From: Planctomycetota bacterium
GTDB taxonomy: Bacteria; Planctomycetota; SZUA-567; H5-PLA8
Direction: 5' to 3'
DNA length: 64,000 bases
NCBI GenBank assembly: GCA_038227875.1
Contig: JBBRPR010000005.1
Location: 64,001 to 128,000, forward strand
Shown: piece by piece, positions 1 through 64,000 of the stretch
Layout: each line of letters starts with the position of its first letter
Numbering within the stretch: position 1 is the stretch's first letter
Position numbers and translations under genes: made by a program
Notes under the pieces: generated by a model
What the model was told of the DNA's origin: nothing
The model's database searches: none
Seen by the model: the letters and a program-made list of their open reading frames with translations, nothing else

Positions 1-1
1 C

Positions 2-607
2 GGTGTCGGTCAGCGCGCGATCGAGCAGGCCGCAGAGTTCTTCCATGGTGAGATGGTGGAGCACAAAGACGCGGCAGCGCGAGAGAAGCGCGCCATTGAC
101 TTCAAACGAGGGATTTTCGGTCGTCGCGCCGAGCAGCGAGAGTGTGCCATCTTCGACGGCGGGGAGAAATGCGTCCTGCTGGGCGCGGTTGAAGCGGTGG
201 ATTTCATCGACGAAAAGCACCGTGCGCCGGCGCTCGAAGCTCAGGCGTTCGCGCGCGGCCTGGATCTGTTCACGGGCTTCCTTGATGCCGCTGGAGACGG
301 CGGAGAACATTTCGAAGTGCGCGTTGGCGGCCTTGGCGATGAGGAAGGCGAGCGTGGTTTTGCCGGTGCCGGGCGGGCCCCAGAGGATCAACGAGGGGAG
401 CGGCTTCAAGGTCGGGTCGCCAGCGGCCTTGTTTTTCTGTTCCTGTTCGACGAGCCGACGGAGCAGTTTTCCCGGCGCGATAATGCTGCTCTGGCCGGCG
501 TATTCATCGAGCGAACGCGGGCGCATGCGGTCGGCCAGCGGCGCGCCCTGCTTGCGGATGGTGTCCGCGGCGGCGATGAACAGATCGGGTGAGCCCTTCG
601 GTTTCAT
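2..607 (-). CDS. rarA: Replication-associated recombination protein A (RarA/MgsA AAA+ ATPase), 3' part outside the window
   Basis: Not in the ORF track because it has no stop in the window. Manual translation from ATG 607 gives [10 protein letters not shown]...[17 protein letters not shown]...[15 protein letters not shown] (Walker A)...[20 protein letters not shown] (Walker B)...[19 protein letters not shown], the RarA signature. Confidence 0.95.
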
Positions 608-761
608 GGGGGCATGTTAGCGGGATGTTGGGGTGGAGTCGATCTCGGAATGAGGAGCTTGATCAAGGCAGTGCGCTTAGCTGCGCACTGGTGCTTAAAG
701 AAAATTAAAATTTGCCGCGACTGTCGTTCAATTCCGGGGACAGTTGAGTGAAAGGAATCCC

Positions 762-1361
762 ATGGCAACCACAACGGCGGCGCAAACAATCATGTCGAAC
801 GGCACAGGCGACTGGCGGGACAGCGCTCCGGACCAATACTGGGACCTGATCGATCGCTACCGTGCAGAGCTGACGCAACAGGCGCTGGGAATCGTCAAAT
901 CCCAGCATGATGCGGAAGATGTGGTCCAGGAGACTTTCGCGGAAGCCTTCCGCAATCCCGATGCGCTGGCCAAGGTGGATTCGATTGGCGCGTGGCTGAA
1001 GACCGTCAACCACCGCAACGCCTTGAATCGGCTCCGCGGCGGCAAGCGCAGCGAACGGAAAATCTCCGCGCGGCAGCAGCAATCCCTGGAAGCCAGCTTT
1101 ACGACCGGCGGATTCAGCCGCGTCGAACTGCGCGAATCGATCGCCTTTGCAATGCAATCGCTTCCCGCGGAACTTCGCGAGATCGTGGAGCTGCGCTTCT
1201 GGCAGCAGCTTTCCTACGACGAAATTGCCCAGCGCCTGAGCATCAGCCCCGACACCGTGCAGCGGCGATTGCTCTCGGCCACAAATCAGCTTTACGGACG
1301 CCTGAAGCCGCAGGTCGGCACGGGCATCCACACACCGCATAAAGGCACGGATTCAAAATAA
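762..1361 (+). CDS. ECF-type RNA polymerase sigma factor
   Basis: Region 2 DAEDVVQETF...AWL and region 4 LSYDEIAQRLSISPDTVQRRL. ATG 762 follows AAAGGA. Directly upstream of a zf-HC2 gene. Confidence 0.92.
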   Translation: MATTTAAQTIMSNGTGDWRDSAPDQYWDLIDRYRAELTQQALGIVKSQHDAEDVVQETFAEAFRNPDALAKVDSIGAWLKTVNHRNALNRLRGGKRSERKISARQQQSLEASFTTGGFSRVELRESIAFAMQSLPAELREIVELRFWQQLSYDEIAQRLSISPDTVQRRLLSATNQLYGRLKPQVGTGIHTPHKGTDSK

Positions 1362-1375
1362 TCCGCGGGAGAATT

Positions 1376-3280
1376 GTGATGACCTTGACCCTTAACTGTG
1401 AAGCAGTGGCCGGCAATCTCGCCGCCTACATGGACGGTTCGATCACCGGCGAAAGCGCGGAAGCGATCGCCCGCCACCTGGACGGCTGCGCCGAATGCCA
1501 GGCTGCCGCGGAGCGCTTTGGCGCTGTCAAAAATCTGCTGGAGTACGCTCAGCTGGAGGAACCCGCTGCGAGCGCGACGGCCGGGCAGCAGCCTGTTTCC
1601 GCGGCCGCGCGCGGGAGTTTATTCCTGATGTTCAGCAACGCGCCCTGGTGGCTGGTCTCCTGCGCGCTGCACGCGCTGGTGCTCGCACTGGCCGGACTGA
1701 TCACGATGGCCATTGAGGTGCCCCACACCGACGACGCCGTAATCATGATGACCGAACTGCAGCCGCGGCCGCCGGCGTTGAAAGAGGAAGAAAAGCGGGA
1801 GGATGTGCCCACTGCGCTGGAATCCAGCCGCGAAATTCCGCCGACCGATCCCACGTCAAAGGAACTCACGAACGTCGTCGTTCCGCCGGACATTCTGGCA
1901 CAGGCCGAGCTGGGCGATCACTTCGAAACCATCAACCCCGAAGCCCCCGACATGCATAGCGCGAATGGCAATCCCGATGCGTTGCTCTTTCATTCCACCA
2001 GCGGCAATACCGAATCCGCCGGGGGTGGCGGCACAAGCGGAATGAGCCTGGAGGATGTGATCGGCGTCGGTGGCGCAGGAACCAAAGGCAGCGGCGGCGG
2101 CTACGGCGGCGGCTTTGGCACCGGCACGGGTACCGGAGAAGGCAGCGGACACGGCAGCTTCGGCAACCGTTCCGGCGGCGGCCGCAAGCTGATGGTCAAG
2201 CGCAACGGCGGCTCCGTAAAGACCGAGAGCTCCGTGGAGAAAGCGCTGGAGTGGCTGGCGCGCAACCAGGATCAGGATGGGCATTGGGACGCGCAGAAAC
2301 TCGAGGCCACCTGCGCCGAAAAGCAATGGGTCGATGTCGGGATGACCGCCATCGCCACGCTCGCGTTCCTGGGAGCCGGACACAGTGAACGCGTGGGAAA
2401 GTACAAGGACAATGTCAGCCGCGCCGTCTACTGGCTGGTCGACAAGCAGATCAAAACCGGCAAGGACAAAGGCAGCTGGGTGCCGATCATGTACGCCAAT
2501 GGCATGGCCGCCCTGGCCCTCGCCGAAGCCAGCGCGATGTCCCCGCACAGCGACGCCAAGCAGGCCGCACAAATGGGCATCGACTACATCCAGTCCGCGC
2601 AGCACGAATACATGGCGTGGGATTACTACGCCAATCCCGACCCCAACGCACGCAACGACACGTCCGTCACCGGTTGGCAGGTGATGGCGCTCAAAAGCGC
2701 CAAGGTGGCCGGATTGAAAGTCGATCCCAATGCGCTGGAAGGAGCGCTCAACTGGCTCAACGCCGGCCAGGATATCCCGAAGGACGTGAAAGACGGCTAC
2801 GATTTCGAAGGCGGCATGATGGTCTACCAGGGTACCAAGGGCCATGTTGACGGCCCTTCACAATCGATGACCGCCGCTGCCGCAATGATGCGGCTGTTCC
2901 TCGGCGTCAAACCCGATCACCCGAGCGTGGCCGGTCCCTGCAACCTGATGAAGCGCGACAAGAACGTCGCCGGCGGACCCATCTGGGTGCCCTGCAACGA
3001 CGCCTACCCGCCGGCACTCCCGGGCTCAGGCATCAATTATTACTACTGGTACTACGGCACTTTTGCGATGTTCCAGATGGGCGGAGACCATTGGGCGATC
3101 TGGAACGATCACTTGAAATCCACATTGCTCCCCATGCAGCGCCAGGACGGAGCTTTCGCCGGCTCGTGGGACCCCAAGGGCGGCGGCCGCATCCCCGATG
3201 GTGGCCGCGTCTTCTCCACCGCGCTGGGTGCGCTCTGCATGGAAGTGTACTATCGCTACGCCAAGCTGAACGAGAGATGA
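1376..3280 (+). CDS. zf-HC2 anti-sigma domain + transmembrane helix + Gly-rich linker + prenyltransferase/squalene-cyclase-like (alpha/alpha) barrel protein
   Basis: N-terminal CEAV...HLDGCAEC (HxxxCxxC); hydrophobic PWWLVSCALHALVLALAGLI; Gly-rich stretch; QW-like repeats LEWLARNQDQDGHW and LLPMQRQDGAFAGSW; YYWYYGT and GGRVFSTALGALCMEVYYRY C-terminus typical of planctomycete prenyltransferase-repeat proteins. Confidence 0.85.
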   Translation: MMTLTLNCEAVAGNLAAYMDGSITGESAEAIARHLDGCAECQAAAERFGAVKNLLEYAQLEEPAASATAGQQPVSAAARGSLFLMFSNAPWWLVSCALHALVLALAGLITMAIEVPHTDDAVIMMTELQPRPPALKEEEKREDVPTALESSREIPPTDPTSKELTNVVVPPDILAQAELGDHFETINPEAPDMHSANGNPDALLFHSTSGNTESAGGGGTSGMSLEDVIGVGGAGTKGSGGGYGGGFGTGTGTGEGSGHGSFGNRSGGGRKLMVKRNGGSVKTESSVEKALEWLARNQDQDGHWDAQKLEATCAEKQWVDVGMTAIATLAFLGAGHSERVGKYKDNVSRAVYWLVDKQIKTGKDKGSWVPIMYANGMAALALAEASAMSPHSDAKQAAQMGIDYIQSAQHEYMAWDYYANPDPNARNDTSVTGWQVMALKSAKVAGLKVDPNALEGALNWLNAGQDIPKDVKDGYDFEGGMMVYQGTKGHVDGPSQSMTAAAAMMRLFLGVKPDHPSVAGPCNLMKRDKNVAGGPIWVPCNDAYPPALPGSGINYYYWYYGTFAMFQMGGDHWAIWNDHLKSTLLPMQRQDGAFAGSWDPKGGGRIPDGGRVFSTALGALCMEVYYRYAKLNER

Positions 3281-3337
3281 ACGTTCGCGGAATCGCCAGA
3301 ACCCGTCGACCAACCGTCGTAACGAACTTGAGTACGC

Positions 3338-3817
3338 TCAGACCAGATTGCTTTGTTCGTCGAGAAGATCGCGGAGTTTTTGAAGGCCGCCGAAGACCAG
3401 GGCGACGACGGTGACGCCGCCTTGCGGGATGCGGTAGAGGTCGCGGCGCCAGTGGGCGGCGTAGGGCCAGTCGTCGTAGAACGTGCCGATGAGGCGGTTG
3501 AGCGTTTTGCGGTCGTTGACGGGGCCGGACTTGAGAAGGTCGAGCAGCGCTTGCGCGGGGACTCGATTTTTCACGCGTTCGTTGCCGCCATATTTTTCGA
3601 GCAGATGCGCGAGCAGGCCTTCGGTCAGGCGACAGACGCCCTGCACGGCGGCGTAGATGTCTTCGTTGCGGTAGCCGGTCTGGCCGGGATCGAAAATGTG
3701 CAGGCCATTGACGAGCTTGTTGCCGCGCGCGGGATCGGCAAGGAAATCGTCGAAACGGTTCTGCGGCGTGCCGAGGGTGGCGAGCTGGGGGAGGATGAAG
3801 GCGTTGTCGTTGGGCAT
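3338..3817 (-). CDS. Hypothetical protein (~159 aa)
   Basis: ORF with normal globular composition; probable ATG at 3817 (MPNDNAF); no motif recognised. Confidence 0.65.
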   Translation of the reverse strand: MPNDNAFILPQLATLGTPQNRFDDFLADPARGNKLVNGLHIFDPGQTGYRNEDIYAAVQGVCRLTEGLLAHLLEKYGGNERVKNRVPAQALLDLLKSGPVNDRKTLNRLIGTFYDDWPYAAHWRRDLYRIPQGGVTVVALVFGGLQKLRDLLDEQSNLV

Positions 3818-3884
3818 GGGGTGGTCGCTCTGGGCTCTTGGCGGCGGGAGGGGTGTGCGTCCCGCGATTAATTTTGATTCCACT

Positions 3885-3946
3885 GCGGTCGCACTGGCAA
3901 GGCCGATCCTTCACTGCGTTCAGAATCGTCCGTGCCAGTGGCACCA
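3885..3946 (-). repeat. REP-like palindromic dispersed repeat, copy 1
   Basis: 62-bp element matching 19563-19624 in inverted orientation (8 mismatches by manual alignment). GGTG foot followed by CACTGGCA...TGCCAGTG stem. Confidence 0.85.
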
Positions 3947-4024
3947 GACTATCTCTTGCAATGGCACCTGCTTATTTTCTACGGTGCGTGGCTGCTTGCT
4001 GCTCCCAAGAGCCAAGAGCCGCCC

Positions 4025-6493
4025 TTAGATCATCCGGCCGCGTTTGCGCAGGATCCATTCCATCGTGATCAGCACGGTGAAGAGCGTGAAGATCATCCAG
4101 TTGTCCCAGAGGTTGATCGGCGTTTCGCGGGGGACGCGTTCTTCCTTGGGTTGGATCTTCGGCGGAATCTCGCGGACGTGGTCGATGGTGAAGTATTCGC
4201 CGCCTTCGCCCGCGGCCTTGGCGACGTTGCGCAGCAGTTCTTCGTCCATGCGCGGGTTTTCGAATTCCAGCTGCGGCTTTTCGACTTTGAACGACGCTTC
4301 CGACTGATGCGCGTCGGGCTGCGCTTCGTCTTTGAGCCAGACGGTGTAATCGCCCTGCAGCAACGGGATGTAGTTGCTCTCGTAGTTGCCGGGGCGGTCG
4401 GAGATCTTGCGCAATTCGGTGGTGAAGTCTTCGCCCTTCGGCGTTTTGCCGTGGACGATCACGGACGGCGCGGTGATTTCTTTCTGGTTCTCGTCCTTGA
4501 CGATGGCGGTGAGCACCAGCTTGTCGCCGATCGCGGCGAGACTGCGGTCGACGCCGAGGTAGAAGCGGCGCTGCCCGCCGAGGCGCTTGGCCATGCTTAA
4601 GTGGCGGATGGCCTGATTGTAGAAGCGGTAGTGGTAGCGGTCCCCCACCCCGTAGCGCCAGCGCCAGAGGCCGTCGACGCCGATGAACATCGTCCTGCCG
4701 GCGCCGTAGGGCGCGGTGACGATCAACGGCATCTTGTTGTTGTCTTCGTCCTTGTCGAACGGATGGACGGCGATGGTGGTCGCGTAGGACTTCTTCTTCT
4801 TGACCGGGTAGTACCAGTAGAGGCGCGGCAGCTTTTCCCAGACGTCGCGATTCTGCGCTTCATCCGCGTCGAGATGAGTCCAGGCGAGTTTGCGGCCTTC
4901 GTCGGTGAGTTCGACGGGGAAGGTTTCAGTGAAGCCGCCTTCCGGAGGCTGGAACGCGGCGCGCTGTGGGACGATCGGGAGCATTTCCGGCCACGCGCCC
5001 TGAGTGTATTCGGCGGGCGCGTAATGTTCGCCGGCGATCATGATCATGCCGCCGCCTTCGCGGATGAAATCCTGAATCAGCTTGATCTGGTCGTTGGTGA
5101 AGATGACGGGGTTGACGTCGCCGAGAATAAGCACGTCGTATTCGCTCATTTCCTTTTTGTTGACCGGGAATTGTTCGAGCGGCGTCTTGCCGTCGGTGCC
5201 GTCCCAGATGAACGTGCCGTCGGCGGTACAGAGGAGGACGTCGACTTCCGTGGTGTGGTCGCGGCGCGTGGCGTTCTTCAGGTAGCGGTATTCGTAACGC
5301 GGCAGGTCCTGGCCTTCGACGTAGAGCACCTTCACCTTTTTGTCGACGACCTGGAAGTTGTACGTGACGACGTTGTTGTCGGCGCGGAGTTCACCGGGCT
5401 GTTCGGGGATGCGGATGGTGTAGGTGTACTTGCCGGGCTTGGATTCCTTGAAGCGCAGCGCGACGGGCGTTTTTTCGCCGGGCTTGCCGAGCTTCACGTC
5501 TTCGGAGGCGACGACGCGGTCGCCGTCTTTCATTTCAACCTTGATCGAGGTGACGCCCGTGTACCCCTTGTAGCGGATCAGCGCGGTCACTTCGCTCTGG
5601 TCGTCGGGAAGGATCATGTCGGGGCCTTCTTCGGTCAGTTCGAAGTCCTTGGGTTCGGCGGGGTCGCCGATGCCGACGGTGTAGATGGGGACGCGCTGCG
5701 TTTTAAAAATCTGCGCGACCTGGACGGCGTCTTCGCCGGCGTTCTGGCGGCCATCGGTGATGATCACCACGCCGCCGACGGGCATGCCGCGGGTTTCGCG
5801 CAACGCGCCTCGGAGACAATCGCCGATACGCGTTTCGCCGCCGCGCTTGTTGCTGGAGGCGAGGTGCAGGAGATCGATGGGCTTGTCGTCGTCGGTGCTG
5901 GTGGAGAGCGACTTGGCCATGGTCATGACTTTGACGTCGTGGCGTTCTTTCAGCGCGTCGATGAAGTTCTTGCCGTCCTTGTTTTTCAGTTCCAGCGCGG
6001 CGGAGACGACGTCGAGGCGCGTGAGCAACTTGAACTGCTGCAGTTCGAGTTTGTCGCTGTTGACGGTGATGGCTTTGCCGTCGGCGTCTTTAAGCGTGAT
6101 TTTCTGAGCGCCCATCGCATCCTGCAATTTCTTGCGCAGGCCTTCTTCGGCGTCGGCGAAAGCGAGGTCCATCGAGAAGCTGTCGTCAACGATCACCAGC
6201 ACGGTGGAGCGGCGGGTTTCGATGCGGGTGGCGAGGAGCACGGGTTCGGTGAGGATGAACAGGCCGATGGCGATGAGCGCCGCGCGCAGCACGCCCAAAA
6301 ATCCGCGGAAGAACGGCGAGGCGGTGCCGCGGCCGTCGCGGTAGTAGATCCAGACGGCAAACGCGATCACGGCGACGATGACGAGGAAGACCATCCAGCC
6401 TTCCGGCGCCTGGTTGAAACGGATGCTCAGCTCGGAGTCTGCGCCGACTTTGTTCGGATCGAGATTAAACAGCCACGTAATGAACGAACGCAC
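4025..6493 (-). CDS. VWA-domain membrane protein with Ig-like and class I glutamine amidotransferase-like domains (MoxR operon)
   Basis: GTG 6493 with GGAG upstream; two N-terminal TM helices; MIDAS VDDSFSM and ITDG; KVLYVEG..RYEYRYL; GAGRTMFIGVDGLWRWR; C-terminal TM ending EWILRKR. Confidence 0.88.
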   Translation of the reverse strand: MRSFITWLFNLDPNKVGADSELSIRFNQAPEGWMVFLVIVAVIAFAVWIYYRDGRGTASPFFRGFLGVLRAALIAIGLFILTEPVLLATRIETRRSTVLVIVDDSFSMDLAFADAEEGLRKKLQDAMGAQKITLKDADGKAITVNSDKLELQQFKLLTRLDVVSAALELKNKDGKNFIDALKERHDVKVMTMAKSLSTSTDDDKPIDLLHLASSNKRGGETRIGDCLRGALRETRGMPVGGVVIITDGRQNAGEDAVQVAQIFKTQRVPIYTVGIGDPAEPKDFELTEEGPDMILPDDQSEVTALIRYKGYTGVTSIKVEMKDGDRVVASEDVKLGKPGEKTPVALRFKESKPGKYTYTIRIPEQPGELRADNNVVTYNFQVVDKKVKVLYVEGQDLPRYEYRYLKNATRRDHTTEVDVLLCTADGTFIWDGTDGKTPLEQFPVNKKEMSEYDVLILGDVNPVIFTNDQIKLIQDFIREGGGMIMIAGEHYAPAEYTQGAWPEMLPIVPQRAAFQPPEGGFTETFPVELTDEGRKLAWTHLDADEAQNRDVWEKLPRLYWYYPVKKKKSYATTIAVHPFDKDEDNNKMPLIVTAPYGAGRTMFIGVDGLWRWRYGVGDRYHYRFYNQAIRHLSMAKRLGGQRRFYLGVDRSLAAIGDKLVLTAIVKDENQKEITAPSVIVHGKTPKGEDFTTELRKISDRPGNYESNYIPLLQGDYTVWLKDEAQPDAHQSEASFKVEKPQLEFENPRMDEELLRNVAKAAGEGGEYFTIDHVREIPPKIQPKEERVPRETPINLWDNWMIFTLFTVLITMEWILRKRGRMI

Positions 6494-6549
6494 GTTAATA
6501 CTCCGGGCCTTGACTGCACTTCCGACGGACTTGCAACGTACCTTATTTA

Positions 6550-8823
6550 CTAGCGCGAGAAGTTTCCAAAGCGCCGCGCGAGCACCGATTCCACCAGCAA
6601 CAGGCACAACACCGTGGTCGCCAGCCAGCGCCAGATCTCGCGGCTGCCTCCGGATTTTTTCAGGCTTTCCTCCACCGCGTTGGGGTCTTCGGCGGTCAGT
6701 TCGAAGTCGTCCTGCGTGACGAAATTCTTGAAGTAGCTGCGGTCGGTGCCGGTTTCCCCGGCGCGCGGCACGCAGGCCAGCACGTCGCGGTCGTCCATCG
6801 TGGTGAGGTCGGATTCTTCCGCGCTGCGGTTGGCGGCGAAGTGGACGAGATGCTTGGTTTCGCCGGGGACTTCCGCGGTGTGGATGCCGGCCTTCTTGAC
6901 CGGCAGGCTTTCGATGCGCGACTGTTCGGTCAGCACTTCCATCGCGCTGGATTCGCCAGACGGATCGACCAGGCGCACGCCTTCGTGGCGCGCCGGGCCG
7001 AGGTCCTGGCGCGGGAGCTGCATCGAAAATTTCTCGCCGACCATGCGGTTACGCTGCAGGTATGCCGGCTGGATCAGGTCGAGGGCGATGTAATTCATCA
7101 GCGGCAGGTATTCGTTCTTTTTCGGCCAGGTGTTCCAGTCCATGCTGGCGGTGGTGCCGAAGAGGACGACGCGGCCTTCGCCGATGCGCTTTTCGACGGC
7201 GGCCGGTTCGCCGGATTCGTAGGCGAGCATCGTGCGCACGGTGACGTCGGTCTGGGCTTTGGGCACGAGCTTGTAATGACGCGTGGCGCGGAGCGAGCCG
7301 AGCTTGAGGCCGCGGATGCCCTTGAACTTAGCGATCGCGGGGTGGCCGATTTCCTTGTCGCTGAGGGCTTCGCCCTGGTTGCCGTCGCTGGCGTCGGTGC
7401 CGACGAGTTCGCCGAGATCCATGGGCAGCAGGTCGGCGAGTTCCTTGTTGTAGAGACTGGGGATGACTTTCTCACCGACGAAGATCCAGAGCGCGCCGCC
7501 GTGGCGGACGAACTGTTCGAGTGCCTGAATTTTTTCCGGCGGCACCGAGGCGACGTTGCCGAGGACGACCAGGCGGTAGTTATCGAGATTGGCTTCCGGC
7601 AGGGCGCTGTCGCCGATGACTTCCGGCAGCAGCGGCATCTTGCCGGCGTGGACTTCTTCGCTCTTGGCGGGAGAAAGCGCCTGGCGGAAGTAATCGAGTT
7701 CGCTGGCGTTGGGGCCGACGCGCTGCTGGCCGTCGACGCAGAGCACGCGCATCTGGTCTTCGACGTCCACGGCCAGAAACGCCGTGTTGTCGCCGGGGAG
7801 CATGTCTTCGGGAAGTTCAACCGAGACGGCGTGCGAACCGGGGTCCGGGAAGCTGTAGCGGAAGTTGACGGTTTCAGTCTTGCCCTTCAGCAATTCTGGA
7901 ATCGTTTCAGACGCGACTTCTTCGTTGTCGATTTTCAAGCGAACGCGAACATCCTTATTGGGATTGCTGGAGTAGCTCTGGATGGTGGCGATGAACTGCG
8001 TGTCGATTTTCGCAGGGACGACCTTTTCGTCGACTTCCAACCCGACAGCCGCAAGGTTGTCGGATTCTTTTTCACCAGCGAGGCGAATCACGCGGATGAT
8101 CGGCTTGGATTTCGGATCGCCGAAGGTCTTGGCGATGGCATCTTCGTCGGCACCGAGCACGCGGCGGGGCTGATGGTCGGCATGTTCCCAGCCCGTGCGA
8201 GTCTGGTCGGTGATGACGATGATTTCGTGGCGCAGGTTGGTGGTTTTGCGGTCGAGGAAAATGCGGCAGGCCGCGGCGATGCTCTTGGGGATGTCCGTGC
8301 CGCCGTCGCTGAGTTGCGCGCCCTTGATGCCGCCGGCGATGTCCTGCTTGCGCAGTGCGGTGCTGGCAAGGACCTCGTCGCCGTTGGAGTTGGCGAGGAT
8401 CACGTCCACTTCATCGCTGAGCGAGAGTTTGCTGGTCAGTTCGGCGGCGATTTCCTTGGCCTTGTCGAACATCGGCTTGCCGCCGACGCGCTGGCCCATC
8501 GAGAACGAATTGTCGAGCACGATCACGCGGTGGATCGAGGCGCGGCCGGTGAGCAGGCCCATACCCTGCTGCAGGATCGGGTGCGCCAGCGCGAGGGCCA
8601 GCAGCACGAGGACGAGGATGCGGATGAGCAGCAGGATGAGCTGTTCGACCTGCAGGCGGCGCTGGGATTTTTTGTAGCTGGCCCAGAGCCAGTGCATCGC
8701 CGCCCAGATGTGCTTCTTGAAGCGCTGACGGTTGAGCAGATGGATCACGATCGGGATCGATCCAGCGAGAGCTCCACCCACCAGCGCGGGATTGGCAAAG
8801 AAACTGGCTAAGAACGTCGGCAT
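6550..8823 (-). CDS. BatA N-terminal domain / VWA-domain protein (MoxR operon)
   Basis: BatA-type start FANPALVGGALAGSIPIVIHLLNRQRFKKHIWAAMHWL; MIDAS VLDNSFSM; C-terminal TM EIWRWLATTVLCLLLVESVLAR. Confidence 0.9.
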   Translation of the reverse strand: MPTFLASFFANPALVGGALAGSIPIVIHLLNRQRFKKHIWAAMHWLWASYKKSQRRLQVEQLILLLIRILVLVLLALALAHPILQQGMGLLTGRASIHRVIVLDNSFSMGQRVGGKPMFDKAKEIAAELTSKLSLSDEVDVILANSNGDEVLASTALRKQDIAGGIKGAQLSDGGTDIPKSIAAACRIFLDRKTTNLRHEIIVITDQTRTGWEHADHQPRRVLGADEDAIAKTFGDPKSKPIIRVIRLAGEKESDNLAAVGLEVDEKVVPAKIDTQFIATIQSYSSNPNKDVRVRLKIDNEEVASETIPELLKGKTETVNFRYSFPDPGSHAVSVELPEDMLPGDNTAFLAVDVEDQMRVLCVDGQQRVGPNASELDYFRQALSPAKSEEVHAGKMPLLPEVIGDSALPEANLDNYRLVVLGNVASVPPEKIQALEQFVRHGGALWIFVGEKVIPSLYNKELADLLPMDLGELVGTDASDGNQGEALSDKEIGHPAIAKFKGIRGLKLGSLRATRHYKLVPKAQTDVTVRTMLAYESGEPAAVEKRIGEGRVVLFGTTASMDWNTWPKKNEYLPLMNYIALDLIQPAYLQRNRMVGEKFSMQLPRQDLGPARHEGVRLVDPSGESSAMEVLTEQSRIESLPVKKAGIHTAEVPGETKHLVHFAANRSAEESDLTTMDDRDVLACVPRAGETGTDRSYFKNFVTQDDFELTAEDPNAVEESLKKSGGSREIWRWLATTVLCLLLVESVLARRFGNFSR

Positions 8824-8858
8824 TCAGCGGTTTTCCCGTTTTCCTTTTTTACCCGGAC

Positions 8859-9764
8859 TTATTTCACTCTGCAGTTGGCGCGCGCCGCAAGATAGGCGCT
8901 CAAGACGACGTCCAGCGGATGCTTGGTCGAGACCGGCACGAAATCGATCTTGCTGTTGCGGCAGCCGCGCTTCATTTTCTCGTTGAAGGCCTGGTATTCT
9001 TCGATGTAACCCTTGCGCAGCGAGCGCGGATCGCAGAGCAATTCCTGCCAGCCTTCGTAACCTTCGAACAAGGTCATGTTGTCAAAGGGGAACGAGGTCT
9101 CGAAGTCGTCGAGGATCTGGAAGATGATCACTTCGTGGCGGCGGTGCCGGAAATGCTGCAGGCCAGAGAGCAGCTTGTCGGGATCGTCGAAGAGGTCGGA
9201 GAGGATCACGACCAGTCCTTTGCGCTTGATGCGTTCGGCCAGGTCGTGAAGGATGCTGCCGGTGTCGGTGCGCTGTTCGGGGACGATCTGCTTGAGTTCA
9301 TGAAGCAGCAGGCGCAGATGGGCCGGCGAGGCTGATGCGGGGACGAATTTTTTCACCTTGTTGTCGAAGAGCACCATGCCGACGGAGTCCTGCTGGCGGA
9401 TGAGCAGGTAGGTGAGGCTGGCGGCGATGTAGCAGGCGTATTCGAGCTTGGAGATGCTGCCCGGCGAAGCGTATTTCATGGACTCGCTGGTATCGAGCAG
9501 AATGTAGCTGCGGAGATTGGTCTCTTCTTCGTACTGCTTGATGTAGAAGCGGTCGGACTTGGCGAAGACTTTCCAGTCGAGATGTTTCAGGTCGTCGCCG
9601 GGCGAGTATTCGCGGTGTTCGGCGAATTCGACGCTGAAGCCGTGGTAGGGCGACTTGTGCTGCCCGGAGATGTAGCCTTCGACGATGAGACGTGCCTTAA
9701 GATCGAGGTTGCCGATCTTGGTGAGCGTTTTGGGGTCGAGGTAGCGGGAGAGGTCGTTGGCCAT
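8859..9764 (-). CDS. DUF58 domain protein
   Basis: GQHKSPYHGFSVEFAEHREYSPGDDLKHLDWK and LLDTSESM; position within a MoxR operon. Confidence 0.95.
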   Translation of the reverse strand: MANDLSRYLDPKTLTKIGNLDLKARLIVEGYISGQHKSPYHGFSVEFAEHREYSPGDDLKHLDWKVFAKSDRFYIKQYEEETNLRSYILLDTSESMKYASPGSISKLEYACYIAASLTYLLIRQQDSVGMVLFDNKVKKFVPASASPAHLRLLLHELKQIVPEQRTDTGSILHDLAERIKRKGLVVILSDLFDDPDKLLSGLQHFRHRRHEVIIFQILDDFETSFPFDNMTLFEGYEGWQELLCDPRSLRKGYIEEYQAFNEKMKRGCRNSKIDFVPVSTKHPLDVVLSAYLAARANCRVK

Positions 9765-9802
9765 TTTAGTTCCGTTCCTCGTTCCCGGCGCGGCCCAATG
9801 CC

Positions 9803-9881
9803 GCCCCTCCGGGGCTTGCGCGATGTATGGCGATCACTTACGGCTCACGCCGTGGGCTACTTTATTGCGCCCCTCCGGGGC
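9803..9881. repeat. REP-like composite palindromic element
   Basis: Two identical GCCCCTCCGGGGC hairpins (9803-9815, 9869-9881) flank a minus-strand GTAG-CCC-ACGGC-GTGA-GCCGT hairpin (9840-9860). Confidence 0.75.
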
Positions 9882-9950
9882 GAGTAACGGGCTCGTCCCT
9901 GCGGTACGGGTCCCGATGAATTTACCTGCACTTTCTTTGACTTATTTTCG

Positions 9951-10565
9951 TTACCGTTCCTGTTCCGTCTCGGCCTTCACCTGCTTCAACCGCGCCTGGA
10001 GGTCTTCGGGCAGCGCGGATTCGATCTTGGGGGTGATCAGGTGTTCTTCGAGCAAGTCCTGGATGTGGACGATGTCCACGTGCCGGTAGCTGGTCAGCTT
10101 CATCATCAGCAGCGGTTCCAGCAGCAGGCATTCGAAACCCAGCAGTGACGGGAAGGAATAGAATCCTTCCAGTTTCGGCGTCGGGTGCGCATAGCGTTCG
10201 CGTAATTTTTCGCCGGCGCGGATCAGCCGGACGTTGTTGCTGCGGCGGTCGAGGTGCGAGCTGGTCAGCGCCGATTGCAGGTCGATCGCTTCGCGGCCGG
10301 AGGCCTTGAGCAGTTCACGGACTTTTTCGATATCGGCGGCGTTGACCAGCACGTCGACGTTGCCCTTGGCGTGCGCGGAGCCGCCGTCGACTTCCCAGAC
10401 CAGCGCGTGGACGGCCAGGCCGCCGGCGATGGCGTGGTGGATCTGGCTGCGGCGCAGGAGCGTGCTGACTTTGCGCGCGCGTTCGATCACGCGCTCAATG
10501 CTGTATTCATCGCCGACGCGAGCGCCCGCGCCGGTCTTTGCGGCTGTCCAGGGATCCGATGGCAT
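9951..10565 (-). CDS. Nucleotidyltransferase-fold protein (AbiEii/MenT-like), degenerate active site
   Basis: AIAGGLAV followed by KGNVDVLV (normally RxTxDxD), and C-terminal MKLTSYRHVDIVHIQDLL. Confidence 0.7.
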   Translation of the reverse strand: MPSDPWTAAKTGAGARVGDEYSIERVIERARKVSTLLRRSQIHHAIAGGLAVHALVWEVDGGSAHAKGNVDVLVNAADIEKVRELLKASGREAIDLQSALTSSHLDRRSNNVRLIRAGEKLRERYAHPTPKLEGFYSFPSLLGFECLLLEPLLMMKLTSYRHVDIVHIQDLLEEHLITPKIESALPEDLQARLKQVKAETEQER

Positions 10566-10603
10566 AATAGTTTAGTCTCTCGTCCGGAGTTCCTCAGTCA
10601 GAC

Positions 10604-11665
10604 TTACGCGCTCTTGGCAGTCATCCCGGCCACGCGGGGGTCGGCGAGGTTTTCGCTTTCCTGGCGGGGCACTTCCTTGAGCATCATCTCGATGATCTTG
10701 TCGGAGTTGATGCCTTCGGCTTCCGCGTTGAAGTTGGTGATGATGCGGTGGCGCAGCGTCGGCACCGCGACGGCAGCGATGTCCTCCGTCGAGACATAGT
10801 AGCGGCCCTGCAGAATCGCGCGGGCCTTCGCGCCGAGGATCAAGTTCTGGCTCGCGCGCGGACCGGCGCCCCAGCTGACGTTATCCTGGATGAACTTGGG
10901 CACGCCGCCTTTGCTCACGCGGGTCATGCGCACCAGCTTCATCGCGTAGCGGACGACATGGTCGGCGACCGGCACGCGGCGGACGATTTCCTGGAGCTCG
11001 ATGATTTCCGGCGCCGTCAGCGTCTTGGTGAGCACCGGCTTGAAGGGCGCGGTGGTCAGCTTGACGATCTGGAACTCTTCCTCTTCCGACGGATAGTCAA
11101 CGAAGACCTTGAACATAAAACGGTCCAGCTGGGCTTCGGGGAGCGGGTAGGTGCCTTCCTGTTCGATCGGGTTCTGCGTGGCGAGCACGAAGAAGGGCTG
11201 TTCGAGCTTGCGGCGCACGCCGCCGGTGGTGACCTGGTGTTCCTGCATCGCTTCCAGCAGCGCGGCCTGCGTCTTGGGCGGCGTGCGGTTGATTTCGTCG
11301 GCGAGAATCACGTTGGCGAACAACGGGCCGGAGATGAATTTGAATTCGCGCGCGCCGGTGGCCTTGTTTTCCTGGATCACTTCCGTGCCGGTGATGTCGG
11401 AGGGCATCAAGTCGGGCGTGAACTGGATGCGGGCGAATTTCAGGCTGAGCGTGTCGGCCAGCGTGCTGATCAAGAGCGTCTTGGCCAGTCCCGGCACGCC
11501 TTCCAGCATGCAATGACCGCGCGCGAAGATCGCGACCATCAGTTCTTCGATCACGGTCTCCTGGCCGACGATGACCTTCGACAGTTCTGCCTTGATCTGC
11601 TTGTAGGTGGCGTTGAGCTTCTGGACCGACTGGATGTCCTTCTCGTTGCTTGCTTCGTCAGCCAT
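10604..11665 (-). CDS. moxR: MoxR family AAA+ ATPase
   Basis: [70 protein letters not shown]. Confidence 0.97.
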
Positions 11666-11742
11666 GAACCGATCTCCCTTTTCATTCTGTTGCGCGCGGC
11701 ATCAACCTTCAGACAGTCCTGCTTTGGATTTCTCCACCACAA

Positions 11743-11779
11743 ACATCCGGCACACACATCCGGCACACACATCCGGCAC
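11743..11779. repeat. 13-bp tandem repeat (ACATCCGGCACAC, about 2.8 copies)
   Basis: Read directly in the intergenic gap between the large propeller gene and moxR. Confidence 0.9.
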
Positions 11780-11785
11780 TGCAGG

Positions 11786-14700
11786 TTACTTGGAAAACTC
11801 ACCTTTCGAGAACAATCGCGGTTCCGGCGGCGAGAGCACGCCGGGGCTGGAGCCCACGGCCTTCTCGGGCGTGCCGTCGTCCTGATCCTGATCGAGGACG
11901 GCGAAGGAGAAGCCGAACTGCTTGCCGGGTTCGGCTTTCAGCGCCACGGAGGCCAGCGGCAGCGCGAATTGATAGACGGTGGTCTTCGCACCTTCGTTGC
12001 GGGCGACGAAGACGCCGTTTTCGATCGGGGTGCGCCCGGTCAGGAATTTTCCGTGTTCCACCCAGCGCCAGCCCACCGGCGTGCCGGCCTTGGAGAGGCC
12101 GCCGCCGAGCGAAAATTCCTCGCCGCGGAAGGCCACGCCGCCGTCGTTGTTGCTGTCGAACATCAGCAGCGCACTGTCGCCGAGGTCGATCAATTGGCCT
12201 TCGGCCTGATCGTTCTTGTGCTTGTCATCCTTCACGGTCAGCAGCACGTAGATGTTCTTATCGTCGTAGCCGCCGCGGAACGAGACGCTCAGGTCGTCGG
12301 CGCCCTTCCAGGCGGCCTTGCGCGACGCGGCTCCGGGGACCTGTTCGCTGGTCAAGTAGACGTCGCGCCAGGAATCGAATTTCTGTTCGGCGGCATTTTT
12401 CCAGTCGTCGAGGTTGCCGTCGAGCTTCGGGGCCTTGTCGAGTTTCGCGAATTTGAGCGTGGGCTTGATCTTGATCGCATGGTCGCGGCGCATCTTGGCG
12501 AAGACGTCGTAGACCTGCGAGAACTTGTCGTCGCTGAGCGCCGTGTTGCCGCTGAGCACTTTGGTCAGCGCGCCGAGCGCTTTGTCGTGTTCGCCGGAGT
12601 CGTACTGCGCACGCGCCCAGCGCAGCGCCAGGTCGGCGTCTTCCGGATTCTTCTGGTACTTTTCGTCGAGTGCCTTGGCGTCGCTGCCGGAACTTTCACC
12701 TTCGGCGGAGACATAAGAGGTGCGCCGCCGCGCTTCGCTGACGGTCAGGCCGCCATCGAAGAGCTGGAGCGAATACGAACCGTGCGTGCCGTCGGCGTTG
12801 AGGGTTGGATCGGAGGCCAGCGACTGGTCCCACGTGAGCTTGCCGGTGCGGCGGTCGACGAGGACCACGGCCGAAGCTTTCGCGCCGGTGGGATCCCAGT
12901 TGCTCTGCGTCAGCACGAGGTGGTGCGCGGTGATCAGGTTTTCAGGGATCGAGAGCTGGCCGGCGAATTCCGACGCGGCGTCCGTCTCCCACTGGAACTT
13001 GCCGCCTTTGGGGATCGAGTACGACTTGAGCTTGGTCGCACGCCCGCCGCTCTTGCCCGGTTCGGTCACGACCACGTAAAGGTCGTCGGCGTCGGCGTGG
13101 ATGTCGGTGACGTTGCCGGAGAGATCGATCCACCAGGATGAATGGTCGCCTTCGCCATCTGTCTTGTACGCGCGGACTTTCTTTTCCGGCGTCGCGGGGG
13201 TGATGGCGAAAAGCAGGGCGCGGGTGGCGTAGAAGCCGCGGACATCGGAGTCGCACTGCGATTCCCAGATGAGCTTGCCGGTGTGCGTGTCGAAGGCGCG
13301 GATCTTCTTGCCCTGGTCGGCGAGGTACATGCGGTCGCCGTTGATCACCGGCCCAGCGCTGATTCCCGACGTGGCATCGACGATCCCGCGCTTGGCTTCG
13401 GTATCGAGATCGTAGAGCAGGACTTTGAGCGGCGTGCCCACCGAAACAGCGACGCAGCCATCGCCCACGGCCGGCAAGCCGAAAATTGGGCCTTCCAGCT
13501 GCGTGAACCAGAGTTCAGTGCCCGAGGACGCATCCAGAACGCTCAGCGTTCCTGTCGGATACACGACGACGACTTTTTGTGCGTCAGGAGAGATCAGCGG
13601 CGGCAACTGCAGCCCGGCGCGGAGCGTGTAGCGCCAGACGACCTTGCCTTTGTCCTTGCTGTCGAGCGCCACGATTTCCGAATCGCCGAAGAGGACCATC
13701 ATGCGGTCGGCCCAGTAGACAGCCGGACGGCACCCGGCCGGCAGTTTCGGGCGCGGCTGCCAGAGGTCGTCGCCGCCCTCGCGGCCGGAGACGACGGAAA
13801 GTTCCGACTGGTTCTCGACGAAGAAGAGATTGCGGCGCATGTCCTGCGGAATCATGCCGTGCATCACCACCGGCGCCGATTGTGCGGCGGCCTGGCGCGA
13901 CCACGCGGCCTTCGGCTTTTCGCGGCCGAGGGTATAGATCGCCGACGAGGGCGAGCCCTGGAAGAGCTTGTCGGCGAGGCGGTTTTTCGCCCAGTCTTTG
14001 GCCGAGATCGGCGCGGCCAGTTTGGTTTCGGGATTGAGCGGATCGAATTCGAGCTTCACATCCGCAGCGTCGGCGCGGGCGTTGATGCGGTAGAGGACAT
14101 CCTGCGCGGCGGCGAGCATGCGCGAGCGCTCCAAGCCGGCTTCCAGCAGCGCCAGGCCCTGCACGGCTTCGGGGGTGTTGCCGGCGCGGTTGAGGTAGCG
14201 GCGCGCGTTCTGACGGGCGCGGTCGGGATCGGTCGGGAGCGCCAGTTGGGCGAGTTTCAGCAGCGCCTGGCGGCTGGCGCCGGCATTGGGATAGGTGGAA
14301 ACGAGCGTTTCCAATGCCGCGGAATCGTTGCCGGCCTGCGTGAGCGCGGCCGTCGCTTCGGCTTCGATCTTGGCGTAGGCTTCCGGATTCTTGCGGCGTA
14401 TCTCTTCGATGCGCGCCTGCACAAATAACCGCGCGCGCGAGGACGAGCCGGCGACGAACGCGTAGACTACGTCGCCGTACTTCGAGACGATCTCCTGGTA
14501 GTGCTGCAAGGCCGTGGCGGCATCACCGCGGGCATTGGCGTTTTCGGCCATCAGGTTCAGCGCGATGACGGGCAGTTCCTTGCCGGCTTCGGGAAGTTTG
14601 GCCGCTTCGTACGCGCGCTTGAAGTACGCGTACGCTTTTTCGCCCTGCTCCTTGAGGCCCAGCGACTTGAGCGTTTCGAAGCGCTGCGTGCGCATCTGCG

Positions 14701-17359
14701 CGAGATTGCCGGCAGCTTTCGGATCGGCTTTCAGTTTCTCGGCTTCGGCTTCACCTTTTTCGAGCGTATTCAGCGCGTCTTCGAAGTGTTCGACGCGGAA
14801 GTAGACGCCGGCCAGTTCGACGTACGAGGCCAGGTCGGTGGGTTCCGCGGCGAGGCGGTCTTTGAGCTTGCGTTCCATCTCTTCCCAGACGAAGAACGCG
14901 TTGACGCGGTTGTGGCTGACGGTGTAGAGCACGTCGCCGGCGATGAAGACGTTGCCGGCTTCATCCTTGGCGTTGTTCCATTTGAATTCGTCGCGGACCT
15001 TGGCGGTGAACTTGTCCTTGTCGCCGGTGGCCGTCTTTTCTTTCGTCACCGTCGCGTCGATGCGGACGAGCGAACGCTCGGTCGGCACCAGCGCCATGTT
15101 TTCCGTCACCACGCCGCGGCCGAAGATGGGGCTGTCCGTGGCGATCGATTCGCCCGGGCCGGAGATCTTGCCGCTCCAGGCATCGAAGAAGTGGACGCGG
15201 CTGCCGGTGATGCAGAGATTGCCGTTGACGATGCCAAGGATGTGCTTCAAGCCGCCGACTTCCGCCGCGTCGGTCTTTTTCATGCGTTCGATGTGGTACT
15301 TGCGCTGGCCCATCTCGAAGGGCGTGCCCTTGTCGGTCTTGCCGTCTTCGGTGTAATAGGCGTAGAGCATGTCGGAATCCTGCGGCGTGACGATCAGCAG
15401 GTTCTTGTAGACGATCGGTGGGTTGGGTCCCCAGAAATCGCTGGGCAGGTTGGACTGATCGCCGTTCCAGCGGCCGGGCTGGATCTTGACGCGGTCGTAG
15501 ACGCGGATCCAGCGGATCGTTCCGCCGAGGGCATCCAGCGCGGCGACGGCGCCGAGATTGGTGCAGACATAGACGGCGCCGTTGGCGACCGTGACAGGCA
15601 GTCCGACGTCGGGCTGGACCACGCCGCCGACAAAGACGGGGTTGGCGGCGCAGATCATCGTGTGCCAGAGCATGCGGCCGGATTCAGCATCGAACGCGGC
15701 GGCCCAGGCTTCATTGGTGCCGCCGATGTGGACGGCCATGGAGTAGAGCACGCCGTTTTCGTACGTCGGAGCGCTGGTGAAGTAGACGGATTTCAGCCAA
15801 TCCTGATCGGCCTTGGTGTGGCTCAGGAACGTTGGCGAATCGGGTTTCAACGTCCAGACCAGCTTGCCGGATTCGACCGTGCCACCGGTGCGCTGGCGAC
15901 CGAGCGAGACGAGATAATTCGAGGGCGAGCGCTGTTCCATCCCGCCGCCGCGGAACATGTTCGGATCCATCGCCACCGGGTCGCCGCCGCAGACCATGTA
16001 GAGGCGTTCGTTGGCGATCGTGACGAAGTACGGATGCTGGTAGATGCCCTGCTGCGCCTGGCGCGCACGGCGGCGGCCGGAATTGTCCTGATCGGCCGGG
16101 AAGACGAACTTGGCGTTGCCGCCCACGCTGGGCACGCCGGGCACGGGCATGCCGACGGGATAGGCCACGACCATTTGCGAATCGCAGAGGTAAAAGTAGC
16201 CTTCGTGCGCGACCAATTGGTGATTGAGTGTGGGCACGTCGATAATTGGCTGACCGTTGTTGACCTGAACATTCGGATCGGCGTTGCCGGGCGCGTCCGC
16301 GCCGGGGCCGTAGAGCAGCTGATTGAGCGAGACCGACCAGCGCGAGACGCCGACGCTGCTGCGCGCGGGCACGACTTTGTTGTGCGCCGCGTTGCCAAAA
16401 TACGTGTCCCACGAGCGGTTGGCATCGCCTGCCAATGAGGCCGGCGCGTTGCCGGCGGTCATCGCCGCGACGCGCGCGGTGAGGCTGGCGATCGCTTTTT
16501 CGCCTTCCAGGTTTCCGGCCCGGACGGGGCCGTTGGCCGGATCCTGGCTGGCGGTCTTGAGATCCTTCAGCGCGTTCTGCGCGCCAACCACTTCGCCGAG
16601 CTGAATAAACGCGAGCACCTTGCGGATCAGCAGTCCCGACGAGAGCGGCTTGGACGCTTCGTCCTTCAGCACGCGATCGACGCGCGCGATCGACTGGCGA
16701 CGGGCTCCGGAATCGTAGGAGACTTCCGCCAGCCACGTCATTGCAGGAACGCCGACCGACGTCGAGGCGTACTCGACGGCCACCTGCTCCATCTTGCGTT
16801 CGTCGGCGCGGTCTTGAGCTTCCTGGAAAAGCGCTTTCGCCGTCGGGTCGTTGACGGCGCGGTAAATTTCCAGCCCGCCGCGAGGAAGGCTGGCGATGTC
16901 TGTGGCGACGCGTTCGCGGGTCGACTTGTAGAGGCCGTTCTTGAAGGGATCGTTGTCGGGTTCCTTGATCAGAACCTTCTCCGGGCCTTCCCATTTGTCG
17001 AGGTAGACGCTGTTGGGGTACTTCTTCAGAATTTCGGCGTAGTACTTCACACATTCCGGCCAGACGGAGGGATCGGTCATGGCCTTTTCGCGGGCCTTCT
17101 GGGCTTTCTTGAGGAGATCGACGACGCCCTGCTCTTCGGCCAGCGTAACGTTGTGGTCGGGGCCTTTGGCTTTTTCTTCGGCGGGCGGGGGCGGATCCTT
17201 GGGTTCAGCGGCTTGGGCGTTGCAATAAGAGGTAGAAAAGGTTAACGGAACCAGCAGTCCCGCCAGCGCCACGAGGGCAGACCAAGGCGGTAAGTCCTTC
17301 GAGAATTGGGCTTGCACGGGAGTTGGAATCCTTTCCCCGTTGATCAACAGGCCGACCAA
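11786..17359 (-). CDS. Large secreted protein with PQQ-type (BamB-like) beta-propeller repeats, TPR segments and a C-terminal CBM9/DOMON-like domain
   Basis: Signal-like WSALVALAGLLVPLTF...NAQA; repeats AFDAESGRMLW, ALDALGGTIRW, VLDASSGTELW, AFDTHTGKLIW; C-terminal APKLDGNLDDW...YDDKNIYVLLTVKDD...GDS...FGFSFAVLDQD. Start codon uncertain. Confidence 0.85.
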   Translation of the reverse strand: MVGLLINGERIPTPVQAQFSKDLPPWSALVALAGLLVPLTFSTSYCNAQAAEPKDPPPPAEEKAKGPDHNVTLAEEQGVVDLLKKAQKAREKAMTDPSVWPECVKYYAEILKKYPNSVYLDKWEGPEKVLIKEPDNDPFKNGLYKSTRERVATDIASLPRGGLEIYRAVNDPTAKALFQEAQDRADERKMEQVAVEYASTSVGVPAMTWLAEVSYDSGARRQSIARVDRVLKDEASKPLSSGLLIRKVLAFIQLGEVVGAQNALKDLKTASQDPANGPVRAGNLEGEKAIASLTARVAAMTAGNAPASLAGDANRSWDTYFGNAAHNKVVPARSSVGVSRWSVSLNQLLYGPGADAPGNADPNVQVNNGQPIIDVPTLNHQLVAHEGYFYLCDSQMVVAYPVGMPVPGVPSVGGNAKFVFPADQDNSGRRRARQAQQGIYQHPYFVTIANERLYMVCGGDPVAMDPNMFRGGGMEQRSPSNYLVSLGRQRTGGTVESGKLVWTLKPDSPTFLSHTKADQDWLKSVYFTSAPTYENGVLYSMAVHIGGTNEAWAAAFDAESGRMLWHTMICAANPVFVGGVVQPDVGLPVTVANGAVYVCTNLGAVAALDALGGTIRWIRVYDRVKIQPGRWNGDQSNLPSDFWGPNPPIVYKNLLIVTPQDSDMLYAYYTEDGKTDKGTPFEMGQRKYHIERMKKTDAAEVGGLKHILGIVNGNLCITGSRVHFFDAWSGKISGPGESIATDSPIFGRGVVTENMALVPTERSLVRIDATVTKEKTATGDKDKFTAKVRDEFKWNNAKDEAGNVFIAGDVLYTVSHNRVNAFFVWEEMERKLKDRLAAEPTDLASYVELAGVYFRVEHFEDALNTLEKGEAEAEKLKADPKAAGNLAQMRTQRFETLKSLGLKEQGEKAYAYFKRAYEAAKLPEAGKELPVIALNLMAENANARGDAATALQHYQEIVSKYGDVVYAFVAGSSSRARLFVQARIEEIRRKNPEAYAKIEAEATAALTQAGNDSAALETLVSTYPNAGASRQALLKLAQLALPTDPDRARQNARRYLNRAGNTPEAVQGLALLEAGLERSRMLAAAQDVLYRINARADAADVKLEFDPLNPETKLAAPISAKDWAKNRLADKLFQGSPSSAIYTLGREKPKAAWSRQAAAQSAPVVMHGMIPQDMRRNLFFVENQSELSVVSGREGGDDLWQPRPKLPAGCRPAVYWADRMMVLFGDSEIVALDSKDKGKVVWRYTLRAGLQLPPLISPDAQKVVVVYPTGTLSVLDASSGTELWFTQLEGPIFGLPAVGDGCVAVSVGTPLKVLLYDLDTEAKRGIVDATSGISAGPVINGDRMYLADQGKKIRAFDTHTGKLIWESQCDSDVRGFYATRALLFAITPATPEKKVRAYKTDGEGDHSSWWIDLSGNVTDIHADADDLYVVVTEPGKSGGRATKLKSYSIPKGGKFQWETDAASEFAGQLSIPENLITAHHLVLTQSNWDPTGAKASAVVLVDRRTGKLTWDQSLASDPTLNADGTHGSYSLQLFDGGLTVSEARRRTSYVSAEGESSGSDAKALDEKYQKNPEDADLALRWARAQYDSGEHDKALGALTKVLSGNTALSDDKFSQVYDVFAKMRRDHAIKIKPTLKFAKLDKAPKLDGNLDDWKNAAEQKFDSWRDVYLTSEQVPGAASRKAAWKGADDLSVSFRGGYDDKNIYVLLTVKDDKHKNDQAEGQLIDLGDSALLMFDSNNDGGVAFRGEEFSLGGGLSKAGTPVGWRWVEHGKFLTGRTPIENGVFVARNEGAKTTVYQFALPLASVALKAEPGKQFGFSFAVLDQDQDDGTPEKAVGSSPGVLSPPEPRLFSKGEFSK

Positions 17360-17602
17360 CCAGCACTCAACCAGCTCTTAAGTGGCATACGAGGCGAACG
17401 CTTCGTTTCTGGCACAAATTCTGCTCGAAAGCATTAGCCTTGTCGACCGCCGATTTTGCGAGCCCGCGCTCCGCACACGTGATTTGGCACAATGATTAAG
17501 ACGCCGCGGGTTTGGGATTGTTACAGATCAATTAAATATAGTAGGCAGAAGGCAGCGGCAGCAAGCAGTCTGATGATGGGGACGAACCTTGCGAGAGTAG
17601 CT

Positions 17603-17620
17603 TGGCGCAAATTTGCGCCA
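17603..17620. promoter_or_regulatory. Perfect 18-bp palindrome TGGCGCAAATTTGCGCCA (terminator hairpin or protein-binding site)
   Basis: Read directly; lies just past the 3' end of the anti-sigma gene and upstream of the MoxR operon. Confidence 0.5.
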
Positions 17621-17647
17621 TGTTGGCTTTTGACCACTCCCTTGACC

Positions 17648-18085
17648 TTAGGGATTACCACGAAGCGCCATCACTCCGAAGTACGCGGCGACGGCCAGGA
17701 AGAGTGCGACGAGCAGAATCCATGCGGGTGGCAGCGACTTGGCAGTGTCTTCTTCGTCTTCGATCAAGCCTGAGGAGCGGACGCTCGCCTTGGCGGCGGC
17801 GTTGAACTGCTCGGACGGCACCTGCTGGGATTCACGAATCATCTGCTGAACGACGGATTTGCGGAACTCGCCGGAACCCTTCACGCCATCCCAGTTGCGC
17901 ACGACGTTTTTCAAGCCGTTGAGGCGGACCGATTCGGTCGTGCACTTCGAACACGTCGTGAGATGGCGTTCGACGGCGGCCTTCTCCGCGCCGCTGAGTT
18001 CCCGGTCGACGTAATCGGAGAGCAACTCGCGGCATTGCTCGCAGTTCAGTTCCGTGATCGCGGGTTGATTTTTAGTGTCGCTCAT
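17648..18085 (-). CDS. zf-HC2 anti-sigma factor with C-terminal TM helix
   Basis: CEQCRELLSDYVDREL...HLTTCSKC; C-terminal WILLVALFLAVAAYFGVMAL; downstream of an ECF sigma. Confidence 0.9.
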   Translation of the reverse strand: MSDTKNQPAITELNCEQCRELLSDYVDRELSGAEKAAVERHLTTCSKCTTESVRLNGLKNVVRNWDGVKGSGEFRKSVVQQMIRESQQVPSEQFNAAAKASVRSSGLIEDEEDTAKSLPPAWILLVALFLAVAAYFGVMALRGNP

Positions 18086-18289
18086 CGCCCAGCATTCCGT
18101 TTCCGCTTCAGCTACGTGGCCGCGCTGTTACTTACACCGGCCGCACCAACGTCAGTCACTTATTGTGGTCCGGGCGCCCCGCCCGGTCCTCTTGAAAATT
18201 CCGCGCGCCCGTCCCGACAACGTGCCTCTTGAAAGAAGACCACAGTATATAGTTCCCATCCGGACGAAACTATTCCCGCCTTACTGCGC

Positions 18290-18997
18290 CTACTTCTCCT
18301 GAGCCTGAAGAATTTTGAGCGTCTCACGCAACGTTTCGCGGCCGCGCTTGACGCGCATCTTGATCGCGCTGACCGTCACGCCCAGGATTTCCGCGATGTC
18401 TTGGTACTGCATGTGATGGTACTCGACCATCACCAGCGTTGTGCGCTGATCGTCGGGCAGATGGTCGATGGCCTTGCCGATCAGGTGCTGCGCCTCGCGC
18501 CGTTCGGCGTCGCTGAGCGGCGAGGGATCGCCCGAGGCGACGCGTTCGATGATCTTGGTGCCTTCCGGATCTTCGCCGGCCGGTTCGTCGAGCGAAAGCG
18601 TCTGGCGAAGCTTGCCCTTTTTCAATTCGTTGATGCAAAGGTTGGCGGCGATCTTGTAGAGCCACGTCGTGAACTTCGCGACCGGCTGATAGCGCTTGGA
18701 ATTACGGAAGACGCGCAGGAAGGTTTCCTGCGCGATGTCCTCGGCGCCTTCGCGGCTGCGCATGAAGGCGTAGCAGAACGTGATCACCTGGGTTTCGTAG
18801 CGCGAGAGCAGTTCTTCAAACGCGTAGTGCGAACCGTTGGCGAGATGGACCATCAGTGATTCGTCGGTGGCGCCGCCGAGTTCTGTGGGCGGACTGTCCG
18901 GACCGTTGGTGGGCCCCACCAAGTCGGAATTGGGCACGGGAGTGGAGGCGGGATTGGGTGAAGCGGAGGAACTGGTCGTCTGGCCAGGTTCAGTCAT
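18290..18997 (-). CDS. ECF-type RNA polymerase sigma factor
   Basis: AEDIAQETFLRVFRN...KFTTWLYKIAANLCIN; region 4 YQDIAEILGVTVSAIKMRVKRGRETL. Confidence 0.95.
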   Translation of the reverse strand: MTEPGQTTSSSASPNPASTPVPNSDLVGPTNGPDSPPTELGGATDESLMVHLANGSHYAFEELLSRYETQVITFCYAFMRSREGAEDIAQETFLRVFRNSKRYQPVAKFTTWLYKIAANLCINELKKGKLRQTLSLDEPAGEDPEGTKIIERVASGDPSPLSDAERREAQHLIGKAIDHLPDDQRTTLVMVEYHHMQYQDIAEILGVTVSAIKMRVKRGRETLRETLKILQAQEK

Positions 18998-19112
18998 GGC
19001 AAGCTCTCTCAGTCCCGGCCGTCAGACATTTCCGCCGCGTGGTCCGCGGCAGTTCCGCGGTGCTCTTATTTGACGCGAACGAAAGTCTTAAAGCAATATT
19101 TACTTATACTTC

Positions 19113-19424
19113 TTACGGCGATACGGGGTCACCGTTTGCCTCGATCCACTTTTCTTCCGGCAGTCCGTATTCGAATTCGACGTCCCACTTGGCCTCCTGA
19201 ATCGAGGGGTGGGTTGTCTTCCAGACCAGCGCGCCTTCGCCGTCAAAGCGCGAGACGGAGTAGGCACCGTCGCGGCCGGGGACTTCTTCGAGCACCAACC
19301 TGACGACGCGATGCGTCACATCCGTAAACGAATCCTTGCCGTTCGCTGCCGGGTTGCGCTTGAAGAACCGCACGCGCGGAAATTCCGAGACGCGAATGCT
19401 GGCCTGAAACACTGGATTTGGCAT
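19113..19424 (-). CDS. Hypothetical protein (~103 aa)
   Basis: Probable ATG 19424 with GGAGAG upstream; C-terminal TTHPSIQEAKWDVEFEYGL looks like a real folded domain. Confidence 0.6.
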   Translation of the reverse strand: MPNPVFQASIRVSEFPRVRFFKRNPAANGKDSFTDVTHRVVRLVLEEVPGRDGAYSVSRFDGEGALVWKTTHPSIQEAKWDVEFEYGLPEEKWIEANGDPVSP

Positions 19425-19562
19425 TGCCGAACCGAAACTCTCCGACCGAGCAGTTGAAGGCACAAGCACCACGTCTGGCTCGAAATGTAGCACTTACTGA
19501 TGTTTGCGACAATCTTTAAACCATGAAAGCTTGTTTCGGCAGCAGTTGCCGAGGTATTAAGT

Positions 19563-19624
19563 TGGTGCCACTGGCACGAACGAATCTGAGAGTAGCGAAG
19601 ATTCGGCCTTGCCAGTGCGACCGC
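19563..19624 (+). repeat. REP-like palindromic dispersed repeat, copy 2
   Basis: GGTGCCACTGGCA...CGAATCT/AGATTCG...TGCCAGTGCGACC; inverted copy of 3885-3946. Confidence 0.85.
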
Positions 19625-19646
19625 GCTGGGCGACGCGGTCGCGCCA

Positions 19647-20030
19647 TCAGGATAACTCACTTCTTAGTCGCTCACGCCGCCGCGCAAACCACTCGAAGAA
19701 GGCCAGTGTGGATGAAAGCAGGATAATAAACGCGGCTACGTTTATGCCGAGGTTCAATCCGTTCCAGTAGGGATCCCACGGGGGAATGCGATCCCATCGA
19801 ACCCATGGATCGACTTCGATACTAAGAGATTTGTAGGACACCAAGGAAACAGTGGCCATGTTCGCCGGCCAGCCGTACTGCCACGACGGATCCAAATTTG
19901 GTCTGCCGCTCTTGGTATAACCTTCAATTATCTCGACGCTCCGCCGCCGCACATTCAGCCCCAGCATCATCGACGCAACAACCATCGCCATGACCGCGGT
20001 CGAAAGATGAATCTGCCAAAAGCGTCGCAT
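19647..20030 (-). CDS. Small two-TM membrane protein
   Basis: ATG 20030 with GGAGG; MRRFWQIHLSTAVMAMVVA start resembles the planctomycete 'RFQFSLRTLL'-type N-terminus; YGWP motif; second TM at the C-terminus. Confidence 0.75.
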   Translation of the reverse strand: MRRFWQIHLSTAVMAMVVASMMLGLNVRRRSVEIIEGYTKSGRPNLDPSWQYGWPANMATVSLVSYKSLSIEVDPWVRWDRIPPWDPYWNGLNLGINVAAFIILLSSTLAFFEWFARRRERLRSELS

Positions 20031-20189
20031 CGTCACGCCCTCCAACAGGACAACGAACGTCCGATCGAACTCTTGGACTCGTTCCGTCAAAAAAGTATCA
20101 GAACTTGTTAAGCGCCACGTAGTGCCGCGCGCGTGTCTCTGCATACTGCTCTGGTGCAGGGAAATTAAGCGGGCGATGCGAGGAGCGGG

Positions 20190-21983
20190 ATGCGGGCGTT
20201 TTGGGTGGTTTTATTTCTGTGGTGCTGTGCATCTGCCGCCGAGGACGGGCCGGTCAAGATTGGGCCCCGGGTGGGCGATGCGGCGGCGTGGGGAATTGGA
20301 GAGAGCGTTGCGGACCTGCCGTTGAAATTCCTCGATGGGCCGGCGGGAAAGTTGTCGGATTATTCACTGCGCGCGGCGCTGGTAGTGGCGACGATCGCGC
20401 CGGATTGTCCGGTCTCGCAGAAATACCTGCCGCGGCTGGCGGAATTGCAGAAAAAGTATGACGCTCAGCACGTGGAATTTCTGCTGCTCAACAGTTCTGG
20501 CGATGCGCCAGCCATGCTGCGCACGGCGCTGAAGCGGAGCGGACTGGCCCTACCCGTGGTGCTCGATGACGCGGCCGAGCTGGCGCAAGCCCTGCACGCA
20601 AAAGTAACGACAGACGTCTTTGTGCTCGACCCCGGGCGGAAACTGGTCTATCGCGGCGCGATCGACGACCAGTACGGCATCGGCTACGAACGTGATGCGG
20701 CGAGCCGGAACTATCTCGGCGACGCGCTCGACGCGGTGCTCGCCCACCGCGCCGTTGCCACTGCGGCGACGCTGGCGCCCGGCTGCGAATTGACGTTTCC
20801 CGCGAGGCCGGCGGTGGCCTCGAGTGGGGCGGCCGTTACGTTTCACAATACCATCAGCCGGCTGATGCAGAACAATTGCCAGCAATGCCACCGCCCCGGC
20901 GGCGTGGGTCCGTTTCCGCTGCAGAGCTACAACGAGGTGAAGAAGAAGGCGAACGTGATCCGGCGGGTGACATCGACGCGCGTGATGCCACCGTGGTTCG
21001 CGGATAATTCCATCGGGCACGCATGGGCCAACAACCGGCGACTGTCCGATGGCGATTTGAAATCGCTGCTCGAGTGGATCGACGCGAAATGCCCCGAAGG
21101 CGAAGCCAAAGACGCGCCGCCGCCGCGCGTGTGGGAGAAGGGCGCGGAAGACTGGAACATCGGCACACCCGACGCGATTGTGCAGATCCCCCAACCCGTG
21201 AAGCTTCCGGCGCAGGGGACGATGCCGTACCAGTACATCAAAGTTCAGACGAACTTCACCGAAGATAAATGGGTACAGGCGGTGGAACTGCTGCCGACCA
21301 ACCCGGCGGTTGTGCATCACGCCCAGGTTTTCGTGGTGACCGCGGAAGGCAAGGAATTGTCGGATCCCACGCCGACGAATGGCGGGCGGCCGACGAGCTA
21401 CTTCGCGGCGATGGTGCCCGGCGAAACCGCGTTGGTCTTCCCGGCCGGTTACGCGAAGCTGCTGCCCAGGGGCTGCTCGCTGACGTTTGAAGTTCATTAC
21501 GTGCCCAACGGCGCGCCGGCGTCGGACCAGATCCGCGTCGGAATGGTTTTCGCCCGGACGGCGCCGAAGTTTGAAGTGAAATCGTTCGACATCCGCACCA
21601 ACAATCTGCTGATCAAGCCCGGCGACGCCAATTATTCACAGAGTACGGAGTACACGTTCGAGACGCCGGCCCGCCTGCTGGCCTTTCAGCCGCACATGCA
21701 TCTGCGCGGCAAGGCCTTTTCGTTTGATCTGATTCTCCCCGACGGCCGCACGGAGCCGGTACTGTCGGTGCCGCGTTACGATTTCAACTGGCAGACGTCG
21801 TACCGCCTGAAAGAACCCTGGGACATTCCCAAGGGTTCGCGCCTGCGCGTCACCGGCTGGTACGACAACAGCAAGGACAATCCCGCCAATCCCGACCCAA
21901 CGAAGACGATCCGCGCCGGCGGCGAGACCACCGACGAGATGCTGGTGGGCTTCGGCGAGTGGTGCGCGCGAACGGATGAATGA
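20190..21983 (+). CDS. Secreted redoxin (AhpC/TSA-like) + c-type cytochrome + copper type II monooxygenase-like fusion protein
   Basis: Signal peptide; CPVS and YRGAIDD (redoxin); CQQCH heme motif and MPPW; VVHH, EVHY, PHMHLRG, DEM copper-ligand-like motifs; YDFNWQ. Confidence 0.88.
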   Translation: MRAFWVVLFLWCCASAAEDGPVKIGPRVGDAAAWGIGESVADLPLKFLDGPAGKLSDYSLRAALVVATIAPDCPVSQKYLPRLAELQKKYDAQHVEFLLLNSSGDAPAMLRTALKRSGLALPVVLDDAAELAQALHAKVTTDVFVLDPGRKLVYRGAIDDQYGIGYERDAASRNYLGDALDAVLAHRAVATAATLAPGCELTFPARPAVASSGAAVTFHNTISRLMQNNCQQCHRPGGVGPFPLQSYNEVKKKANVIRRVTSTRVMPPWFADNSIGHAWANNRRLSDGDLKSLLEWIDAKCPEGEAKDAPPPRVWEKGAEDWNIGTPDAIVQIPQPVKLPAQGTMPYQYIKVQTNFTEDKWVQAVELLPTNPAVVHHAQVFVVTAEGKELSDPTPTNGGRPTSYFAAMVPGETALVFPAGYAKLLPRGCSLTFEVHYVPNGAPASDQIRVGMVFARTAPKFEVKSFDIRTNNLLIKPGDANYSQSTEYTFETPARLLAFQPHMHLRGKAFSFDLILPDGRTEPVLSVPRYDFNWQTSYRLKEPWDIPKGSRLRVTGWYDNSKDNPANPDPTKTIRAGGETTDEMLVGFGEWCARTDE

Positions 21984-21997
21984 GTTGACGCGCGGTG

Positions 21998-23533
21998 TCA
22001 GCGCGGCCGGAATTGAATCTGAAATTCCGCGCGCGGTCCTGCGAGTTCAAGCGTCACGGAGCTCGCATCAATTTGCACGGCTGCCGATTTGCCGTCGATC
22101 GTGGCGTTTAGATTTTCCTGTCGCAGTTCGGAAGGGAAGCGCACGGTCAGTCGTTGACTTGTGGTGCCGGTCGTTTCCGGCACTTGAAGTGTTCCAGTAA
22201 TGCCGCTGGCGTCCATTCTGTAGGTGAGCACCTGACTGCGCCAGTGGAGCGACTGTCCGAATCCGCTGCGCCAGTAGTCTTCGGGAACATTCGGAGCGAG
22301 AATCACGCCGCCCTGCAGTGTGAACTCGACGCCGAACAGAAAGCGTTGAACGATGCGGATCAAATTCGACGCGTATTCGCAATAACCTTCCGGTCCCGCG
22401 GGAGTCAGTTTTTCGCCCGGATAGTAACGTTCGCGCCAGAACCATCCATTTTCGCGGCCGACGGCGCAGACGCGGCGCAACGTTTCGGCAATGCCATCAC
22501 CGTCTTCAAAATTGGCGCGGGCCCAGCATTCCAGAAACCAGACGCGCCCCATCGCGGCCAGATCGTGCCGGTCGGGATGGGTGAACTCCCACGCTTCGTA
22601 CGTCTCCGGTCGCGTGGAAATGCCCGTCGGCATGCCGCCGTAGTAGAACGCCGCTTCCGCGCGCATCCGCGGCCAGAGTATGTCGCGTTGGGCAGCGGTG
22701 GCCATGTTCATGGCGAGCGCGGCCCAATCGGTGTCGGTCAAGCCGTGCCGATCGATGCGTCCGTGCTGAGGATGAATGTATTCTGCAAACTGCGATCCGG
22801 TCCAGAACCGCTGTGAAAATTGTTCAGCGACGCGCGTGGCCAGCAGGTTGTAGCGCTGCGCGCTCGGCGTATTTCCCGCAACGTGGTTCAGCGCACTGAC
22901 CCGTTTCAGCGCATCGGCAACGTAACACTGAGCGACGCCGTCGAATTCAACGCGCACGGGCCGTTCCACGTAATATCCCGCGCCGCCGACGACGCCTTCG
23001 GGAGTGATCAAAGTGGCAAGATAGTCGGCGGCCAGATTCACCGCGGGCAACTGCGTGCGGAGCCACGGCAGATCCTGGGTGTGTCGAAAAATCGAGTCGG
23101 CATTCTGAATGAACGTGGGGCCGGCCAGCGCGCGCAAAGGATCCCCGGCAACCCAGTGGGTGTACAGTCCGCCATTGTCGTCGACGCGCGCGCGGGTGGG
23201 CTCCGGACCAATCTCCTGCGCAGCATTGCCGGGAAGAATGGCCAGCGGCAGTTGTCCGTTGGCACGTTGAAAACCGCGCACATAATCCCAGTTTAATTTT
23301 ACCGTACGCTCCTGCCCCAGCCACAACAGCGCGTCGGTCATCTGATGGCCGTCGAGCGACGGATAGGTGTTGCCATAGCCGAAGCCTTGTCCGTCAGCAC
23401 ACACCGACCAGTAGCCGGGAAAAACCGCGTCGTTCACTGCCGAAAGGACGCTCTTTAGCGCCGCCTGCGCGTAGCCTTCGACGAGGTCCGAATCAGGCAG
23501 CGAAATCCGTGCGACGGTGGAGTTATGACTCAT
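21998..23533 (-). CDS. Six-hairpin glycosidase-like protein (putative glycoside hydrolase)
   Basis: 511-aa ORF with helical aromatic/acidic segments typical of (alpha/alpha)6 glycosidases, a C-terminal beta domain (LAPNVPEDY...), and an upstream AraC regulator. Confidence 0.55.
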   Translation of the reverse strand: MSHNSTVARISLPDSDLVEGYAQAALKSVLSAVNDAVFPGYWSVCADGQGFGYGNTYPSLDGHQMTDALLWLGQERTVKLNWDYVRGFQRANGQLPLAILPGNAAQEIGPEPTRARVDDNGGLYTHWVAGDPLRALAGPTFIQNADSIFRHTQDLPWLRTQLPAVNLAADYLATLITPEGVVGGAGYYVERPVRVEFDGVAQCYVADALKRVSALNHVAGNTPSAQRYNLLATRVAEQFSQRFWTGSQFAEYIHPQHGRIDRHGLTDTDWAALAMNMATAAQRDILWPRMRAEAAFYYGGMPTGISTRPETYEAWEFTHPDRHDLAAMGRVWFLECWARANFEDGDGIAETLRRVCAVGRENGWFWRERYYPGEKLTPAGPEGYCEYASNLIRIVQRFLFGVEFTLQGGVILAPNVPEDYWRSGFGQSLHWRSQVLTYRMDASGITGTLQVPETTGTTSQRLTVRFPSELRQENLNATIDGKSAAVQIDASSVTLELAGPRAEFQIQFRPR

Positions 23534-23586
23534 GAATCAGCGACCCCAATTAAACCTGAGCGCAATGGAAATGGCAGATTTTCCGT

Positions 23587-24495
23587 TCACTTCTTCGCCG
23601 CCTGGCGCGGGGTCTGGCCGAGGTACCTGCGAAAGCAGGCCGCGAGATGTTGCGACGAGTAGTAGCCGAGACGCTCCGACACGCGCGAGACGGTGGCGCC
23701 GGGCGCCGCGAGCAGTTCCTTCGCGCGGGCCAGGCGCGCGCGATGGGCGTATTCCATCGGTGCGGCGCCGACGTCTTTCAGGAAGCAGGCGTGGAAGTGC
23801 GAGGCGCTCATGCCGGAGAGATCGGCGAGTTCGGCGACCGTCGGCCAAGGGCTGGGGCAGCTGTCGAGAAATTCGCGCGCGCGGGAAATGCCCGGAGGGA
23901 TGAAACCTTTTGGCGCCGCGGCCAGCGGCAGCGTGACGAGCGTCGCCAGCATGCCTTGCAGAGCGGAGCGCGCTTTGACGAGGCCGAGCACCGACTGCTC
24001 TTCCAGTGCAGCGAACATGGCCTGGTAAAATGGTTCGAGTTTATCGGCGCCGCGGAGATGCCGATCGGGCAGCGCGTGGACGGCGGCGCAGAGTTCGTTG
24101 GCTTCATCGGAAGGCAGGTTGAGGAAGCGCTTGATTGCCGGCGTGCCGGGCTTGGGGATGCTCAGCGTCAGCCAGTAAATCGTGCAGGGGTGCATCAATT
24201 CGTGAAGGCCACCGTGCGGTTCGTCGGGCCAGGTGAAATAGACGTCACCGCCGCGCAGATCGTATAGGCGCTCCCGCGCCCACCACGTGATGTGCCCGCG
24301 GATGATCAGGCAGATTTCGAACTGGCCTTTGTGCTCGTGCTTACCCAAACCGCCGACGTGAGTAAAGATGTCGAAGCCGAGGTAATTGATTTCCGGGAAC
24401 TGCTTCAAATTGACGGCAACGAAGCGGCGGTGCTTGCGGACCTGGGTGACGGTGATGCCCGCCCTAATCTGCTTCGACAACCGTTGCGCTGCCAT
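23587..24495 (-). CDS. AraC family transcriptional regulator
   Basis: N-terminal cupin HEHKGQFEI...EPHGG; C-terminal double [18 protein letters not shown]...[20 protein letters not shown]. Confidence 0.95.
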
Positions 24496-24647
24496 ATATT
24501 CCTCTTGGAAGAGATGTGTACGATCCTACGGCGAGAGCATGGCAAAGGCAAGCGTGCAGCGCAGGCTTTCCAAGAGGACGAACACGCCGACGTCCAGGTT
24601 CGCGACTAGAATCCTCAATTGGCGTCGAATTTGCACCGTTATCGTGG

Positions 24648-26552
24648 ATGAACTTCGTCGCGACCGATGTTTCCGCACGCACGCGCAAGGCCTCAATCAC
24701 GATAGCCGATGTCTGGCGCTACAAGAACACTGCGGTCGTGGCGCTCTCCATTGTGGCCATTGGCAGCTACTTGCTGCTCCGTTTCGCATTTTTGACAGTC
24801 GCTTTCGCAAACATTCCACTGCTGATCTGCCTGGCAGTGGGCGGCGTTCCGCTGGTGGTTGAATTGTTGCAGAAGGCGTGGCGGCGCGAATTCGGCTCGG
24901 ATCTGCTGGCTGGAATCTCCATTGTCACGTCTGCGCTGCTGGGCGAGTACCTGGCTGGATCGATTGTCGTGCTGATGCTTTCCGGCGGCGCCGCGCTGGA
25001 AAGCTACGCGCTGCGCAGCGCCTCGTCGGTGCTCGCAGCATTGGCCAAGCGCATGCCATCGGTCGCGCACCGCAAGCGCAGCTCCGGCGGCGAGGAGGAT
25101 GTCGCGCTGCTGGACGTGAAAGTCGGCGACGAGCTCGTGATTCATCCCCACGACATTTGTCCGGTGGACGGTGTGGTCTTGAACGGTCACGGCACAATGG
25201 ACGAATCCTTCCTGACCGGCGAGCCTTTCAAGCTGACAAAAACCATCGGCTCGGCGGTGATCTCCGGCGCGATCAACGGCGAGTCGGTCCTGACGATCCG
25301 CGCGGAGAAACTCGCCGCCGATTCGCGGTACGCAAAAATCATGGTGGTGATGAAGGAGTCGGAAGCCACCCGGCCCAACCTGCGCCGGCTGGGCGACCAA
25401 CTTGGCGCGATCTATACGCCGCTGGCCGTCGCCGTCGCGGTGCTGGCGTGGGTGATCAGCGGAGAGGCCCACCGCTTTCTGGCGGTGCTAGTCATTGCCA
25501 CGCCCTGTCCGCTGCTCATCGCGATTCCCGTCGCGATCATCGGCTCGATTTCCCTGTGCGCGCGCCGCGCGATCATTGTGAAGAGTCCGGTGGTGCTGGA
25601 GAAAATCGCGGAATGCCGGACGGCGATTTTCGACAAGACCGGGACGTTGACCTACGGCGAGCCGACGCTCGCCGAGCAGGTCGTCGCGACGGGATTCACC
25701 GCGCCGGACGTGCTGACGTACGCGGCGGGGCTGGAACGATACTCGCGGCATCCGCTGGCGCGCGCGATTCTGGCGGCGGCCAAGGACAGCAACATCGCCA
25801 TTCCGGAATCGAGCGAAGTGAGCGAACCTCCGGGCCAGGGACTGCGGGGAACCGTGGCCGGTCACAGCGTTCAAGTCACCAGCCGCAACAAATTGGTGCG
25901 GGCCGGCACCCCCGGAGCGGAACAGCTTCCGCCGGTCGCGGGTGGATTGGAATGCGTCGTGGTGATCGATAATCGTTATGCGGCGATCTACCGGTTCCGC
26001 GATGCGCCGCGGCCGGAAAGCCGATCGTTCGTCACACATCTGGGGCCCAAGCATCATCTGGATCGCGTCATGATTGTGTCGGGAGACCGGGAGTCGGAAG
26101 TGCGCTATCTGGCCGACCAGGTGGGCGTCCGCGAAATTTACGCGCAGAAGACGCCGGAGGAAAAACTCGAGATTGTGCGCAGCGAAACGGCCAAGGCCAG
26201 CACGCTCTACGTCGGCGACGGCATCAACGACGCGCCCGCGATGATGGCCGCAACCGTCGGCATGGCCATCGGTCAGAACAGCGATGTGACGACCGAAGCC
26301 GCCGGCGTGGTGGTGATGGAGAATTCGCTGAAGAAAGTCGATGAGTTCATGCATATCGCCCGGCGCATGCGCACGATCGCGCTGCAAAGCGCGATCGGCG
26401 GCATGTTGCTGAGCGTGGTGGGCATGGCTCTGGCGGCGTCGGGCGCGATGACGCCGGTGCAGGGAGCCATCAGCCAGGAGGTGATCGACGTCCTCGCGGT
26501 TCTCAATGCGCTGCGCGCTGCCATGCCGCCGCGCGTACTTTCCGACGTGTAA
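24648..26552 (+). CDS. Heavy-metal P-type ATPase, P1B-5-type motifs
   Basis: TGE, ATPCP, DKTGTLT, HPLA, GDGIND; TM motifs [14 protein letters not shown] and [11 protein letters not shown]. Start uncertain (24648 chosen). Confidence 0.93.
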
Positions 26553-26678
26553 TTGGTGACTCGAAATCGGAATCCAGTTCGCGATCCACACGATTGAAGG
26601 AAGCGGTTCAATAGACGTCTAGAGCCGTTGATTAGCCCGCCGGTTACGCTTTGCAACCCGCTCGTGTGGAGAGATTTT

Positions 26679-27224
26679 GTGTGTTTCAAAATGCCCGGCG
26701 TTCTTTGGGTGATCCTGGCCACGCTGGGTGGCGCTGCGGCATCCGAGGGGCTCCTTCCTCAAGTCGCCACAGTTCAAGAACTCTCCAAACTTGCCAAACC
26801 TGCGAAAGCCAAAGTCATCCTGCTGAATATGTGGGGGCAGAAGTGCAGCCGCTGCATGACGGAACTTCCCGCGATCGTGCGCGTGGTTACGGCTCTCGCT
26901 TCGAATCCAGACGTCGGCTTTATTGGACTCTGCATTCCTGAAGGTGAACTCCAGAAAGACAAGACCCTCGCCGACGCCTGCAGTGCCCTTGCTCAAAAGA
27001 AGAAATTGAATTACCCCAATTACATCTGGGCCGGGACCGGCGATGCGCTGGTCGACGCCTTCAACATTCAGGGCACGCCGTACAACTGCCTGATGACTAC
27101 CGATGGGAAAATCATTGCCGAGCTGGATATTCCCGAGGATCCCGACAAGGCGGTGGAGTACGTGCTGGCTGCCATCCAGAAGGCGCTCAAGGACCCGACG
27201 CCCAAAGAGCGGGGGACAAAATAG
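26679..27224 (+). CDS. TlpA/ResA-like thioredoxin-fold protein, probably exported
   Basis: LLNMWGQKCSRCMTELP (CxxC) and GTP cis-Pro loop; N-terminal hydrophobic segment. Confidence 0.85.
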   Translation: MCFKMPGVLWVILATLGGAAASEGLLPQVATVQELSKLAKPAKAKVILLNMWGQKCSRCMTELPAIVRVVTALASNPDVGFIGLCIPEGELQKDKTLADACSALAQKKKLNYPNYIWAGTGDALVDAFNIQGTPYNCLMTTDGKIIAELDIPEDPDKAVEYVLAAIQKALKDPTPKERGTK

Positions 27225-27232
27225 CGCAGACC

Positions 27233-27646
27233 ATGACTTCTCCCTCCTCCGACCAATCCAAACAGCCTGCTGCAGCCGGCGCGCTCGATCGGTATTTCAC
27301 GGAGTTTCTCGTCGGAAAATTGCATCAGCCGCTGCTGCCGCAACTACGCAAACTCTCGGTGGTGTGCGCGATCACGATCACCGGCGCGGTGGAACGCTCG
27401 TGGACGCTGACAATCGTGGACGGAATGCTCGAATCCGTCTCCGCTAAACCCGGCACGCCGCAGTGCACGTTCACGCTCGACGCGGCGGCCTTTAGCGCGA
27501 TTGTCTCCGGCCGACTGTCGCCGCAGATGGCGTTCTTCAAACGGCAGGTGGACATCTCCGGGGCGATTGAAATCGGATTGCGCCTGGCCTTTGTGCTCGG
27601 TGATTTTTTCAAAACCTATCCTTACACGGTGGAAGAGATGCGGTGA
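27233..27646 (+). CDS. SCP2 sterol/lipid-binding domain protein
   Basis: CTFTLDAAAFSAIVSGRLSPQMAFFKRQVDISGAIEIGLRL matches the SCP2 C-terminal pattern. Confidence 0.88.
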   Translation: MTSPSSDQSKQPAAAGALDRYFTEFLVGKLHQPLLPQLRKLSVVCAITITGAVERSWTLTIVDGMLESVSAKPGTPQCTFTLDAAAFSAIVSGRLSPQMAFFKRQVDISGAIEIGLRLAFVLGDFFKTYPYTVEEMR

Positions 27647-28734
27647 TGACGATGCCAAACCTGTCGAGCGTAGACGCGCGGGTCCGCGAGATTGCGGCGC
27701 TGCATCTGGACCCGGAATTCGGCGCGCCATATTGGATTGGCCGGAGCCGCGCACTGAATCTTCGCGCGGCGCAGATTCAATCGGTGAGCGATCTGGCCTT
27801 GCTGGGGCCCATGGACGCGCAAGCGCTGGCGCAGTTGCCGGTCGAAGAGTTCATCCCGCGAAAGTTGATCCACAGGCGCAGTGCGTGCGTGATCGCGGAA
27901 ACCGGCGGCACGCTCGGCCGCGCGAAGTTCGCCGTGCACCGCGACGACGAGTTTGAGGCCGCGTTTGTCCGGCCGTTCGTCACGGCGGCGACGAAAGCGG
28001 GATTTCCGCAGGGCGTCAACTGGCTGTTCGTCGGCCCGTCGGGGCCGCACATCATCGGTAAAGGCGCCCGCGCTTGCGCGCGCGGCATGGGCGCGCCCGA
28101 TCCGTTCACCACCGATTTTGACCCACGCTGGGCCAAGAAACTTCCCGACGGTTCGCTGGCGCGCACGCGTTACGTTCAGCACATTACCGCGCAGGCGCTG
28201 AATATTCTCGAGACACAAGCGATCGGCGCGATCTTCGCCACGCCGCCGGTGATCGAGAGCCTCGCCGAGAAGATCACGCCGGCGAAACGCGACGCCGTGC
28301 GCGGCATCCATTTTGGGGGGATGCCGGTGAGTTCCGCGCTGCGCCAGCGGCTGCATGAACTCTTTCCGCATGCGGTGCTGATCTCCGGCTACGGTAACAC
28401 GCTGTTCGGCGTCGCTCCGGAATTGCACTACAGCGACGCGACCGGCATCGACTATTTCACGCAGGGCACGCGGTTGATCTACCGCGTCGTGCCGCTCGGC
28501 GCTGCCGACGAACACCAACGCATCGCTGCCACCATCGGCTATCTCGAACGCGGGCAGATCTGCGCACACCGCCTCGATGAAATGCAGTTCATCGCCAACA
28601 TGCTGGAACGCGACACGGCTGTGCGTATCCCGCCGCTCGAAATCTTCAGCGCCGATGGCTTTGTGCTCGACGGTTTGCGCGATCCACAGCCGATCATTGA
28701 CGCCACGACCAAGCCGGCATTGGGGCTGTACTGA
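27646..28734 (+). CDS. EhpF-like / PaaK-like adenylate-forming (ANL) enzyme
   Basis: HLDPEFGAPYW...PVEEFIP...ETGGTLGRAK (A3-like P-loop), GPSGPHIIG, DFDPRWAKK, GYGNT resemble the phenazine-modifying EhpF family. ATG overlaps the SCP2 stop (TGATG). Confidence 0.72.
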   Translation: MTMPNLSSVDARVREIAALHLDPEFGAPYWIGRSRALNLRAAQIQSVSDLALLGPMDAQALAQLPVEEFIPRKLIHRRSACVIAETGGTLGRAKFAVHRDDEFEAAFVRPFVTAATKAGFPQGVNWLFVGPSGPHIIGKGARACARGMGAPDPFTTDFDPRWAKKLPDGSLARTRYVQHITAQALNILETQAIGAIFATPPVIESLAEKITPAKRDAVRGIHFGGMPVSSALRQRLHELFPHAVLISGYGNTLFGVAPELHYSDATGIDYFTQGTRLIYRVVPLGAADEHQRIAATIGYLERGQICAHRLDEMQFIANMLERDTAVRIPPLEIFSADGFVLDGLRDPQPIIDATTKPALGLY

Positions 28735-29426
28735 TGTTCATCGAAGAACAGATCACCGTGCCGTCCGGCGGCGTACGCCTGGCCGCGGTGCTCGGCTACC
28801 CGGAATCTGGCATGCCTGCTTACGCGACGTTGCTCTGTCCGCCGCATCCGAATTTTGCCGGCGACATGGAGAACAATGTCATCACCGCGCTGGCACGCGA
28901 ATTTTCGCGCGACGCGCTGACGCTGCGCTTCAATTACCGCGGCATCGGCCAGAGCGAGATTGCGCTGCCGCAGAATGTATCGCTGTACGATTTCTGGAAC
29001 GACGTGGAAGAGACCAAGGATTATTCCGTGCCGTTGTGCGACGTCCAGGCGTGCGCCGCGGAACTGGCGCGGCAGTCCAACGGTGCGCCATTGATCATCG
29101 TGGGTTATTCGTTCGGCAGCATCGCAGGCTTGATGGCCGGCCAGAAGCTTAACGCTGCCGCGCTGGTGGGCATCGCGCCACCGTTGATCCGCTATGACTT
29201 TTCCTTTCTCGCCGAAAATACCACGCCCGCACTGCTGCTCAGCGGCGTGGATGATTTTGTGTTCTCACGTGAAGTCAGCGATGCGCTCGTGCTGCCCAAG
29301 ACCGTCCGTCGGGAAATCCTGAGCGGCGAAGATCACTTCTTTCGCGAACACGAAGCGGACCTGGCTTCGCGCGTGCGACGTTTCATCCAGGAGTTCCTTC
29401 CTGCAGACCTCACCGGAGAAAATTAA
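28734..29426 (+). CDS. Alpha/beta hydrolase
   Basis: PPHPNFAGDMENNV, RFNYRGIGQS, nucleophile elbow GYSFG, DD and DHFF catalytic candidates; TGATG overlap with the upstream gene. Confidence 0.9.
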   Translation: MFIEEQITVPSGGVRLAAVLGYPESGMPAYATLLCPPHPNFAGDMENNVITALAREFSRDALTLRFNYRGIGQSEIALPQNVSLYDFWNDVEETKDYSVPLCDVQACAAELARQSNGAPLIIVGYSFGSIAGLMAGQKLNAAALVGIAPPLIRYDFSFLAENTTPALLLSGVDDFVFSREVSDALVLPKTVRREILSGEDHFFREHEADLASRVRRFIQEFLPADLTGEN

Positions 29427-30730
29427 TGGAACTCAAACCCATTGGCCCCGCTGCGATCATCGCCAAGAAAAAGAAGCACCTGATTCCCTGCTCGTACCAT
29501 TTTTATAAAAACGCGCCGCAGATGGTGCGCGGGGAGGGCCTGTTCCTCTACGACTCCGACGGCCGCCGCTACATGGATCTCTACTCCGGAGTTTCGGTCA
29601 ACGCGCTGGGACATTGCCATCCGGAAGTCACCGATGCGATCTGCCAGCAGGTGAAAACCCTTCAGCACACGACCACGATTTACCTCACGGAACCCATCGT
29701 CAATCTCGCGGAAGCGTTGGCGGAGGTGCTGCCCGGAGATCTCTGCCGCTCGTTCTTCTGCGCCAGCGGATCGGAAGCCAACGAAGGCGCGGCACTGCTG
29801 GCTACGCTGGCCACGGGGCGCAACGAATTCCTCGCGTTTCAAAACGGATTGCACGGCCGCACGAAACTGACGATGAGCCTCACCGGGCTTTCGTTCTGGC
29901 GTACCGATCCGCATCCGGTGGGCGGCATCAGTTTCGTTCCGCCGCCGCACTGCAAGGCCTGTCCGTTCGGAAAAACGTTCGGCGCGTGCCACTACGAATG
30001 CGTCGACGCCGTCGAGAAGACGATCCAGACGTCCACCAGCGGCAAGCCGGCCGCGATGTTCGTCGAGCCGATCCAGGGCAACGGCGGCATCGTGGCGCCG
30101 CCGCCCGAGTACTTCACGCGTCTGCAGGCGGTGCTGAAAAAATACGGCACGCTGCTGATCGCCGATGAAGTTCAGACCGGGCTGGGCCGCACCGGGAAAA
30201 TGTTCTGCATGGAACACTGGAACGTCGTTCCGGACATCGTCACCGGCGGCAAGGCGCTGGGCGGAGCGACGCCGATCGGATACTTCGCGACGACCGACAC
30301 CATCGCGGCGAGTTTCACGCGGCCCAGCGCATCCACCTTCGGCGGAAATCCGGTCACCGCCGTTGCTGGATTGACAGTGCTCAAGATCATCCAACGTGAT
30401 CATCTTGTGGAGCGTAGCGCGGAACTCGGCGCGTTTCTGCGGGAACAATTGACCGCGCTCTGCAGCAGTTACGAAAATGTAATCGAGGTGAGAGGAAAGG
30501 GTCTGATGGTGGGTGTTGAAGTGTCTGGAAATGGGTCTGGAAAGAGCGCCGCCGAATTTACGGACACACTATTGGAAAGCATGAAGGACGCGGGCTTTCT
30601 GCTCGGCAAGACCGGTCCCGGGCGAAATGTGATCACGTTTATGCCGCCGCTCATCGTCACACGCAATTATTTAGAGGACGCATTACACGCCTTCAAGACA
30701 AACTTCGAAGCGACTCGTAGAAATGCGTGA
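29426..30730 (+). CDS. Class III PLP-dependent aminotransferase (AGXT2/GabT-like)
   Basis: GRRYMDLYSG...GHCHP, SGSEANE, EPIQGNGG, IADEVQTGLGRTG, DIVTGGKALGG (PLP Lys), STFGGNP; TAATG overlap. Confidence 0.95.
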   Translation: MELKPIGPAAIIAKKKKHLIPCSYHFYKNAPQMVRGEGLFLYDSDGRRYMDLYSGVSVNALGHCHPEVTDAICQQVKTLQHTTTIYLTEPIVNLAEALAEVLPGDLCRSFFCASGSEANEGAALLATLATGRNEFLAFQNGLHGRTKLTMSLTGLSFWRTDPHPVGGISFVPPPHCKACPFGKTFGACHYECVDAVEKTIQTSTSGKPAAMFVEPIQGNGGIVAPPPEYFTRLQAVLKKYGTLLIADEVQTGLGRTGKMFCMEHWNVVPDIVTGGKALGGATPIGYFATTDTIAASFTRPSASTFGGNPVTAVAGLTVLKIIQRDHLVERSAELGAFLREQLTALCSSYENVIEVRGKGLMVGVEVSGNGSGKSAAEFTDTLLESMKDAGFLLGKTGPGRNVITFMPPLIVTRNYLEDALHAFKTNFEATRRNA

Positions 30731-30808
30731 AGGTTTGAACGATACTTAGTCTGTACTTCAGATGCATTGCTCGAAGTCCTGTCGCCCGTTGCAATTGTGG
30801 AGAAATGA

Positions 30809-31906
30809 ATGCCAAAAATGAGAACCGCATCGCTGCTTACACTGATGCTGGCCAGCGCATTTCTGAACGGTTGCTCGCAGATGCTCGCGAAGACTTTCGT
30901 GAACACGCAGCCGGAAGTTTCGATCCGCACAAAAGAGTACGCCGATCCGCTGAAGATCGTCGACGGTCACGGCGAAGTTTACACGCCACCGGCCACCAGC
31001 GGGCAATCCGAATTGCTGCAACGTTACGCGCCGGTGATCGTGCAAGGCGTCGAAGCGCCCACCGACCGCGCGTACGCGTTCGATTCCGATCAACTCGGCC
31101 AGCCGGAACTGATCGCGCAAACCGACAGCACGTTCTCCGTTTCGATCGATGTGAATTCCCCCGCGGTGTTTGCCAGCGAAGAGAAAACGCATCTCGGCAA
31201 GACGGAATTGAAGCAGCTCGTCTACGTGTTCTGGTATCCGCGCCACCCGGTAGGCATGGTTGAAAAGGGCGACATCGACGGCGGCGTGCTGCGCATCACG
31301 CTCGACGCCGCGGATCGGCCGTCCATTTACGAATACGTGATGGCGTGCGGTTGCTGGCATGGAATGTTTGTCAGCGAACACGTCGAAGCGTGGGCTCAGA
31401 AGGAATTCGCGCAGCGCGAAAAAGGCAAGAAGTGGTTCGTCGAAAGACCGGTCGACAACGAAGACGACTGGAAAGTCCGCGACATTGTCTGGGACGTTTC
31501 CAGCGCCGGACGTCCGGTGGTTTTCCTCGCCGCCGGCAAGCACGAATGCCTGGCGATCCAGACCGACAAACTCGTGGGCAATCTCGCCGCGCTCTCGCCC
31601 AAGAGCTACGCGTTGCAGGATTATGCGCAGCTCGACGCCTTGCCGGTCCGCGGCGGCGCCTCGAAGACGCAGACGGCGTCGATGTTCAATCCCGACGGCC
31701 TGGTCTGGGGCGGGCGGCGCAAAGGCGAAGAGAAGATGTTCGCGAAGCTCGACCACGGCGGCTGGCCGCGCCGACTGGATGCGATGAAGATTCACTGGGA
31801 TCAGGAATCCTGGAACAAAACCAATCTGCTCGAACAGTTCATGCGACTGCCCGGCGACATGACCCACGCGCAAGCGAGTTCACCCGTGTTGAAAGTCAAA
31901 TCCTGA
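30809..31906 (+). CDS. Uncharacterised lipoprotein with a CGCWH motif
   Basis: Lipobox FLNGC after a hydrophobic signal; DGGVLRITLD...YEYVMACGCWH core. Confidence 0.75.
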   Translation: MPKMRTASLLTLMLASAFLNGCSQMLAKTFVNTQPEVSIRTKEYADPLKIVDGHGEVYTPPATSGQSELLQRYAPVIVQGVEAPTDRAYAFDSDQLGQPELIAQTDSTFSVSIDVNSPAVFASEEKTHLGKTELKQLVYVFWYPRHPVGMVEKGDIDGGVLRITLDAADRPSIYEYVMACGCWHGMFVSEHVEAWAQKEFAQREKGKKWFVERPVDNEDDWKVRDIVWDVSSAGRPVVFLAAGKHECLAIQTDKLVGNLAALSPKSYALQDYAQLDALPVRGGASKTQTASMFNPDGLVWGGRRKGEEKMFAKLDHGGWPRRLDAMKIHWDQESWNKTNLLEQFMRLPGDMTHAQASSPVLKVKS

Positions 31907-31920
31907 GCCAAGGAACACCG

Positions 31921-32817
31921 ATGCCTAACCAGAGTCCGCTCGCCACGAATCTTCCCGCAACCCAGAACGCGTCACCCGTGGACGAGCAGGTGCTGAAAGT
32001 GGCCTTCACGCCTGATCCCGATGATGCGTACGCGTGGTGGGCGGTCTGTTCCAAGCGCAAGGGCATTCGCGGTTATCGCATCGAAACGTTTCCGCGCCAC
32101 ATTCAGGAAATCAACGAGAGCTGCAGAACCCGTCAGGAATACGACATCGCGGCCGTCTCCTCCGCTGCGTACCCCTATTTAAGCGCCAACTACGCGATCC
32201 TCTCGGCCGGCGCATCGGTCGGGCGCGGTTACGGACCGGCGCTGGCGTCCAAGACACTGCAGACGGAGCAGGATCTGATCGCGGGTATGCGCGTTGGCAT
32301 TCCCGGCGAACTCACGACCGGCGCGCTGCTGCTGCGTCTTTACTTTCCAGGTGTGAAGACCGTCGAGCTCCCGTTCGATCAGGTTGCGCCCGCAATTCTG
32401 CGCGGCGAGCTCGATGCCGGCGTGCTGATCCACGAGGAACTTCTCAACTGGCGTGCCGCCGGTCTGCGCAAACTCGCGTGCCTGGGGCAGAAGTGGACTG
32501 AGGCGACCGGACTGCCGTTGCCGGTCGGATTGAATGTCGTGCGGCGCGGCCTGGGCAAGAATTTGATTCGCCGCATCGGCTCATTGGTCCGCGAAAGCAT
32601 GAAGGAAGCCGACGGCCACAAGGCCGAAGCAACCCAGTTCGCCATGACCTATTCGCGAGAAGCCGAACCGGAAATTGGCGCGCGCTTCATCCACATGTTC
32701 GCCAATCAGGACACGATCAAGCTCGACAACCAGTGTCTGGAAGCGCTGCGCGTCCTCTATCAGTCCGCCCACGCCGAAGGTCTGATCGACCGCGTCCCGG
32801 CCGTGGACGTGAACTAA
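31921..32817 (+). CDS. MqnD-like (MqnA/MqnD/SBP family) protein
   Basis: FTPDPDDAY, DIAAVS, GASVGRGYGP, PGELTTG, GVLIHE, TGLPLPVG. The real start is ATG 31921; the upstream part of ORF 31345 overlaps the lipoprotein gene. Confidence 0.85.
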   Translation: MPNQSPLATNLPATQNASPVDEQVLKVAFTPDPDDAYAWWAVCSKRKGIRGYRIETFPRHIQEINESCRTRQEYDIAAVSSAAYPYLSANYAILSAGASVGRGYGPALASKTLQTEQDLIAGMRVGIPGELTTGALLLRLYFPGVKTVELPFDQVAPAILRGELDAGVLIHEELLNWRAAGLRKLACLGQKWTEATGLPLPVGLNVVRRGLGKNLIRRIGSLVRESMKEADGHKAEATQFAMTYSREAEPEIGARFIHMFANQDTIKLDNQCLEALRVLYQSAHAEGLIDRVPAVDVN

Positions 32818-32989
32818 TTGCTCGCCAGTACGACAGGCGACCTTACCCGCGATCCGTCAATCTTCTTTCGCGTTAGTGCTGGGCGGTTCGTCGCTGATGC
32901 GCCGGCGGTCAGCGCCTCGTTTCTTGTCGCACGATTTCAGCGGACTAGAGAGAAAGACTGCAGCGAAGAACCGTGTCCGCAACCGGTGC

Positions 32990-33017
32990 TTGATAGAAAG
33001 CCGAACGACGCTACTAT
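32990..33017 (+). promoter_or_regulatory. Putative sigma70 promoter of tRNA-Lys
   Basis: TTGATA-16 nt-TACTAT, about 55 bp upstream of the tRNA. Confidence 0.55.
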
Positions 33018-33070
33018 TCTCCACCGGCGCATTTCCCCACCGCGCCGCGCAGAGCTCCGCCAGAACCTTC

Positions 33071-33143
33071 GAAGGGGTAGCTCAATAGGTAGAGCAACGG
33101 ATTTTTAATCCGTTGGTCGCGGGTTCGATTCCCGCCCCCTTCA
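33071..33143 (+). tRNA. tRNA-Lys (anticodon UUU), CCA not encoded
   Basis: Acceptor GAAGGGG/CCCCTTC, D arm GCTC/GAGC, anticodon stem ACGGA/TCCGT with loop TTTTTAA, T arm GCGGG-TTCGATT-CCCGC, discriminator A. Confidence 0.95.
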
Positions 33144-33158
33144 TTTACTATCCGCTCA

Positions 33159-34055
33159 CTACTCCCGAATGATCACCGTCTTGCCGTTTTTTTCGAAACA
33201 CTTCAGGTAATCGGCGAGCGGTCCTAGGCCCATTTCTTTGCGGTAGTCGTCTACTTTCTCGCGGTTTTCAAGCGGGTAGAGGCTTAAATTTCCGTCCGGT
33301 TCGTAAGTGAGTTGCGAGCCATAACGCTGACGTGCGCCGATGTTCGTCTGGAGGCGGTCATAGAGCAATGCAAAGGCGCCGCCGTCGGCAAGGAGTCCGG
33401 CTTTCAGATCCTTCTCAATTTCCACGATCGACGCGAGCATCAGCGGCATATGATTGCTGTGCTGCACGAGCAGAAAGGCCTGACCGGCGCTCCTGGCGCC
33501 AAATCGCTTCGCGTCAATCCAGCCAGACTCCAGGGCCAACTTCTCGACGTAAGCGGTGTTGTCCATGTCCACCGCGATAATCGTTTCCGGCACGAACGGT
33601 CCATTGCGCATGGCCTGGTCGACTTCAACCCGCTGCTCCAACTGTTTCTGAATGGCCGAGATTTCCTCTCCGTTGATAGTTTTAGCCCCAAAGACCATCG
33701 GCTTGCATTCGATCTCGAGCGGCGTGTGATCGAGTTTTGAAAACACCGTCGTGCCGCATGGACCTGGAGTCCACTGCTGTGTCCATTCCAGCTTCCCTTC
33801 TTTAATGAGAAAGTGCGAGCTGAATGAACGCTGCTCCCGGACTGTTCCGGTGCGCGCATCCTTCGTGGCTTCAAGCCAGACCTGGTCGCGCTCGTATTTC
33901 GGCGTGTACTTTGCCAGCGAACCGTGCATGGAGATGGTGATCAGGCGAGGCTCGAACCGTATGAACTCCCGCGGCGGTGAGCGATCGGCTTTCCAGCAAC
34001 CGAAAAGGTCTCTGGCAGGACCAGGAATATCCAATTCGTTGACATCGTTGCTCAT
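33159..34055 (-). CDS. DUF6624-like domain protein with an extra N-terminal domain
   Basis: C-terminal DQAMR...AFLLVQH...ALLYDR...QRYGSQ...VDDYRKEMGLGPLADY. Confidence 0.75.
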   Translation of the reverse strand: MSNDVNELDIPGPARDLFGCWKADRSPPREFIRFEPRLITISMHGSLAKYTPKYERDQVWLEATKDARTGTVREQRSFSSHFLIKEGKLEWTQQWTPGPCGTTVFSKLDHTPLEIECKPMVFGAKTINGEEISAIQKQLEQRVEVDQAMRNGPFVPETIIAVDMDNTAYVEKLALESGWIDAKRFGARSAGQAFLLVQHSNHMPLMLASIVEIEKDLKAGLLADGGAFALLYDRLQTNIGARQRYGSQLTYEPDGNLSLYPLENREKVDDYRKEMGLGPLADYLKCFEKNGKTVIIRE

Positions 34056-34154
34056 GCTCGCAGTGTATCCGCAGCTTGATTCAGTTTGTTTTCAAAAAAT
34101 AAATTGTATGAACCATCAGTGGCCGATGCCTAAAAACCATCTGGAGTTGTAACC

Positions 34155-34754
34155 ATGAGCACTGAAACTGCACCCACATTAATCAGCTCCATCCGCGCCG
34201 AATACGAACGGTACAAAGCGCTCAGCGAAGGCGCGTTTGCGCAGGTGAACGATGCGGATCTGTGCGCGCGGACGGGGGATGGCACCAATTCCATCGCCGT
34301 CCTCGTGTGGCACCTTTCTGGAAATCTGGCATCGCGCTTTACAGACTTCCTGACGACCGATGGTGAAAAGCCATGGCGCAAGCGCGATGAGGAATTTTCG
34401 GCGCGGGTCGTTTCGCGGGATGAACTGTTGAAGAAGTGGGAGTTGGGCTGGGCCGTGCTGTTCAGCGCGCTCGATGCGCTGACCGACGAGGATTTGCAGC
34501 GCGTCGTAATGATTCGCAAACAGCCGTTGCGCGTGCATCAGGCGCTGCAGCGGTCTCTGGCGCATGCCAGCTATCATGCCGGTCAGATTGTCCTGATCGC
34601 GCGATCGTTTTGCGGCGAGCACTGGAAATCGCTGACCATCCCGCCGGGAGGTTCGCAGGCCTACAACAGCGATCCGAAATTTGAGCAGGCGGGCGGGCAC
34701 GCGGAAAAGTTGCGCGCGTCAACAGACGCGTCGCGTGAGCCGAAACAAAAATGA
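34155..34754 (+). CDS. DinB superfamily protein (DUF1572-like)
   Basis: NSIAVLVWHLSGNLASRFTDFLTTDGEKPWRKRDEEF and HASYHAGQIV. Confidence 0.9.
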   Translation: MSTETAPTLISSIRAEYERYKALSEGAFAQVNDADLCARTGDGTNSIAVLVWHLSGNLASRFTDFLTTDGEKPWRKRDEEFSARVVSRDELLKKWELGWAVLFSALDALTDEDLQRVVMIRKQPLRVHQALQRSLAHASYHAGQIVLIARSFCGEHWKSLTIPPGGSQAYNSDPKFEQAGGHAEKLRASTDASREPKQK

Positions 34755-34772
34755 GTTTGTTATTGAACAGCG

Positions 34773-37193
34773 CTACGTATGAACGTGCGCGCGTATGCCC
34801 CGCCACATGTTGATACCGGCTCCGCACAGAAGAAGAACGGCCGCGGCGCCGGCCAGGTACAAACCCCACGTGAACGATTCGGGCTGGTACTTGAATTGGA
34901 CGGTGTGTTCTCCGGCGGGAAACTGGATGCCGCGGAGCATGACGTCGGTCGGGAAGATGGGGACTTCGCTGCCGTCCAGGTACGCCTTCCATCCCGGGTA
35001 ACACGCGTCACTGACGACCAGAAGGCCCGGCCGGCCCGATGCGGCGCGTACGGTCATTGAGTTTGCGCTCCGATTAATCACGGTCGCGGGCACCGGATCG
35101 GACGGCTCGTTCAAATGTGTTAATGCTTCGGTCGCCGGGCCATCAACGATGGCGATGCGGCTCGCAGACCAATCGGGTTTGCGCATAAGCTGCACGGCTT
35201 CGTCAGGATCCTGTGCGTGCTGCACGGCGTAAACGATGAACGCGCGCGGAAACGCGTTCGCATTGCGGAATATTTTCACTTCACCGTCGTACACGCGTTC
35301 AAAACGCAGTCCGGACGGAGCAACTCCAGAAAACGAACTGTGTTGCTTTTCACTTTCCAGACCCGGCGGAAGTGCATTCAGTACGATGAAGTAGCGGATG
35401 TTCAATAAATCAAAGCATGAGCCGTAATTCATTTCCGTTTCAGTGCCGACGATACGCAGTTCCTTGTTGGGCGTCAGGAGTGCATTCGAGTACTTGAATT
35501 TTCGCGCTTCGAGCACGCTGCTGACGTGCCTCACATCGTCGATGCCATAGGCCAGCTGGACCTCCGGATAGAGAATGGAATCGCGGGCATAGGTGCGAAA
35601 GCAATCGTCTTGAGCCTGGAGGAATTTCAGATACGGCGCGGGCGCGTAGGGGTCGTGACGCAACGGCCGATGACTCTTGTAAAAGGCGACCTGTAGTTCG
35701 CATACTAGCAGGAGAATTACGGCGGTGGTGAAAACGCGTCGTGGAAGTCGAATTGCTCCTCCCATCACGAGGACGGCAATGGGGGCGCACAGAAAGCTGA
35801 GCGCAAACGTGCAGGCCATCGCCATTTTCGCCGAACTGGCAAAGTACTGCTCCGGAATCAGCACCAGCGTGTAGACGAACATCAGCACGGTCGCCGCGAT
35901 GGCTGACAGCGCAGTGCGTATCTGCGACTGTCGAGACAAGAGCAGCGACAATCCACAGGCACCCAGCGCAGCGAATGAAAATTCGATCGTCGACGTGGTG
36001 TACCGGACGAGCCCGACCTGGCGGTATACCGGCAACGTTCCCAGCCAGTTCGTGCCGGGAAATCCGTATTGCTTCAGCAGAAAAAATGCGCCGTACGCGC
36101 CGAAGAAGACCACCGCGGCGCGGCGGCGTGAATTTTTGAAGACCACCAGCAGCGCAGCCACGGCCAGCGGCCAGACAACCAGATGGTAATTGGGATAGTA
36201 CCGCTGCGCCCGCGTCAGGTAATAGGGAATGAAGGCGCAGATCCGGTCATAGGGCTCAGCGCGGATGGTTCCCGCGAATTCGGTTGGGTCGTGCGCGCTG
36301 AAGCCATGGGCCACATTTTCAAGAAAGGGGAACAGCACCGGAGCGCCCAGCGCAAAGCCAAGCAGGCACGAGGCGACAAACCAGGCGACATCGCGCGCGA
36401 CGCCACGCAATCCCAATCCTGTTTCCCACGCTTTCACCGCCGACACGCAGAGAAACCAGAGCCCCGCGAATTGCAGCACCACGAATGTGGCCTCGGCGAA
36501 ATCGGCGAAAAGCAGCCACGTCACGCAGGCTGAAAATTGAGCGCCGTGGCGGAAGCTCACTTGGAGCGCCAGAGCATGGGCGCAGTAAAGCGTCAGCGGC
36601 AGGAGCGTGAAGACATGCAGGTCCGCATGATTGACGAAGTAGAAGGCGTGATTTGAAAACATGTACGCCGCGGCCCCGAACAAGGCCGGACCAAACGACA
36701 GGCGGAGCTTTTGTAAGAATAAAAAGGTAAAGGACCCGGCGATGAGGTAGCGCACGAGGATTTCCAGGTCGACGACCCACGCGTATAAAGAATCGGAGAC
36801 CACTACGGCCGGCCAATTCAGTGGATCGAATACGCCCACTTGCCCGCAACCGAGATGCGGCCTGCCGAGAAAAGAGTGAGGTGCCCACAGCGGCACTTCT
36901 CCATTCCGTAGCATCGCGCGGGTAAAATAGCGAAAGGGCTCCAGCGTCCACGCGACGGCTCCGGGATCGGGGCAAAATACCAGCGGCGCGGCTGCATCCG
37001 TGGACGGATTGGCCGAGACGGGCAGGGTGCCGTCCAGGAGCGAATCCATGAAAAACGTTCGGCCCTGAAATGCGACATCGCGGAAATGAAACGCCAACAG
37101 AAAGGAGAGACAGACGAATGCGGCGAGCTTCGGTCGCCGGGTCGTGATTCCGCGAACCCACCCATTGGCCCTGCTTAAGAAACGGATTTTCAT
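34773..37193 (-). CDS. YfhO family polytopic membrane protein (GT-C glycosyltransferase-like)
   Basis: GEVPLWAPHSFLGRP, many TM helices, NANAFPRAF, LLVVSDACYPGWKA, GEHTVQFKYQP. Confidence 0.88.
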   Translation of the reverse strand: MKIRFLSRANGWVRGITTRRPKLAAFVCLSFLLAFHFRDVAFQGRTFFMDSLLDGTLPVSANPSTDAAAPLVFCPDPGAVAWTLEPFRYFTRAMLRNGEVPLWAPHSFLGRPHLGCGQVGVFDPLNWPAVVVSDSLYAWVVDLEILVRYLIAGSFTFLFLQKLRLSFGPALFGAAAYMFSNHAFYFVNHADLHVFTLLPLTLYCAHALALQVSFRHGAQFSACVTWLLFADFAEATFVVLQFAGLWFLCVSAVKAWETGLGLRGVARDVAWFVASCLLGFALGAPVLFPFLENVAHGFSAHDPTEFAGTIRAEPYDRICAFIPYYLTRAQRYYPNYHLVVWPLAVAALLVVFKNSRRRAAVVFFGAYGAFFLLKQYGFPGTNWLGTLPVYRQVGLVRYTTSTIEFSFAALGACGLSLLLSRQSQIRTALSAIAATVLMFVYTLVLIPEQYFASSAKMAMACTFALSFLCAPIAVLVMGGAIRLPRRVFTTAVILLLVCELQVAFYKSHRPLRHDPYAPAPYLKFLQAQDDCFRTYARDSILYPEVQLAYGIDDVRHVSSVLEARKFKYSNALLTPNKELRIVGTETEMNYGSCFDLLNIRYFIVLNALPPGLESEKQHSSFSGVAPSGLRFERVYDGEVKIFRNANAFPRAFIVYAVQHAQDPDEAVQLMRKPDWSASRIAIVDGPATEALTHLNEPSDPVPATVINRSANSMTVRAASGRPGLLVVSDACYPGWKAYLDGSEVPIFPTDVMLRGIQFPAGEHTVQFKYQPESFTWGLYLAGAAAVLLLCGAGINMWRGIRAHVHT

Positions 37194-37450
37194 GGGGATG
37201 GGAATAGGCGGACAAAATCGTGCTTACGCCGCCGGGCTCCTTACATTCAAAAAATGGAATGACGGGATGTTGCCATTGGTTGTTACGAATGTCAATTGCG
37301 CCACTTTTGGCGCACTTGCACTAACCCGTCGAAGACTTGCACATTCCGGCTAAACAGCGTCTTGCGGTGCCTTCCCGGTTCCCACGATTAACTCCCGGTG
37401 TAGAAACGGTGTGAAGCGCGTGAGTCTCTCGCGCTTCAACCGGGAGGTGC

Positions 37451-38833
37451 GTGATGAAGATGACTGCGCGAATTTGTGTGCTGATGCTCAGTGGAGCTCT
37501 CGCCACGACGGCGTGCGCTGCAACCAGCGATGCCGCTGCGGAATCCAAAGTAGTCGCGGCAGTACCGGCGGGAATGACGTCAGCGGCTGCGGCGAAGGGC
37601 GCAGCCTCCTGGCCATGCTACCGCGGAAAAAATCAGGACAGCATCTCCACCGAGGCGCTGGACACGCACTGGCCGGACGGGGGGCCCAAACGACTCTGGT
37701 CGGCGCAGATCTGGTTCGGTTACGCGTCGCTGGCCATCGCGGGCAATCGCGCCTACACGACCGGTTCCAACGGCAATGGATCGGAGACCTGCGTTTACTG
37801 CCTGAATCTCGATACCGGCGCGGAAATCTGGAAGACCAAACTGCCCGTGGGCAAAGGGACCGGCTGGCATGGATATGGTTCCGAAGCGACACCGGTTTTC
37901 GACGACAAGCGCGTTTATGCGATCACGCCGATGGGCGTCACCGCGGCGGTGGACATCGAGACCGGCAAACTGGTCTGGTCATACGATCAAGTGGAACACG
38001 GCGTGGGCAAGAATCACTATGGTTTCGCCGCCTCGCCACTGCTCTATAAGGATCTGATCATCATGAATTGCGGCATCGCGCTCAAAGCGGCTACCGGCGA
38101 AATTGCCTGGCAGGAGAAGAACGTCACCAACCCCTGGTTCTCCACGCCGTTTCTCTTGTCTCAGGATGGAAAAGACACGGTAATTATGAACAGCTTCCCG
38201 CCGGGGAAAAATCGGCTCTTCGGCATTAACCCTCTGACCGGCGAAGAGCTGTGGACGTTCGAACTTTCCGGCTGGCCGCACGGCAACTGGCAAGGGGTCT
38301 CCGATATCCTGCGCATCAGCAACGATCAGATTTTCTACGGTAACGGGGCACTACTGAAGATCGCCAACAACACCTGCTCCGTGGTCAATGACAAACTGCC
38401 GTACTCCAACACGTACCTCGGCAATCCGGTTTTCTGCAACGGCCACGTCTTCGGGTTTTCCGTGATCAGCGGCGATCCGCCGAAGGCCGCCGATCTGGCC
38501 GCCTCACGGTTGCAGTGCCTGGACCTGAAAACCGGCAAGCAGTCCTGGCAGAAGACCGGCATGGCCGGGACCTGCTCGATCGCCGATGGCAAATTGCTGA
38601 TCATGACCGCCGAAGGAAAGCTGATTGTCGCGGAGACTTCCGGAGAAGCGTACAAGGAAATCGTCAGCGCAAAAATTTACGAGTCCAACATGACGCCGGA
38701 CGGAAAAACCATGAGCGGCCGCGACGGCGCGTGGATCATGCCGATACTTGTTAACGGGCGCATCTACTGCCGAAACATTCGCAACGGGATGAGTGAGATC
38801 GTGTGTCTCGATGTGAAACAAGCAGAGAAGTAG
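37451..38833 (+). CDS. PQQ-binding-like (BamB-like) beta-propeller protein
   Basis: Signal peptide; WPCYRG, WPDGGPKRLW, CLNLDTGAEIW, LQCLDLKTGKQSW, PILVNGRIYCRN; GGGAGG RBS. Confidence 0.9.
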   Translation: MMKMTARICVLMLSGALATTACAATSDAAAESKVVAAVPAGMTSAAAAKGAASWPCYRGKNQDSISTEALDTHWPDGGPKRLWSAQIWFGYASLAIAGNRAYTTGSNGNGSETCVYCLNLDTGAEIWKTKLPVGKGTGWHGYGSEATPVFDDKRVYAITPMGVTAAVDIETGKLVWSYDQVEHGVGKNHYGFAASPLLYKDLIIMNCGIALKAATGEIAWQEKNVTNPWFSTPFLLSQDGKDTVIMNSFPPGKNRLFGINPLTGEELWTFELSGWPHGNWQGVSDILRISNDQIFYGNGALLKIANNTCSVVNDKLPYSNTYLGNPVFCNGHVFGFSVISGDPPKAADLAASRLQCLDLKTGKQSWQKTGMAGTCSIADGKLLIMTAEGKLIVAETSGEAYKEIVSAKIYESNMTPDGKTMSGRDGAWIMPILVNGRIYCRNIRNGMSEIVCLDVKQAEK

Positions 38834-38981
38834 CCGCGGCCGGATTTGCCTGTTTTCGGAATTTATTTCCACAGCATCGGCCGTTTTAGATCAATTCAAA
38901 ACCTTCCTGCTGGACAGCCAACACCCCTATGGAGAAACTACGTTGGACGAATATGTGTAGACCGCTGAGGAGTGGTCAACT

Positions 38982-39716
38982 ATGCAGCGATTATCGGTGA
39001 TTCTGATCTGCTCGATTCTGCTTAGCACGATCACAATCCGCGCCGACACAGTGTTCCTGACCAACGGCATGGAAGTCGAAGGGACCGTGACGGAGGACGG
39101 AAAATCCGTCGTGATCATCCGGACGCACACGGGAAGTGTGCGGACGTTCCGTCGCGCGGAAGTGGACGCGGTCGTGCGCGACAAGAGCACGATGGCCGCT
39201 CCCCCGCCCTCTCCTTCGCCAGCGAACGTGTCCCAGCCCACACTGCCGCCCGCGGTTAATCCCGAAGTAAAATCCATCCCTGACAAACCGGCCGATCAGC
39301 CCCTCGTGGAGCCGGGGCCCACATCGAATCCGAATCTGGTCTGGAGCGAATCGCTGGTGGACGCCAAGGCGCTGGCGAAATCGCGCAGCAAGCTCATCCT
39401 CGCCAATTTCACCGGCAGCGACTGGTGCGTCTTCTGCAAGAAGCTGGAGAAGGAAGTGTTCGCGACGCCGGACTTCGAGGCATGGGCCAATGAGAATTTC
39501 ATCCTGCTCAAGCTCGACTTGCCCTCCGAAAAGGTGAAACAGGACCCGGCGACCCGAAAACAGAATCAAGACCTGGTGAAGAAATTTGAGATCAGTGGTT
39601 ACCCCACCGTCGTGATTCTGACAGCAGACGGCAACGAGGTGGCGCGCAAAGCAGGCTACAGCGAAAAAGGCGCGAAACACTGGATCGCCGTGGTCACCGA
39701 GTTGATGAAAAAATAG
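38982..39716 (+). CDS. Exported thioredoxin-family protein with N-terminal beta domain and Pro-rich linker
   Basis: ANFTGSDWCVFCKKLEKEVF and GYPT; signal peptide. Confidence 0.9.
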   Translation: MQRLSVILICSILLSTITIRADTVFLTNGMEVEGTVTEDGKSVVIIRTHTGSVRTFRRAEVDAVVRDKSTMAAPPPSPSPANVSQPTLPPAVNPEVKSIPDKPADQPLVEPGPTSNPNLVWSESLVDAKALAKSRSKLILANFTGSDWCVFCKKLEKEVFATPDFEAWANENFILLKLDLPSEKVKQDPATRKQNQDLVKKFEISGYPTVVILTADGNEVARKAGYSEKGAKHWIAVVTELMKK

Positions 39717-39757
39717 CTCAGCTTGCGTTCATCCCGGTTCACAGTAAAGATGACGGC

Positions 39758-40789
39758 ATGCCTCGCGGACTTCATCTCGACGGGCCGGAACGGCTCTCCA
39801 TCAAGACCTACGAACCCGGACCGATGCCGGCCGATGCGGTCCGCATTCACGTTGAATTTGCAGCGATCAAACACGGCACGCTTTTTCACATGTACAGCGG
39901 CCACTCGCCGTTTGCCGGACAACGCTTCGATTCTCAGAGCCGCCTGTTTGTCGCCGATCCCAACAAGGCCGCGTGCTCGCCGGGTTTCGCGGGAAATATG
40001 GTCGTGGGCGTGGTCGATCAAGTCGGCGCTAACGTCAGCGGCGTTAAGCCGGGCGAACGGATCTTCGGTTACGCGACCTGTCGCGAAACGGCGGACCTGC
40101 ACGAATGGTGGCCGCTGGGCGCGCTGGATCCCCGCGATGCCGTCTGCACCGACCCCGGCGCGTACGGGCTGGTGGGAATTCTCGATGGCAATGTACTTTT
40201 CGGCGAGTCAGTGATCGTCTTCGGCATGGGCGCGATCGGCCTGATGGCCGTTCAATTTTTGAAAGCCAACGGCGTTCACAACATCGCCGCGGTCGATCCC
40301 GTGCCTGCACGACAGGAGTTAGCGCGACGTTTCGGCGCAACAGTCATCGATCCGTTAAAGCCGGGGCTCGACTTGGGTCTCCTCAGCCGCGAACTGACCG
40401 GCGGCCACGGCTTCGATCTGGCGATTGAATGCTCCGGACGCGTCGACGCGCTGGCGCAGTCCATTCGGACCGTCCGCATGTGCGGGCGCATCTGCTCGGT
40501 CGGATTTTACGAAGGCGCCGGCACGCCGCTGCATCTCGGCGCCGAGTGGCTCCACAACCGCCTGGAAATGATCTGCCCGATGCCGGAATGGGGCAACCCC
40601 ATGCGCCAGCATCCGCGCTGGACGCTGCGGCGTTTGCGCGACACGGTCATTGAAGCGCTACGGCGCGGCCAGGTCAGCGGCAAAGAGATCTGCGGACCGA
40701 TCACGACGCTCGACGAAGCTCCGACCCAGATTCACGCCGTGTACAAGGATTCGCGGCTAGGCCTGAAATGTTGCGTGCGCTTTAGTTAA
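39758..40789 (+). CDS. Medium-chain (zinc-binding type) dehydrogenase/reductase
   Basis: GVVDQVGANVSGVKPGERI, Rossmann GMGAIG, DLAIECSG. Confidence 0.85.
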   Translation: MPRGLHLDGPERLSIKTYEPGPMPADAVRIHVEFAAIKHGTLFHMYSGHSPFAGQRFDSQSRLFVADPNKAACSPGFAGNMVVGVVDQVGANVSGVKPGERIFGYATCRETADLHEWWPLGALDPRDAVCTDPGAYGLVGILDGNVLFGESVIVFGMGAIGLMAVQFLKANGVHNIAAVDPVPARQELARRFGATVIDPLKPGLDLGLLSRELTGGHGFDLAIECSGRVDALAQSIRTVRMCGRICSVGFYEGAGTPLHLGAEWLHNRLEMICPMPEWGNPMRQHPRWTLRRLRDTVIEALRRGQVSGKEICGPITTLDEAPTQIHAVYKDSRLGLKCCVRFS

Positions 40790-40793
40790 GCAC

Positions 40794-40829
40794 GTCAGCA
40801 TAAGGCAAATTTGCCTTATGTTGACTTTT
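40794..40829. terminator. Intrinsic terminator between convergent genes
   Basis: GTCAGCATAAGGCA-AATT-TGCCTTATGTTGAC hairpin followed by TTTT. Confidence 0.75.
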
Positions 40830-40883
40830 AACCACCTGGCAAATTTGCCATATGGTCTACACCAGTGACACAGCCGCAGTTGC

Positions 40884-43800
40884 TCAGGCCATGCCGCGCG
40901 CTTCCTCCGCGCTGGCCACCAGGTTGATGCTCGGCTGCGCGGGCGCTGGAAGCGCCGGCGGAGCGGGCGGTTCCTGTTTGCAGCGGACTCGGACCTGGAT
41001 CTGATGCTTCGCAGCATCGTTGACCAGCTTGAACGATTCCGTCCAGCGGTTCTCGCCTTCGCTGTATTCCGTTTCCACGGCATTTTCGTCGGGAAGGATG
41101 GTGAATTCGTAGCTCGTGTCCCAGAACTGATACTTCAGCTTGAACGATTTCCAATCAGCAGGAACGCACGGCTGAATGCGCAGCACGTCCTTCTCGATGT
41201 GGAAGCCGAGCAGCGATTCCATGATCGTGCGGTACATCCAGCCAGCCGATCCGGTGTACCAGGTCCAACCGCCGCGCCCGACGTGCGGAGCGACGCCGTA
41301 GATATCCGCGGCGACGACGTACGGTTCGACCTTGTACGTCTCGGTCGTCGCTGGCGTCAACGCGTGGTTGATCGGATTGACGATCGAGAGCAATTCCCAC
41401 GCGGTTTCGTGGCGGCCAAGTTTCGCGAAGGCCATGATCACCCAGAGCGCGGCGTGCGTGTACTGCCCGCCGTTTTCGCGCACACCCGGGACATACCCCT
41501 TGATGTAACCAGGGTCCAGCTTGGATGAATTAAACGGCGGCTCGAAGAGCTGAATCAACTTTTCGTCGCGCTTGATCAGGCGGGCGTTGACGCACTCCAT
41601 CGCCTGGCGGCTGCGTTCCGGATCGCCGGCGCCGGAGAGGATCGACCAGCTCTGCGGCAGCGAATCGATCTGGCATTCGGCGTTTTCCGCGGAGCCCAGC
41701 GGGGTACCGTCGTCGAAGTACGCGCGGCGGTACCAGTTGCCATCCCACGCGTTTGCTTCGATGCTTTGCCGGAGCAACAGCGCCTGCGCGGCGCAGCGCT
41801 CGGCGAAGACCGTGTCGCCACGCACCCGCGCCACTTGCTCGAACTGCGTGAGCACATCAAAGAGAAAGAATGCCAGCCAGACACTTTCGCCCTTGCCGTG
41901 CACACCGATGCGGTTCATGCCGTCATTCCAGTCTCCGCAGCCCATCAACGGCAAACCGTGAACGCCGTAACGCAAACCGTGCTCGATCGCGCGTGCGCAA
42001 TGATCGTAGAGCGTGCCCGACTGCTCGGACTTCAGTGGCAGATCGTAGTATGATTCCTCGTCGGCGTTGACCTGCCGGCCTTCGACGAACGGCATTGCTT
42101 CATCGAAAATGCGCGCGTCGCCAGTAATTTTTGCGTACTGGCACGCGGCGAACGGCAGCCACAGGTAATCGTCGGAAAAGTGCGTGCGCACGCCGCGCCC
42201 GGAGGGCGTGTGCCACCAGTGCTGCACGTCGCCTTCGCGGAATTGATGGCGCGCAGCCATGAGCAGATGCTGGCGTGTCAGCGCGGGATGCGAATGCAGC
42301 AGCGCCATCGAATCCTGCAACTGGTCGCGGAATCCGAACGCGCCGCCGGACTGGTAGAATCCCGTACGCGCCCACATGCGGCAGCTCAAGGTCTGATAGA
42401 GCAGCCAGCCGTTGGCGAGCAGATCGACTTTCGGGTCGGGCGTCTCGACGTTCAAGCCGGAGAGCGTTTCGTTCCAGAATTCCTTCACCGCCGTGAGCGC
42501 CTGTTGCGCGCCACCCAGCTGCCCGAACCGGCCGAGCAGATTCTGAACATCGCTGGGATCCTGGCCAATGCCCAGTTCGAAGACAACTTCGATGCTTTCA
42601 CTCGCACCCAGCGTGAACGGCACATGCAACGCCGCGCACGGATCCAGGCCCGCGCCGACTCTTCCCGACAACCTCAAGCGCGAGAGAGCCACGGGGTCTT
42701 TCAGCGTGCCGTTACGGCCGATGAACTCGGTCCGGTCACCGGAGTACGAAGTCGGACGCACGCTTGAAGAGACAAACGCGACGCGTCCGGGGAAATCGCT
42801 GCTGTACGGGTTGCGCGCGAAGATCGCGCCGGATCGCGGATCGATCTCCGTGGTAATGTGCATGTGGCTCTTGCCGCGCAATTCGGCCAGCACCCATTCG
42901 AAATAACCCCACGTCGAGAGCTTGCGCGTGCGGCCGGAACGGTTGACCAGCTTCAGCCGCATGAATTTCATGGGCGCATCCATCGCCACGTAAACACTCA
43001 GAGTGGAAGAAATGCCTTCCGCCGAGGTCTCGAAGGTGCTGTAACCGAACCCGTGCCGCACCACGTACGCGGATGGTCCGCGGCTGGGCAGCGGCGTCGG
43101 CGACCAGTAGAGTCCCGATTCATCGTCGCGGATGTAAATCGCTTCGCCGGTTGTGTCCGTCACCGGATCGTTGCTCCACGGTGTCAGGCGGTATTCGTGG
43201 CTGTTCTCCAGCCACGTGTACGCGCCGCCGCTTTCGGAGATGACGGTGCCGAACGTGGGATTGGCCATCACGTTCACCCACGGTGCGGGTGTCGTGTGGT
43301 TCTTCTCGAGAATCGTGACGTATTCGCTGCCGTCGGCGGAGAATCCGCCTGTACCGTTGAAGCACTTCAAGCCGCGCGTATCCGCCGCGCTCACCCGGTC
43401 CGGCAACGCCATCGACTTGCGCTGCGGCGGCTTCAGCAGCGGCACCATCACTTCGGTGCGGGTTCGTTTGTCGACCTGCTCCGCAAACGTTCCGGCGGAG
43501 TCGCTCAAGACCACGCGCGCCACGGTCTGCAACAGCGTGCGGTCCTCTTCGGAAATCTGCTCCGCGCGGCGCACAAAAATTCCGCCCGCCTTGTCGAGCA
43601 ACTGCGCGTGGCGTCCGGCGGCGATCAGGCCAATGATCTGGTCGTAGAGCGCCTGACGGTACACTGACGGATCGTCATTGGTGAGGACCAGGTCCGAGAC
43701 CAAACCCTTCATGCGCCAGAACGCGTGCGCCTGCACGCACTGCCGCACGAGCTCCAAATTGGCGGAGTCGCTGATGCGCACCATCACGATGGGCAGGTCG

Positions 43801-46800
43801 CCGGAAATTCCGTACGACCAGAGTCCCGACTGGCCACGCCGGTTCTTGGCGAGCACCGCCGCGCTGGCGCGTCGATGCTGCGAGGCGTAGATGATCGATC
43901 CCGCCAGCTTGTTGTAGAGCTGTGCTTCGGATTCGGTGCAATTGAGCTGGCGCAGCGAGACCTGCGCGTGCGTCCATGCCATGTCGAAGACGCGGTCGGA
44001 GAGGCGTTCGTCGCGGTACTTGTCGATCAGCGCGATCGACTGGTCGCGTGTGTCGGTCATGCCGCAGATCAAATCCACCGTCACCGTTTCGCCCGGCTGC
44101 AGGCGCAGGGTTCGGCGGATCGAGACGATGGGATCGAGCACCGATCCGCTGGACCCGCTCAGCCGTTCGTTGCGCAGTGCCGCCGGTTCGTGCAGCGTTT
44201 GAGTCCGGCCGATGAACGTGGCGCGGCTGGTTTCGAATGTGACTTGGCCGGTCTCCTGGCTGCGCACGGCCAGCGAATGGAAGAGCACGGGCGGATTCTC
44301 CCCCGTCATGCGCGGGCGGCGCGTGCAGATGATCGATTCACGCTGCGCGTCGATCTGTGTCTGGACAAACAGATTGTTGAACGCCGGGTGCGCCGCATCC
44401 GCGCCCTGCGGTGTGATCACGACTTCGCCGTAGCTGGTGAATTCCAGCGTTCGCACCAGATTGGAATTGTTGGTCACCCGGGTACGCCGGATTTCGACAT
44501 CGTCCTCTGCCGACACACTGATTTCGGTGTGGAGATCGATGTGGTGATCGCGGCGGCGGAATTCCACGCGGCCTTCGCTGAAGATGGCTTCGTATTTATC
44601 CGGACGTCCACGGGTCGGCTGGTACGACGTCGACCAGATCGCACCGGAATTCACATCCCGGATGTAGCAGAACAAACCGAAGGAGTCGCGCACCGCATCT
44701 TCGCGGAAGCGCGTGACCGCCAGGTCCTTCCACCGGCTGTAACCGCTGCCGGCGGCGTTGACCATGACATGGTAGCGGCCGTTGGAAAGCAGATGCAGTT
44801 CCGGCACCGGCGTGCTGGGATCGGTGACGACCCGCAGCGCGCATTCGGCCACGACGCCCGGCGTCTGCGACTGGGTGACTTCCGCCGGATGCGGCATGAT
44901 CGCCATCGTCGCTTTCGGCACGCGTTCCTGCAGCAGCAGATCGGCGACCTTGAATATCGGCTCCGACGCAAAGCGCCGCTGCATCGGCTTGTTGTGCAGG
45001 ACGTAGTCGAGCGCCAGCAGGCTCATGCCCTGATGATGGGCCATGTACGAACTTACCGGCACGCTCTTTTGATTGGGCGGCAGGCGGGACGGCGTGTAGT
45101 CGATCGCTTCGTAAAATCCGAACGGGCCGACGCGGTCATCGGCCGAAAGGCGCTGCATGTTCCGGCACGCATTTTCCGGCGCGACCATCAGCGCCATCAC
45201 CGTCGCATACGGCGCGATGACCAGGTCTTCGCCCAATCCGCGCTGCAGCCCCAGGCCCGGCACGCCGAACGCGCGGTACTGATAGTTCAAATGCGCATCG
45301 GTGAGGTTGTAACCGGATTCCGAAATCCCCCACGGCACGCCGCGGCTCTTGCCGTACGCCATCTGCTGGCGCACCACGCCGTGGTAGGTCTGATCCAGCA
45401 GCGTGCCTTCGTAGGTCGGCATGACCAGCAGCGGCATGAGGTATTCGAACATCGAGCCGCTCCACGAGACCAGCGTCGCCATGCTGGCGCTGCCGGTGAT
45501 CTGGCGGCCGAGTGCGAACCAATGTTCCTGATCGACCTGGCCCAGCGCAATCGCGACGTAGCTGGCCACGCGCGCTTCCGACGCGAGCAGGTCGTAGCAG
45601 CTGTTGTCCAGCTTGTGATTAACGACGCTGTAACCGATCGAGAAGAGCTTTTTCGTCGGCACATACAGGAAGCCGAAATCCATCTCGCCAGCCAACTCGC
45701 CGGCCAGATCCGCGAGCGCTTCGAGCTCACTGATCGCCTTCTGCGCTCGATAGGCCAACTCCGGATCGTGGAGCGGATCGCCTTCCTTGGCGGAAGCAAT
45801 CGTGCGCAGCGAGGTTTTCAAATTCGGCTGGGTCGTTCCGGCCGTCAGCAATGAAGGCGCGAATTGTTGAATGGTCTGCAGCCAGCCATCGGCCTGGCGG
45901 CTTAACGCATCGACCCAATTAATTTCAGATTCCCGCAGACTGACCGTGAATTCGGCAGACCACTGCGCGCAGGCCGCTTTAACGTCGCTAAGTAAATGAA
46001 GCGCCGCGTGCCCCGACATTTGCCCGGCATCAATTTTCGCCTCGAAGGCCTCAATCCTTTTGGCCAGTTCCGTGCCTTCCACGGAGGACGTCGCGCGCAG
46101 GCGCTCCTGCATCACGCGCAAGGTGTCGGCGATTCCGTTCATCATCTGCGGGGAGACTAGCGGGACGTCGGCCAGTTCCAGCAGGCCGCGCTGCAGCGTG
46201 AACAGATGGCAGGCGAGATTTCCGGAGTCCACCGTCGACACATAGAGCGGATTGAGCGGCTTGAGCGTCAGCGTGTCGTACCAGTTGTAGAAGTGCCCGT
46301 GCGAGCGTTCCAGGCTGTGCATGCTGGCCAGCATCGCCTGGCAGCGTTCGATCATTTCACGAACGGAAATATAGCCCAGGTCCATCGCCGCCAGATTCGC
46401 CAGCAGGGCCATGCCCATGTTCGTCGGCGAGGTGCGATGCGCGATGATGCTAATCGGCTGTTCCTGAAAGTTGTCCGGCGGCAGCCAGTTTTCTTCCGCG
46501 TTGACGAAACGGTCGAAGAACGCCCACGTCTGCCGCGCAGTCGTGCGCAGAAAGCGGAGATCTGACGCCGAGAGCCGCACTTCCTGCTTCCGCGCGGGCA
46601 GACTGATCTGCAGCGCCAGCAGAGGCGAGATCATCCACAATATTCCCAGGGCCGCCGCCACCGGCAGCGCCTGCGGCACGGCGTCCACAGCCGCGGCGAT
46701 CACCGCCGCACCGAGAATCGGACCCAGCCACATCGCCCGCGCTGTGTGCACCAGGCTCGTGTTCACCATCTGCTCGGCTTCACTGGACGTGGTCCATTCC

Positions 46801-49565
46801 AGCAACCTGCGGCCGGAGAGCATCAAACGGAAGAGTGTTCGCGCCACAGCGTCCAGGGAGAGCCACGCCTCGTACGGCAAGTAGGAAACATTAAGCACCG
46901 CGCGGGAAGCATCCTTGGTCGTGCGCGTGAGTAGCGCGCCAAACTGAAGAAGAATGGGGCTCTTGTTGTCGAGACCAAACAGCCCCTGAATCGCATCGAG
47001 AACGACCGGCAGCGCGGGGATCATTAGAAGGTAGAGCGTCCACGTCTGCGGATTCGTGGCGAAGTACCAGCCGCCGAGCAGCGCCGCGACGAAAGCAATG
47101 GGCACAAGGCTGCGCCGCAGATTGTCGAAGATTTTCCACTTCGATGACCAGGCGAGCGGATTGGTGCGCGTAGTATTTCCGAAAGCGGGCACCCACGGCA
47201 GCAACCAGCGCCCGATCTGCCAGTCGCCGCGCATCCAGCGGTGACGGCGGGCTGTGTCTGCAAGGTACCGCGATGGAAAATCTTCGAAGATCTGAATGTC
47301 TGTCGCCAGTCCGCAGCGCACGTAGCTGCCTTCAAGCAAGTCGTGACTCAGGATGCGGTTTTCCGGCAGCACGCCACCGAGCGTCTGTTCGAACACCCGG
47401 ACGTCGTAGATGCCTTTGCCAATGAACGAACCTTCGCCGAACAGATCCTGATACACGTCTGAGACCAGCTGCGTGTACGGATCGATTCCCGGCTCACCGC
47501 CGTAAAGCCGCGAAAACCAGGTGCTCTGCGCGCTGGTCAGCGTGACCGCGGCAGTGGGCTGAAGCAGTCCGAAACCGCGTGTGACGCGCTTTATATTTTC
47601 ATCAAAGTAGGGGCGATTGAGCGGATGGGCGAGCGTCCCGATCAATTTCTGCGCGCTGCCGGCCGGAAGTTGCGTATCGGCGTCGAGCGTGATGACAAAC
47701 TGCACGCCTTGCAGCGCGTTCCGGTCGCCGACGATGCGGAGAAAGTCGCCCTCACGCTCACCCTTCAGCAGGAAATGATTGAACTCCGCGAGCTTGCCGC
47801 GCTTGCGTTCGTAGCCAATCCAGCGCCGCTCACGCTCGTTCCATTTTCGCGCGCGGTGGAAGAGGTAGAAGACGTCGTCCGTGCCGCCGCAATAGGTTTT
47901 GTTAAGCGCGGCGATCCCGGCCGATGCGTACTCGAGCAACTTTTCATCGCCGTCGACATTCTGCTGATCCGCGTCCTTGTAGTCGCTCAGCAAGGCAAAG
48001 CGCACAGCGCGGTCGCGGTTGCCGAGGTAGCGGATTTCGAGCTTTTCCAACAAATGGTCGATGCTGCCCGTACTCGTCAGCATGCAGGGCACGGCGACGA
48101 CTGATTTGTATTCGGCGGGAATCTGCTTCGAGAAGTCGAGCCGTGAAAGATGGCTGGGCGGCGCAAACCGCGTGGCCAGCCAATTGGCCATCGAGACACC
48201 CAGCTGTGATGCCACCAGCGCGAGCACGCCCGCGAGGATCACTGCGGCTTCAATCGGCAGCGCGCGCCACTGCACCGGCGCCAGCGCGAAGTAGAGCGCC
48301 GTCAGCAACACAATGCCGAAGACATATCCCACCAGCGCCCCGCTGCGCAAACCGCGCTTGAGCCGCGCCCCAAAAAGCTGATGACCGCAGATCCGCTGCT
48401 CGAGCTCCGCTGCGCCGTCGTCGACCAGGTAATAGCCCACGTGCTTGCGGAAATCGCGCCCGCACTGCGCGGCGCTTTCGAAAGCGCAATCCACGGCGCC
48501 CTGCGCCACCGCCGCTTCGGCGACGTCCGTGCGCCGGGCCAATTTCTCGACCACGTGACGGTACCGGTCGCGTGTGGCGAAATCCATGCTCGCGTAAACT
48601 TTCAACGGATCGCCGAGCAGGATCCGCTCCACGCTGCTGGACGACTCCACGAACTCGCGCCAATCGATGGCATCCAGCGCCCGCAGACTTTCGATGCAGT
48701 TCCCGATCGAAATCTGATCGGCCGCCTGGCGCTGATTTTCCTCATGCAGCGACTCTTCGCGGGTCGTCCCCTGCTCCGCCAGGCGCTGTTCGACGAACGA
48801 ATGGACGAGCGAGAAATTCTGCCCGAGACCTTGGAGCTGCCGCGTCAGTTCAGAGACAAACGTGCTGGAAAGTTTCGATGTCGCGCGCGAGAGATCGGCG
48901 AGCGTGAGGATGACTCCGGTGGAACTGGAGTCCGACGTCTTGACCAGCCGCTCGACCCACTCGGCGGCGGCGTTGCGGTCCAGTTGACTGCGCGCAATGC
49001 GGATCGCCACGCCACGGAGATTTTCGATGATGGCCAGGCGCAGCATGATCGGAATCGCCCACAGTTCGCCCAGGCGCAAGTCCGCACCGGTCTGGTAGGC
49101 GTTCACAAATTGCTTGATGTTCGTCGCGTCAACTTTGCCGTCAGCGTGGGAGATCAATTCAAACGCGATGGCGTACACGCGCGGAAAACCCGCGTGCGGA
49201 CCTTGCGTCAGGCGCGGCAATTCCCGGCTGTACCCGCGCGGCAGATGGCTGCGCACGGTAAAGATCTGTTTTTCGATCAGGTAAAAATTGTCGAGCAGCC
49301 ATTCTGACGCCGGCGAGACACGTTCTTTGCGCGCCGCGGCATCACTGATCAACTGGTAGGTGCGGGTGAGCACCCGTTCGTTTTCGCGCAGCCGCGGCAG
49401 GAGCTTGTTGCCGCGCTTCCGGGGCTCAAACACATGACCCTGCGCAACGGAGAGCGCGTGAGCTTCCAATTGTGGAAGCGTGTAGATTTCGGTCCGGAGC
49501 GCCGGTTCCTCCATCGCTGCAAATTCAACGTTGTCAACGAGTCCTGCGCCTAGATCCAACTTCAT
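40884..49565 (-). CDS. ndvB: Cyclic beta-1,2-glucan synthase (Cgs/NdvB/ChvB type; GT84 plus C-terminal GH94 phosphorylase region)
   Basis: 2893 aa; WLLDNFY, GYERKRGKL, ITLDADT, SHDLLEG, RRHRWMRGDWQ, SWSGSMFEYLMP, YQSGGAFGFRDQLQD, GDWNDGMN, RENGGQYTH, WYTGSAGW. Confidence 0.96.
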   Translation of the reverse strand: MKLDLGAGLVDNVEFAAMEEPALRTEIYTLPQLEAHALSVAQGHVFEPRKRGNKLLPRLRENERVLTRTYQLISDAAARKERVSPASEWLLDNFYLIEKQIFTVRSHLPRGYSRELPRLTQGPHAGFPRVYAIAFELISHADGKVDATNIKQFVNAYQTGADLRLGELWAIPIMLRLAIIENLRGVAIRIARSQLDRNAAAEWVERLVKTSDSSSTGVILTLADLSRATSKLSSTFVSELTRQLQGLGQNFSLVHSFVEQRLAEQGTTREESLHEENQRQAADQISIGNCIESLRALDAIDWREFVESSSSVERILLGDPLKVYASMDFATRDRYRHVVEKLARRTDVAEAAVAQGAVDCAFESAAQCGRDFRKHVGYYLVDDGAAELEQRICGHQLFGARLKRGLRSGALVGYVFGIVLLTALYFALAPVQWRALPIEAAVILAGVLALVASQLGVSMANWLATRFAPPSHLSRLDFSKQIPAEYKSVVAVPCMLTSTGSIDHLLEKLEIRYLGNRDRAVRFALLSDYKDADQQNVDGDEKLLEYASAGIAALNKTYCGGTDDVFYLFHRARKWNERERRWIGYERKRGKLAEFNHFLLKGEREGDFLRIVGDRNALQGVQFVITLDADTQLPAGSAQKLIGTLAHPLNRPYFDENIKRVTRGFGLLQPTAAVTLTSAQSTWFSRLYGGEPGIDPYTQLVSDVYQDLFGEGSFIGKGIYDVRVFEQTLGGVLPENRILSHDLLEGSYVRCGLATDIQIFEDFPSRYLADTARRHRWMRGDWQIGRWLLPWVPAFGNTTRTNPLAWSSKWKIFDNLRRSLVPIAFVAALLGGWYFATNPQTWTLYLLMIPALPVVLDAIQGLFGLDNKSPILLQFGALLTRTTKDASRAVLNVSYLPYEAWLSLDAVARTLFRLMLSGRRLLEWTTSSEAEQMVNTSLVHTARAMWLGPILGAAVIAAAVDAVPQALPVAAALGILWMISPLLALQISLPARKQEVRLSASDLRFLRTTARQTWAFFDRFVNAEENWLPPDNFQEQPISIIAHRTSPTNMGMALLANLAAMDLGYISVREMIERCQAMLASMHSLERSHGHFYNWYDTLTLKPLNPLYVSTVDSGNLACHLFTLQRGLLELADVPLVSPQMMNGIADTLRVMQERLRATSSVEGTELAKRIEAFEAKIDAGQMSGHAALHLLSDVKAACAQWSAEFTVSLRESEINWVDALSRQADGWLQTIQQFAPSLLTAGTTQPNLKTSLRTIASAKEGDPLHDPELAYRAQKAISELEALADLAGELAGEMDFGFLYVPTKKLFSIGYSVVNHKLDNSCYDLLASEARVASYVAIALGQVDQEHWFALGRQITGSASMATLVSWSGSMFEYLMPLLVMPTYEGTLLDQTYHGVVRQQMAYGKSRGVPWGISESGYNLTDAHLNYQYRAFGVPGLGLQRGLGEDLVIAPYATVMALMVAPENACRNMQRLSADDRVGPFGFYEAIDYTPSRLPPNQKSVPVSSYMAHHQGMSLLALDYVLHNKPMQRRFASEPIFKVADLLLQERVPKATMAIMPHPAEVTQSQTPGVVAECALRVVTDPSTPVPELHLLSNGRYHVMVNAAGSGYSRWKDLAVTRFREDAVRDSFGLFCYIRDVNSGAIWSTSYQPTRGRPDKYEAIFSEGRVEFRRRDHHIDLHTEISVSAEDDVEIRRTRVTNNSNLVRTLEFTSYGEVVITPQGADAAHPAFNNLFVQTQIDAQRESIICTRRPRMTGENPPVLFHSLAVRSQETGQVTFETSRATFIGRTQTLHEPAALRNERLSGSSGSVLDPIVSIRRTLRLQPGETVTVDLICGMTDTRDQSIALIDKYRDERLSDRVFDMAWTHAQVSLRQLNCTESEAQLYNKLAGSIIYASQHRRASAAVLAKNRRGQSGLWSYGISGDLPIVMVRISDSANLELVRQCVQAHAFWRMKGLVSDLVLTNDDPSVYRQALYDQIIGLIAAGRHAQLLDKAGGIFVRRAEQISEEDRTLLQTVARVVLSDSAGTFAEQVDKRTRTEVMVPLLKPPQRKSMALPDRVSAADTRGLKCFNGTGGFSADGSEYVTILEKNHTTPAPWVNVMANPTFGTVISESGGAYTWLENSHEYRLTPWSNDPVTDTTGEAIYIRDDESGLYWSPTPLPSRGPSAYVVRHGFGYSTFETSAEGISSTLSVYVAMDAPMKFMRLKLVNRSGRTRKLSTWGYFEWVLAELRGKSHMHITTEIDPRSGAIFARNPYSSDFPGRVAFVSSSVRPTSYSGDRTEFIGRNGTLKDPVALSRLRLSGRVGAGLDPCAALHVPFTLGASESIEVVFELGIGQDPSDVQNLLGRFGQLGGAQQALTAVKEFWNETLSGLNVETPDPKVDLLANGWLLYQTLSCRMWARTGFYQSGGAFGFRDQLQDSMALLHSHPALTRQHLLMAARHQFREGDVQHWWHTPSGRGVRTHFSDDYLWLPFAACQYAKITGDARIFDEAMPFVEGRQVNADEESYYDLPLKSEQSGTLYDHCARAIEHGLRYGVHGLPLMGCGDWNDGMNRIGVHGKGESVWLAFFLFDVLTQFEQVARVRGDTVFAERCAAQALLLRQSIEANAWDGNWYRRAYFDDGTPLGSAENAECQIDSLPQSWSILSGAGDPERSRQAMECVNARLIKRDEKLIQLFEPPFNSSKLDPGYIKGYVPGVRENGGQYTHAALWVIMAFAKLGRHETAWELLSIVNPINHALTPATTETYKVEPYVVAADIYGVAPHVGRGGWTWYTGSAGWMYRTIMESLLGFHIEKDVLRIQPCVPADWKSFKLKYQFWDTSYEFTILPDENAVETEYSEGENRWTESFKLVNDAAKHQIQVRVRCKQEPPAPPALPAPAQPSINLVASAEEARGMA

Positions 49566-49737
49566 CGCGATGCCCCATCCATTCTTGGTGAATCCGTATC
49601 TCCGCCAGACTTGCGGTGTCGATCTGCAGAGATAGCGATTTTAATGCCATCATAAATAGCGAACGCCGCGGGAAAGCGGGCGTTTCGCGACCAATAGTTG
49701 AGCGACAATCGTAGGGTGCTGACCGTATTTCGGTCGG

Positions 49738-50190
49738 TTACTGGCGGGCGGATTGCGTTCCGAGCAGCCAGTCGTTGGTGGGGTGCTGCGGTTCGGCACC
49801 CAGCACGCGGGCGACAGAACTAAGCAACAATTCCGGAAGAAACGGTTTCTGAATATAATCGGCTGCGCCCGCGATCGGCGCGTAGAGCCGATATTTAGCA
49901 CAGTCATGCGCGGTCATGAAGATGATGGGAATGTTGTATTTTGAGCGGACATCTTCAGCCAAACCAAAGCCATCCCGCGACGGCATACGGATATCGAGCA
50001 GTACCAGATGCGGCAGCGGCGACGTGTCGAATGCGGTCTGGAATTCCGCGGCGTTCTTGGCCGCGACGACGTCGTAGCCTTCCGATTCCAAAATCTGCAC
50101 GACCAGGTCGAGAATGTCCGAGTCGTCGTCCACAACGAGAATCTTCTTTACCACTGCGGGTCGTTTAATCGGTTTCATTGGCATCCTCAT
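49738..50190 (-). CDS. Single-domain response regulator (receiver)
   Basis: KILVVDDD, LLDIRMP, FMTAH, IQKPF. Confidence 0.92.
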   Translation of the reverse strand: MRMPMKPIKRPAVVKKILVVDDDSDILDLVVQILESEGYDVVAAKNAAEFQTAFDTSPLPHLVLLDIRMPSRDGFGLAEDVRSKYNIPIIFMTAHDCAKYRLYAPIAGAADYIQKPFLPELLLSSVARVLGAEPQHPTNDWLLGTQSARQ

Positions 50191-50275
50191 TTTTGATCAC
50201 AATAGCACCCAAAGCAGTGCGCAAAAACGACGCCAACTTTCCCAAAAATGGAGTGACAAACAGGAAGCAGAATTT

Positions 50276-52207
50276 TTAGTGATCGTGCAGACTGCCCAGC
50301 GTCCGGGCCGCCATTTCGAGAGATGGATTTAGTTTCAGTGCGCGCCGTAAACGAGCTTCGGCTTCGGCGGTTCGCCCCAGCCGGGCCAGTGCCATGCCGC
50401 TCATGCAATAACCGTCCGCCGATAGCGGATCGAGGCGCAAGACTACTTCAAATTCATTCAGCGCATCGGGATATTTTCCGGAATCGTACAATTCGGCGCC
50501 GAGATTGTAATGCGCGTCACGGAAATTCGGATCGGACGCGATGGCCACCGCATACGCCGCGCGAGCTGCATCTTTGTTCCCCAGCGTTGAAAGCAGGTTG
50601 CCGAGATTGAACTGCGCGCCGGCGTTCGTCGGATCTTCGATGACCGCTGCCTGAAATTGAGCAAGCGCTTCGCGGTTGCGGCCGAGCATCGCCAGCACGC
50701 TGCCAAGATTAAGATGCACATTTTCCGAGGTCGGTTTTAATTGCAGGCCGCGCGTCATCTCCAGCGCCGCGAGTTGCAGCTTGGACACTGTATCCACGCC
50801 GCGCGCCGGGCCCTCGCGTTTCGCTTCCTCGGCCAACGCAATGCCGTAATTGATATGCCCGCGCGCGTGCTCCGGCCGGTTGCGTGCCACGTCGCCCCAG
50901 ATCGCCGAGGCCGAGTGGTAATCGAAGTTGCGCGAGAACGTGAGCGCCGCCAGCAGCGCGGCCACACCCGCCAAAGACGCCAGTGAACAGACGCGCGTAA
51001 ACGCCGGACGACTTTCCGCGGCAAAATAGCGCGCGGAAAGTGCGTCAAACAACGACACCGCGCCAATCACATACAGCGTGAGCAATGGTGCGAGCGGCAA
51101 GTACATGCGGTATTCCACCGCGGAATCTGGAAGCGGCAGGATGCTTGAGGAAGGCGCGAGAATCGCAAAAAAGCAGAGCCCCAGGAAGCCGATCGCGGGC
51201 CGCTTGAACAGCGCGCGGATCGTGGCCACTAGCAAAAATCCCACCGCGCCCATGCCTTGCAGCGCTTCACTGAGCGAACGCACGGGAGGCCAGCCGTAAT
51301 CGAAACACAATGGATGCGGCACAAGCGACAGACGCAGGTAGTAACAGATCACGTCGCCTTGCGTCTGCAAATAACCCCAACCCGAGTACGGAAGCCGCCC
51401 GGCTTGCGCGCCCTCACTCGTTTTTCCGCCGATAAAGAAAACAATCACAATCGCCCAGGTCGCCGCGAGTCCCGCGTACAAGCCCCACGAATCGCGCAGC
51501 GCCGCCCACCCTTTCCGCACTCCCTTAAAGGGGCGTTCGTTGAAAATCCAGTCGTAGCTCCACACCATCAACGGGGCCGAGACCATCACTTCTTTGCTGC
51601 CCATGCCCAGCGCGCACGCGGCTACCGCACCAGCGAACCACGCCCTGCGTCCTGACTGCCAGCCGCGGATTGAAAAGTAAATCGTCAGCAGATAGAACAA
51701 CGCCATCGCCGACTCCGAGCGCTGGATCGTGTAGTTCACGGCGTTGGTTTGAAGCGGATGGAGCAAAAACAGCAAGGCGACCGCGAAGCCCAGCGGCTGC
51801 GCGCGCGTTTTCAAGCGATCGGGAATCACTGGCGAAAACTGCAGCGTGCGCCATACGATTCCAAACAGCGTCAGCCCACAGAGCAGATGAATCCCCAGGT
51901 TCACCGCGCGCCATCCGGCGAATGTCATTCCCGACACTGCGTAATTCAAAGCGTTGATCAGGCAAATTACCGGGCGGCCCGCGGTCGTGGTGCGCGGTGG
52001 CGCTTTGAAAACATCGGTCCACTGCGCCACATGGGCGAGATACGGATTGCCCACAATTCCGCCGTTGTCGTCGAAGATAAATTCGCCTGTGAAACAATTG
52101 GCGTACGCTGCAAGGCCCGCCAACATCAGCAGCGCCACCCACAGCCAACCGCGACGGGTCGGCGGAGGAATTTTTTGCGGATTTGTGAGTCCGTCAGCGT
52201 GAGCCAT
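50276..52207 (-). CDS. TMTC-like membrane protein with C-terminal TPR repeats (putative protein O-glycosyltransferase)
   Basis: FIFDD, GRP, LHPLQTNAVNYTIQR, SKE, PHPLCFDY, EYRMYLP, followed by TPRs. Confidence 0.88.
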   Translation of the reverse strand: MAHADGLTNPQKIPPPTRRGWLWVALLMLAGLAAYANCFTGEFIFDDNGGIVGNPYLAHVAQWTDVFKAPPRTTTAGRPVICLINALNYAVSGMTFAGWRAVNLGIHLLCGLTLFGIVWRTLQFSPVIPDRLKTRAQPLGFAVALLFLLHPLQTNAVNYTIQRSESAMALFYLLTIYFSIRGWQSGRRAWFAGAVAACALGMGSKEVMVSAPLMVWSYDWIFNERPFKGVRKGWAALRDSWGLYAGLAATWAIVIVFFIGGKTSEGAQAGRLPYSGWGYLQTQGDVICYYLRLSLVPHPLCFDYGWPPVRSLSEALQGMGAVGFLLVATIRALFKRPAIGFLGLCFFAILAPSSSILPLPDSAVEYRMYLPLAPLLTLYVIGAVSLFDALSARYFAAESRPAFTRVCSLASLAGVAALLAALTFSRNFDYHSASAIWGDVARNRPEHARGHINYGIALAEEAKREGPARGVDTVSKLQLAALEMTRGLQLKPTSENVHLNLGSVLAMLGRNREALAQFQAAVIEDPTNAGAQFNLGNLLSTLGNKDAARAAYAVAIASDPNFRDAHYNLGAELYDSGKYPDALNEFEVVLRLDPLSADGYCMSGMALARLGRTAEAEARLRRALKLNPSLEMAARTLGSLHDH

Positions 52208-52212
52208 TTACC

Positions 52213-53328
52213 TCACCGCTTTTTCACCGCGTACCCATATTGCGTCGGCCAGGTGGGCTCCTGCTGCAACGCGTACTGCGCCTTCACCGCCCAATACGGT
52301 TCGCGCAGCATTTCACGACCGATCAGCACCAGATCGGCATCGCCGCCCGTGACAATTTCGTTGGCGTGCTGAAATTCCGTGATCATCCCCACCGCTGCTG
52401 TCAGCATGTCCGCGCCTTCGCGGACGCGCCGCGCCAGTGGAACCTGGTAACCGCGCGCCACCGGGATGCGCGCCTTGGGCACCGCACCACCGGATGACAC
52501 GTCCATGACATCAACACCCACCTCTTTCAATTTCCTGGCGAGAGCCACTGACTGTTCGACATCCCAGCCGCCTTCGACCCAATCCGTCGCGGAGATGCGC
52601 ACGAACAGCGGCATGTCCGCCGGCATCAACGCGCGCAGCCGCGACGCGACGCGCAGTGGCAGCCGCATCCGATTATCCAGCGAGCCGCCGTACTGATCCG
52701 TGCGGCGGTTGCTCAATGGCGAGAGAAATTCGTGAAGCAGGTAGCCGTGCGCGGAATGAATTTCGATGACCTTGAAACCCGCCTTCAGCGCGCGGCCCGC
52801 GGCGGCTTCGAACGCATCCACCACGCCATCGATGCCTTTTTCGTCCAACGCTTGCGGCACCGGACCTTCGCCGAAGGCTTCGGCGCTCGGCGCAATCACC
52901 GGCCACGCGCCTTGATCGGCCTTCAGCGGCGAGCCCCCTTTCCAAGGCAGATCGCAGCTCGCCTTGCGGCCCGCGTGAGCCAACTGGATGCCGGCCACCG
53001 CACCCTGAGAATGGACAAAGCGCGCAATCCGTTCCAGCGGCGCGATGTGCCCATCGTTCCAGATTCCCATGTCGCCCGGCGAAATCCGGCCGTCGCGCGT
53101 GACCGCCGTCGCTTCGACAAAAATCAAACCCGTGCCGCCGGCCGCGCGGCTGCCAAGATGGACCAGGTGCCAGTCGTTGGCCAATCCCTCTTCCGCCGAA
53201 TACTGGCACATCGGCGACATGCCGATGCGATTGCGCAACGTTACGCCGCGGATCTTCAGCGGCGCGAGAAGATCGGTGTCCGGCATCTTACTATCGTGTT
53301 CCGTGCGGGTCTGGCAGCCTTCACTCAT
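52213..53328 (-). CDS. namA: NADH:flavin oxidoreductase, Old Yellow Enzyme YqjM/NamA-like
   Basis: SPMCQYSA, IQLAHAGRKAS, EIHSAHGYLLHEFLSPLSN, RISATDW. Confidence 0.93.
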   Translation of the reverse strand: MSEGCQTRTEHDSKMPDTDLLAPLKIRGVTLRNRIGMSPMCQYSAEEGLANDWHLVHLGSRAAGGTGLIFVEATAVTRDGRISPGDMGIWNDGHIAPLERIARFVHSQGAVAGIQLAHAGRKASCDLPWKGGSPLKADQGAWPVIAPSAEAFGEGPVPQALDEKGIDGVVDAFEAAAGRALKAGFKVIEIHSAHGYLLHEFLSPLSNRRTDQYGGSLDNRMRLPLRVASRLRALMPADMPLFVRISATDWVEGGWDVEQSVALARKLKEVGVDVMDVSSGGAVPKARIPVARGYQVPLARRVREGADMLTAAVGMITEFQHANEIVTGGDADLVLIGREMLREPYWAVKAQYALQQEPTWPTQYGYAVKKR

Positions 53329-53463
53329 GCGTTACTCCTGTGTTGTACGGCCGAGCATAGCATGCACGATGCTTCATGCGCGCAAATCTTCAAATTCCAC
53401 GTAACAATGCCGCGCCTGCGAACATCCTGATTACAAAGTCCTGCATGCTGTGTTCGCTCGTTC

Positions 53464-54600
53464 ATGGGCAGTGGAGGTCCAGTGCGCTATCTTGTTTTCG
53501 TAAGTCTTGCCGCAGCAGCCGTGCTCACGCTGCATTCCGGATTCGCCAGCGACGAAGTCTCGCCCAAGCAGCTCGAGAAGGAAATCTACGAGCTCTTTGC
53601 GAAAAAGGACTATGCCAGCGCCGCGCAGAGCTGCCGCAAGCTAGTTGAACTCGAACCCAGCAGCGCCGACGCGCAGTACAATCTCGCCTGCGCGCTGGCC
53701 CGCACCGGCGAGAAAGACGGCGCGCTCGCCGCGCTTTCCAAGTCGATCGAATTCGGTTTCAGCGACGTCGGCCACATGAACGAGGACGACGATCTCGCCT
53801 CGATCCGGACGGAAAAAACCTACGCCGAGCTGATTGAGAAAGCCCGCGAGAAGGAGAAGAACGCGCCGTTTGAAAAGGGCGCCGAGATTCCCGGCACGAA
53901 GATCGTCGAAAATCTCCCCGACGGCGGACTGCGCTACCGCGTCCGCATGAGTCCCACCGAAACGGAAAAACCCGCGCGGCTGATCGTCTGGCTGCATCCG
54001 TCCGGCGGTTCGATGAACAACGTCGTCGAAGCGCTGTCGCCGCTGTTCATCAAGCGCGGTTTCGCGCTGGTGGTGATGACCCGGAAGCAATGGGCGGGCT
54101 GGACCGGCCCCGAGCAGGAACAGCTGCTCAACAAAACGCTGCCCGACGTCGGCAAGATCAAAGGCATCACCGTCGAGAAACCGATTCTGCTGGGTTTCAG
54201 CGCCGGCGGACAGGCCGCGCTGACGATGTGGCAGAGCAATCCAGACAAATTCAGCGCCCTGATTCTCGATGCCGCGTACCCCATCGATACGGAACAGTAT
54301 GCGCAAGGCAAAGTCGCCGCGATGCAGCTGCCGAAAAACGATGCGATCAAGACCACGCCGATCTTCGCGATCTGCGGCAGCAAGGACGGCGGCACGCAAA
54401 TGTGGACGAAAGTTCGAGCCGACTGGCTGGCCACCGGCATCCCGCTCACGCTAAAAGTCGTCCCCGACGGCGTGCATCAGTGGCTCTTTGGCAAATCGCA
54501 GATCGAAGACCTCAGTACATGGCTGGAGCAGGTTGCCGCAGGCAAATTCCCTGCGGATGCGGCGAAGGAAGCCGAGCCGAGAGAGGAGAGTCTGAAGTAA
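53464..54600 (+). CDS. Secreted TPR + alpha/beta hydrolase (esterase-like) protein
   Basis: Signal peptide; YNLACALAR TPR; WLHPSGG, GFSAGG, GVHQW. Confidence 0.8.
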   Translation: MGSGGPVRYLVFVSLAAAAVLTLHSGFASDEVSPKQLEKEIYELFAKKDYASAAQSCRKLVELEPSSADAQYNLACALARTGEKDGALAALSKSIEFGFSDVGHMNEDDDLASIRTEKTYAELIEKAREKEKNAPFEKGAEIPGTKIVENLPDGGLRYRVRMSPTETEKPARLIVWLHPSGGSMNNVVEALSPLFIKRGFALVVMTRKQWAGWTGPEQEQLLNKTLPDVGKIKGITVEKPILLGFSAGGQAALTMWQSNPDKFSALILDAAYPIDTEQYAQGKVAAMQLPKNDAIKTTPIFAICGSKDGGTQMWTKVRADWLATGIPLTLKVVPDGVHQWLFGKSQIEDLSTWLEQVAAGKFPADAAKEAEPREESLK

Positions 54601-54641
54601 TCGAATCGGCGCGCCTGGAAGCGAGCCGCCGTTGCTACTCC

Positions 54642-55190
54642 CTAGAAGGTGTACATCAAGTCCGTCCTGAGCACGTACTTTCGGCCTCGCAAGACCTCCG
54701 CGCCCATGTGGCGAATTTGATGCGTGAAGAACAATGCCGTGCCCTTGCGCGGACGAATGATAAAACTTTCGAAGTGCGTGTCTCCGCCTTCAAAATCGTC
54801 GTTCAAGTAGACCATGTAGGTAATTCGACTGCGCTGCCCATTGGAACGTTGGAACGCGCCATCAAAATGCCAGTTGAATCGCTGGCCCGGATCATATCTG
54901 TAAAATCGAAGCCGTTCATTACATCCCAGCGCTTGCGCGCGATTGATGATATCCGGAACAAACGGCTTTGCCCGCTTCCAAAGTTCGTCTGATCGCGAGC
55001 GATCGTCAACAATGACACGATCATTGTTGCGGACGTCTTTGACAACTACTTGTGCCCCCATCCCGACGTTGATGGCAGCCTCTTCAAAGCCGATTTTCTC
55101 CGCGAACGCGATGTATTCATCGCATTCAGCGGCGGAAAACAGCTCGTGAACAAGAAATACATCGTCCGATTTCCATTCATAGTCAGACAT
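54642..55190 (-). CDS. 2OG-Fe(II) oxygenase (prolyl 4-hydroxylase-like)
   Basis: RFYRY..GQRFNWHFDG (HxD), YLNDDFEGGDT, RHMG, KYVLRTD. Confidence 0.93.
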   Translation of the reverse strand: MSDYEWKSDDVFLVHELFSAAECDEYIAFAEKIGFEEAAINVGMGAQVVVKDVRNNDRVIVDDRSRSDELWKRAKPFVPDIINRAQALGCNERLRFYRYDPGQRFNWHFDGAFQRSNGQRSRITYMVYLNDDFEGGDTHFESFIIRPRKGTALFFTHQIRHMGAEVLRGRKYVLRTDLMYTF

Positions 55191-55218
55191 TGCTATTCAC
55201 CTATATCAGCGCGTGCGT

Positions 55219-55246
55219 TTTTGAATTTTGAATTTTGAATTTTTAA
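55219..55246. repeat. Heptamer tandem repeat (TTTTGAA)x3 plus a degenerate copy
   Basis: Read directly in the yhaM/2OG oxygenase intergenic gap. Confidence 0.9.
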
Positions 55247-55252
55247 TTTCGC

Positions 55253-56395
55253 TCAGCTCGGCCCTTTATAAATCCGTCCGTCGACGACGCGCGCAAAGTC
55301 GCTCCACGCGCCGTCGTTGCCGCCGGCCCGTTCGCGTTCAATGATCGTCTGAATGCCCTGTACCTTCGCGTCGAGACATTCGAGGTGGTGCAGCGCCACG
55401 GCCTCGCCGGTGCACGGCTTGATCGGGCTGCCGTACTCCAGTTCGCCATGATGGCTCAGGATCATGTGGATGATCAGATCCTTCTTGTTGCGCGGAAATT
55501 TTTCGAGCTTCATCACGGTCCGTTCCACCAGCAGCGCGCCGAGAACGATGTGGCCGCAGAGTTTTCCAGTGTCCGTGTACGTAAAGCCCGGGCCGCTGTC
55601 GATCTCTTCGATCTTGCCGATGTCATGCAGAATCACGCCGGCCATCAAGAGATCGCGATTCAGGAACGGCCGCTGCTCGGCGATCGCCTGCGCCGTCTTG
55701 CACGCCGAGAGCACGTGCTCCAGCAGTCCGCCGATCCAGGCGTGATGCACCGAGGCCGCCGCCGGTCCCTTGATGTACTTCGCGCGCACCACCGGGTCGG
55801 CGAAAATCGCGTCGAGCAGCGCCTTGTAGTCCGGATCGGTGAACGTCGCCAGCAGCGCGTCGAACTCCTTCTCCATCTCCTCGGTCGGACGCGTCGAGAT
55901 CGGCAGAAAATCCGCCGCGTTAATGCCCACGCCGTCGCACATCTGCGCCGCGAACACAATCATCTGCATCGCGTTTTTGTACGTCTCAACGCGGCCGCGC
56001 ACATTCACGTAGCCAGAAGACTTGTAGCAGGCGAAGTCAACTTCGTTGGCATCCCAATGCCGCGTGGGCATCGAGCCGGTTTTGTCGCAAAGCGTCGCTT
56101 GAATGTATTTCGAACCATTCTTGGCCACGCGCAAGGTAGATTCGCCGACGAGGTAAATACCTTCGAGCTCCTGGCCCGCGATCAGGTCCTTGATGAACAC
56201 GCGCTCCCGCGGTTCGCGCGGACGCACGGGCTGATTTCCCTGATGGCCCTGCCCCTGCTGAGGCCGCTGCGGTTGCCCCCCGCCCTGCGCATTGGGCCGC
56301 TGCGGAGCCGGACCGCGCTGCGGATTGTTGTTCGGTGGCGGCGACGGCGGTTTCGTCTGCAACTCATCCGGAAAAAGATCGCCCAGCTTTGCCAT
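55253..56395 (-). CDS. yhaM: 3'-5' exoribonuclease YhaM family (OB fold + HD domain)
   Basis: OB fold LCDKTG...VRGRVETY; PAAASVHHAWIGGLLEH; LHDIGK; GHIVLG; HMILSHHG; ATG 56395 with GGAG. Confidence 0.92.
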   Translation of the reverse strand: MAKLGDLFPDELQTKPPSPPPNNNPQRGPAPQRPNAQGGGQPQRPQQGQGHQGNQPVRPREPRERVFIKDLIAGQELEGIYLVGESTLRVAKNGSKYIQATLCDKTGSMPTRHWDANEVDFACYKSSGYVNVRGRVETYKNAMQMIVFAAQMCDGVGINAADFLPISTRPTEEMEKEFDALLATFTDPDYKALLDAIFADPVVRAKYIKGPAAASVHHAWIGGLLEHVLSACKTAQAIAEQRPFLNRDLLMAGVILHDIGKIEEIDSGPGFTYTDTGKLCGHIVLGALLVERTVMKLEKFPRNKKDLIIHMILSHHGELEYGSPIKPCTGEAVALHHLECLDAKVQGIQTIIERERAGGNDGAWSDFARVVDGRIYKGPS

Positions 56396-56479
56396 GGAAG
56401 ACTCCGGTCGTGTAGCCAAATTTGCTCTCAAAAAGGATTGTTTGTTTTTAACCACATGGCCAATTGGCCATGGGGTTCC

Positions 56480-57103
56480 TCACACTTTGTCGACGTAAAA
56501 CAGATGCCACCAACGCGGACAGTTGCGATCTTCCTGCTTCTTGGGCAGAAAGTCGAAGTCCTTCATGCTCAGCGGCGACGGCGGCAGCGGCGCGGTCTCC
56601 TTGCCCATTTCTTCCAGCGCCGGAATCGAAAGGATCAGCCGCCCGCCGGGGACGAGCAGGTCCATAAGCTTCTGCACGGATTCCTTGAGATGCGGGCGGA
56701 TGTCCTTGATGTGGTCGAGCGTTTCAGTGCAGATCACGCCCGAACACGAGCCCTTGGGAATTCCCGGCTCGTCGACGGTGCCCTTCTGAAACGTGCAATT
56801 CTTGAGCGGGTGTTCGACGAGGAGCTGCTTGCCGACGTTGAGCCGGTTCTCATCCGGATCGATGCCGACGACTTCCGCGCGCGGCTTTTTCCAGGCGACG
56901 TTGAGCGTCAGAATGCCGTAGCTGCAGCCGATGTCCGCGATGCGCCCTTCGTGCGGCATCAGGCGCAGCATGCACTGCATGCGGTAGAGCGCCACCCAGT
57001 GAATCGGCTGAAACACGCCCTGCGCGGCCTGGAAGTCGTGCTTCCAGATGGTCGTGTTGCGATCCATGAAAATCCATGCATCTTTGATCTCTTGAAGGGA
57101 CAT
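56480..57103 (-). CDS. Class I SAM-dependent methyltransferase
   Basis: IADIGCSYG, VVGID, ETLDHI, LVPGGRLIL. Confidence 0.9.
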   Translation of the reverse strand: MSLQEIKDAWIFMDRNTTIWKHDFQAAQGVFQPIHWVALYRMQCMLRLMPHEGRIADIGCSYGILTLNVAWKKPRAEVVGIDPDENRLNVGKQLLVEHPLKNCTFQKGTVDEPGIPKGSCSGVICTETLDHIKDIRPHLKESVQKLMDLLVPGGRLILSIPALEEMGKETAPLPPSPLSMKDFDFLPKKQEDRNCPRWWHLFYVDKV

Positions 57104-57202
57104 GGCAGCTCCGCAGTTTCGTTTTGGACGCCGAGAGTTTCGAATGGAGCGGCCCGAAAGTCGAGTGACGAAACGGAGGAAAGCGGGGCGGCGGAGCCTC
57201 GC

Positions 57203-57231
57203 TTGCGCGCGGACAACCGAACCGCTAGAGT
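57203..57231 (+). promoter_or_regulatory. Putative sigma70 promoter of tRNA-Arg
   Basis: TTGCGC-17 nt-TAGAGT, ending 18 bp upstream of the tRNA. Confidence 0.55.
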
Positions 57232-57249
57232 GCGAACGTTATTTTCGAC

Positions 57250-57321
57250 GTGCCCATAGCACAATGGATAGTGCACCGGCCTCCGAAGCCGGTGATGTAG
57301 GTTCGACTCCTACTGGGCACA
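57250..57321 (+). tRNA. tRNA-Arg (anticodon CCG), CCA not encoded
   Basis: Acceptor GTGCCCA/TGGGCAC, D arm GCAC/GTGC with A20, anticodon stem CCGGC/GCCGG with loop CTCCGAA, T arm GTAGG-TTCGACT-CCTAC. Confidence 0.95.
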
Positions 57322-57427
57322 TTTGCGAACGCGTCGGATCCACCAGGCACTGAGATTGAAAAGCCTTTAGGCTTTCTAACATTACCAGTACAGGGTGGAT
57401 TTACTCAATAAATTATAGGGCTGCCTT

Positions 57428-58123
57428 GTGCCGCAAGTCCGTCTACAAAGCTACCGCAAATGGCTCAAGAGCGTCAATACGACCCCGCAGGCTCGACGCA
57501 TCATTGCCGATGCGCTCGACTGCTACGAGCGCATCCATAAGCGCAAGGCCATACGCCCTGCGGATCTAAGGTCTATTGTAAATGCGGCGATGAGCCGTTT
57601 TCGAGCGGCATGGTTCACTGGAACAGACTTGCTTACCTCGCTATCTGCAAGACATCCCGCAGCAGCCGAAGCGATGAAGAACGCCGCTAAATCAACTAAC
57701 GGCGATGATCGATTTCACATCATTTCGTCGCTCGATGGCAGCGTCCCTCGTTCAATTTCCTTGCTTCTCGTCAAAGCTGCACTCCGCGATCGATCGGCTT
57801 CGGTTCGAGCGAAAGCAGCCGAAGCCGCTGACAGGCTCTATCTAAAAGAACTCATACCGGACCTACGGGCATGTTTAGCTGCCGAAAAAAATTCCAAGAC
57901 GAATGAGGCATTCAACTTTCATCTCGAAATGCTTGATCGGGGATACTTAGTTAAGAAAAGTGCTACGGGAACAAGAATTATGGTGAGAGTCAAACGGGGA
58001 TGGGCGGGCAGGGCAATCCCACAGTGCGACGCGGACTATCCGCGTGTTCTACTGAAGCATGTTCGAGAGCTAATTCGGCGCGACGAAAGGCTTTTTGGTA
58101 GCAGGCCCGCCAATGGAACTTAG
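57428..58123 (+). CDS. Hypothetical protein with a HEAT-like repeat
   Basis: ALRDRSASVRAKAAEAADRL; AT-richer codons than neighbours. Confidence 0.65.
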   Translation: MPQVRLQSYRKWLKSVNTTPQARRIIADALDCYERIHKRKAIRPADLRSIVNAAMSRFRAAWFTGTDLLTSLSARHPAAAEAMKNAAKSTNGDDRFHIISSLDGSVPRSISLLLVKAALRDRSASVRAKAAEAADRLYLKELIPDLRACLAAEKNSKTNEAFNFHLEMLDRGYLVKKSATGTRIMVRVKRGWAGRAIPQCDADYPRVLLKHVRELIRRDERLFGSRPANGT

Positions 58124-58209
58124 GACGCCATGTTTTGAATCTGTAGCAGATGCAGCGCCAGTCGACCCGGACGGCAATGTATTCGAAATTTCCGGCGAAC
58201 CCTGAGATC

Positions 58210-58237
58210 GGGAGTTTGGCCCTGTGCCAAAACTCCC
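58210..58237. terminator. Hairpin between convergent genes
   Basis: GGGAGTTTGGC-CCTGT-GCCAAAACTCCC. Confidence 0.5.
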
Positions 58238-58258
58238 CTGCGCCGATCGTTATCAGCA

Positions 58259-58807
58259 TCAGCCCTTCATCGTCGCCAAATACTCCGTCAAATTATCCAG
58301 CGAGCCTGTCCAGCCGCCGTGCATGCTCTTGCGGCCGCCGTCGAAAGTCTTGCGTTCCAATTCGGTGGCGTTGTAGGGCGTCCACGTGATCGTGAGCGTG
58401 GTTTTGTCGGACTGCTCGGTGAATTGGAATGTCGAGAGCATTTCGCGCGGCCAGGTGGGGCTCATCGGGTGGGTGGCGATTTCGCCTTTCTCGTTTGAAA
58501 GCGATTGGATGTAGACGATCCGCTCGGGCGGTACAATTTCACGATAAACTATTTTTCCCCACATCTCGCCGGGCCCCATTTTCATGCAATAGTGATAGGT
58601 CCCGCCGACGCGGAATTCCATTTTGGCGACGCGCAACGACGACTCCGCATCGGCCGCGGGGCCGGCGCGCTTTGGGCCCATCCAGTGCTGCATGTGAGCG
58701 GGTTCGGTGCAGACCTTCCACACCAGTTCGCGCGGCGCATTGAATGTGCGGGTGATGACAAATGCCTCCTGCTCAGGCTCCTGCGCAGAACTCTTTGCGT
58801 TAACCAC
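58259..58807 (-). CDS. SRPBCC/AHSA1 domain protein
   Basis: ITRTFNAPRELVWK...WMGP...FRVGG...YREIVPPERIVY...GWTGSLDNL. Confidence 0.93.
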   Translation of the reverse strand: MVNAKSSAQEPEQEAFVITRTFNAPRELVWKVCTEPAHMQHWMGPKRAGPAADAESSLRVAKMEFRVGGTYHYCMKMGPGEMWGKIVYREIVPPERIVYIQSLSNEKGEIATHPMSPTWPREMLSTFQFTEQSDKTTLTITWTPYNATELERKTFDGGRKSMHGGWTGSLDNLTEYLATMKG

Positions 58808-58862
58808 GATTCAGCCCCTCCCCTTTTTTCTTTGGTTTAAGCGGTCCCGATTTCAAGTCGGC

Positions 58863-59216
58863 TCAATTTTTATTTTTGCGGCCATGCGTCTTCTTCGTTC
58901 GTTGCAGTTCCTGAAGGTAATCGTCGAGGCGATCGAGGCTTTCTTCCCAGAAGCGGCGGTAGTGCTCCACCCACCCGGAGACTTCTTTCAAGCGCCGCGC
59001 CTCGAGCCGGCAGGGCCGCCATTGGGCCTCGCGCGAACGCGCGATCAATCCGGCGCGCTCCAGCACCTTGAGATGTTTTGAAATTCCCGGCTGGCTCATG
59101 GCGAAGGGTCTAGCCAATTCCGAGACGGTGGTTTCGCCCGAAGAAAGTCTGGCGAGGATGGCGCGACGGGTGGGATCAGCGAGCGCCGCGAACGTGGTGC
59201 TGAGTCGGTCGCGCAT
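58863..59216 (-). CDS. ArsR/SmtB family transcriptional regulator
   Basis: FAALADPTRRAILARL...SQPGISKHLKVLERAGLI; paired with SRPBCC. Confidence 0.95.
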   Translation of the reverse strand: MRDRLSTTFAALADPTRRAILARLSSGETTVSELARPFAMSQPGISKHLKVLERAGLIARSREAQWRPCRLEARRLKEVSGWVEHYRRFWEESLDRLDDYLQELQRTKKTHGRKNKN

Positions 59217-59238
59217 GGTACATTGCCCTCTGGTTAAT

Positions 59239-59252
59239 TAACTACATGGTTA
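59239..59252. promoter_or_regulatory. Probable ArsR operator TAAC-N6-GTTA
   Basis: Inverted repeat about 25 bp upstream of the ArsR start, as expected for autoregulated ArsR-SRPBCC operons. Confidence 0.55.
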
Positions 59253-59430
59253 TATACAAGATGCGGCGGCGTCCGTCCAGTCGAAACTTCACGGCAGGTT
59301 ACCTGGTTTCTTTCACTTCCCAATCCAGCCGTGCAGCGCTACCTTTCGCCTTCATTCTGTCGAATGGCACGGTCGCTGTACCAAGGCGAAAGGAATTTTT
59401 AAATCATCGCGCGTGAGCGGAATTTAACTT

Positions 59431-59934
59431 ATGAACAGGTGGCTCATCGGACTACTGTCAGCTACATTGCTAACCATTTCCACTGACCTCCGCGCGACAG
59501 AAGCCGTGGAAGAACCCAAGCCATCACAGGTCGTATTATTGGGGCGCGCCATCAGTAACCTTGAGAAAAAATGTACGCCGGCCGCTGGCAGCACGCGGAA
59601 GGAAGTGGAGAAGATTTTTGGAGCCGGCCTGCCCATTCATCGCGATGACGTACGGATAACTGTTGAGGAGCGAAAACGATTACCCACCGCCGAAAGTCGA
59701 TTCTGGAAGTATGATTTATGCGAGAATGGAGAACTTCGTGTGCGCTACGACGACGCAACGAATACCGTTGTCGAATCTGCCCATTACTACAATCCTTTCC
59801 AGATAAATGGTCCCGCAAAACTAAAGACGGACAGCGAAATTCTGGATGACCAGATCAAACGCCTGGAGCAGATTACGGTTATTCTCGAGGCGTTTATGAA
59901 ACGAATCCAGGTTGAGAACGCTAAAGGCAAATAA
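59431..59934 (+). CDS. Hypothetical secreted protein
   Basis: Signal peptide; GSTRKEVEKIFG resembles a SmpA/BLIP-like motif. Confidence 0.65.
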   Translation: MNRWLIGLLSATLLTISTDLRATEAVEEPKPSQVVLLGRAISNLEKKCTPAAGSTRKEVEKIFGAGLPIHRDDVRITVEERKRLPTAESRFWKYDLCENGELRVRYDDATNTVVESAHYYNPFQINGPAKLKTDSEILDDQIKRLEQITVILEAFMKRIQVENAKGK

Positions 59935-60007
59935 TGCGGTTGAGATCAAGTCGTATTTGAGCAGCAATAACATCACCCGGCTGTATGAACTCTACCGAAC
60001 TACTGCA

Positions 60008-60337
60008 CTACTCTATCGGCACATGCGTCCACTCGAAATCCGAGATCCAGGATTCTTCATGGCTTGCGTACTTCTGAAACGCGACAACAACCATTTCGAT
60101 TGTTAGTTCTGGATTGATTGCTTTGAAGTGATTTTTTACAGAGTCCAACTGGTACTCCAAGTCGTCTTCCGTTAGCGATGCCAGCACCCGAGGCGTGATA
60201 TCATCCCCCAATACTCTTGAGCAGACATCTATCCCGTCTTGTGGACAAATTGCGGAGAATTCGAGCGGCGGTGATAGCGCTCCACAAAGTTCTTCGCCGA
60301 GTGCGCAGAGAAGTTCGTCTCGATCTTGTTCAGTCAT
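60008..60337 (-). CDS. Small acidic hypothetical protein
   Basis: ATG 60337, 7 bp after the stop of the upstream gene, with AGGA upstream. Confidence 0.6.
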   Translation of the reverse strand: MTEQDRDELLCALGEELCGALSPPLEFSAICPQDGIDVCSRVLGDDITPRVLASLTEDDLEYQLDSVKNHFKAINPELTIEMVVVAFQKYASHEESWISDFEWTHVPIE

Positions 60338-60344
60338 GCACTTC

Positions 60345-61067
60345 CTACACCGTCGCCGGCGGCTCGGACGGCGCAACCGGCGGCGCGGGCGTTGGTAGCG
60401 TACCCGGAGCCGCCGGGTCGGTGGGCTTCGATGGATTGTTCTTCAGCAGCAAATAGCCCAGGAACAATCCACCGGCCAATACAATGATCGCAACGATCAA
60501 CTCCGGCGACTTGCCATCGTCGAGAATGATAAAATCCTTCGATAAGTTGCGATCCAGGCTGGCGAGTTTGTCGCGGTCGGACTCCTTTAAATCGATTCCA
60601 AATCGAATCATTCCCGTGATGGTTCGTGTGGGATAAATCTCGTCCGGGTGCTCCATCAGAAAGGCCAGCGCGGCCTGCTCGTCCTTGATCTCCCTGAGCC
60701 GCTCCATCGTCTTCATCAGCGCGGGATCTTTAGTTGCGAAGAGAATCTCAATGGTTTTGCCATTGGTTTCACTCCCTGCCGCCTTGACCGGAATATACAA
60801 TTCATCAATTACTTTAGTGAACAAAACGGTTCGCACGGCGGCGTTCGGCAGATCGAGCCTACAGTCTTTCAAGGTGAGCCATTTGGCCGATGGCTTTTTT
60901 GCAAGATAGTCGCTGACCGAGATTTCCGTCGGCGAGAAATTAGTAAGCCCAGTGTAAAGCGCCTGTCCTCCACCCCAGATCAGTCCGAGGACAAGGATGA
61001 CCGCCAAACACCCGCCGCGTGATGCTCCCCGAGGTTGCAAGCGCATTGCGATTCTCCAATTCAACAT
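60345..61067 (-). CDS. Hypothetical membrane protein (two TM helices, Pro-rich tail)
   Basis: TM segments GCLAVILVLGLIWGGG and LIVAIIVLAGGLFLGYLLL. Confidence 0.75.
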   Translation of the reverse strand: MLNWRIAMRLQPRGASRGGCLAVILVLGLIWGGGQALYTGLTNFSPTEISVSDYLAKKPSAKWLTLKDCRLDLPNAAVRTVLFTKVIDELYIPVKAAGSETNGKTIEILFATKDPALMKTMERLREIKDEQAALAFLMEHPDEIYPTRTITGMIRFGIDLKESDRDKLASLDRNLSKDFIILDDGKSPELIVAIIVLAGGLFLGYLLLKNNPSKPTDPAAPGTLPTPAPPVAPSEPPATV

Positions 61068-61159
61068 GCAGGTATTAAAATAATATAAAACCTGTTAACA
61101 CGAATCGCTGCGGCCGCAATGGGTAAATAAATAGTATTCGTTCTAACCGATCGACATCA

Positions 61160-62338
61160 TCACTTCCCCCGCTGCGTCACCGCAATCACCCCTTCATACA
61201 ACCCCACGTGATCGGTCGCCCACTTCTCCTGCTTCGTCTGTAAATCCTTGACGTCGTGGTTGACCGAAGCGGCTTCCAGTTCGCGGGACATGTAGAAATC
61301 GTCTTTCTTCCATTCGTAGTCGCGGGGCGGCTGGGATTTATTGGCAATCTTGATGATCTCGGCGTAGGCCTCGATCAGGCCCGCGCGGGCCATCGCGTAG
61401 TACCAGACTTTTGGAGCGACTTTGACGTAGACGCAGAAAAATGGCTGCTGCTGCGCGAAGTATCGTCGGCGGAACTGGTACGCGGTGCCGACGGGTTTCT
61501 CCGCAAGCGTCGCCTCGTTCGGGGATTTCACTTTTTTCCATTCGGTGGCGGAGAGGTCCAGATTGAACTTCACCTTTCCGCCCTTCACGGCTTTCTTCTT
61601 TTCGGGAGTAAGCTCCTTTTCAAGCTCCGTGGCCCACGCGAGCAGACTTTTGTATTCCACATTCCGGTCGTCGTCGGCGTGCCAGTAACCGATCAGCGCG
61701 CCGGCTTTTTTGCCCGAGCTTTCGAACACGAGGTAATCGCCTGCGCCGTTGGTGAAGATCGGCAGCCACGTTTTGGTGTACGGCTGCTCCAGATCGGCCT
61801 TCGGATTGGAGAGAAATTTCCACGCGTCGAGCGCTTCGGCCGCGGACATGGGCGTGCGATTGTCGTCTTGCGAAAGACTCTCGACTTTGGATTGTCCATC
61901 GTGCCAGCGGAAGAAGGCAACCAGGTCCGGCGGGAGCACGCCGCCGCCGAACGCATCGGCCAGAGCCTTCAACGCCGCATCGCTCGCGCCGGGTTTTAGC
62001 ACCGCGAGCGCTTCCGGATTGTCGTCCTTCAAGAGCACGTCGATGCGCGCGAGTTTCGCGCTCAGCGCATCCGACGTCGCTGGCGCTTTCGCTGCCGGAA
62101 CCGACTTTTCTGCGGGAACTGTAGCCTCGCCGCCTGACGCCTGCGCGTAGCCCTTTTTCGTTTTCTCTTTGATCAACGCCTCGTACGCCGCCTTCGCTTC
62201 CGCCGCATTCTTGAAGGTCTTTGAGGTGGATTGCCCCGCTGCTCCAATTCGACCGTAATGCGTGACGACTTCCGTATCCTTGAGCGTAATTTCCCAGAAC
62301 TTGTGGTGCGACCCTTCCGAGAATTCATAGCGCGGCAT
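61160..62338 (-). CDS. WGR domain + SMI1/KNR4 (SUKH) domain protein with unknown C-terminal domain
   Basis: EGSHHKFWEI...YGRIGAAGQ...KTKKGY (WGR); LKPGASDAAL...LPPDLVAFFRWHDGQ...WLPIFTNGAGDY (SMI1/KNR4). Confidence 0.88.
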   Translation of the reverse strand: MPRYEFSEGSHHKFWEITLKDTEVVTHYGRIGAAGQSTSKTFKNAAEAKAAYEALIKEKTKKGYAQASGGEATVPAEKSVPAAKAPATSDALSAKLARIDVLLKDDNPEALAVLKPGASDAALKALADAFGGGVLPPDLVAFFRWHDGQSKVESLSQDDNRTPMSAAEALDAWKFLSNPKADLEQPYTKTWLPIFTNGAGDYLVFESSGKKAGALIGYWHADDDRNVEYKSLLAWATELEKELTPEKKKAVKGGKVKFNLDLSATEWKKVKSPNEATLAEKPVGTAYQFRRRYFAQQQPFFCVYVKVAPKVWYYAMARAGLIEAYAEIIKIANKSQPPRDYEWKKDDFYMSRELEAASVNHDVKDLQTKQEKWATDHVGLYEGVIAVTQRGK

Positions 62339-62452
62339 AGGTGCTCCTTTTCAAGAGTTCAGAATAGCGACACATCTGCGTGGGAACGGGGTAGAATGTA
62401 GGGCGCGCGCCCGCTTTTTCCACTGCGCGCATTCGTCCCGGAGACAAGAACC

Positions 62453-64000
62453 GTGAAGCAACCGCTCCTGCCCCTTTTAGCGTTCCTGGCGCTCGCCAGC
62501 GCGGCATTCAGCACTTCCGCGCATTCCGGCGAAGCTCCGGCTGCGCCAGACGTGCTTGGCATGCGCGTGTACACGCAGGAACTCACGCTCGTCTTTGCGA
62601 CGCCGGAGGACGCGGCCAAGGCAACGCTCACGGCCAGCCCGGTTTTCGATGGCAAGAAGTGGGCCTTCTCAGCGCGCTGGGACGACAACAACGCGAATCA
62701 CGAACACATGCACGCAGCGATGGCCAAGCATGGGTTGAAAGGCACGTTCTATCTCAACCAGACCGGCGCGGCGGATGCCAAAGGAGTCTTCCAGTTCGGC
62801 GCGGATTTCGCGCGGAAATTGTCGGCCGACGGATTCAGTATCGGCTCGCACGCGCAGACACATCCGCTGCTGACTACGCAGACGGCCAACGAGATTTTCT
62901 ACGAAGTGCTGGCCAATCGCATCGAACGCGAACGGCAGACGAGCCACCCGATCAACACATTCGCGTTTCCGTTTGGCAACTACAGCGCGGTGATGAATCC
63001 AAACATGCAAGCCGTGATCACCCAGGTCTTCGTCCGCTCGGGTCTCCACAACACGCCGTACGCCGGCTTCGTGCAGCACAATCCGGGGCTGAAGCCCTTC
63101 GAGATCTCGACGACGTTCCAGGTCGAACCCGGCGACCGTGAAGTCAAGGCCGACGACTTCGACAAGAAAATGGACGCGGTGCTGCACAACAAAAATTCGC
63201 GGACCTGCACTGCATCAATCTCGGCGTGCATGTCTGGCAATCCGGAAAGGCCTGGGACGATCTCGATGGCGTATTCAAGAAGTACGCGAACCGGTCCGAC
63301 TTCTGGTATTGCAACATGACCCAGTTTGCCGCGTACGAGCGGCAGTTCCGATTTTGCCGCATCGAAGCTCAAGCGGCGGCCGGGGCTGAACGCACTTTCC
63401 ACATCACACGTCCGATCGCGGCGGAGGTCGGCGACGACACGCCGCTGACGCTCATCCTCGATGGCGCACCACTGAAGGACGTTCGCGCCACCGAATTCGT
63501 TTGCGAGCACCACGACGCGGAAGGCAAAACGATCCTGAACGCCGCGCACTCCGACGCTCAGAAAATTCCGGTCAAGATCGGCGCAGTGGACAATCCGGAC
63601 AATGCAGCCACGCCGGCGAAGTCCGAAAAAATCGCGGAACTGCCGGACCTGCAGGCCTGGTGTTACGCGGATCTGCAGACCAAGGAGCTCGTGCTCTCAC
63701 TGGAGAACTCGGGCACGGCGCCGCTCGCCGACGTGCGCGCGACGCTACGGTTTCCGCCGGTGTACGCGGACGGTGTGCGGCGCATCGAACTTCCCGGTCT
63801 CCCCGCCGGAGAGAAGAAAACCTGGCGCTGGCCGCTCGGCGAGGAACGCACGGAATCCGCGCTGCACGATGGCCGGCCGTACTTCGTCGCGGAGCTCGAT
63901 TTTCGGGCGGGCACCGAACCACAACGGTTGTTCGCGACGACGCGGCTGCCGGAAGCGCTCTCGCCGCAGCGCGCCTGCTTCCGCGACGCGGTGCGAATGT
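62453..64000 (+). pseudogene. Secreted polysaccharide deacetylase (CE4/NodB-like) with a frameshift near 63191-63195; continues beyond the window
   Basis: SARWDD, GLKGTFYL, IGSHAQTHP, FAFPFG. After the A5 run the -1 frame reads KFADLHCINLGVHVW...FWYCNMTQFAAYER and stays open to the window end. Confidence 0.8.

What the first reader, a model, noticed from the sequence alone, without database searches (positions are those of the whole stretch)
26679..32817. Uncharacterised biosynthetic-looking cluster: TlpA, SCP2, EhpF-like adenylating enzyme, hydrolase, class III aminotransferase, lipoprotein, MqnD-like
Seen: seven same-strand genes, the core four joined by overlapping stop/start codons (TGATG at 27644-27648 and 28732-28736, TAATG at 29424-29428). 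Known: EhpF-type ANL enzymes are linked to activation of aromatic carboxylates in phenazine tailoring, MqnD makes 1,4-dihydroxy-6-naphthoate in the futalosine pathway, and SCP2 domains carry hydrophobic ligands. No phz core genes or other mqn genes are in the window. Inference: a pathway that makes or binds an aromatic acid, adenylates it, and aminates or amide-couples it into a lipophilic or envelope-associated metabolite. I do not recognise this combination from any described pathway, and it is my best candidate for a new system here.
Basis: partly seen in the sequence, partly recalled or inferred. Interest (0 to 1): 0.78.

Follow-up and report, generated by a model that had tools for sequence, protein, structure and literature searches.

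The report
Conserved aromatic-acid-to-amine cluster tied to menaquinone genes
The seven genes are real, and six of them belong to a gene cluster that recurs in many uncultured Planctomycetota and a few other phyla, often fused to menaquinone-pathway operons; no paper found describes it, and it probably turns an aromatic, lipid-like acid into an aldehyde or amine for the cell envelope.

Summary
There are seven same-strand genes.

The grouping is not chance. In 80 related loci fetched with the adenylating enzyme (ANL), the small hydrolase lies directly beside it in 76. SCP2, the lipoprotein, the class-III aminotransferase and the MqnD-like gene recur. Four flanking control genes recur in 0 of 80.

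Elsewhere the cluster is larger. SCP2 is usually fused to a thioester-reductase domain. MMPL exporters, double U32 hydroxylases, GT2 and c-type cytochromes join it. Thirty of the 80 loci hold futalosine (mqn) genes, in some within one tightly packed operon.

The ANL is of the EhpF type. In Pantoea its gene overlaps an aldehyde-dehydrogenase gene, and Streptomyces homologues are annotated "arylcarboxylate reductase".

Best reading: aryl (naphthoate-type) acid, then acyl-AMP, then aldehyde, then amine, followed by export.

The window lacks the reductase and the exporter. Substrate and product are inferred. Nine literature searches found no description of the cluster. Interest is moderate to high.

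The parts
26628..27224 (+). Thioredoxin-fold (TlpA/ResA-like) protein with a CSRC motif. The likely start is ATG 26692, with a hydrophobic N terminus. It is an addition specific to this lineage.
   Evidence: Redoxin 27.9 bits. The TlpA model scores 26 against a cutoff of 230. It neighbours the ANL in 1 of 80 loci. Thioredoxin domains are listed for 10 of 59 lipoprotein homologues and lie at the C terminus in the 4 rescanned.
27233..27646 (+). Stand-alone SCP2 lipid-binding protein. It corresponds to the C-terminal domain of the reductase-SCP2 fusion found in most related loci.
   Evidence: SCP2 52.3 bits. The UbiT model scores 31.1 against a cutoff of 46.9. It is 43% identical to residues 363-491 of the L011 Red-SCP2 protein. 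The Red/SCP2 family is present in 72 of 81 sources.
27643..28734 (+). EhpF-type stand-alone adenylating enzyme (ANL) of 363 aa with no C-terminal ANL subdomain. The start is GTG 27643 or ATG 27646.
   Evidence: PDB EhpF 3l2k, E 1.6e-30, query residues 11-350. More than 1195 homologues, some named ThnN by JGI. P-loop and GYGNT columns are invariant in A1. It sits in a clade with 99% support, apart from EhpF and the Streptomyces 'arylcarboxylate reductase'.
28734..29426 (+). Lid-less alpha/beta serine hydrolase, always paired with the ANL.
   Evidence: Pfam hits. PDB 3trd, 2fuk and 2i3d. Ser126 (GYSFG) and His201 are invariant and Asp174 is kept in at least 90% of 32 sequences. The AF2 model has pLDDT 95.8; the best fold match is 2fuk, 'serine hydrolase without lid', followed by feruloyl/cinnamoyl esterases. 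It is adjacent to the ANL in 76 of 80 loci.
29426..30730 (+). Class-III (omega-type) aminotransferase of no named subfamily.
   Evidence: Aminotran_3 344.5 bits. All 25 NCBIfam models shown score below their cutoffs. The best PDB matches are acetylornithine and GABA aminotransferases. It is present in 33 of 81 sources and is 62-78% identical to the type-A copies.
30809..31906 (+). Periplasmic lipoprotein of an unnamed family with an invariant C180-G-C182 motif.
   Evidence: No Pfam, NCBIfam or PDB sequence match. The Gly-Cys of the lipobox is kept in at least 90% of 26 sequences. The AF2 model has pLDDT 88.9, and no PDB fold match has E <= 0.001. The family is present in 47 of 81 sources. The profile search found 1731 cluster representatives at E <= 1e-3.
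31921..32817 (+). MqnD-like enzyme (PF02621) of the 'IHEEL' subgroup, which is encoded next to the aminotransferase.
   Evidence: PF02621 189.7 bits. PDB 1zbm 1.5e-49 and 2czl (Thermus MqnD) 1.7e-38, with the IHE histidine kept. All 14 IHEEL-type copies (13 loci plus the window) lie in loci with AT3. All 6 copies in mqn operons are IHEGQ-type. The HEEL clade has 95% support.

Best explanation
The window carries a reduced version of a conserved, undescribed gene cluster of Planctomycetota. The cluster also occurs in Hydrogenedentota and Desulfocapsaceae MAGs, and once in a contig binned as Gemmatimonadota. Its constant core is an EhpF-type stand-alone adenylating enzyme, a lid-less serine hydrolase, and an SCP2 lipid-binding domain that is usually fused to a thioester-reductase domain. 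Around the core, in changing combinations, sit a class-III aminotransferase, an MqnD-like enzyme, an MMPL lipid exporter, a cysteine-bearing periplasmic lipoprotein with a thioredoxin partner, a double U32 oxygen-independent hydroxylase, a GT2 and c-type cytochromes. The whole is often in one operon with mqnA and a fused mqnE-mqnC. Proposed mechanism: an aromatic carboxylic acid of the futalosine branch is adenylated by the ANL. The acid would be 1,4-dihydroxy-6-naphthoate, the MqnD product, or a lipophilic derivative held by SCP2. The reductase domain reduces the activated acyl group to an aldehyde. The aminotransferase converts the aldehyde to a primary amine. In other variants the group is hydroxylated or glycosylated instead. 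The MMPL pump and the lipoprotein then pass the product to the envelope. Shown here: the genes, their families, their synteny and their fusion to mqn operons. Inferred: the order of steps, the substrate, the product and the role of the hydrolase. In this window the reductase and the exporter must be encoded elsewhere or be missing.
For: Synteny: ABH is beside the ANL in 76 of 80 loci, in either order (43 upstream, 33 downstream). Of the other four loci, two end at the ANL, one has a truncated ABH and one has an MMPL gene in between. In the 39 loci with at least 8 kb on both sides, the counts are ABH 39, Red/SCP2 38, MMPL 26, lipoprotein 26, any cytochrome 23, AT3 20 and any mqn gene 20. Flank control genes recur in 0 of 80. 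ANL family: the window protein aligns with EhpF over residues 11-350. In Pantoea the EhpF gene overlaps an aldehyde-dehydrogenase gene. Streptomyces homologues are annotated 'arylcarboxylate reductase'. Passages in PMC10179220 describe GriC/GriD reducing an aryl acid through acyl-AMP; that GriC belongs to this family is my recall. Reductase: NAD_binding_4 scores 158 bits, and the nearest solved relatives are MxaA and NRPS/PKS terminal reductases and CAR. AT3 is omega-type. Link to quinones: the L006 ORF 4155-6353 scores above cutoff for both MqnE (707.9 vs 434.55) and MqnC (774.7 vs 428.1), and it overlaps the start of Red-SCP2. MqnA lies upstream. Thirty of the 80 loci have at least one mqn gene. 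Type-C loci read Red-SCP2, ABH, ANL, MqnD, AT3. U32 is UbiU/TrhP-like, and the known members of that family hydroxylate aromatic rings (recalled).
Against: The window and its nearest relative L001 have no reductase within reach. Six of the 80 loci have SCP2 alone. No carrier protein is present anywhere in the cluster, although thioester reductases normally need a thioester. The known partners of EhpF-type enzymes are aldehyde dehydrogenases, not this reductase type. Nineteen of the 39 full-flank loci hold no mqn gene. Seven of the 39 instead hold an ArsS-like radical SAM gene, never together with mqn. SCP2, MMPL and a 'male sterility'-type reductase would equally suit an aliphatic lipid. No prenyltransferase, UbiD/UbiX or UbiE gene was found among the families kept in at least 4 loci. 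The constant hydrolase has no assigned step. There are no experimental data.
Confidence: 0.45

Rival explanations
1. The cluster makes an aliphatic amino- or glyco-lipid. A fatty or other aliphatic acid is adenylated, reduced to a fatty aldehyde or alcohol, aminated or glycosylated, and exported by MMPL. On this reading the mqn linkage reflects shared membrane biology, not a shared substrate.
For: The reductase hits PF07993, the fatty acyl reductase family. SCP2 is present. The MMPL protein has weak HpnN/HAE3/BstA-type hits, and the GT2 has weak HpnB/CruG-type hits. Nineteen of the 39 full-flank loci lack mqn genes.
Against: The ANL belongs with EhpF and proteins annotated 'arylcarboxylate reductase', not with fatty acyl-AMP ligases. 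Its PF00501 hit is partial and below cutoff. U32 relatives act on aromatic rings (recalled). The operon fusion to mqnA-mqnE/C and the MqnD gene lying between ANL and AT3 are hard to explain.
Confidence: 0.2
2. The genes are an alternative set of late or accessory steps of menaquinone biosynthesis itself in these lineages. They would handle the 6-carboxyl group and chaperone or transport prenylated intermediates. They would not make a new compound.
For: Red-SCP2 through AT3 follow mqnA-mqnE/C in one tightly packed operon in type-A loci. No MqnP/L/M/G-type genes appear among the families kept in at least 4 loci. The SCP2-plus-U32 pairing recalls the UbiT/UbiU/UbiV accessory set.
Against: Menaquinone needs no amination, glycosylation or export. 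Reducing the carboxyl to an aldehyde does not remove it. The composition varies widely between lineages, which is unusual for a housekeeping route.
Confidence: 0.15
3. In the window's lineage, which has no reductase, the ANL and the serine hydrolase act as a ligase/acyltransferase pair. They would join the activated acid to an amine made by the aminotransferase, or to an alcohol, giving an amide or ester.
For: ANL plus ABH is the only strictly constant pair. The catalytic triad is intact. No reductase lies in the window or in L001.
Against: Sixty-one of the 80 loci carry the long reductase-SCP2 fusion. The window's SCP2 is the orthologue of that fusion's C-terminal domain, so the reductase may simply lie elsewhere in the genome. 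No acceptor-forming genes are evident.
Confidence: 0.15
4. The seven genes are unrelated neighbours that share a strand.
For: No promoter or terminator signal defines an operon. TlpA is not conserved with the rest.
Against: Three start/stop overlaps link the core genes. Synteny holds across 80 loci and several phyla, with flank controls at 0 of 80.
Confidence: 0.02

Closest known systems
EhpF/EhpG (Pantoea D-alanylgriseoluteic acid pathway) and GriC/GriD-type two-protein aryl carboxylate reductases
   Same: Both have a stand-alone ANL of about 365 aa without the C-terminal subdomain, alignable over nearly its whole length. Both encode it next to an NAD(P)-type reductase and use it on aromatic acids. 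That EhpF/EhpG convert phenazine-1,6-dicarboxylate to the 6-formyl compound is recalled from Bera et al. 2010, a paper that is not held.
   Different: The partner here is a thioester-reductase domain fused to SCP2, not an aldehyde dehydrogenase. A lid-less serine hydrolase is always adjacent. The cluster ANLs form their own clade on a long branch. No partner reductase is present in this window.
Futalosine pathway of menaquinone biosynthesis (MqnA, MqnE, MqnC, MqnD)
   Same: The window gene is PF02621 and closest to solved MqnD. Bona fide MqnA and MqnE/MqnC genes lie in the same operon in related loci.
   Different: The window holds no other mqn gene. Its MqnD-like protein belongs to an 'IHEEL' subgroup that travels with the aminotransferase. 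The MqnD copies inside mqn operons are 'IHEGQ' type.
UbiT/UbiU/UbiV, the oxygen-independent ubiquinone hydroxylation set
   Same: An SCP2 protein plus U32-family proteins lie next to quinone-biosynthesis genes. PMC6747719 was seen only in the search listing.
   Different: Scores are far below the equivalog cutoffs: UbiT 31.1 vs 46.9, and UbiU 185 vs 440. The U32 here is a single double-domain protein. It is absent from the window.
Reductive release followed by transamination in natural-product pathways (PigE; PKS/NRPS terminal reductase plus class-III aminotransferase)
   Same: Both use a thioester-reductase-type domain with a class-III aminotransferase to turn an activated acid into an amine. 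PigE appears among the AT3 hits, and the Red domain's nearest solved relatives are MxaA and AusA reductase domains.
   Different: This cluster has no PKS/NRPS and no carrier protein. Activation is by a stand-alone EhpF-type ANL.
Hopanoid side-chain and export genes (HpnN, HpnO, HpnB/HpnI)
   Same: Both combine an RND/MMPL lipid exporter, a class-III aminotransferase and a GT2 acting on a lipid. Weak model hits were seen. The roles of the Hpn proteins are recalled.
   Different: All scores are far below cutoffs: HpnN 123.5 vs 751.85, and HpnB 158 vs 379. No cyclase or HpnH is present.

Membership tests
EhpF/ThnN-type stand-alone ANL | Full-length sequence similarity to EhpF | tested here: met
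   3l2k E 1.6e-30, query 11-350 against chain 21-352.
EhpF/ThnN-type stand-alone ANL | Lacks the C-terminal ANL subdomain | tested here: met
   The protein has 363 aa against EhpF's 366. The next gene starts at the ANL's stop codon.
EhpF/ThnN-type stand-alone ANL | Adenylate-forming core motifs kept | tested here: met
   E86-T87-G89-T90-L91-G92 and G249-Y250-G251-N252 are invariant in 19 sequences. Naming these as the P-loop and the A5 motif is recalled.
Two-protein aryl carboxylate reductase (EhpF/EhpG, GriC/GriD) | Adjacent partner reductase of the aldehyde-dehydrogenase family | tested here: not met
   No ALDH gene is in the window or among the conserved families. Sixty-one of the 80 loci instead hold a thioester reductase-SCP2 fusion. 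The window holds none.
Two-protein aryl carboxylate reductase (EhpF/EhpG, GriC/GriD) | ATP- and NAD(P)H-dependent reduction of an aromatic acid to its aldehyde | not testable with these tools
   This needs an enzyme assay.
MqnD (1,4-dihydroxy-6-naphthoate synthase) | PF02621 domain above cutoff, and closer to MqnD than to MqnA | tested here: met
   189.7 bits against a cutoff of 26. PDB hits are only 1zbm and 2czl (MqnD); no MqnA structure matched at E <= 0.01. The MqnA-type neighbour in L006 does hit SCO4506.
MqnD (1,4-dihydroxy-6-naphthoate synthase) | Histidine of the IHE motif (His145 of TTHA1568) | tested here: met
   The window's LIHEE aligns with Thermus IIHES. The motif is kept in 20 of 20 cluster copies. 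The catalytic role of His145 is recalled, not checked.
MqnD (1,4-dihydroxy-6-naphthoate synthase) | Acts with mqnA, mqnE and mqnC in the same genome, as the only copy | not testable with these tools
   Only 64 kb is available, and it holds no other mqn gene.
UbiT (SCP2 accessory factor) | Score above the NCBIfam equivalog cutoff | tested here: not met
   31.1 bits against 46.9. Only the generic SCP2 model is met.
TlpA thiol:disulfide interchange protein | Score above the equivalog cutoff; CXXC motif | tested here: inconclusive
   26 bits against 230, so it is not the equivalog. It does have a thioredoxin fold and a CSRC motif.
Class-III aminotransferase, named subfamilies (ArgD, GabT, BioA, HpnO-like and others) | Score above any equivalog cutoff | tested here: not met
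   The best score is 343.8 against 552, and all 25 models shown are below their cutoffs. The superfamily is met at 344.5 bits.
Type I carboxylic acid reductase (CAR) | A domain, carrier domain and R domain in one protein | tested here: not met
   No carrier domain occurs in any cluster protein. The ANL and the reductase are separate proteins.

The most novel reading that the evidence does not exclude
The cluster makes a so far unknown class of naphthoquinone-type redox lipid. The 6-carboxyl group of a futalosine-pathway intermediate would not be removed. It would be reduced and turned into an aminomethyl head group; in other variants the molecule would be hydroxylated without oxygen by U32 or glycosylated. 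The product would then be exported by an MMPL pump to a thioredoxin-serviced lipoprotein, where it would work with the co-encoded mono- and multi-haem cytochromes in the periplasm or outer membrane of anaerobic Planctomycetota and their neighbours.
Probability: 0.2. Interest if true: 0.85.

Novelty: new variant of a known kind. Interest (0 to 1): 0.64.

Why it matters
Respiratory quinones are few in kind and define how microbes conserve energy. A conserved branch off the futalosine pathway would point to an undescribed quinone-derived cofactor or envelope lipid in abundant, mostly uncultured sediment and soil lineages. The branch found here has its own exporter, an oxygen-independent hydroxylase and cytochromes. 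The work also yields three concrete enzymological targets. One is an EhpF-type adenylase paired with a thioester reductase but no carrier protein. The second is an MqnD subgroup tied to an aminotransferase. The third is a well-folded lipoprotein family (1731 cluster representatives at E <= 1e-3) with no Pfam entry and no solved structural neighbour.

Tried and rejected
**Complex prediction.** ANL with ABH gave no verdict (score 0.22, mark 0.32). It counts neither for nor against binding.

**Atlas look-up.** The look-up of the lipoprotein was unavailable.

**Lipoprotein fold search.** The best matches were NLP-type folds at E 0.075 and TM about 0.2. I treat these as noise.

**Operon signals.** Promoter and terminator scans were not above shuffles. 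The Rfam scan of 23000-34500 found no riboswitch, only a tRNA.

**Phenazine link.** Rejected. No phz gene is in the window.

**TlpA as a conserved member.** Rejected as a neighbour (1 of 80). It is kept as a lineage-specific partner because of the thioredoxin fusions.

**A corrected recollection.** I first recalled that EhpG is a thioester reductase. The Pantoea record shows an aldehyde-dehydrogenase gene there.

**Shadow ORFs.** ORF families found only on the opposite strand, and same-strand overlapping ORFs such as 'f42', were treated as shadows and dropped.

**Literature.** Nine searches found nothing on this cluster. A tenth was rejected for its term format. The EhpF structure paper is not held.

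**Not checked.** The rest of this genome was out of reach. The careful tree search did not finish, so the quick tree was used.

Full report
**1. What is in the window**

Seven ORFs lie on the + strand.
- The first is a thioredoxin-fold protein, ORF 26628-27224. Its likely start is ATG 26692. It has a hydrophobic N terminus and a CSRC motif.
- The second is a 137-aa SCP2 protein (27233-27646).
- The third is a 363-aa ANL (27643/27646-28734).
- The fourth is a 230-aa alpha/beta hydrolase, ABH (28734-29426).
- The fifth is a 434-aa class-III aminotransferase, AT3 (29426-30730).
- The sixth is a 365-aa lipoprotein (30809-31906).
- The seventh is a 298-aa PF02621 protein (31921-32817).

The other gaps are 8, 78 and 14 nt. 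A tRNA-Lys follows at 33071-33143.

The labels hold.
- The ANL aligns with EhpF over residues 11-350 (E 1.6e-30).
- The PF02621 protein matches AF1704 and Thermus MqnD (2czl) but no MqnA structure.
- The lipoprotein matches no Pfam, NCBIfam or PDB sequence.

I scanned 43 window ORFs with Pfam and ran tblastn with 11 cluster proteins. Neither found a phz gene, another mqn gene, a reductase, an MMPL, a U32, a GT2, a radical SAM gene or a cytochrome gene. Only the SCP2 part of the reductase-SCP2 probe hit the window.

**2. Is the grouping more than chance?**

The ANL has more than 1195 homologues (E <= 1e-5). The 120 best are 51-90% identical. The few with organism names come from Planctomycetota MAGs, and JGI names some "ThnN".

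A profile-based genome scan returned 80 loci. They come from Planctomycetota (Phycisphaerae, Sedimentisphaerales, Tepidisphaerales, Pirellulales, Planctomycetales), Hydrogenedentota and Desulfocapsaceae. One contig is binned as Gemmatimonadota.

tblastn with the window proteins, within 8 kb of the ANL, found these counts out of 80:

| Gene | Loci |
|---|---|
| ABH | 77 |
| SCP2 | 49 |
| Lipoprotein | 45 |
| AT3 | 31 |
| MqnD-like | 15 |
| TlpA-like | 1 |
| P-type ATPase, AraC, DUF6624, YfhO (flank controls) | 0 each |

All-against-all clustering of ORFs is more sensitive. It gave these counts out of 81 sources, meaning the 80 loci plus the window:

| Family | Sources |
|---|---|
| ANL | 81 |
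| ABH | 79 |
| Red/SCP2 | 72 |
| Lipoprotein | 47 |
| MMPL | 45 |
| AT3 | 33 |
| GT2 | 27 |
| MqnD | 20 |
| Monohaem cytochrome c | 20 |
| Multihaem cytochrome A | 18 |
| U32 | 17 |
| MqnE/C radical SAM | 17 |
| MqnA | 16 |
| Multihaem cytochrome B | 16 |
| ArsS-like radical SAM | 12 |

ABH lies directly beside the ANL in 76 of 80 loci, upstream in 43 and downstream in 33. Of the four exceptions, two loci end at the ANL, one has a truncated ABH and one has an MMPL gene in between.

In the 39 loci with at least 8 kb on both sides the counts are: ABH 39, Red/SCP2 38, MMPL 26, lipoprotein 26, any cytochrome 23, AT3 20, any mqn gene 20, MqnD 15, GT2 12, U32 9 and ArsS-like 7. ArsS-like and mqn genes never occur together.

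**3. What the wider cluster adds**

Pfam, NCBIfam and PDB comparisons of the neighbours gave the following.
- **Reductase.** SCP2 is normally the C-terminal domain of a roughly 500-aa protein. Its N-terminal domain is a thioester reductase (NAD_binding_4, 158 bits). Its nearest solved relatives are MxaA, the AusA R domain and CAR. The long fusion is present in 61 of 80 loci. Six loci have SCP2 alone, as the window does.
- **Exporter.** The MMPL/HAE3-type protein has a sterol-sensing domain.
- **Hydroxylase.** A roughly 660-aa protein has two U32 domains. Its best models are UbiU and TrhP, both below cutoff.
- **mqn genes.** In type-A loci a single ORF (L006 4155-6353, 732 aa) scores above the equivalog cutoffs for both MqnE (707.9 vs 434.55) and MqnC (774.7 vs 428.1). 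An MqnA precedes it (SCO4506, E 7.6e-21). Its end overlaps the start of Red-SCP2 at 6340. MMPL, ANL, ABH, U32, AT3 and two multihaem cytochromes follow with small gaps or overlaps.
- **Other layouts.** Type-C loci read cytochrome c, Red-SCP2, ABH, ANL, MqnD, AT3, (DUF547), lipoprotein, (GT2), MMPL. Hydrogenedentota loci read MqnA, radical SAM, MqnD, a small unknown, lipoprotein, Red, SCP2, MMPL, ANL, ABH. Type-B loci read cytochrome c, ArsS-like radical SAM (TIGR04167, 413.9 vs 300), Red-SCP2, ABH, ANL, lipoprotein, GT2, MMPL.

Thirty of the 80 loci hold at least one mqn gene. The mqn genes occupy different positions in different phyla, so the link to the futalosine pathway is not a single inherited accident.

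On the quick ANL tree the cluster enzymes form one clade (99% support). It is separated by a long branch from Pantoea EhpF and a Streptomyces "arylcarboxylate reductase". The window pairs with L001 (97%) inside a 22-member clade (99%) that otherwise holds type-A loci. The careful tree search did not finish.

**4. The individual proteins**

- **ANL.** Invariant columns include the E-T-G-G-T-L-G loop and G-Y-G-N. There is no C-terminal subdomain. On Pantoea plasmids the EhpF-like gene is overlapped at its end by an aldehyde-dehydrogenase gene inside the phenazine cluster. Two Streptomyces homologues are annotated "arylcarboxylate reductase", one of them next to a type I PKS. Passages in PMC10179220 describe GriC forming the acyl-AMP of 3-amino-4-hydroxybenzoate and GriD reducing it to the aldehyde. 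That GriC belongs to this family, and that EhpF/EhpG make 6-formylphenazine-1-carboxylate, are my recollections. The EhpF paper is not held.
- **ABH.** Ser126 (GYSFG) and His201 are invariant, and Asp174 is kept in at least 90% of 32 sequences. The model (pLDDT 95.8) is closest to XC6422, "a serine hydrolase without lid". Feruloyl/cinnamoyl esterases and monoacylglycerol lipases come next. Its step in the pathway is unknown.
- **AT3.** All 25 NCBIfam models shown score below their cutoffs. The nearest structures are acetylornithine and GABA aminotransferases. These enzymes interconvert terminal aldehydes and primary amines.
- **Lipoprotein.** The lipobox Gly-Cys is kept in at least 90% of 26 sequences. 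C180-G-C182 and H245 are invariant. The model is confident (pLDDT 88.9), yet no PDB fold matches at E <= 0.001. The profile finds 1731 cluster representatives at E <= 1e-3 and 657 at E <= 1e-30. Ten of the 59 homologues listed carry a precomputed thioredoxin Pfam domain. In the four I rescanned it lies at the C terminus, for example P0271 residues 386-477. This fusion explains why a thioredoxin-fold gene heads the window's cluster even though it is a neighbour in only 1 of 80 loci.
- **MqnD-like.** It aligns end to end with Thermus MqnD and keeps the IHE histidine. There are two subgroups. All 14 "IHEEL" copies (13 loci plus the window) lie in loci that also hold AT3, and in type-C loci they sit directly beside it. 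All 6 copies inside mqn operons read "IHEGQ", as AF1704 does. Of the 120 best database homologues of the window protein, 109 are HEEL-type. The HEEL group is a supported clade (95%, 20 rows). This may reflect a dedicated paralogue, or only lineage. I cannot tell which.

**5. Mechanism**

The best-supported chemistry is acid, then acyl-AMP, then aldehyde, then amine. An EhpF-type ANL activates an aromatic carboxylate. The thioester-reductase domain makes the aldehyde. AT3 makes the primary amine. SCP2 holds a lipophilic intermediate. MMPL and the lipoprotein move the product into the envelope.

The nearest available aromatic acid is the MqnD product, 1,4-dihydroxy-6-naphthoate, or a prenylated form of it. 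The type-C gene order (Red-SCP2, ABH, ANL, MqnD, AT3) reads like that pathway.

U32 would add an oxygen-independent ring hydroxylation. GT2 would glycosylate a reduced hydroxymethyl form. Both are inferences.

The weak points are these:
- The window and L001 hold no reductase.
- No carrier protein is present to provide a thioester.
- The known partners of EhpF-type enzymes are a different reductase family.
- Half of the full-flank loci show no mqn gene.
- The constant hydrolase has no assigned role.

**6. Comparison and novelty**

The cluster works like a two-protein aryl carboxylate reductase followed by a transaminase. It fails the membership test for the EhpF/EhpG or GriC/GriD system, because the partner family differs and is absent from the window. 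It is not a type I CAR. Its SCP2 and U32 proteins are not UbiT/UbiU/UbiV equivalogs.

Nine full-text searches found no paper that describes this combination. PMC4746308, read in passages, predicts the last futalosine steps in gut genomes. The passages shown name no genes of the families found here.

I rate the cluster a new variant of a known kind. The bolder reading, a new exported quinone-type cofactor, is not excluded.

**7. Limits**

- Only 64 kb of this genome is available.
- All related loci are MAG contigs, and many are cut short, so presence counts are lower bounds.
- ORF starts in the GC-rich loci are approximate.

Noticed in passing
L006:4155-6353 (also L007, L012, L013, L016, L018, L019, L020): MqnE and MqnC are encoded as one continuous ORF of 725-799 aa. 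For L006 both halves score above their NCBIfam equivalog cutoffs. This would be a natural fusion of the two radical SAM enzymes of the futalosine pathway.
   Followed up: partly
L034:2226-4523, L050:5421-7760 and 10 further loci: An ArsS-like radical SAM protein (TIGR04167 above cutoff) lies in an ORF with about 440 extra N-terminal residues that match no family. The extra residues may be a fused domain or an over-called start. This gene is never found together with mqn genes in the 39 full-flank loci.
   Followed up: partly
window 24516-26552 (+) and 23587-24495 (-): A heavy-metal P-type ATPase (TIGR01525, 480 bits) lies directly upstream of the thioredoxin-fold gene, with a divergent AraC regulator. 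In L001 an MMPL gene lies two genes upstream of the thioredoxin-fold gene instead. The ATPase could be related to the Cys-rich lipoprotein, or it could be coincidence.
   Followed up: no
window 33071-33143 (+): A tRNA-Lys (anticodon TTT) lies 254 nt after the last cluster gene and marks the downstream end of the unit.
   Followed up: yes
window 40884-49565 (-): A single ORF of 2893 aa carries GH94 supersandwich and catalytic domains and a glucoamylase-like domain. It resembles the giant cyclic beta-1,2-glucan synthase or phosphorylase type.
   Followed up: no
window 11786-17359 (-) with 17648-18997 (-): An 1857-aa protein with PQQ-like beta-propeller, TPR and CBM9 domains lies downstream of an ECF sigma / zf-HC2 anti-sigma pair.
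   Followed up: no
window 4025-11665 (-): A MoxR AAA ATPase, a DUF58 protein and BatA/VWA proteins lie in a row, like a Bat-type aerotolerance operon.
   Followed up: no
window 20190-21983 (+): A 597-aa protein joins an N-terminal Redoxin/AhpC-TSA domain to a C-terminal copper type II monooxygenase-like domain.
   Followed up: no
L067 vs L052: The only 'Gemmatimonadota' locus has an ANL almost identical to that of a Planctomycetota MAG (tree branch lengths 0.09 and 0.04). This suggests a mis-binned contig or a very recent transfer.
   Followed up: no
L045:13273-14130, L036:5143-5889: A DUF547 protein recurs inside the cluster next to the lipoprotein, and a small unnamed protein of about 185-214 aa precedes the lipoprotein in 13 loci. 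Neither is present in the window.
   Followed up: partly
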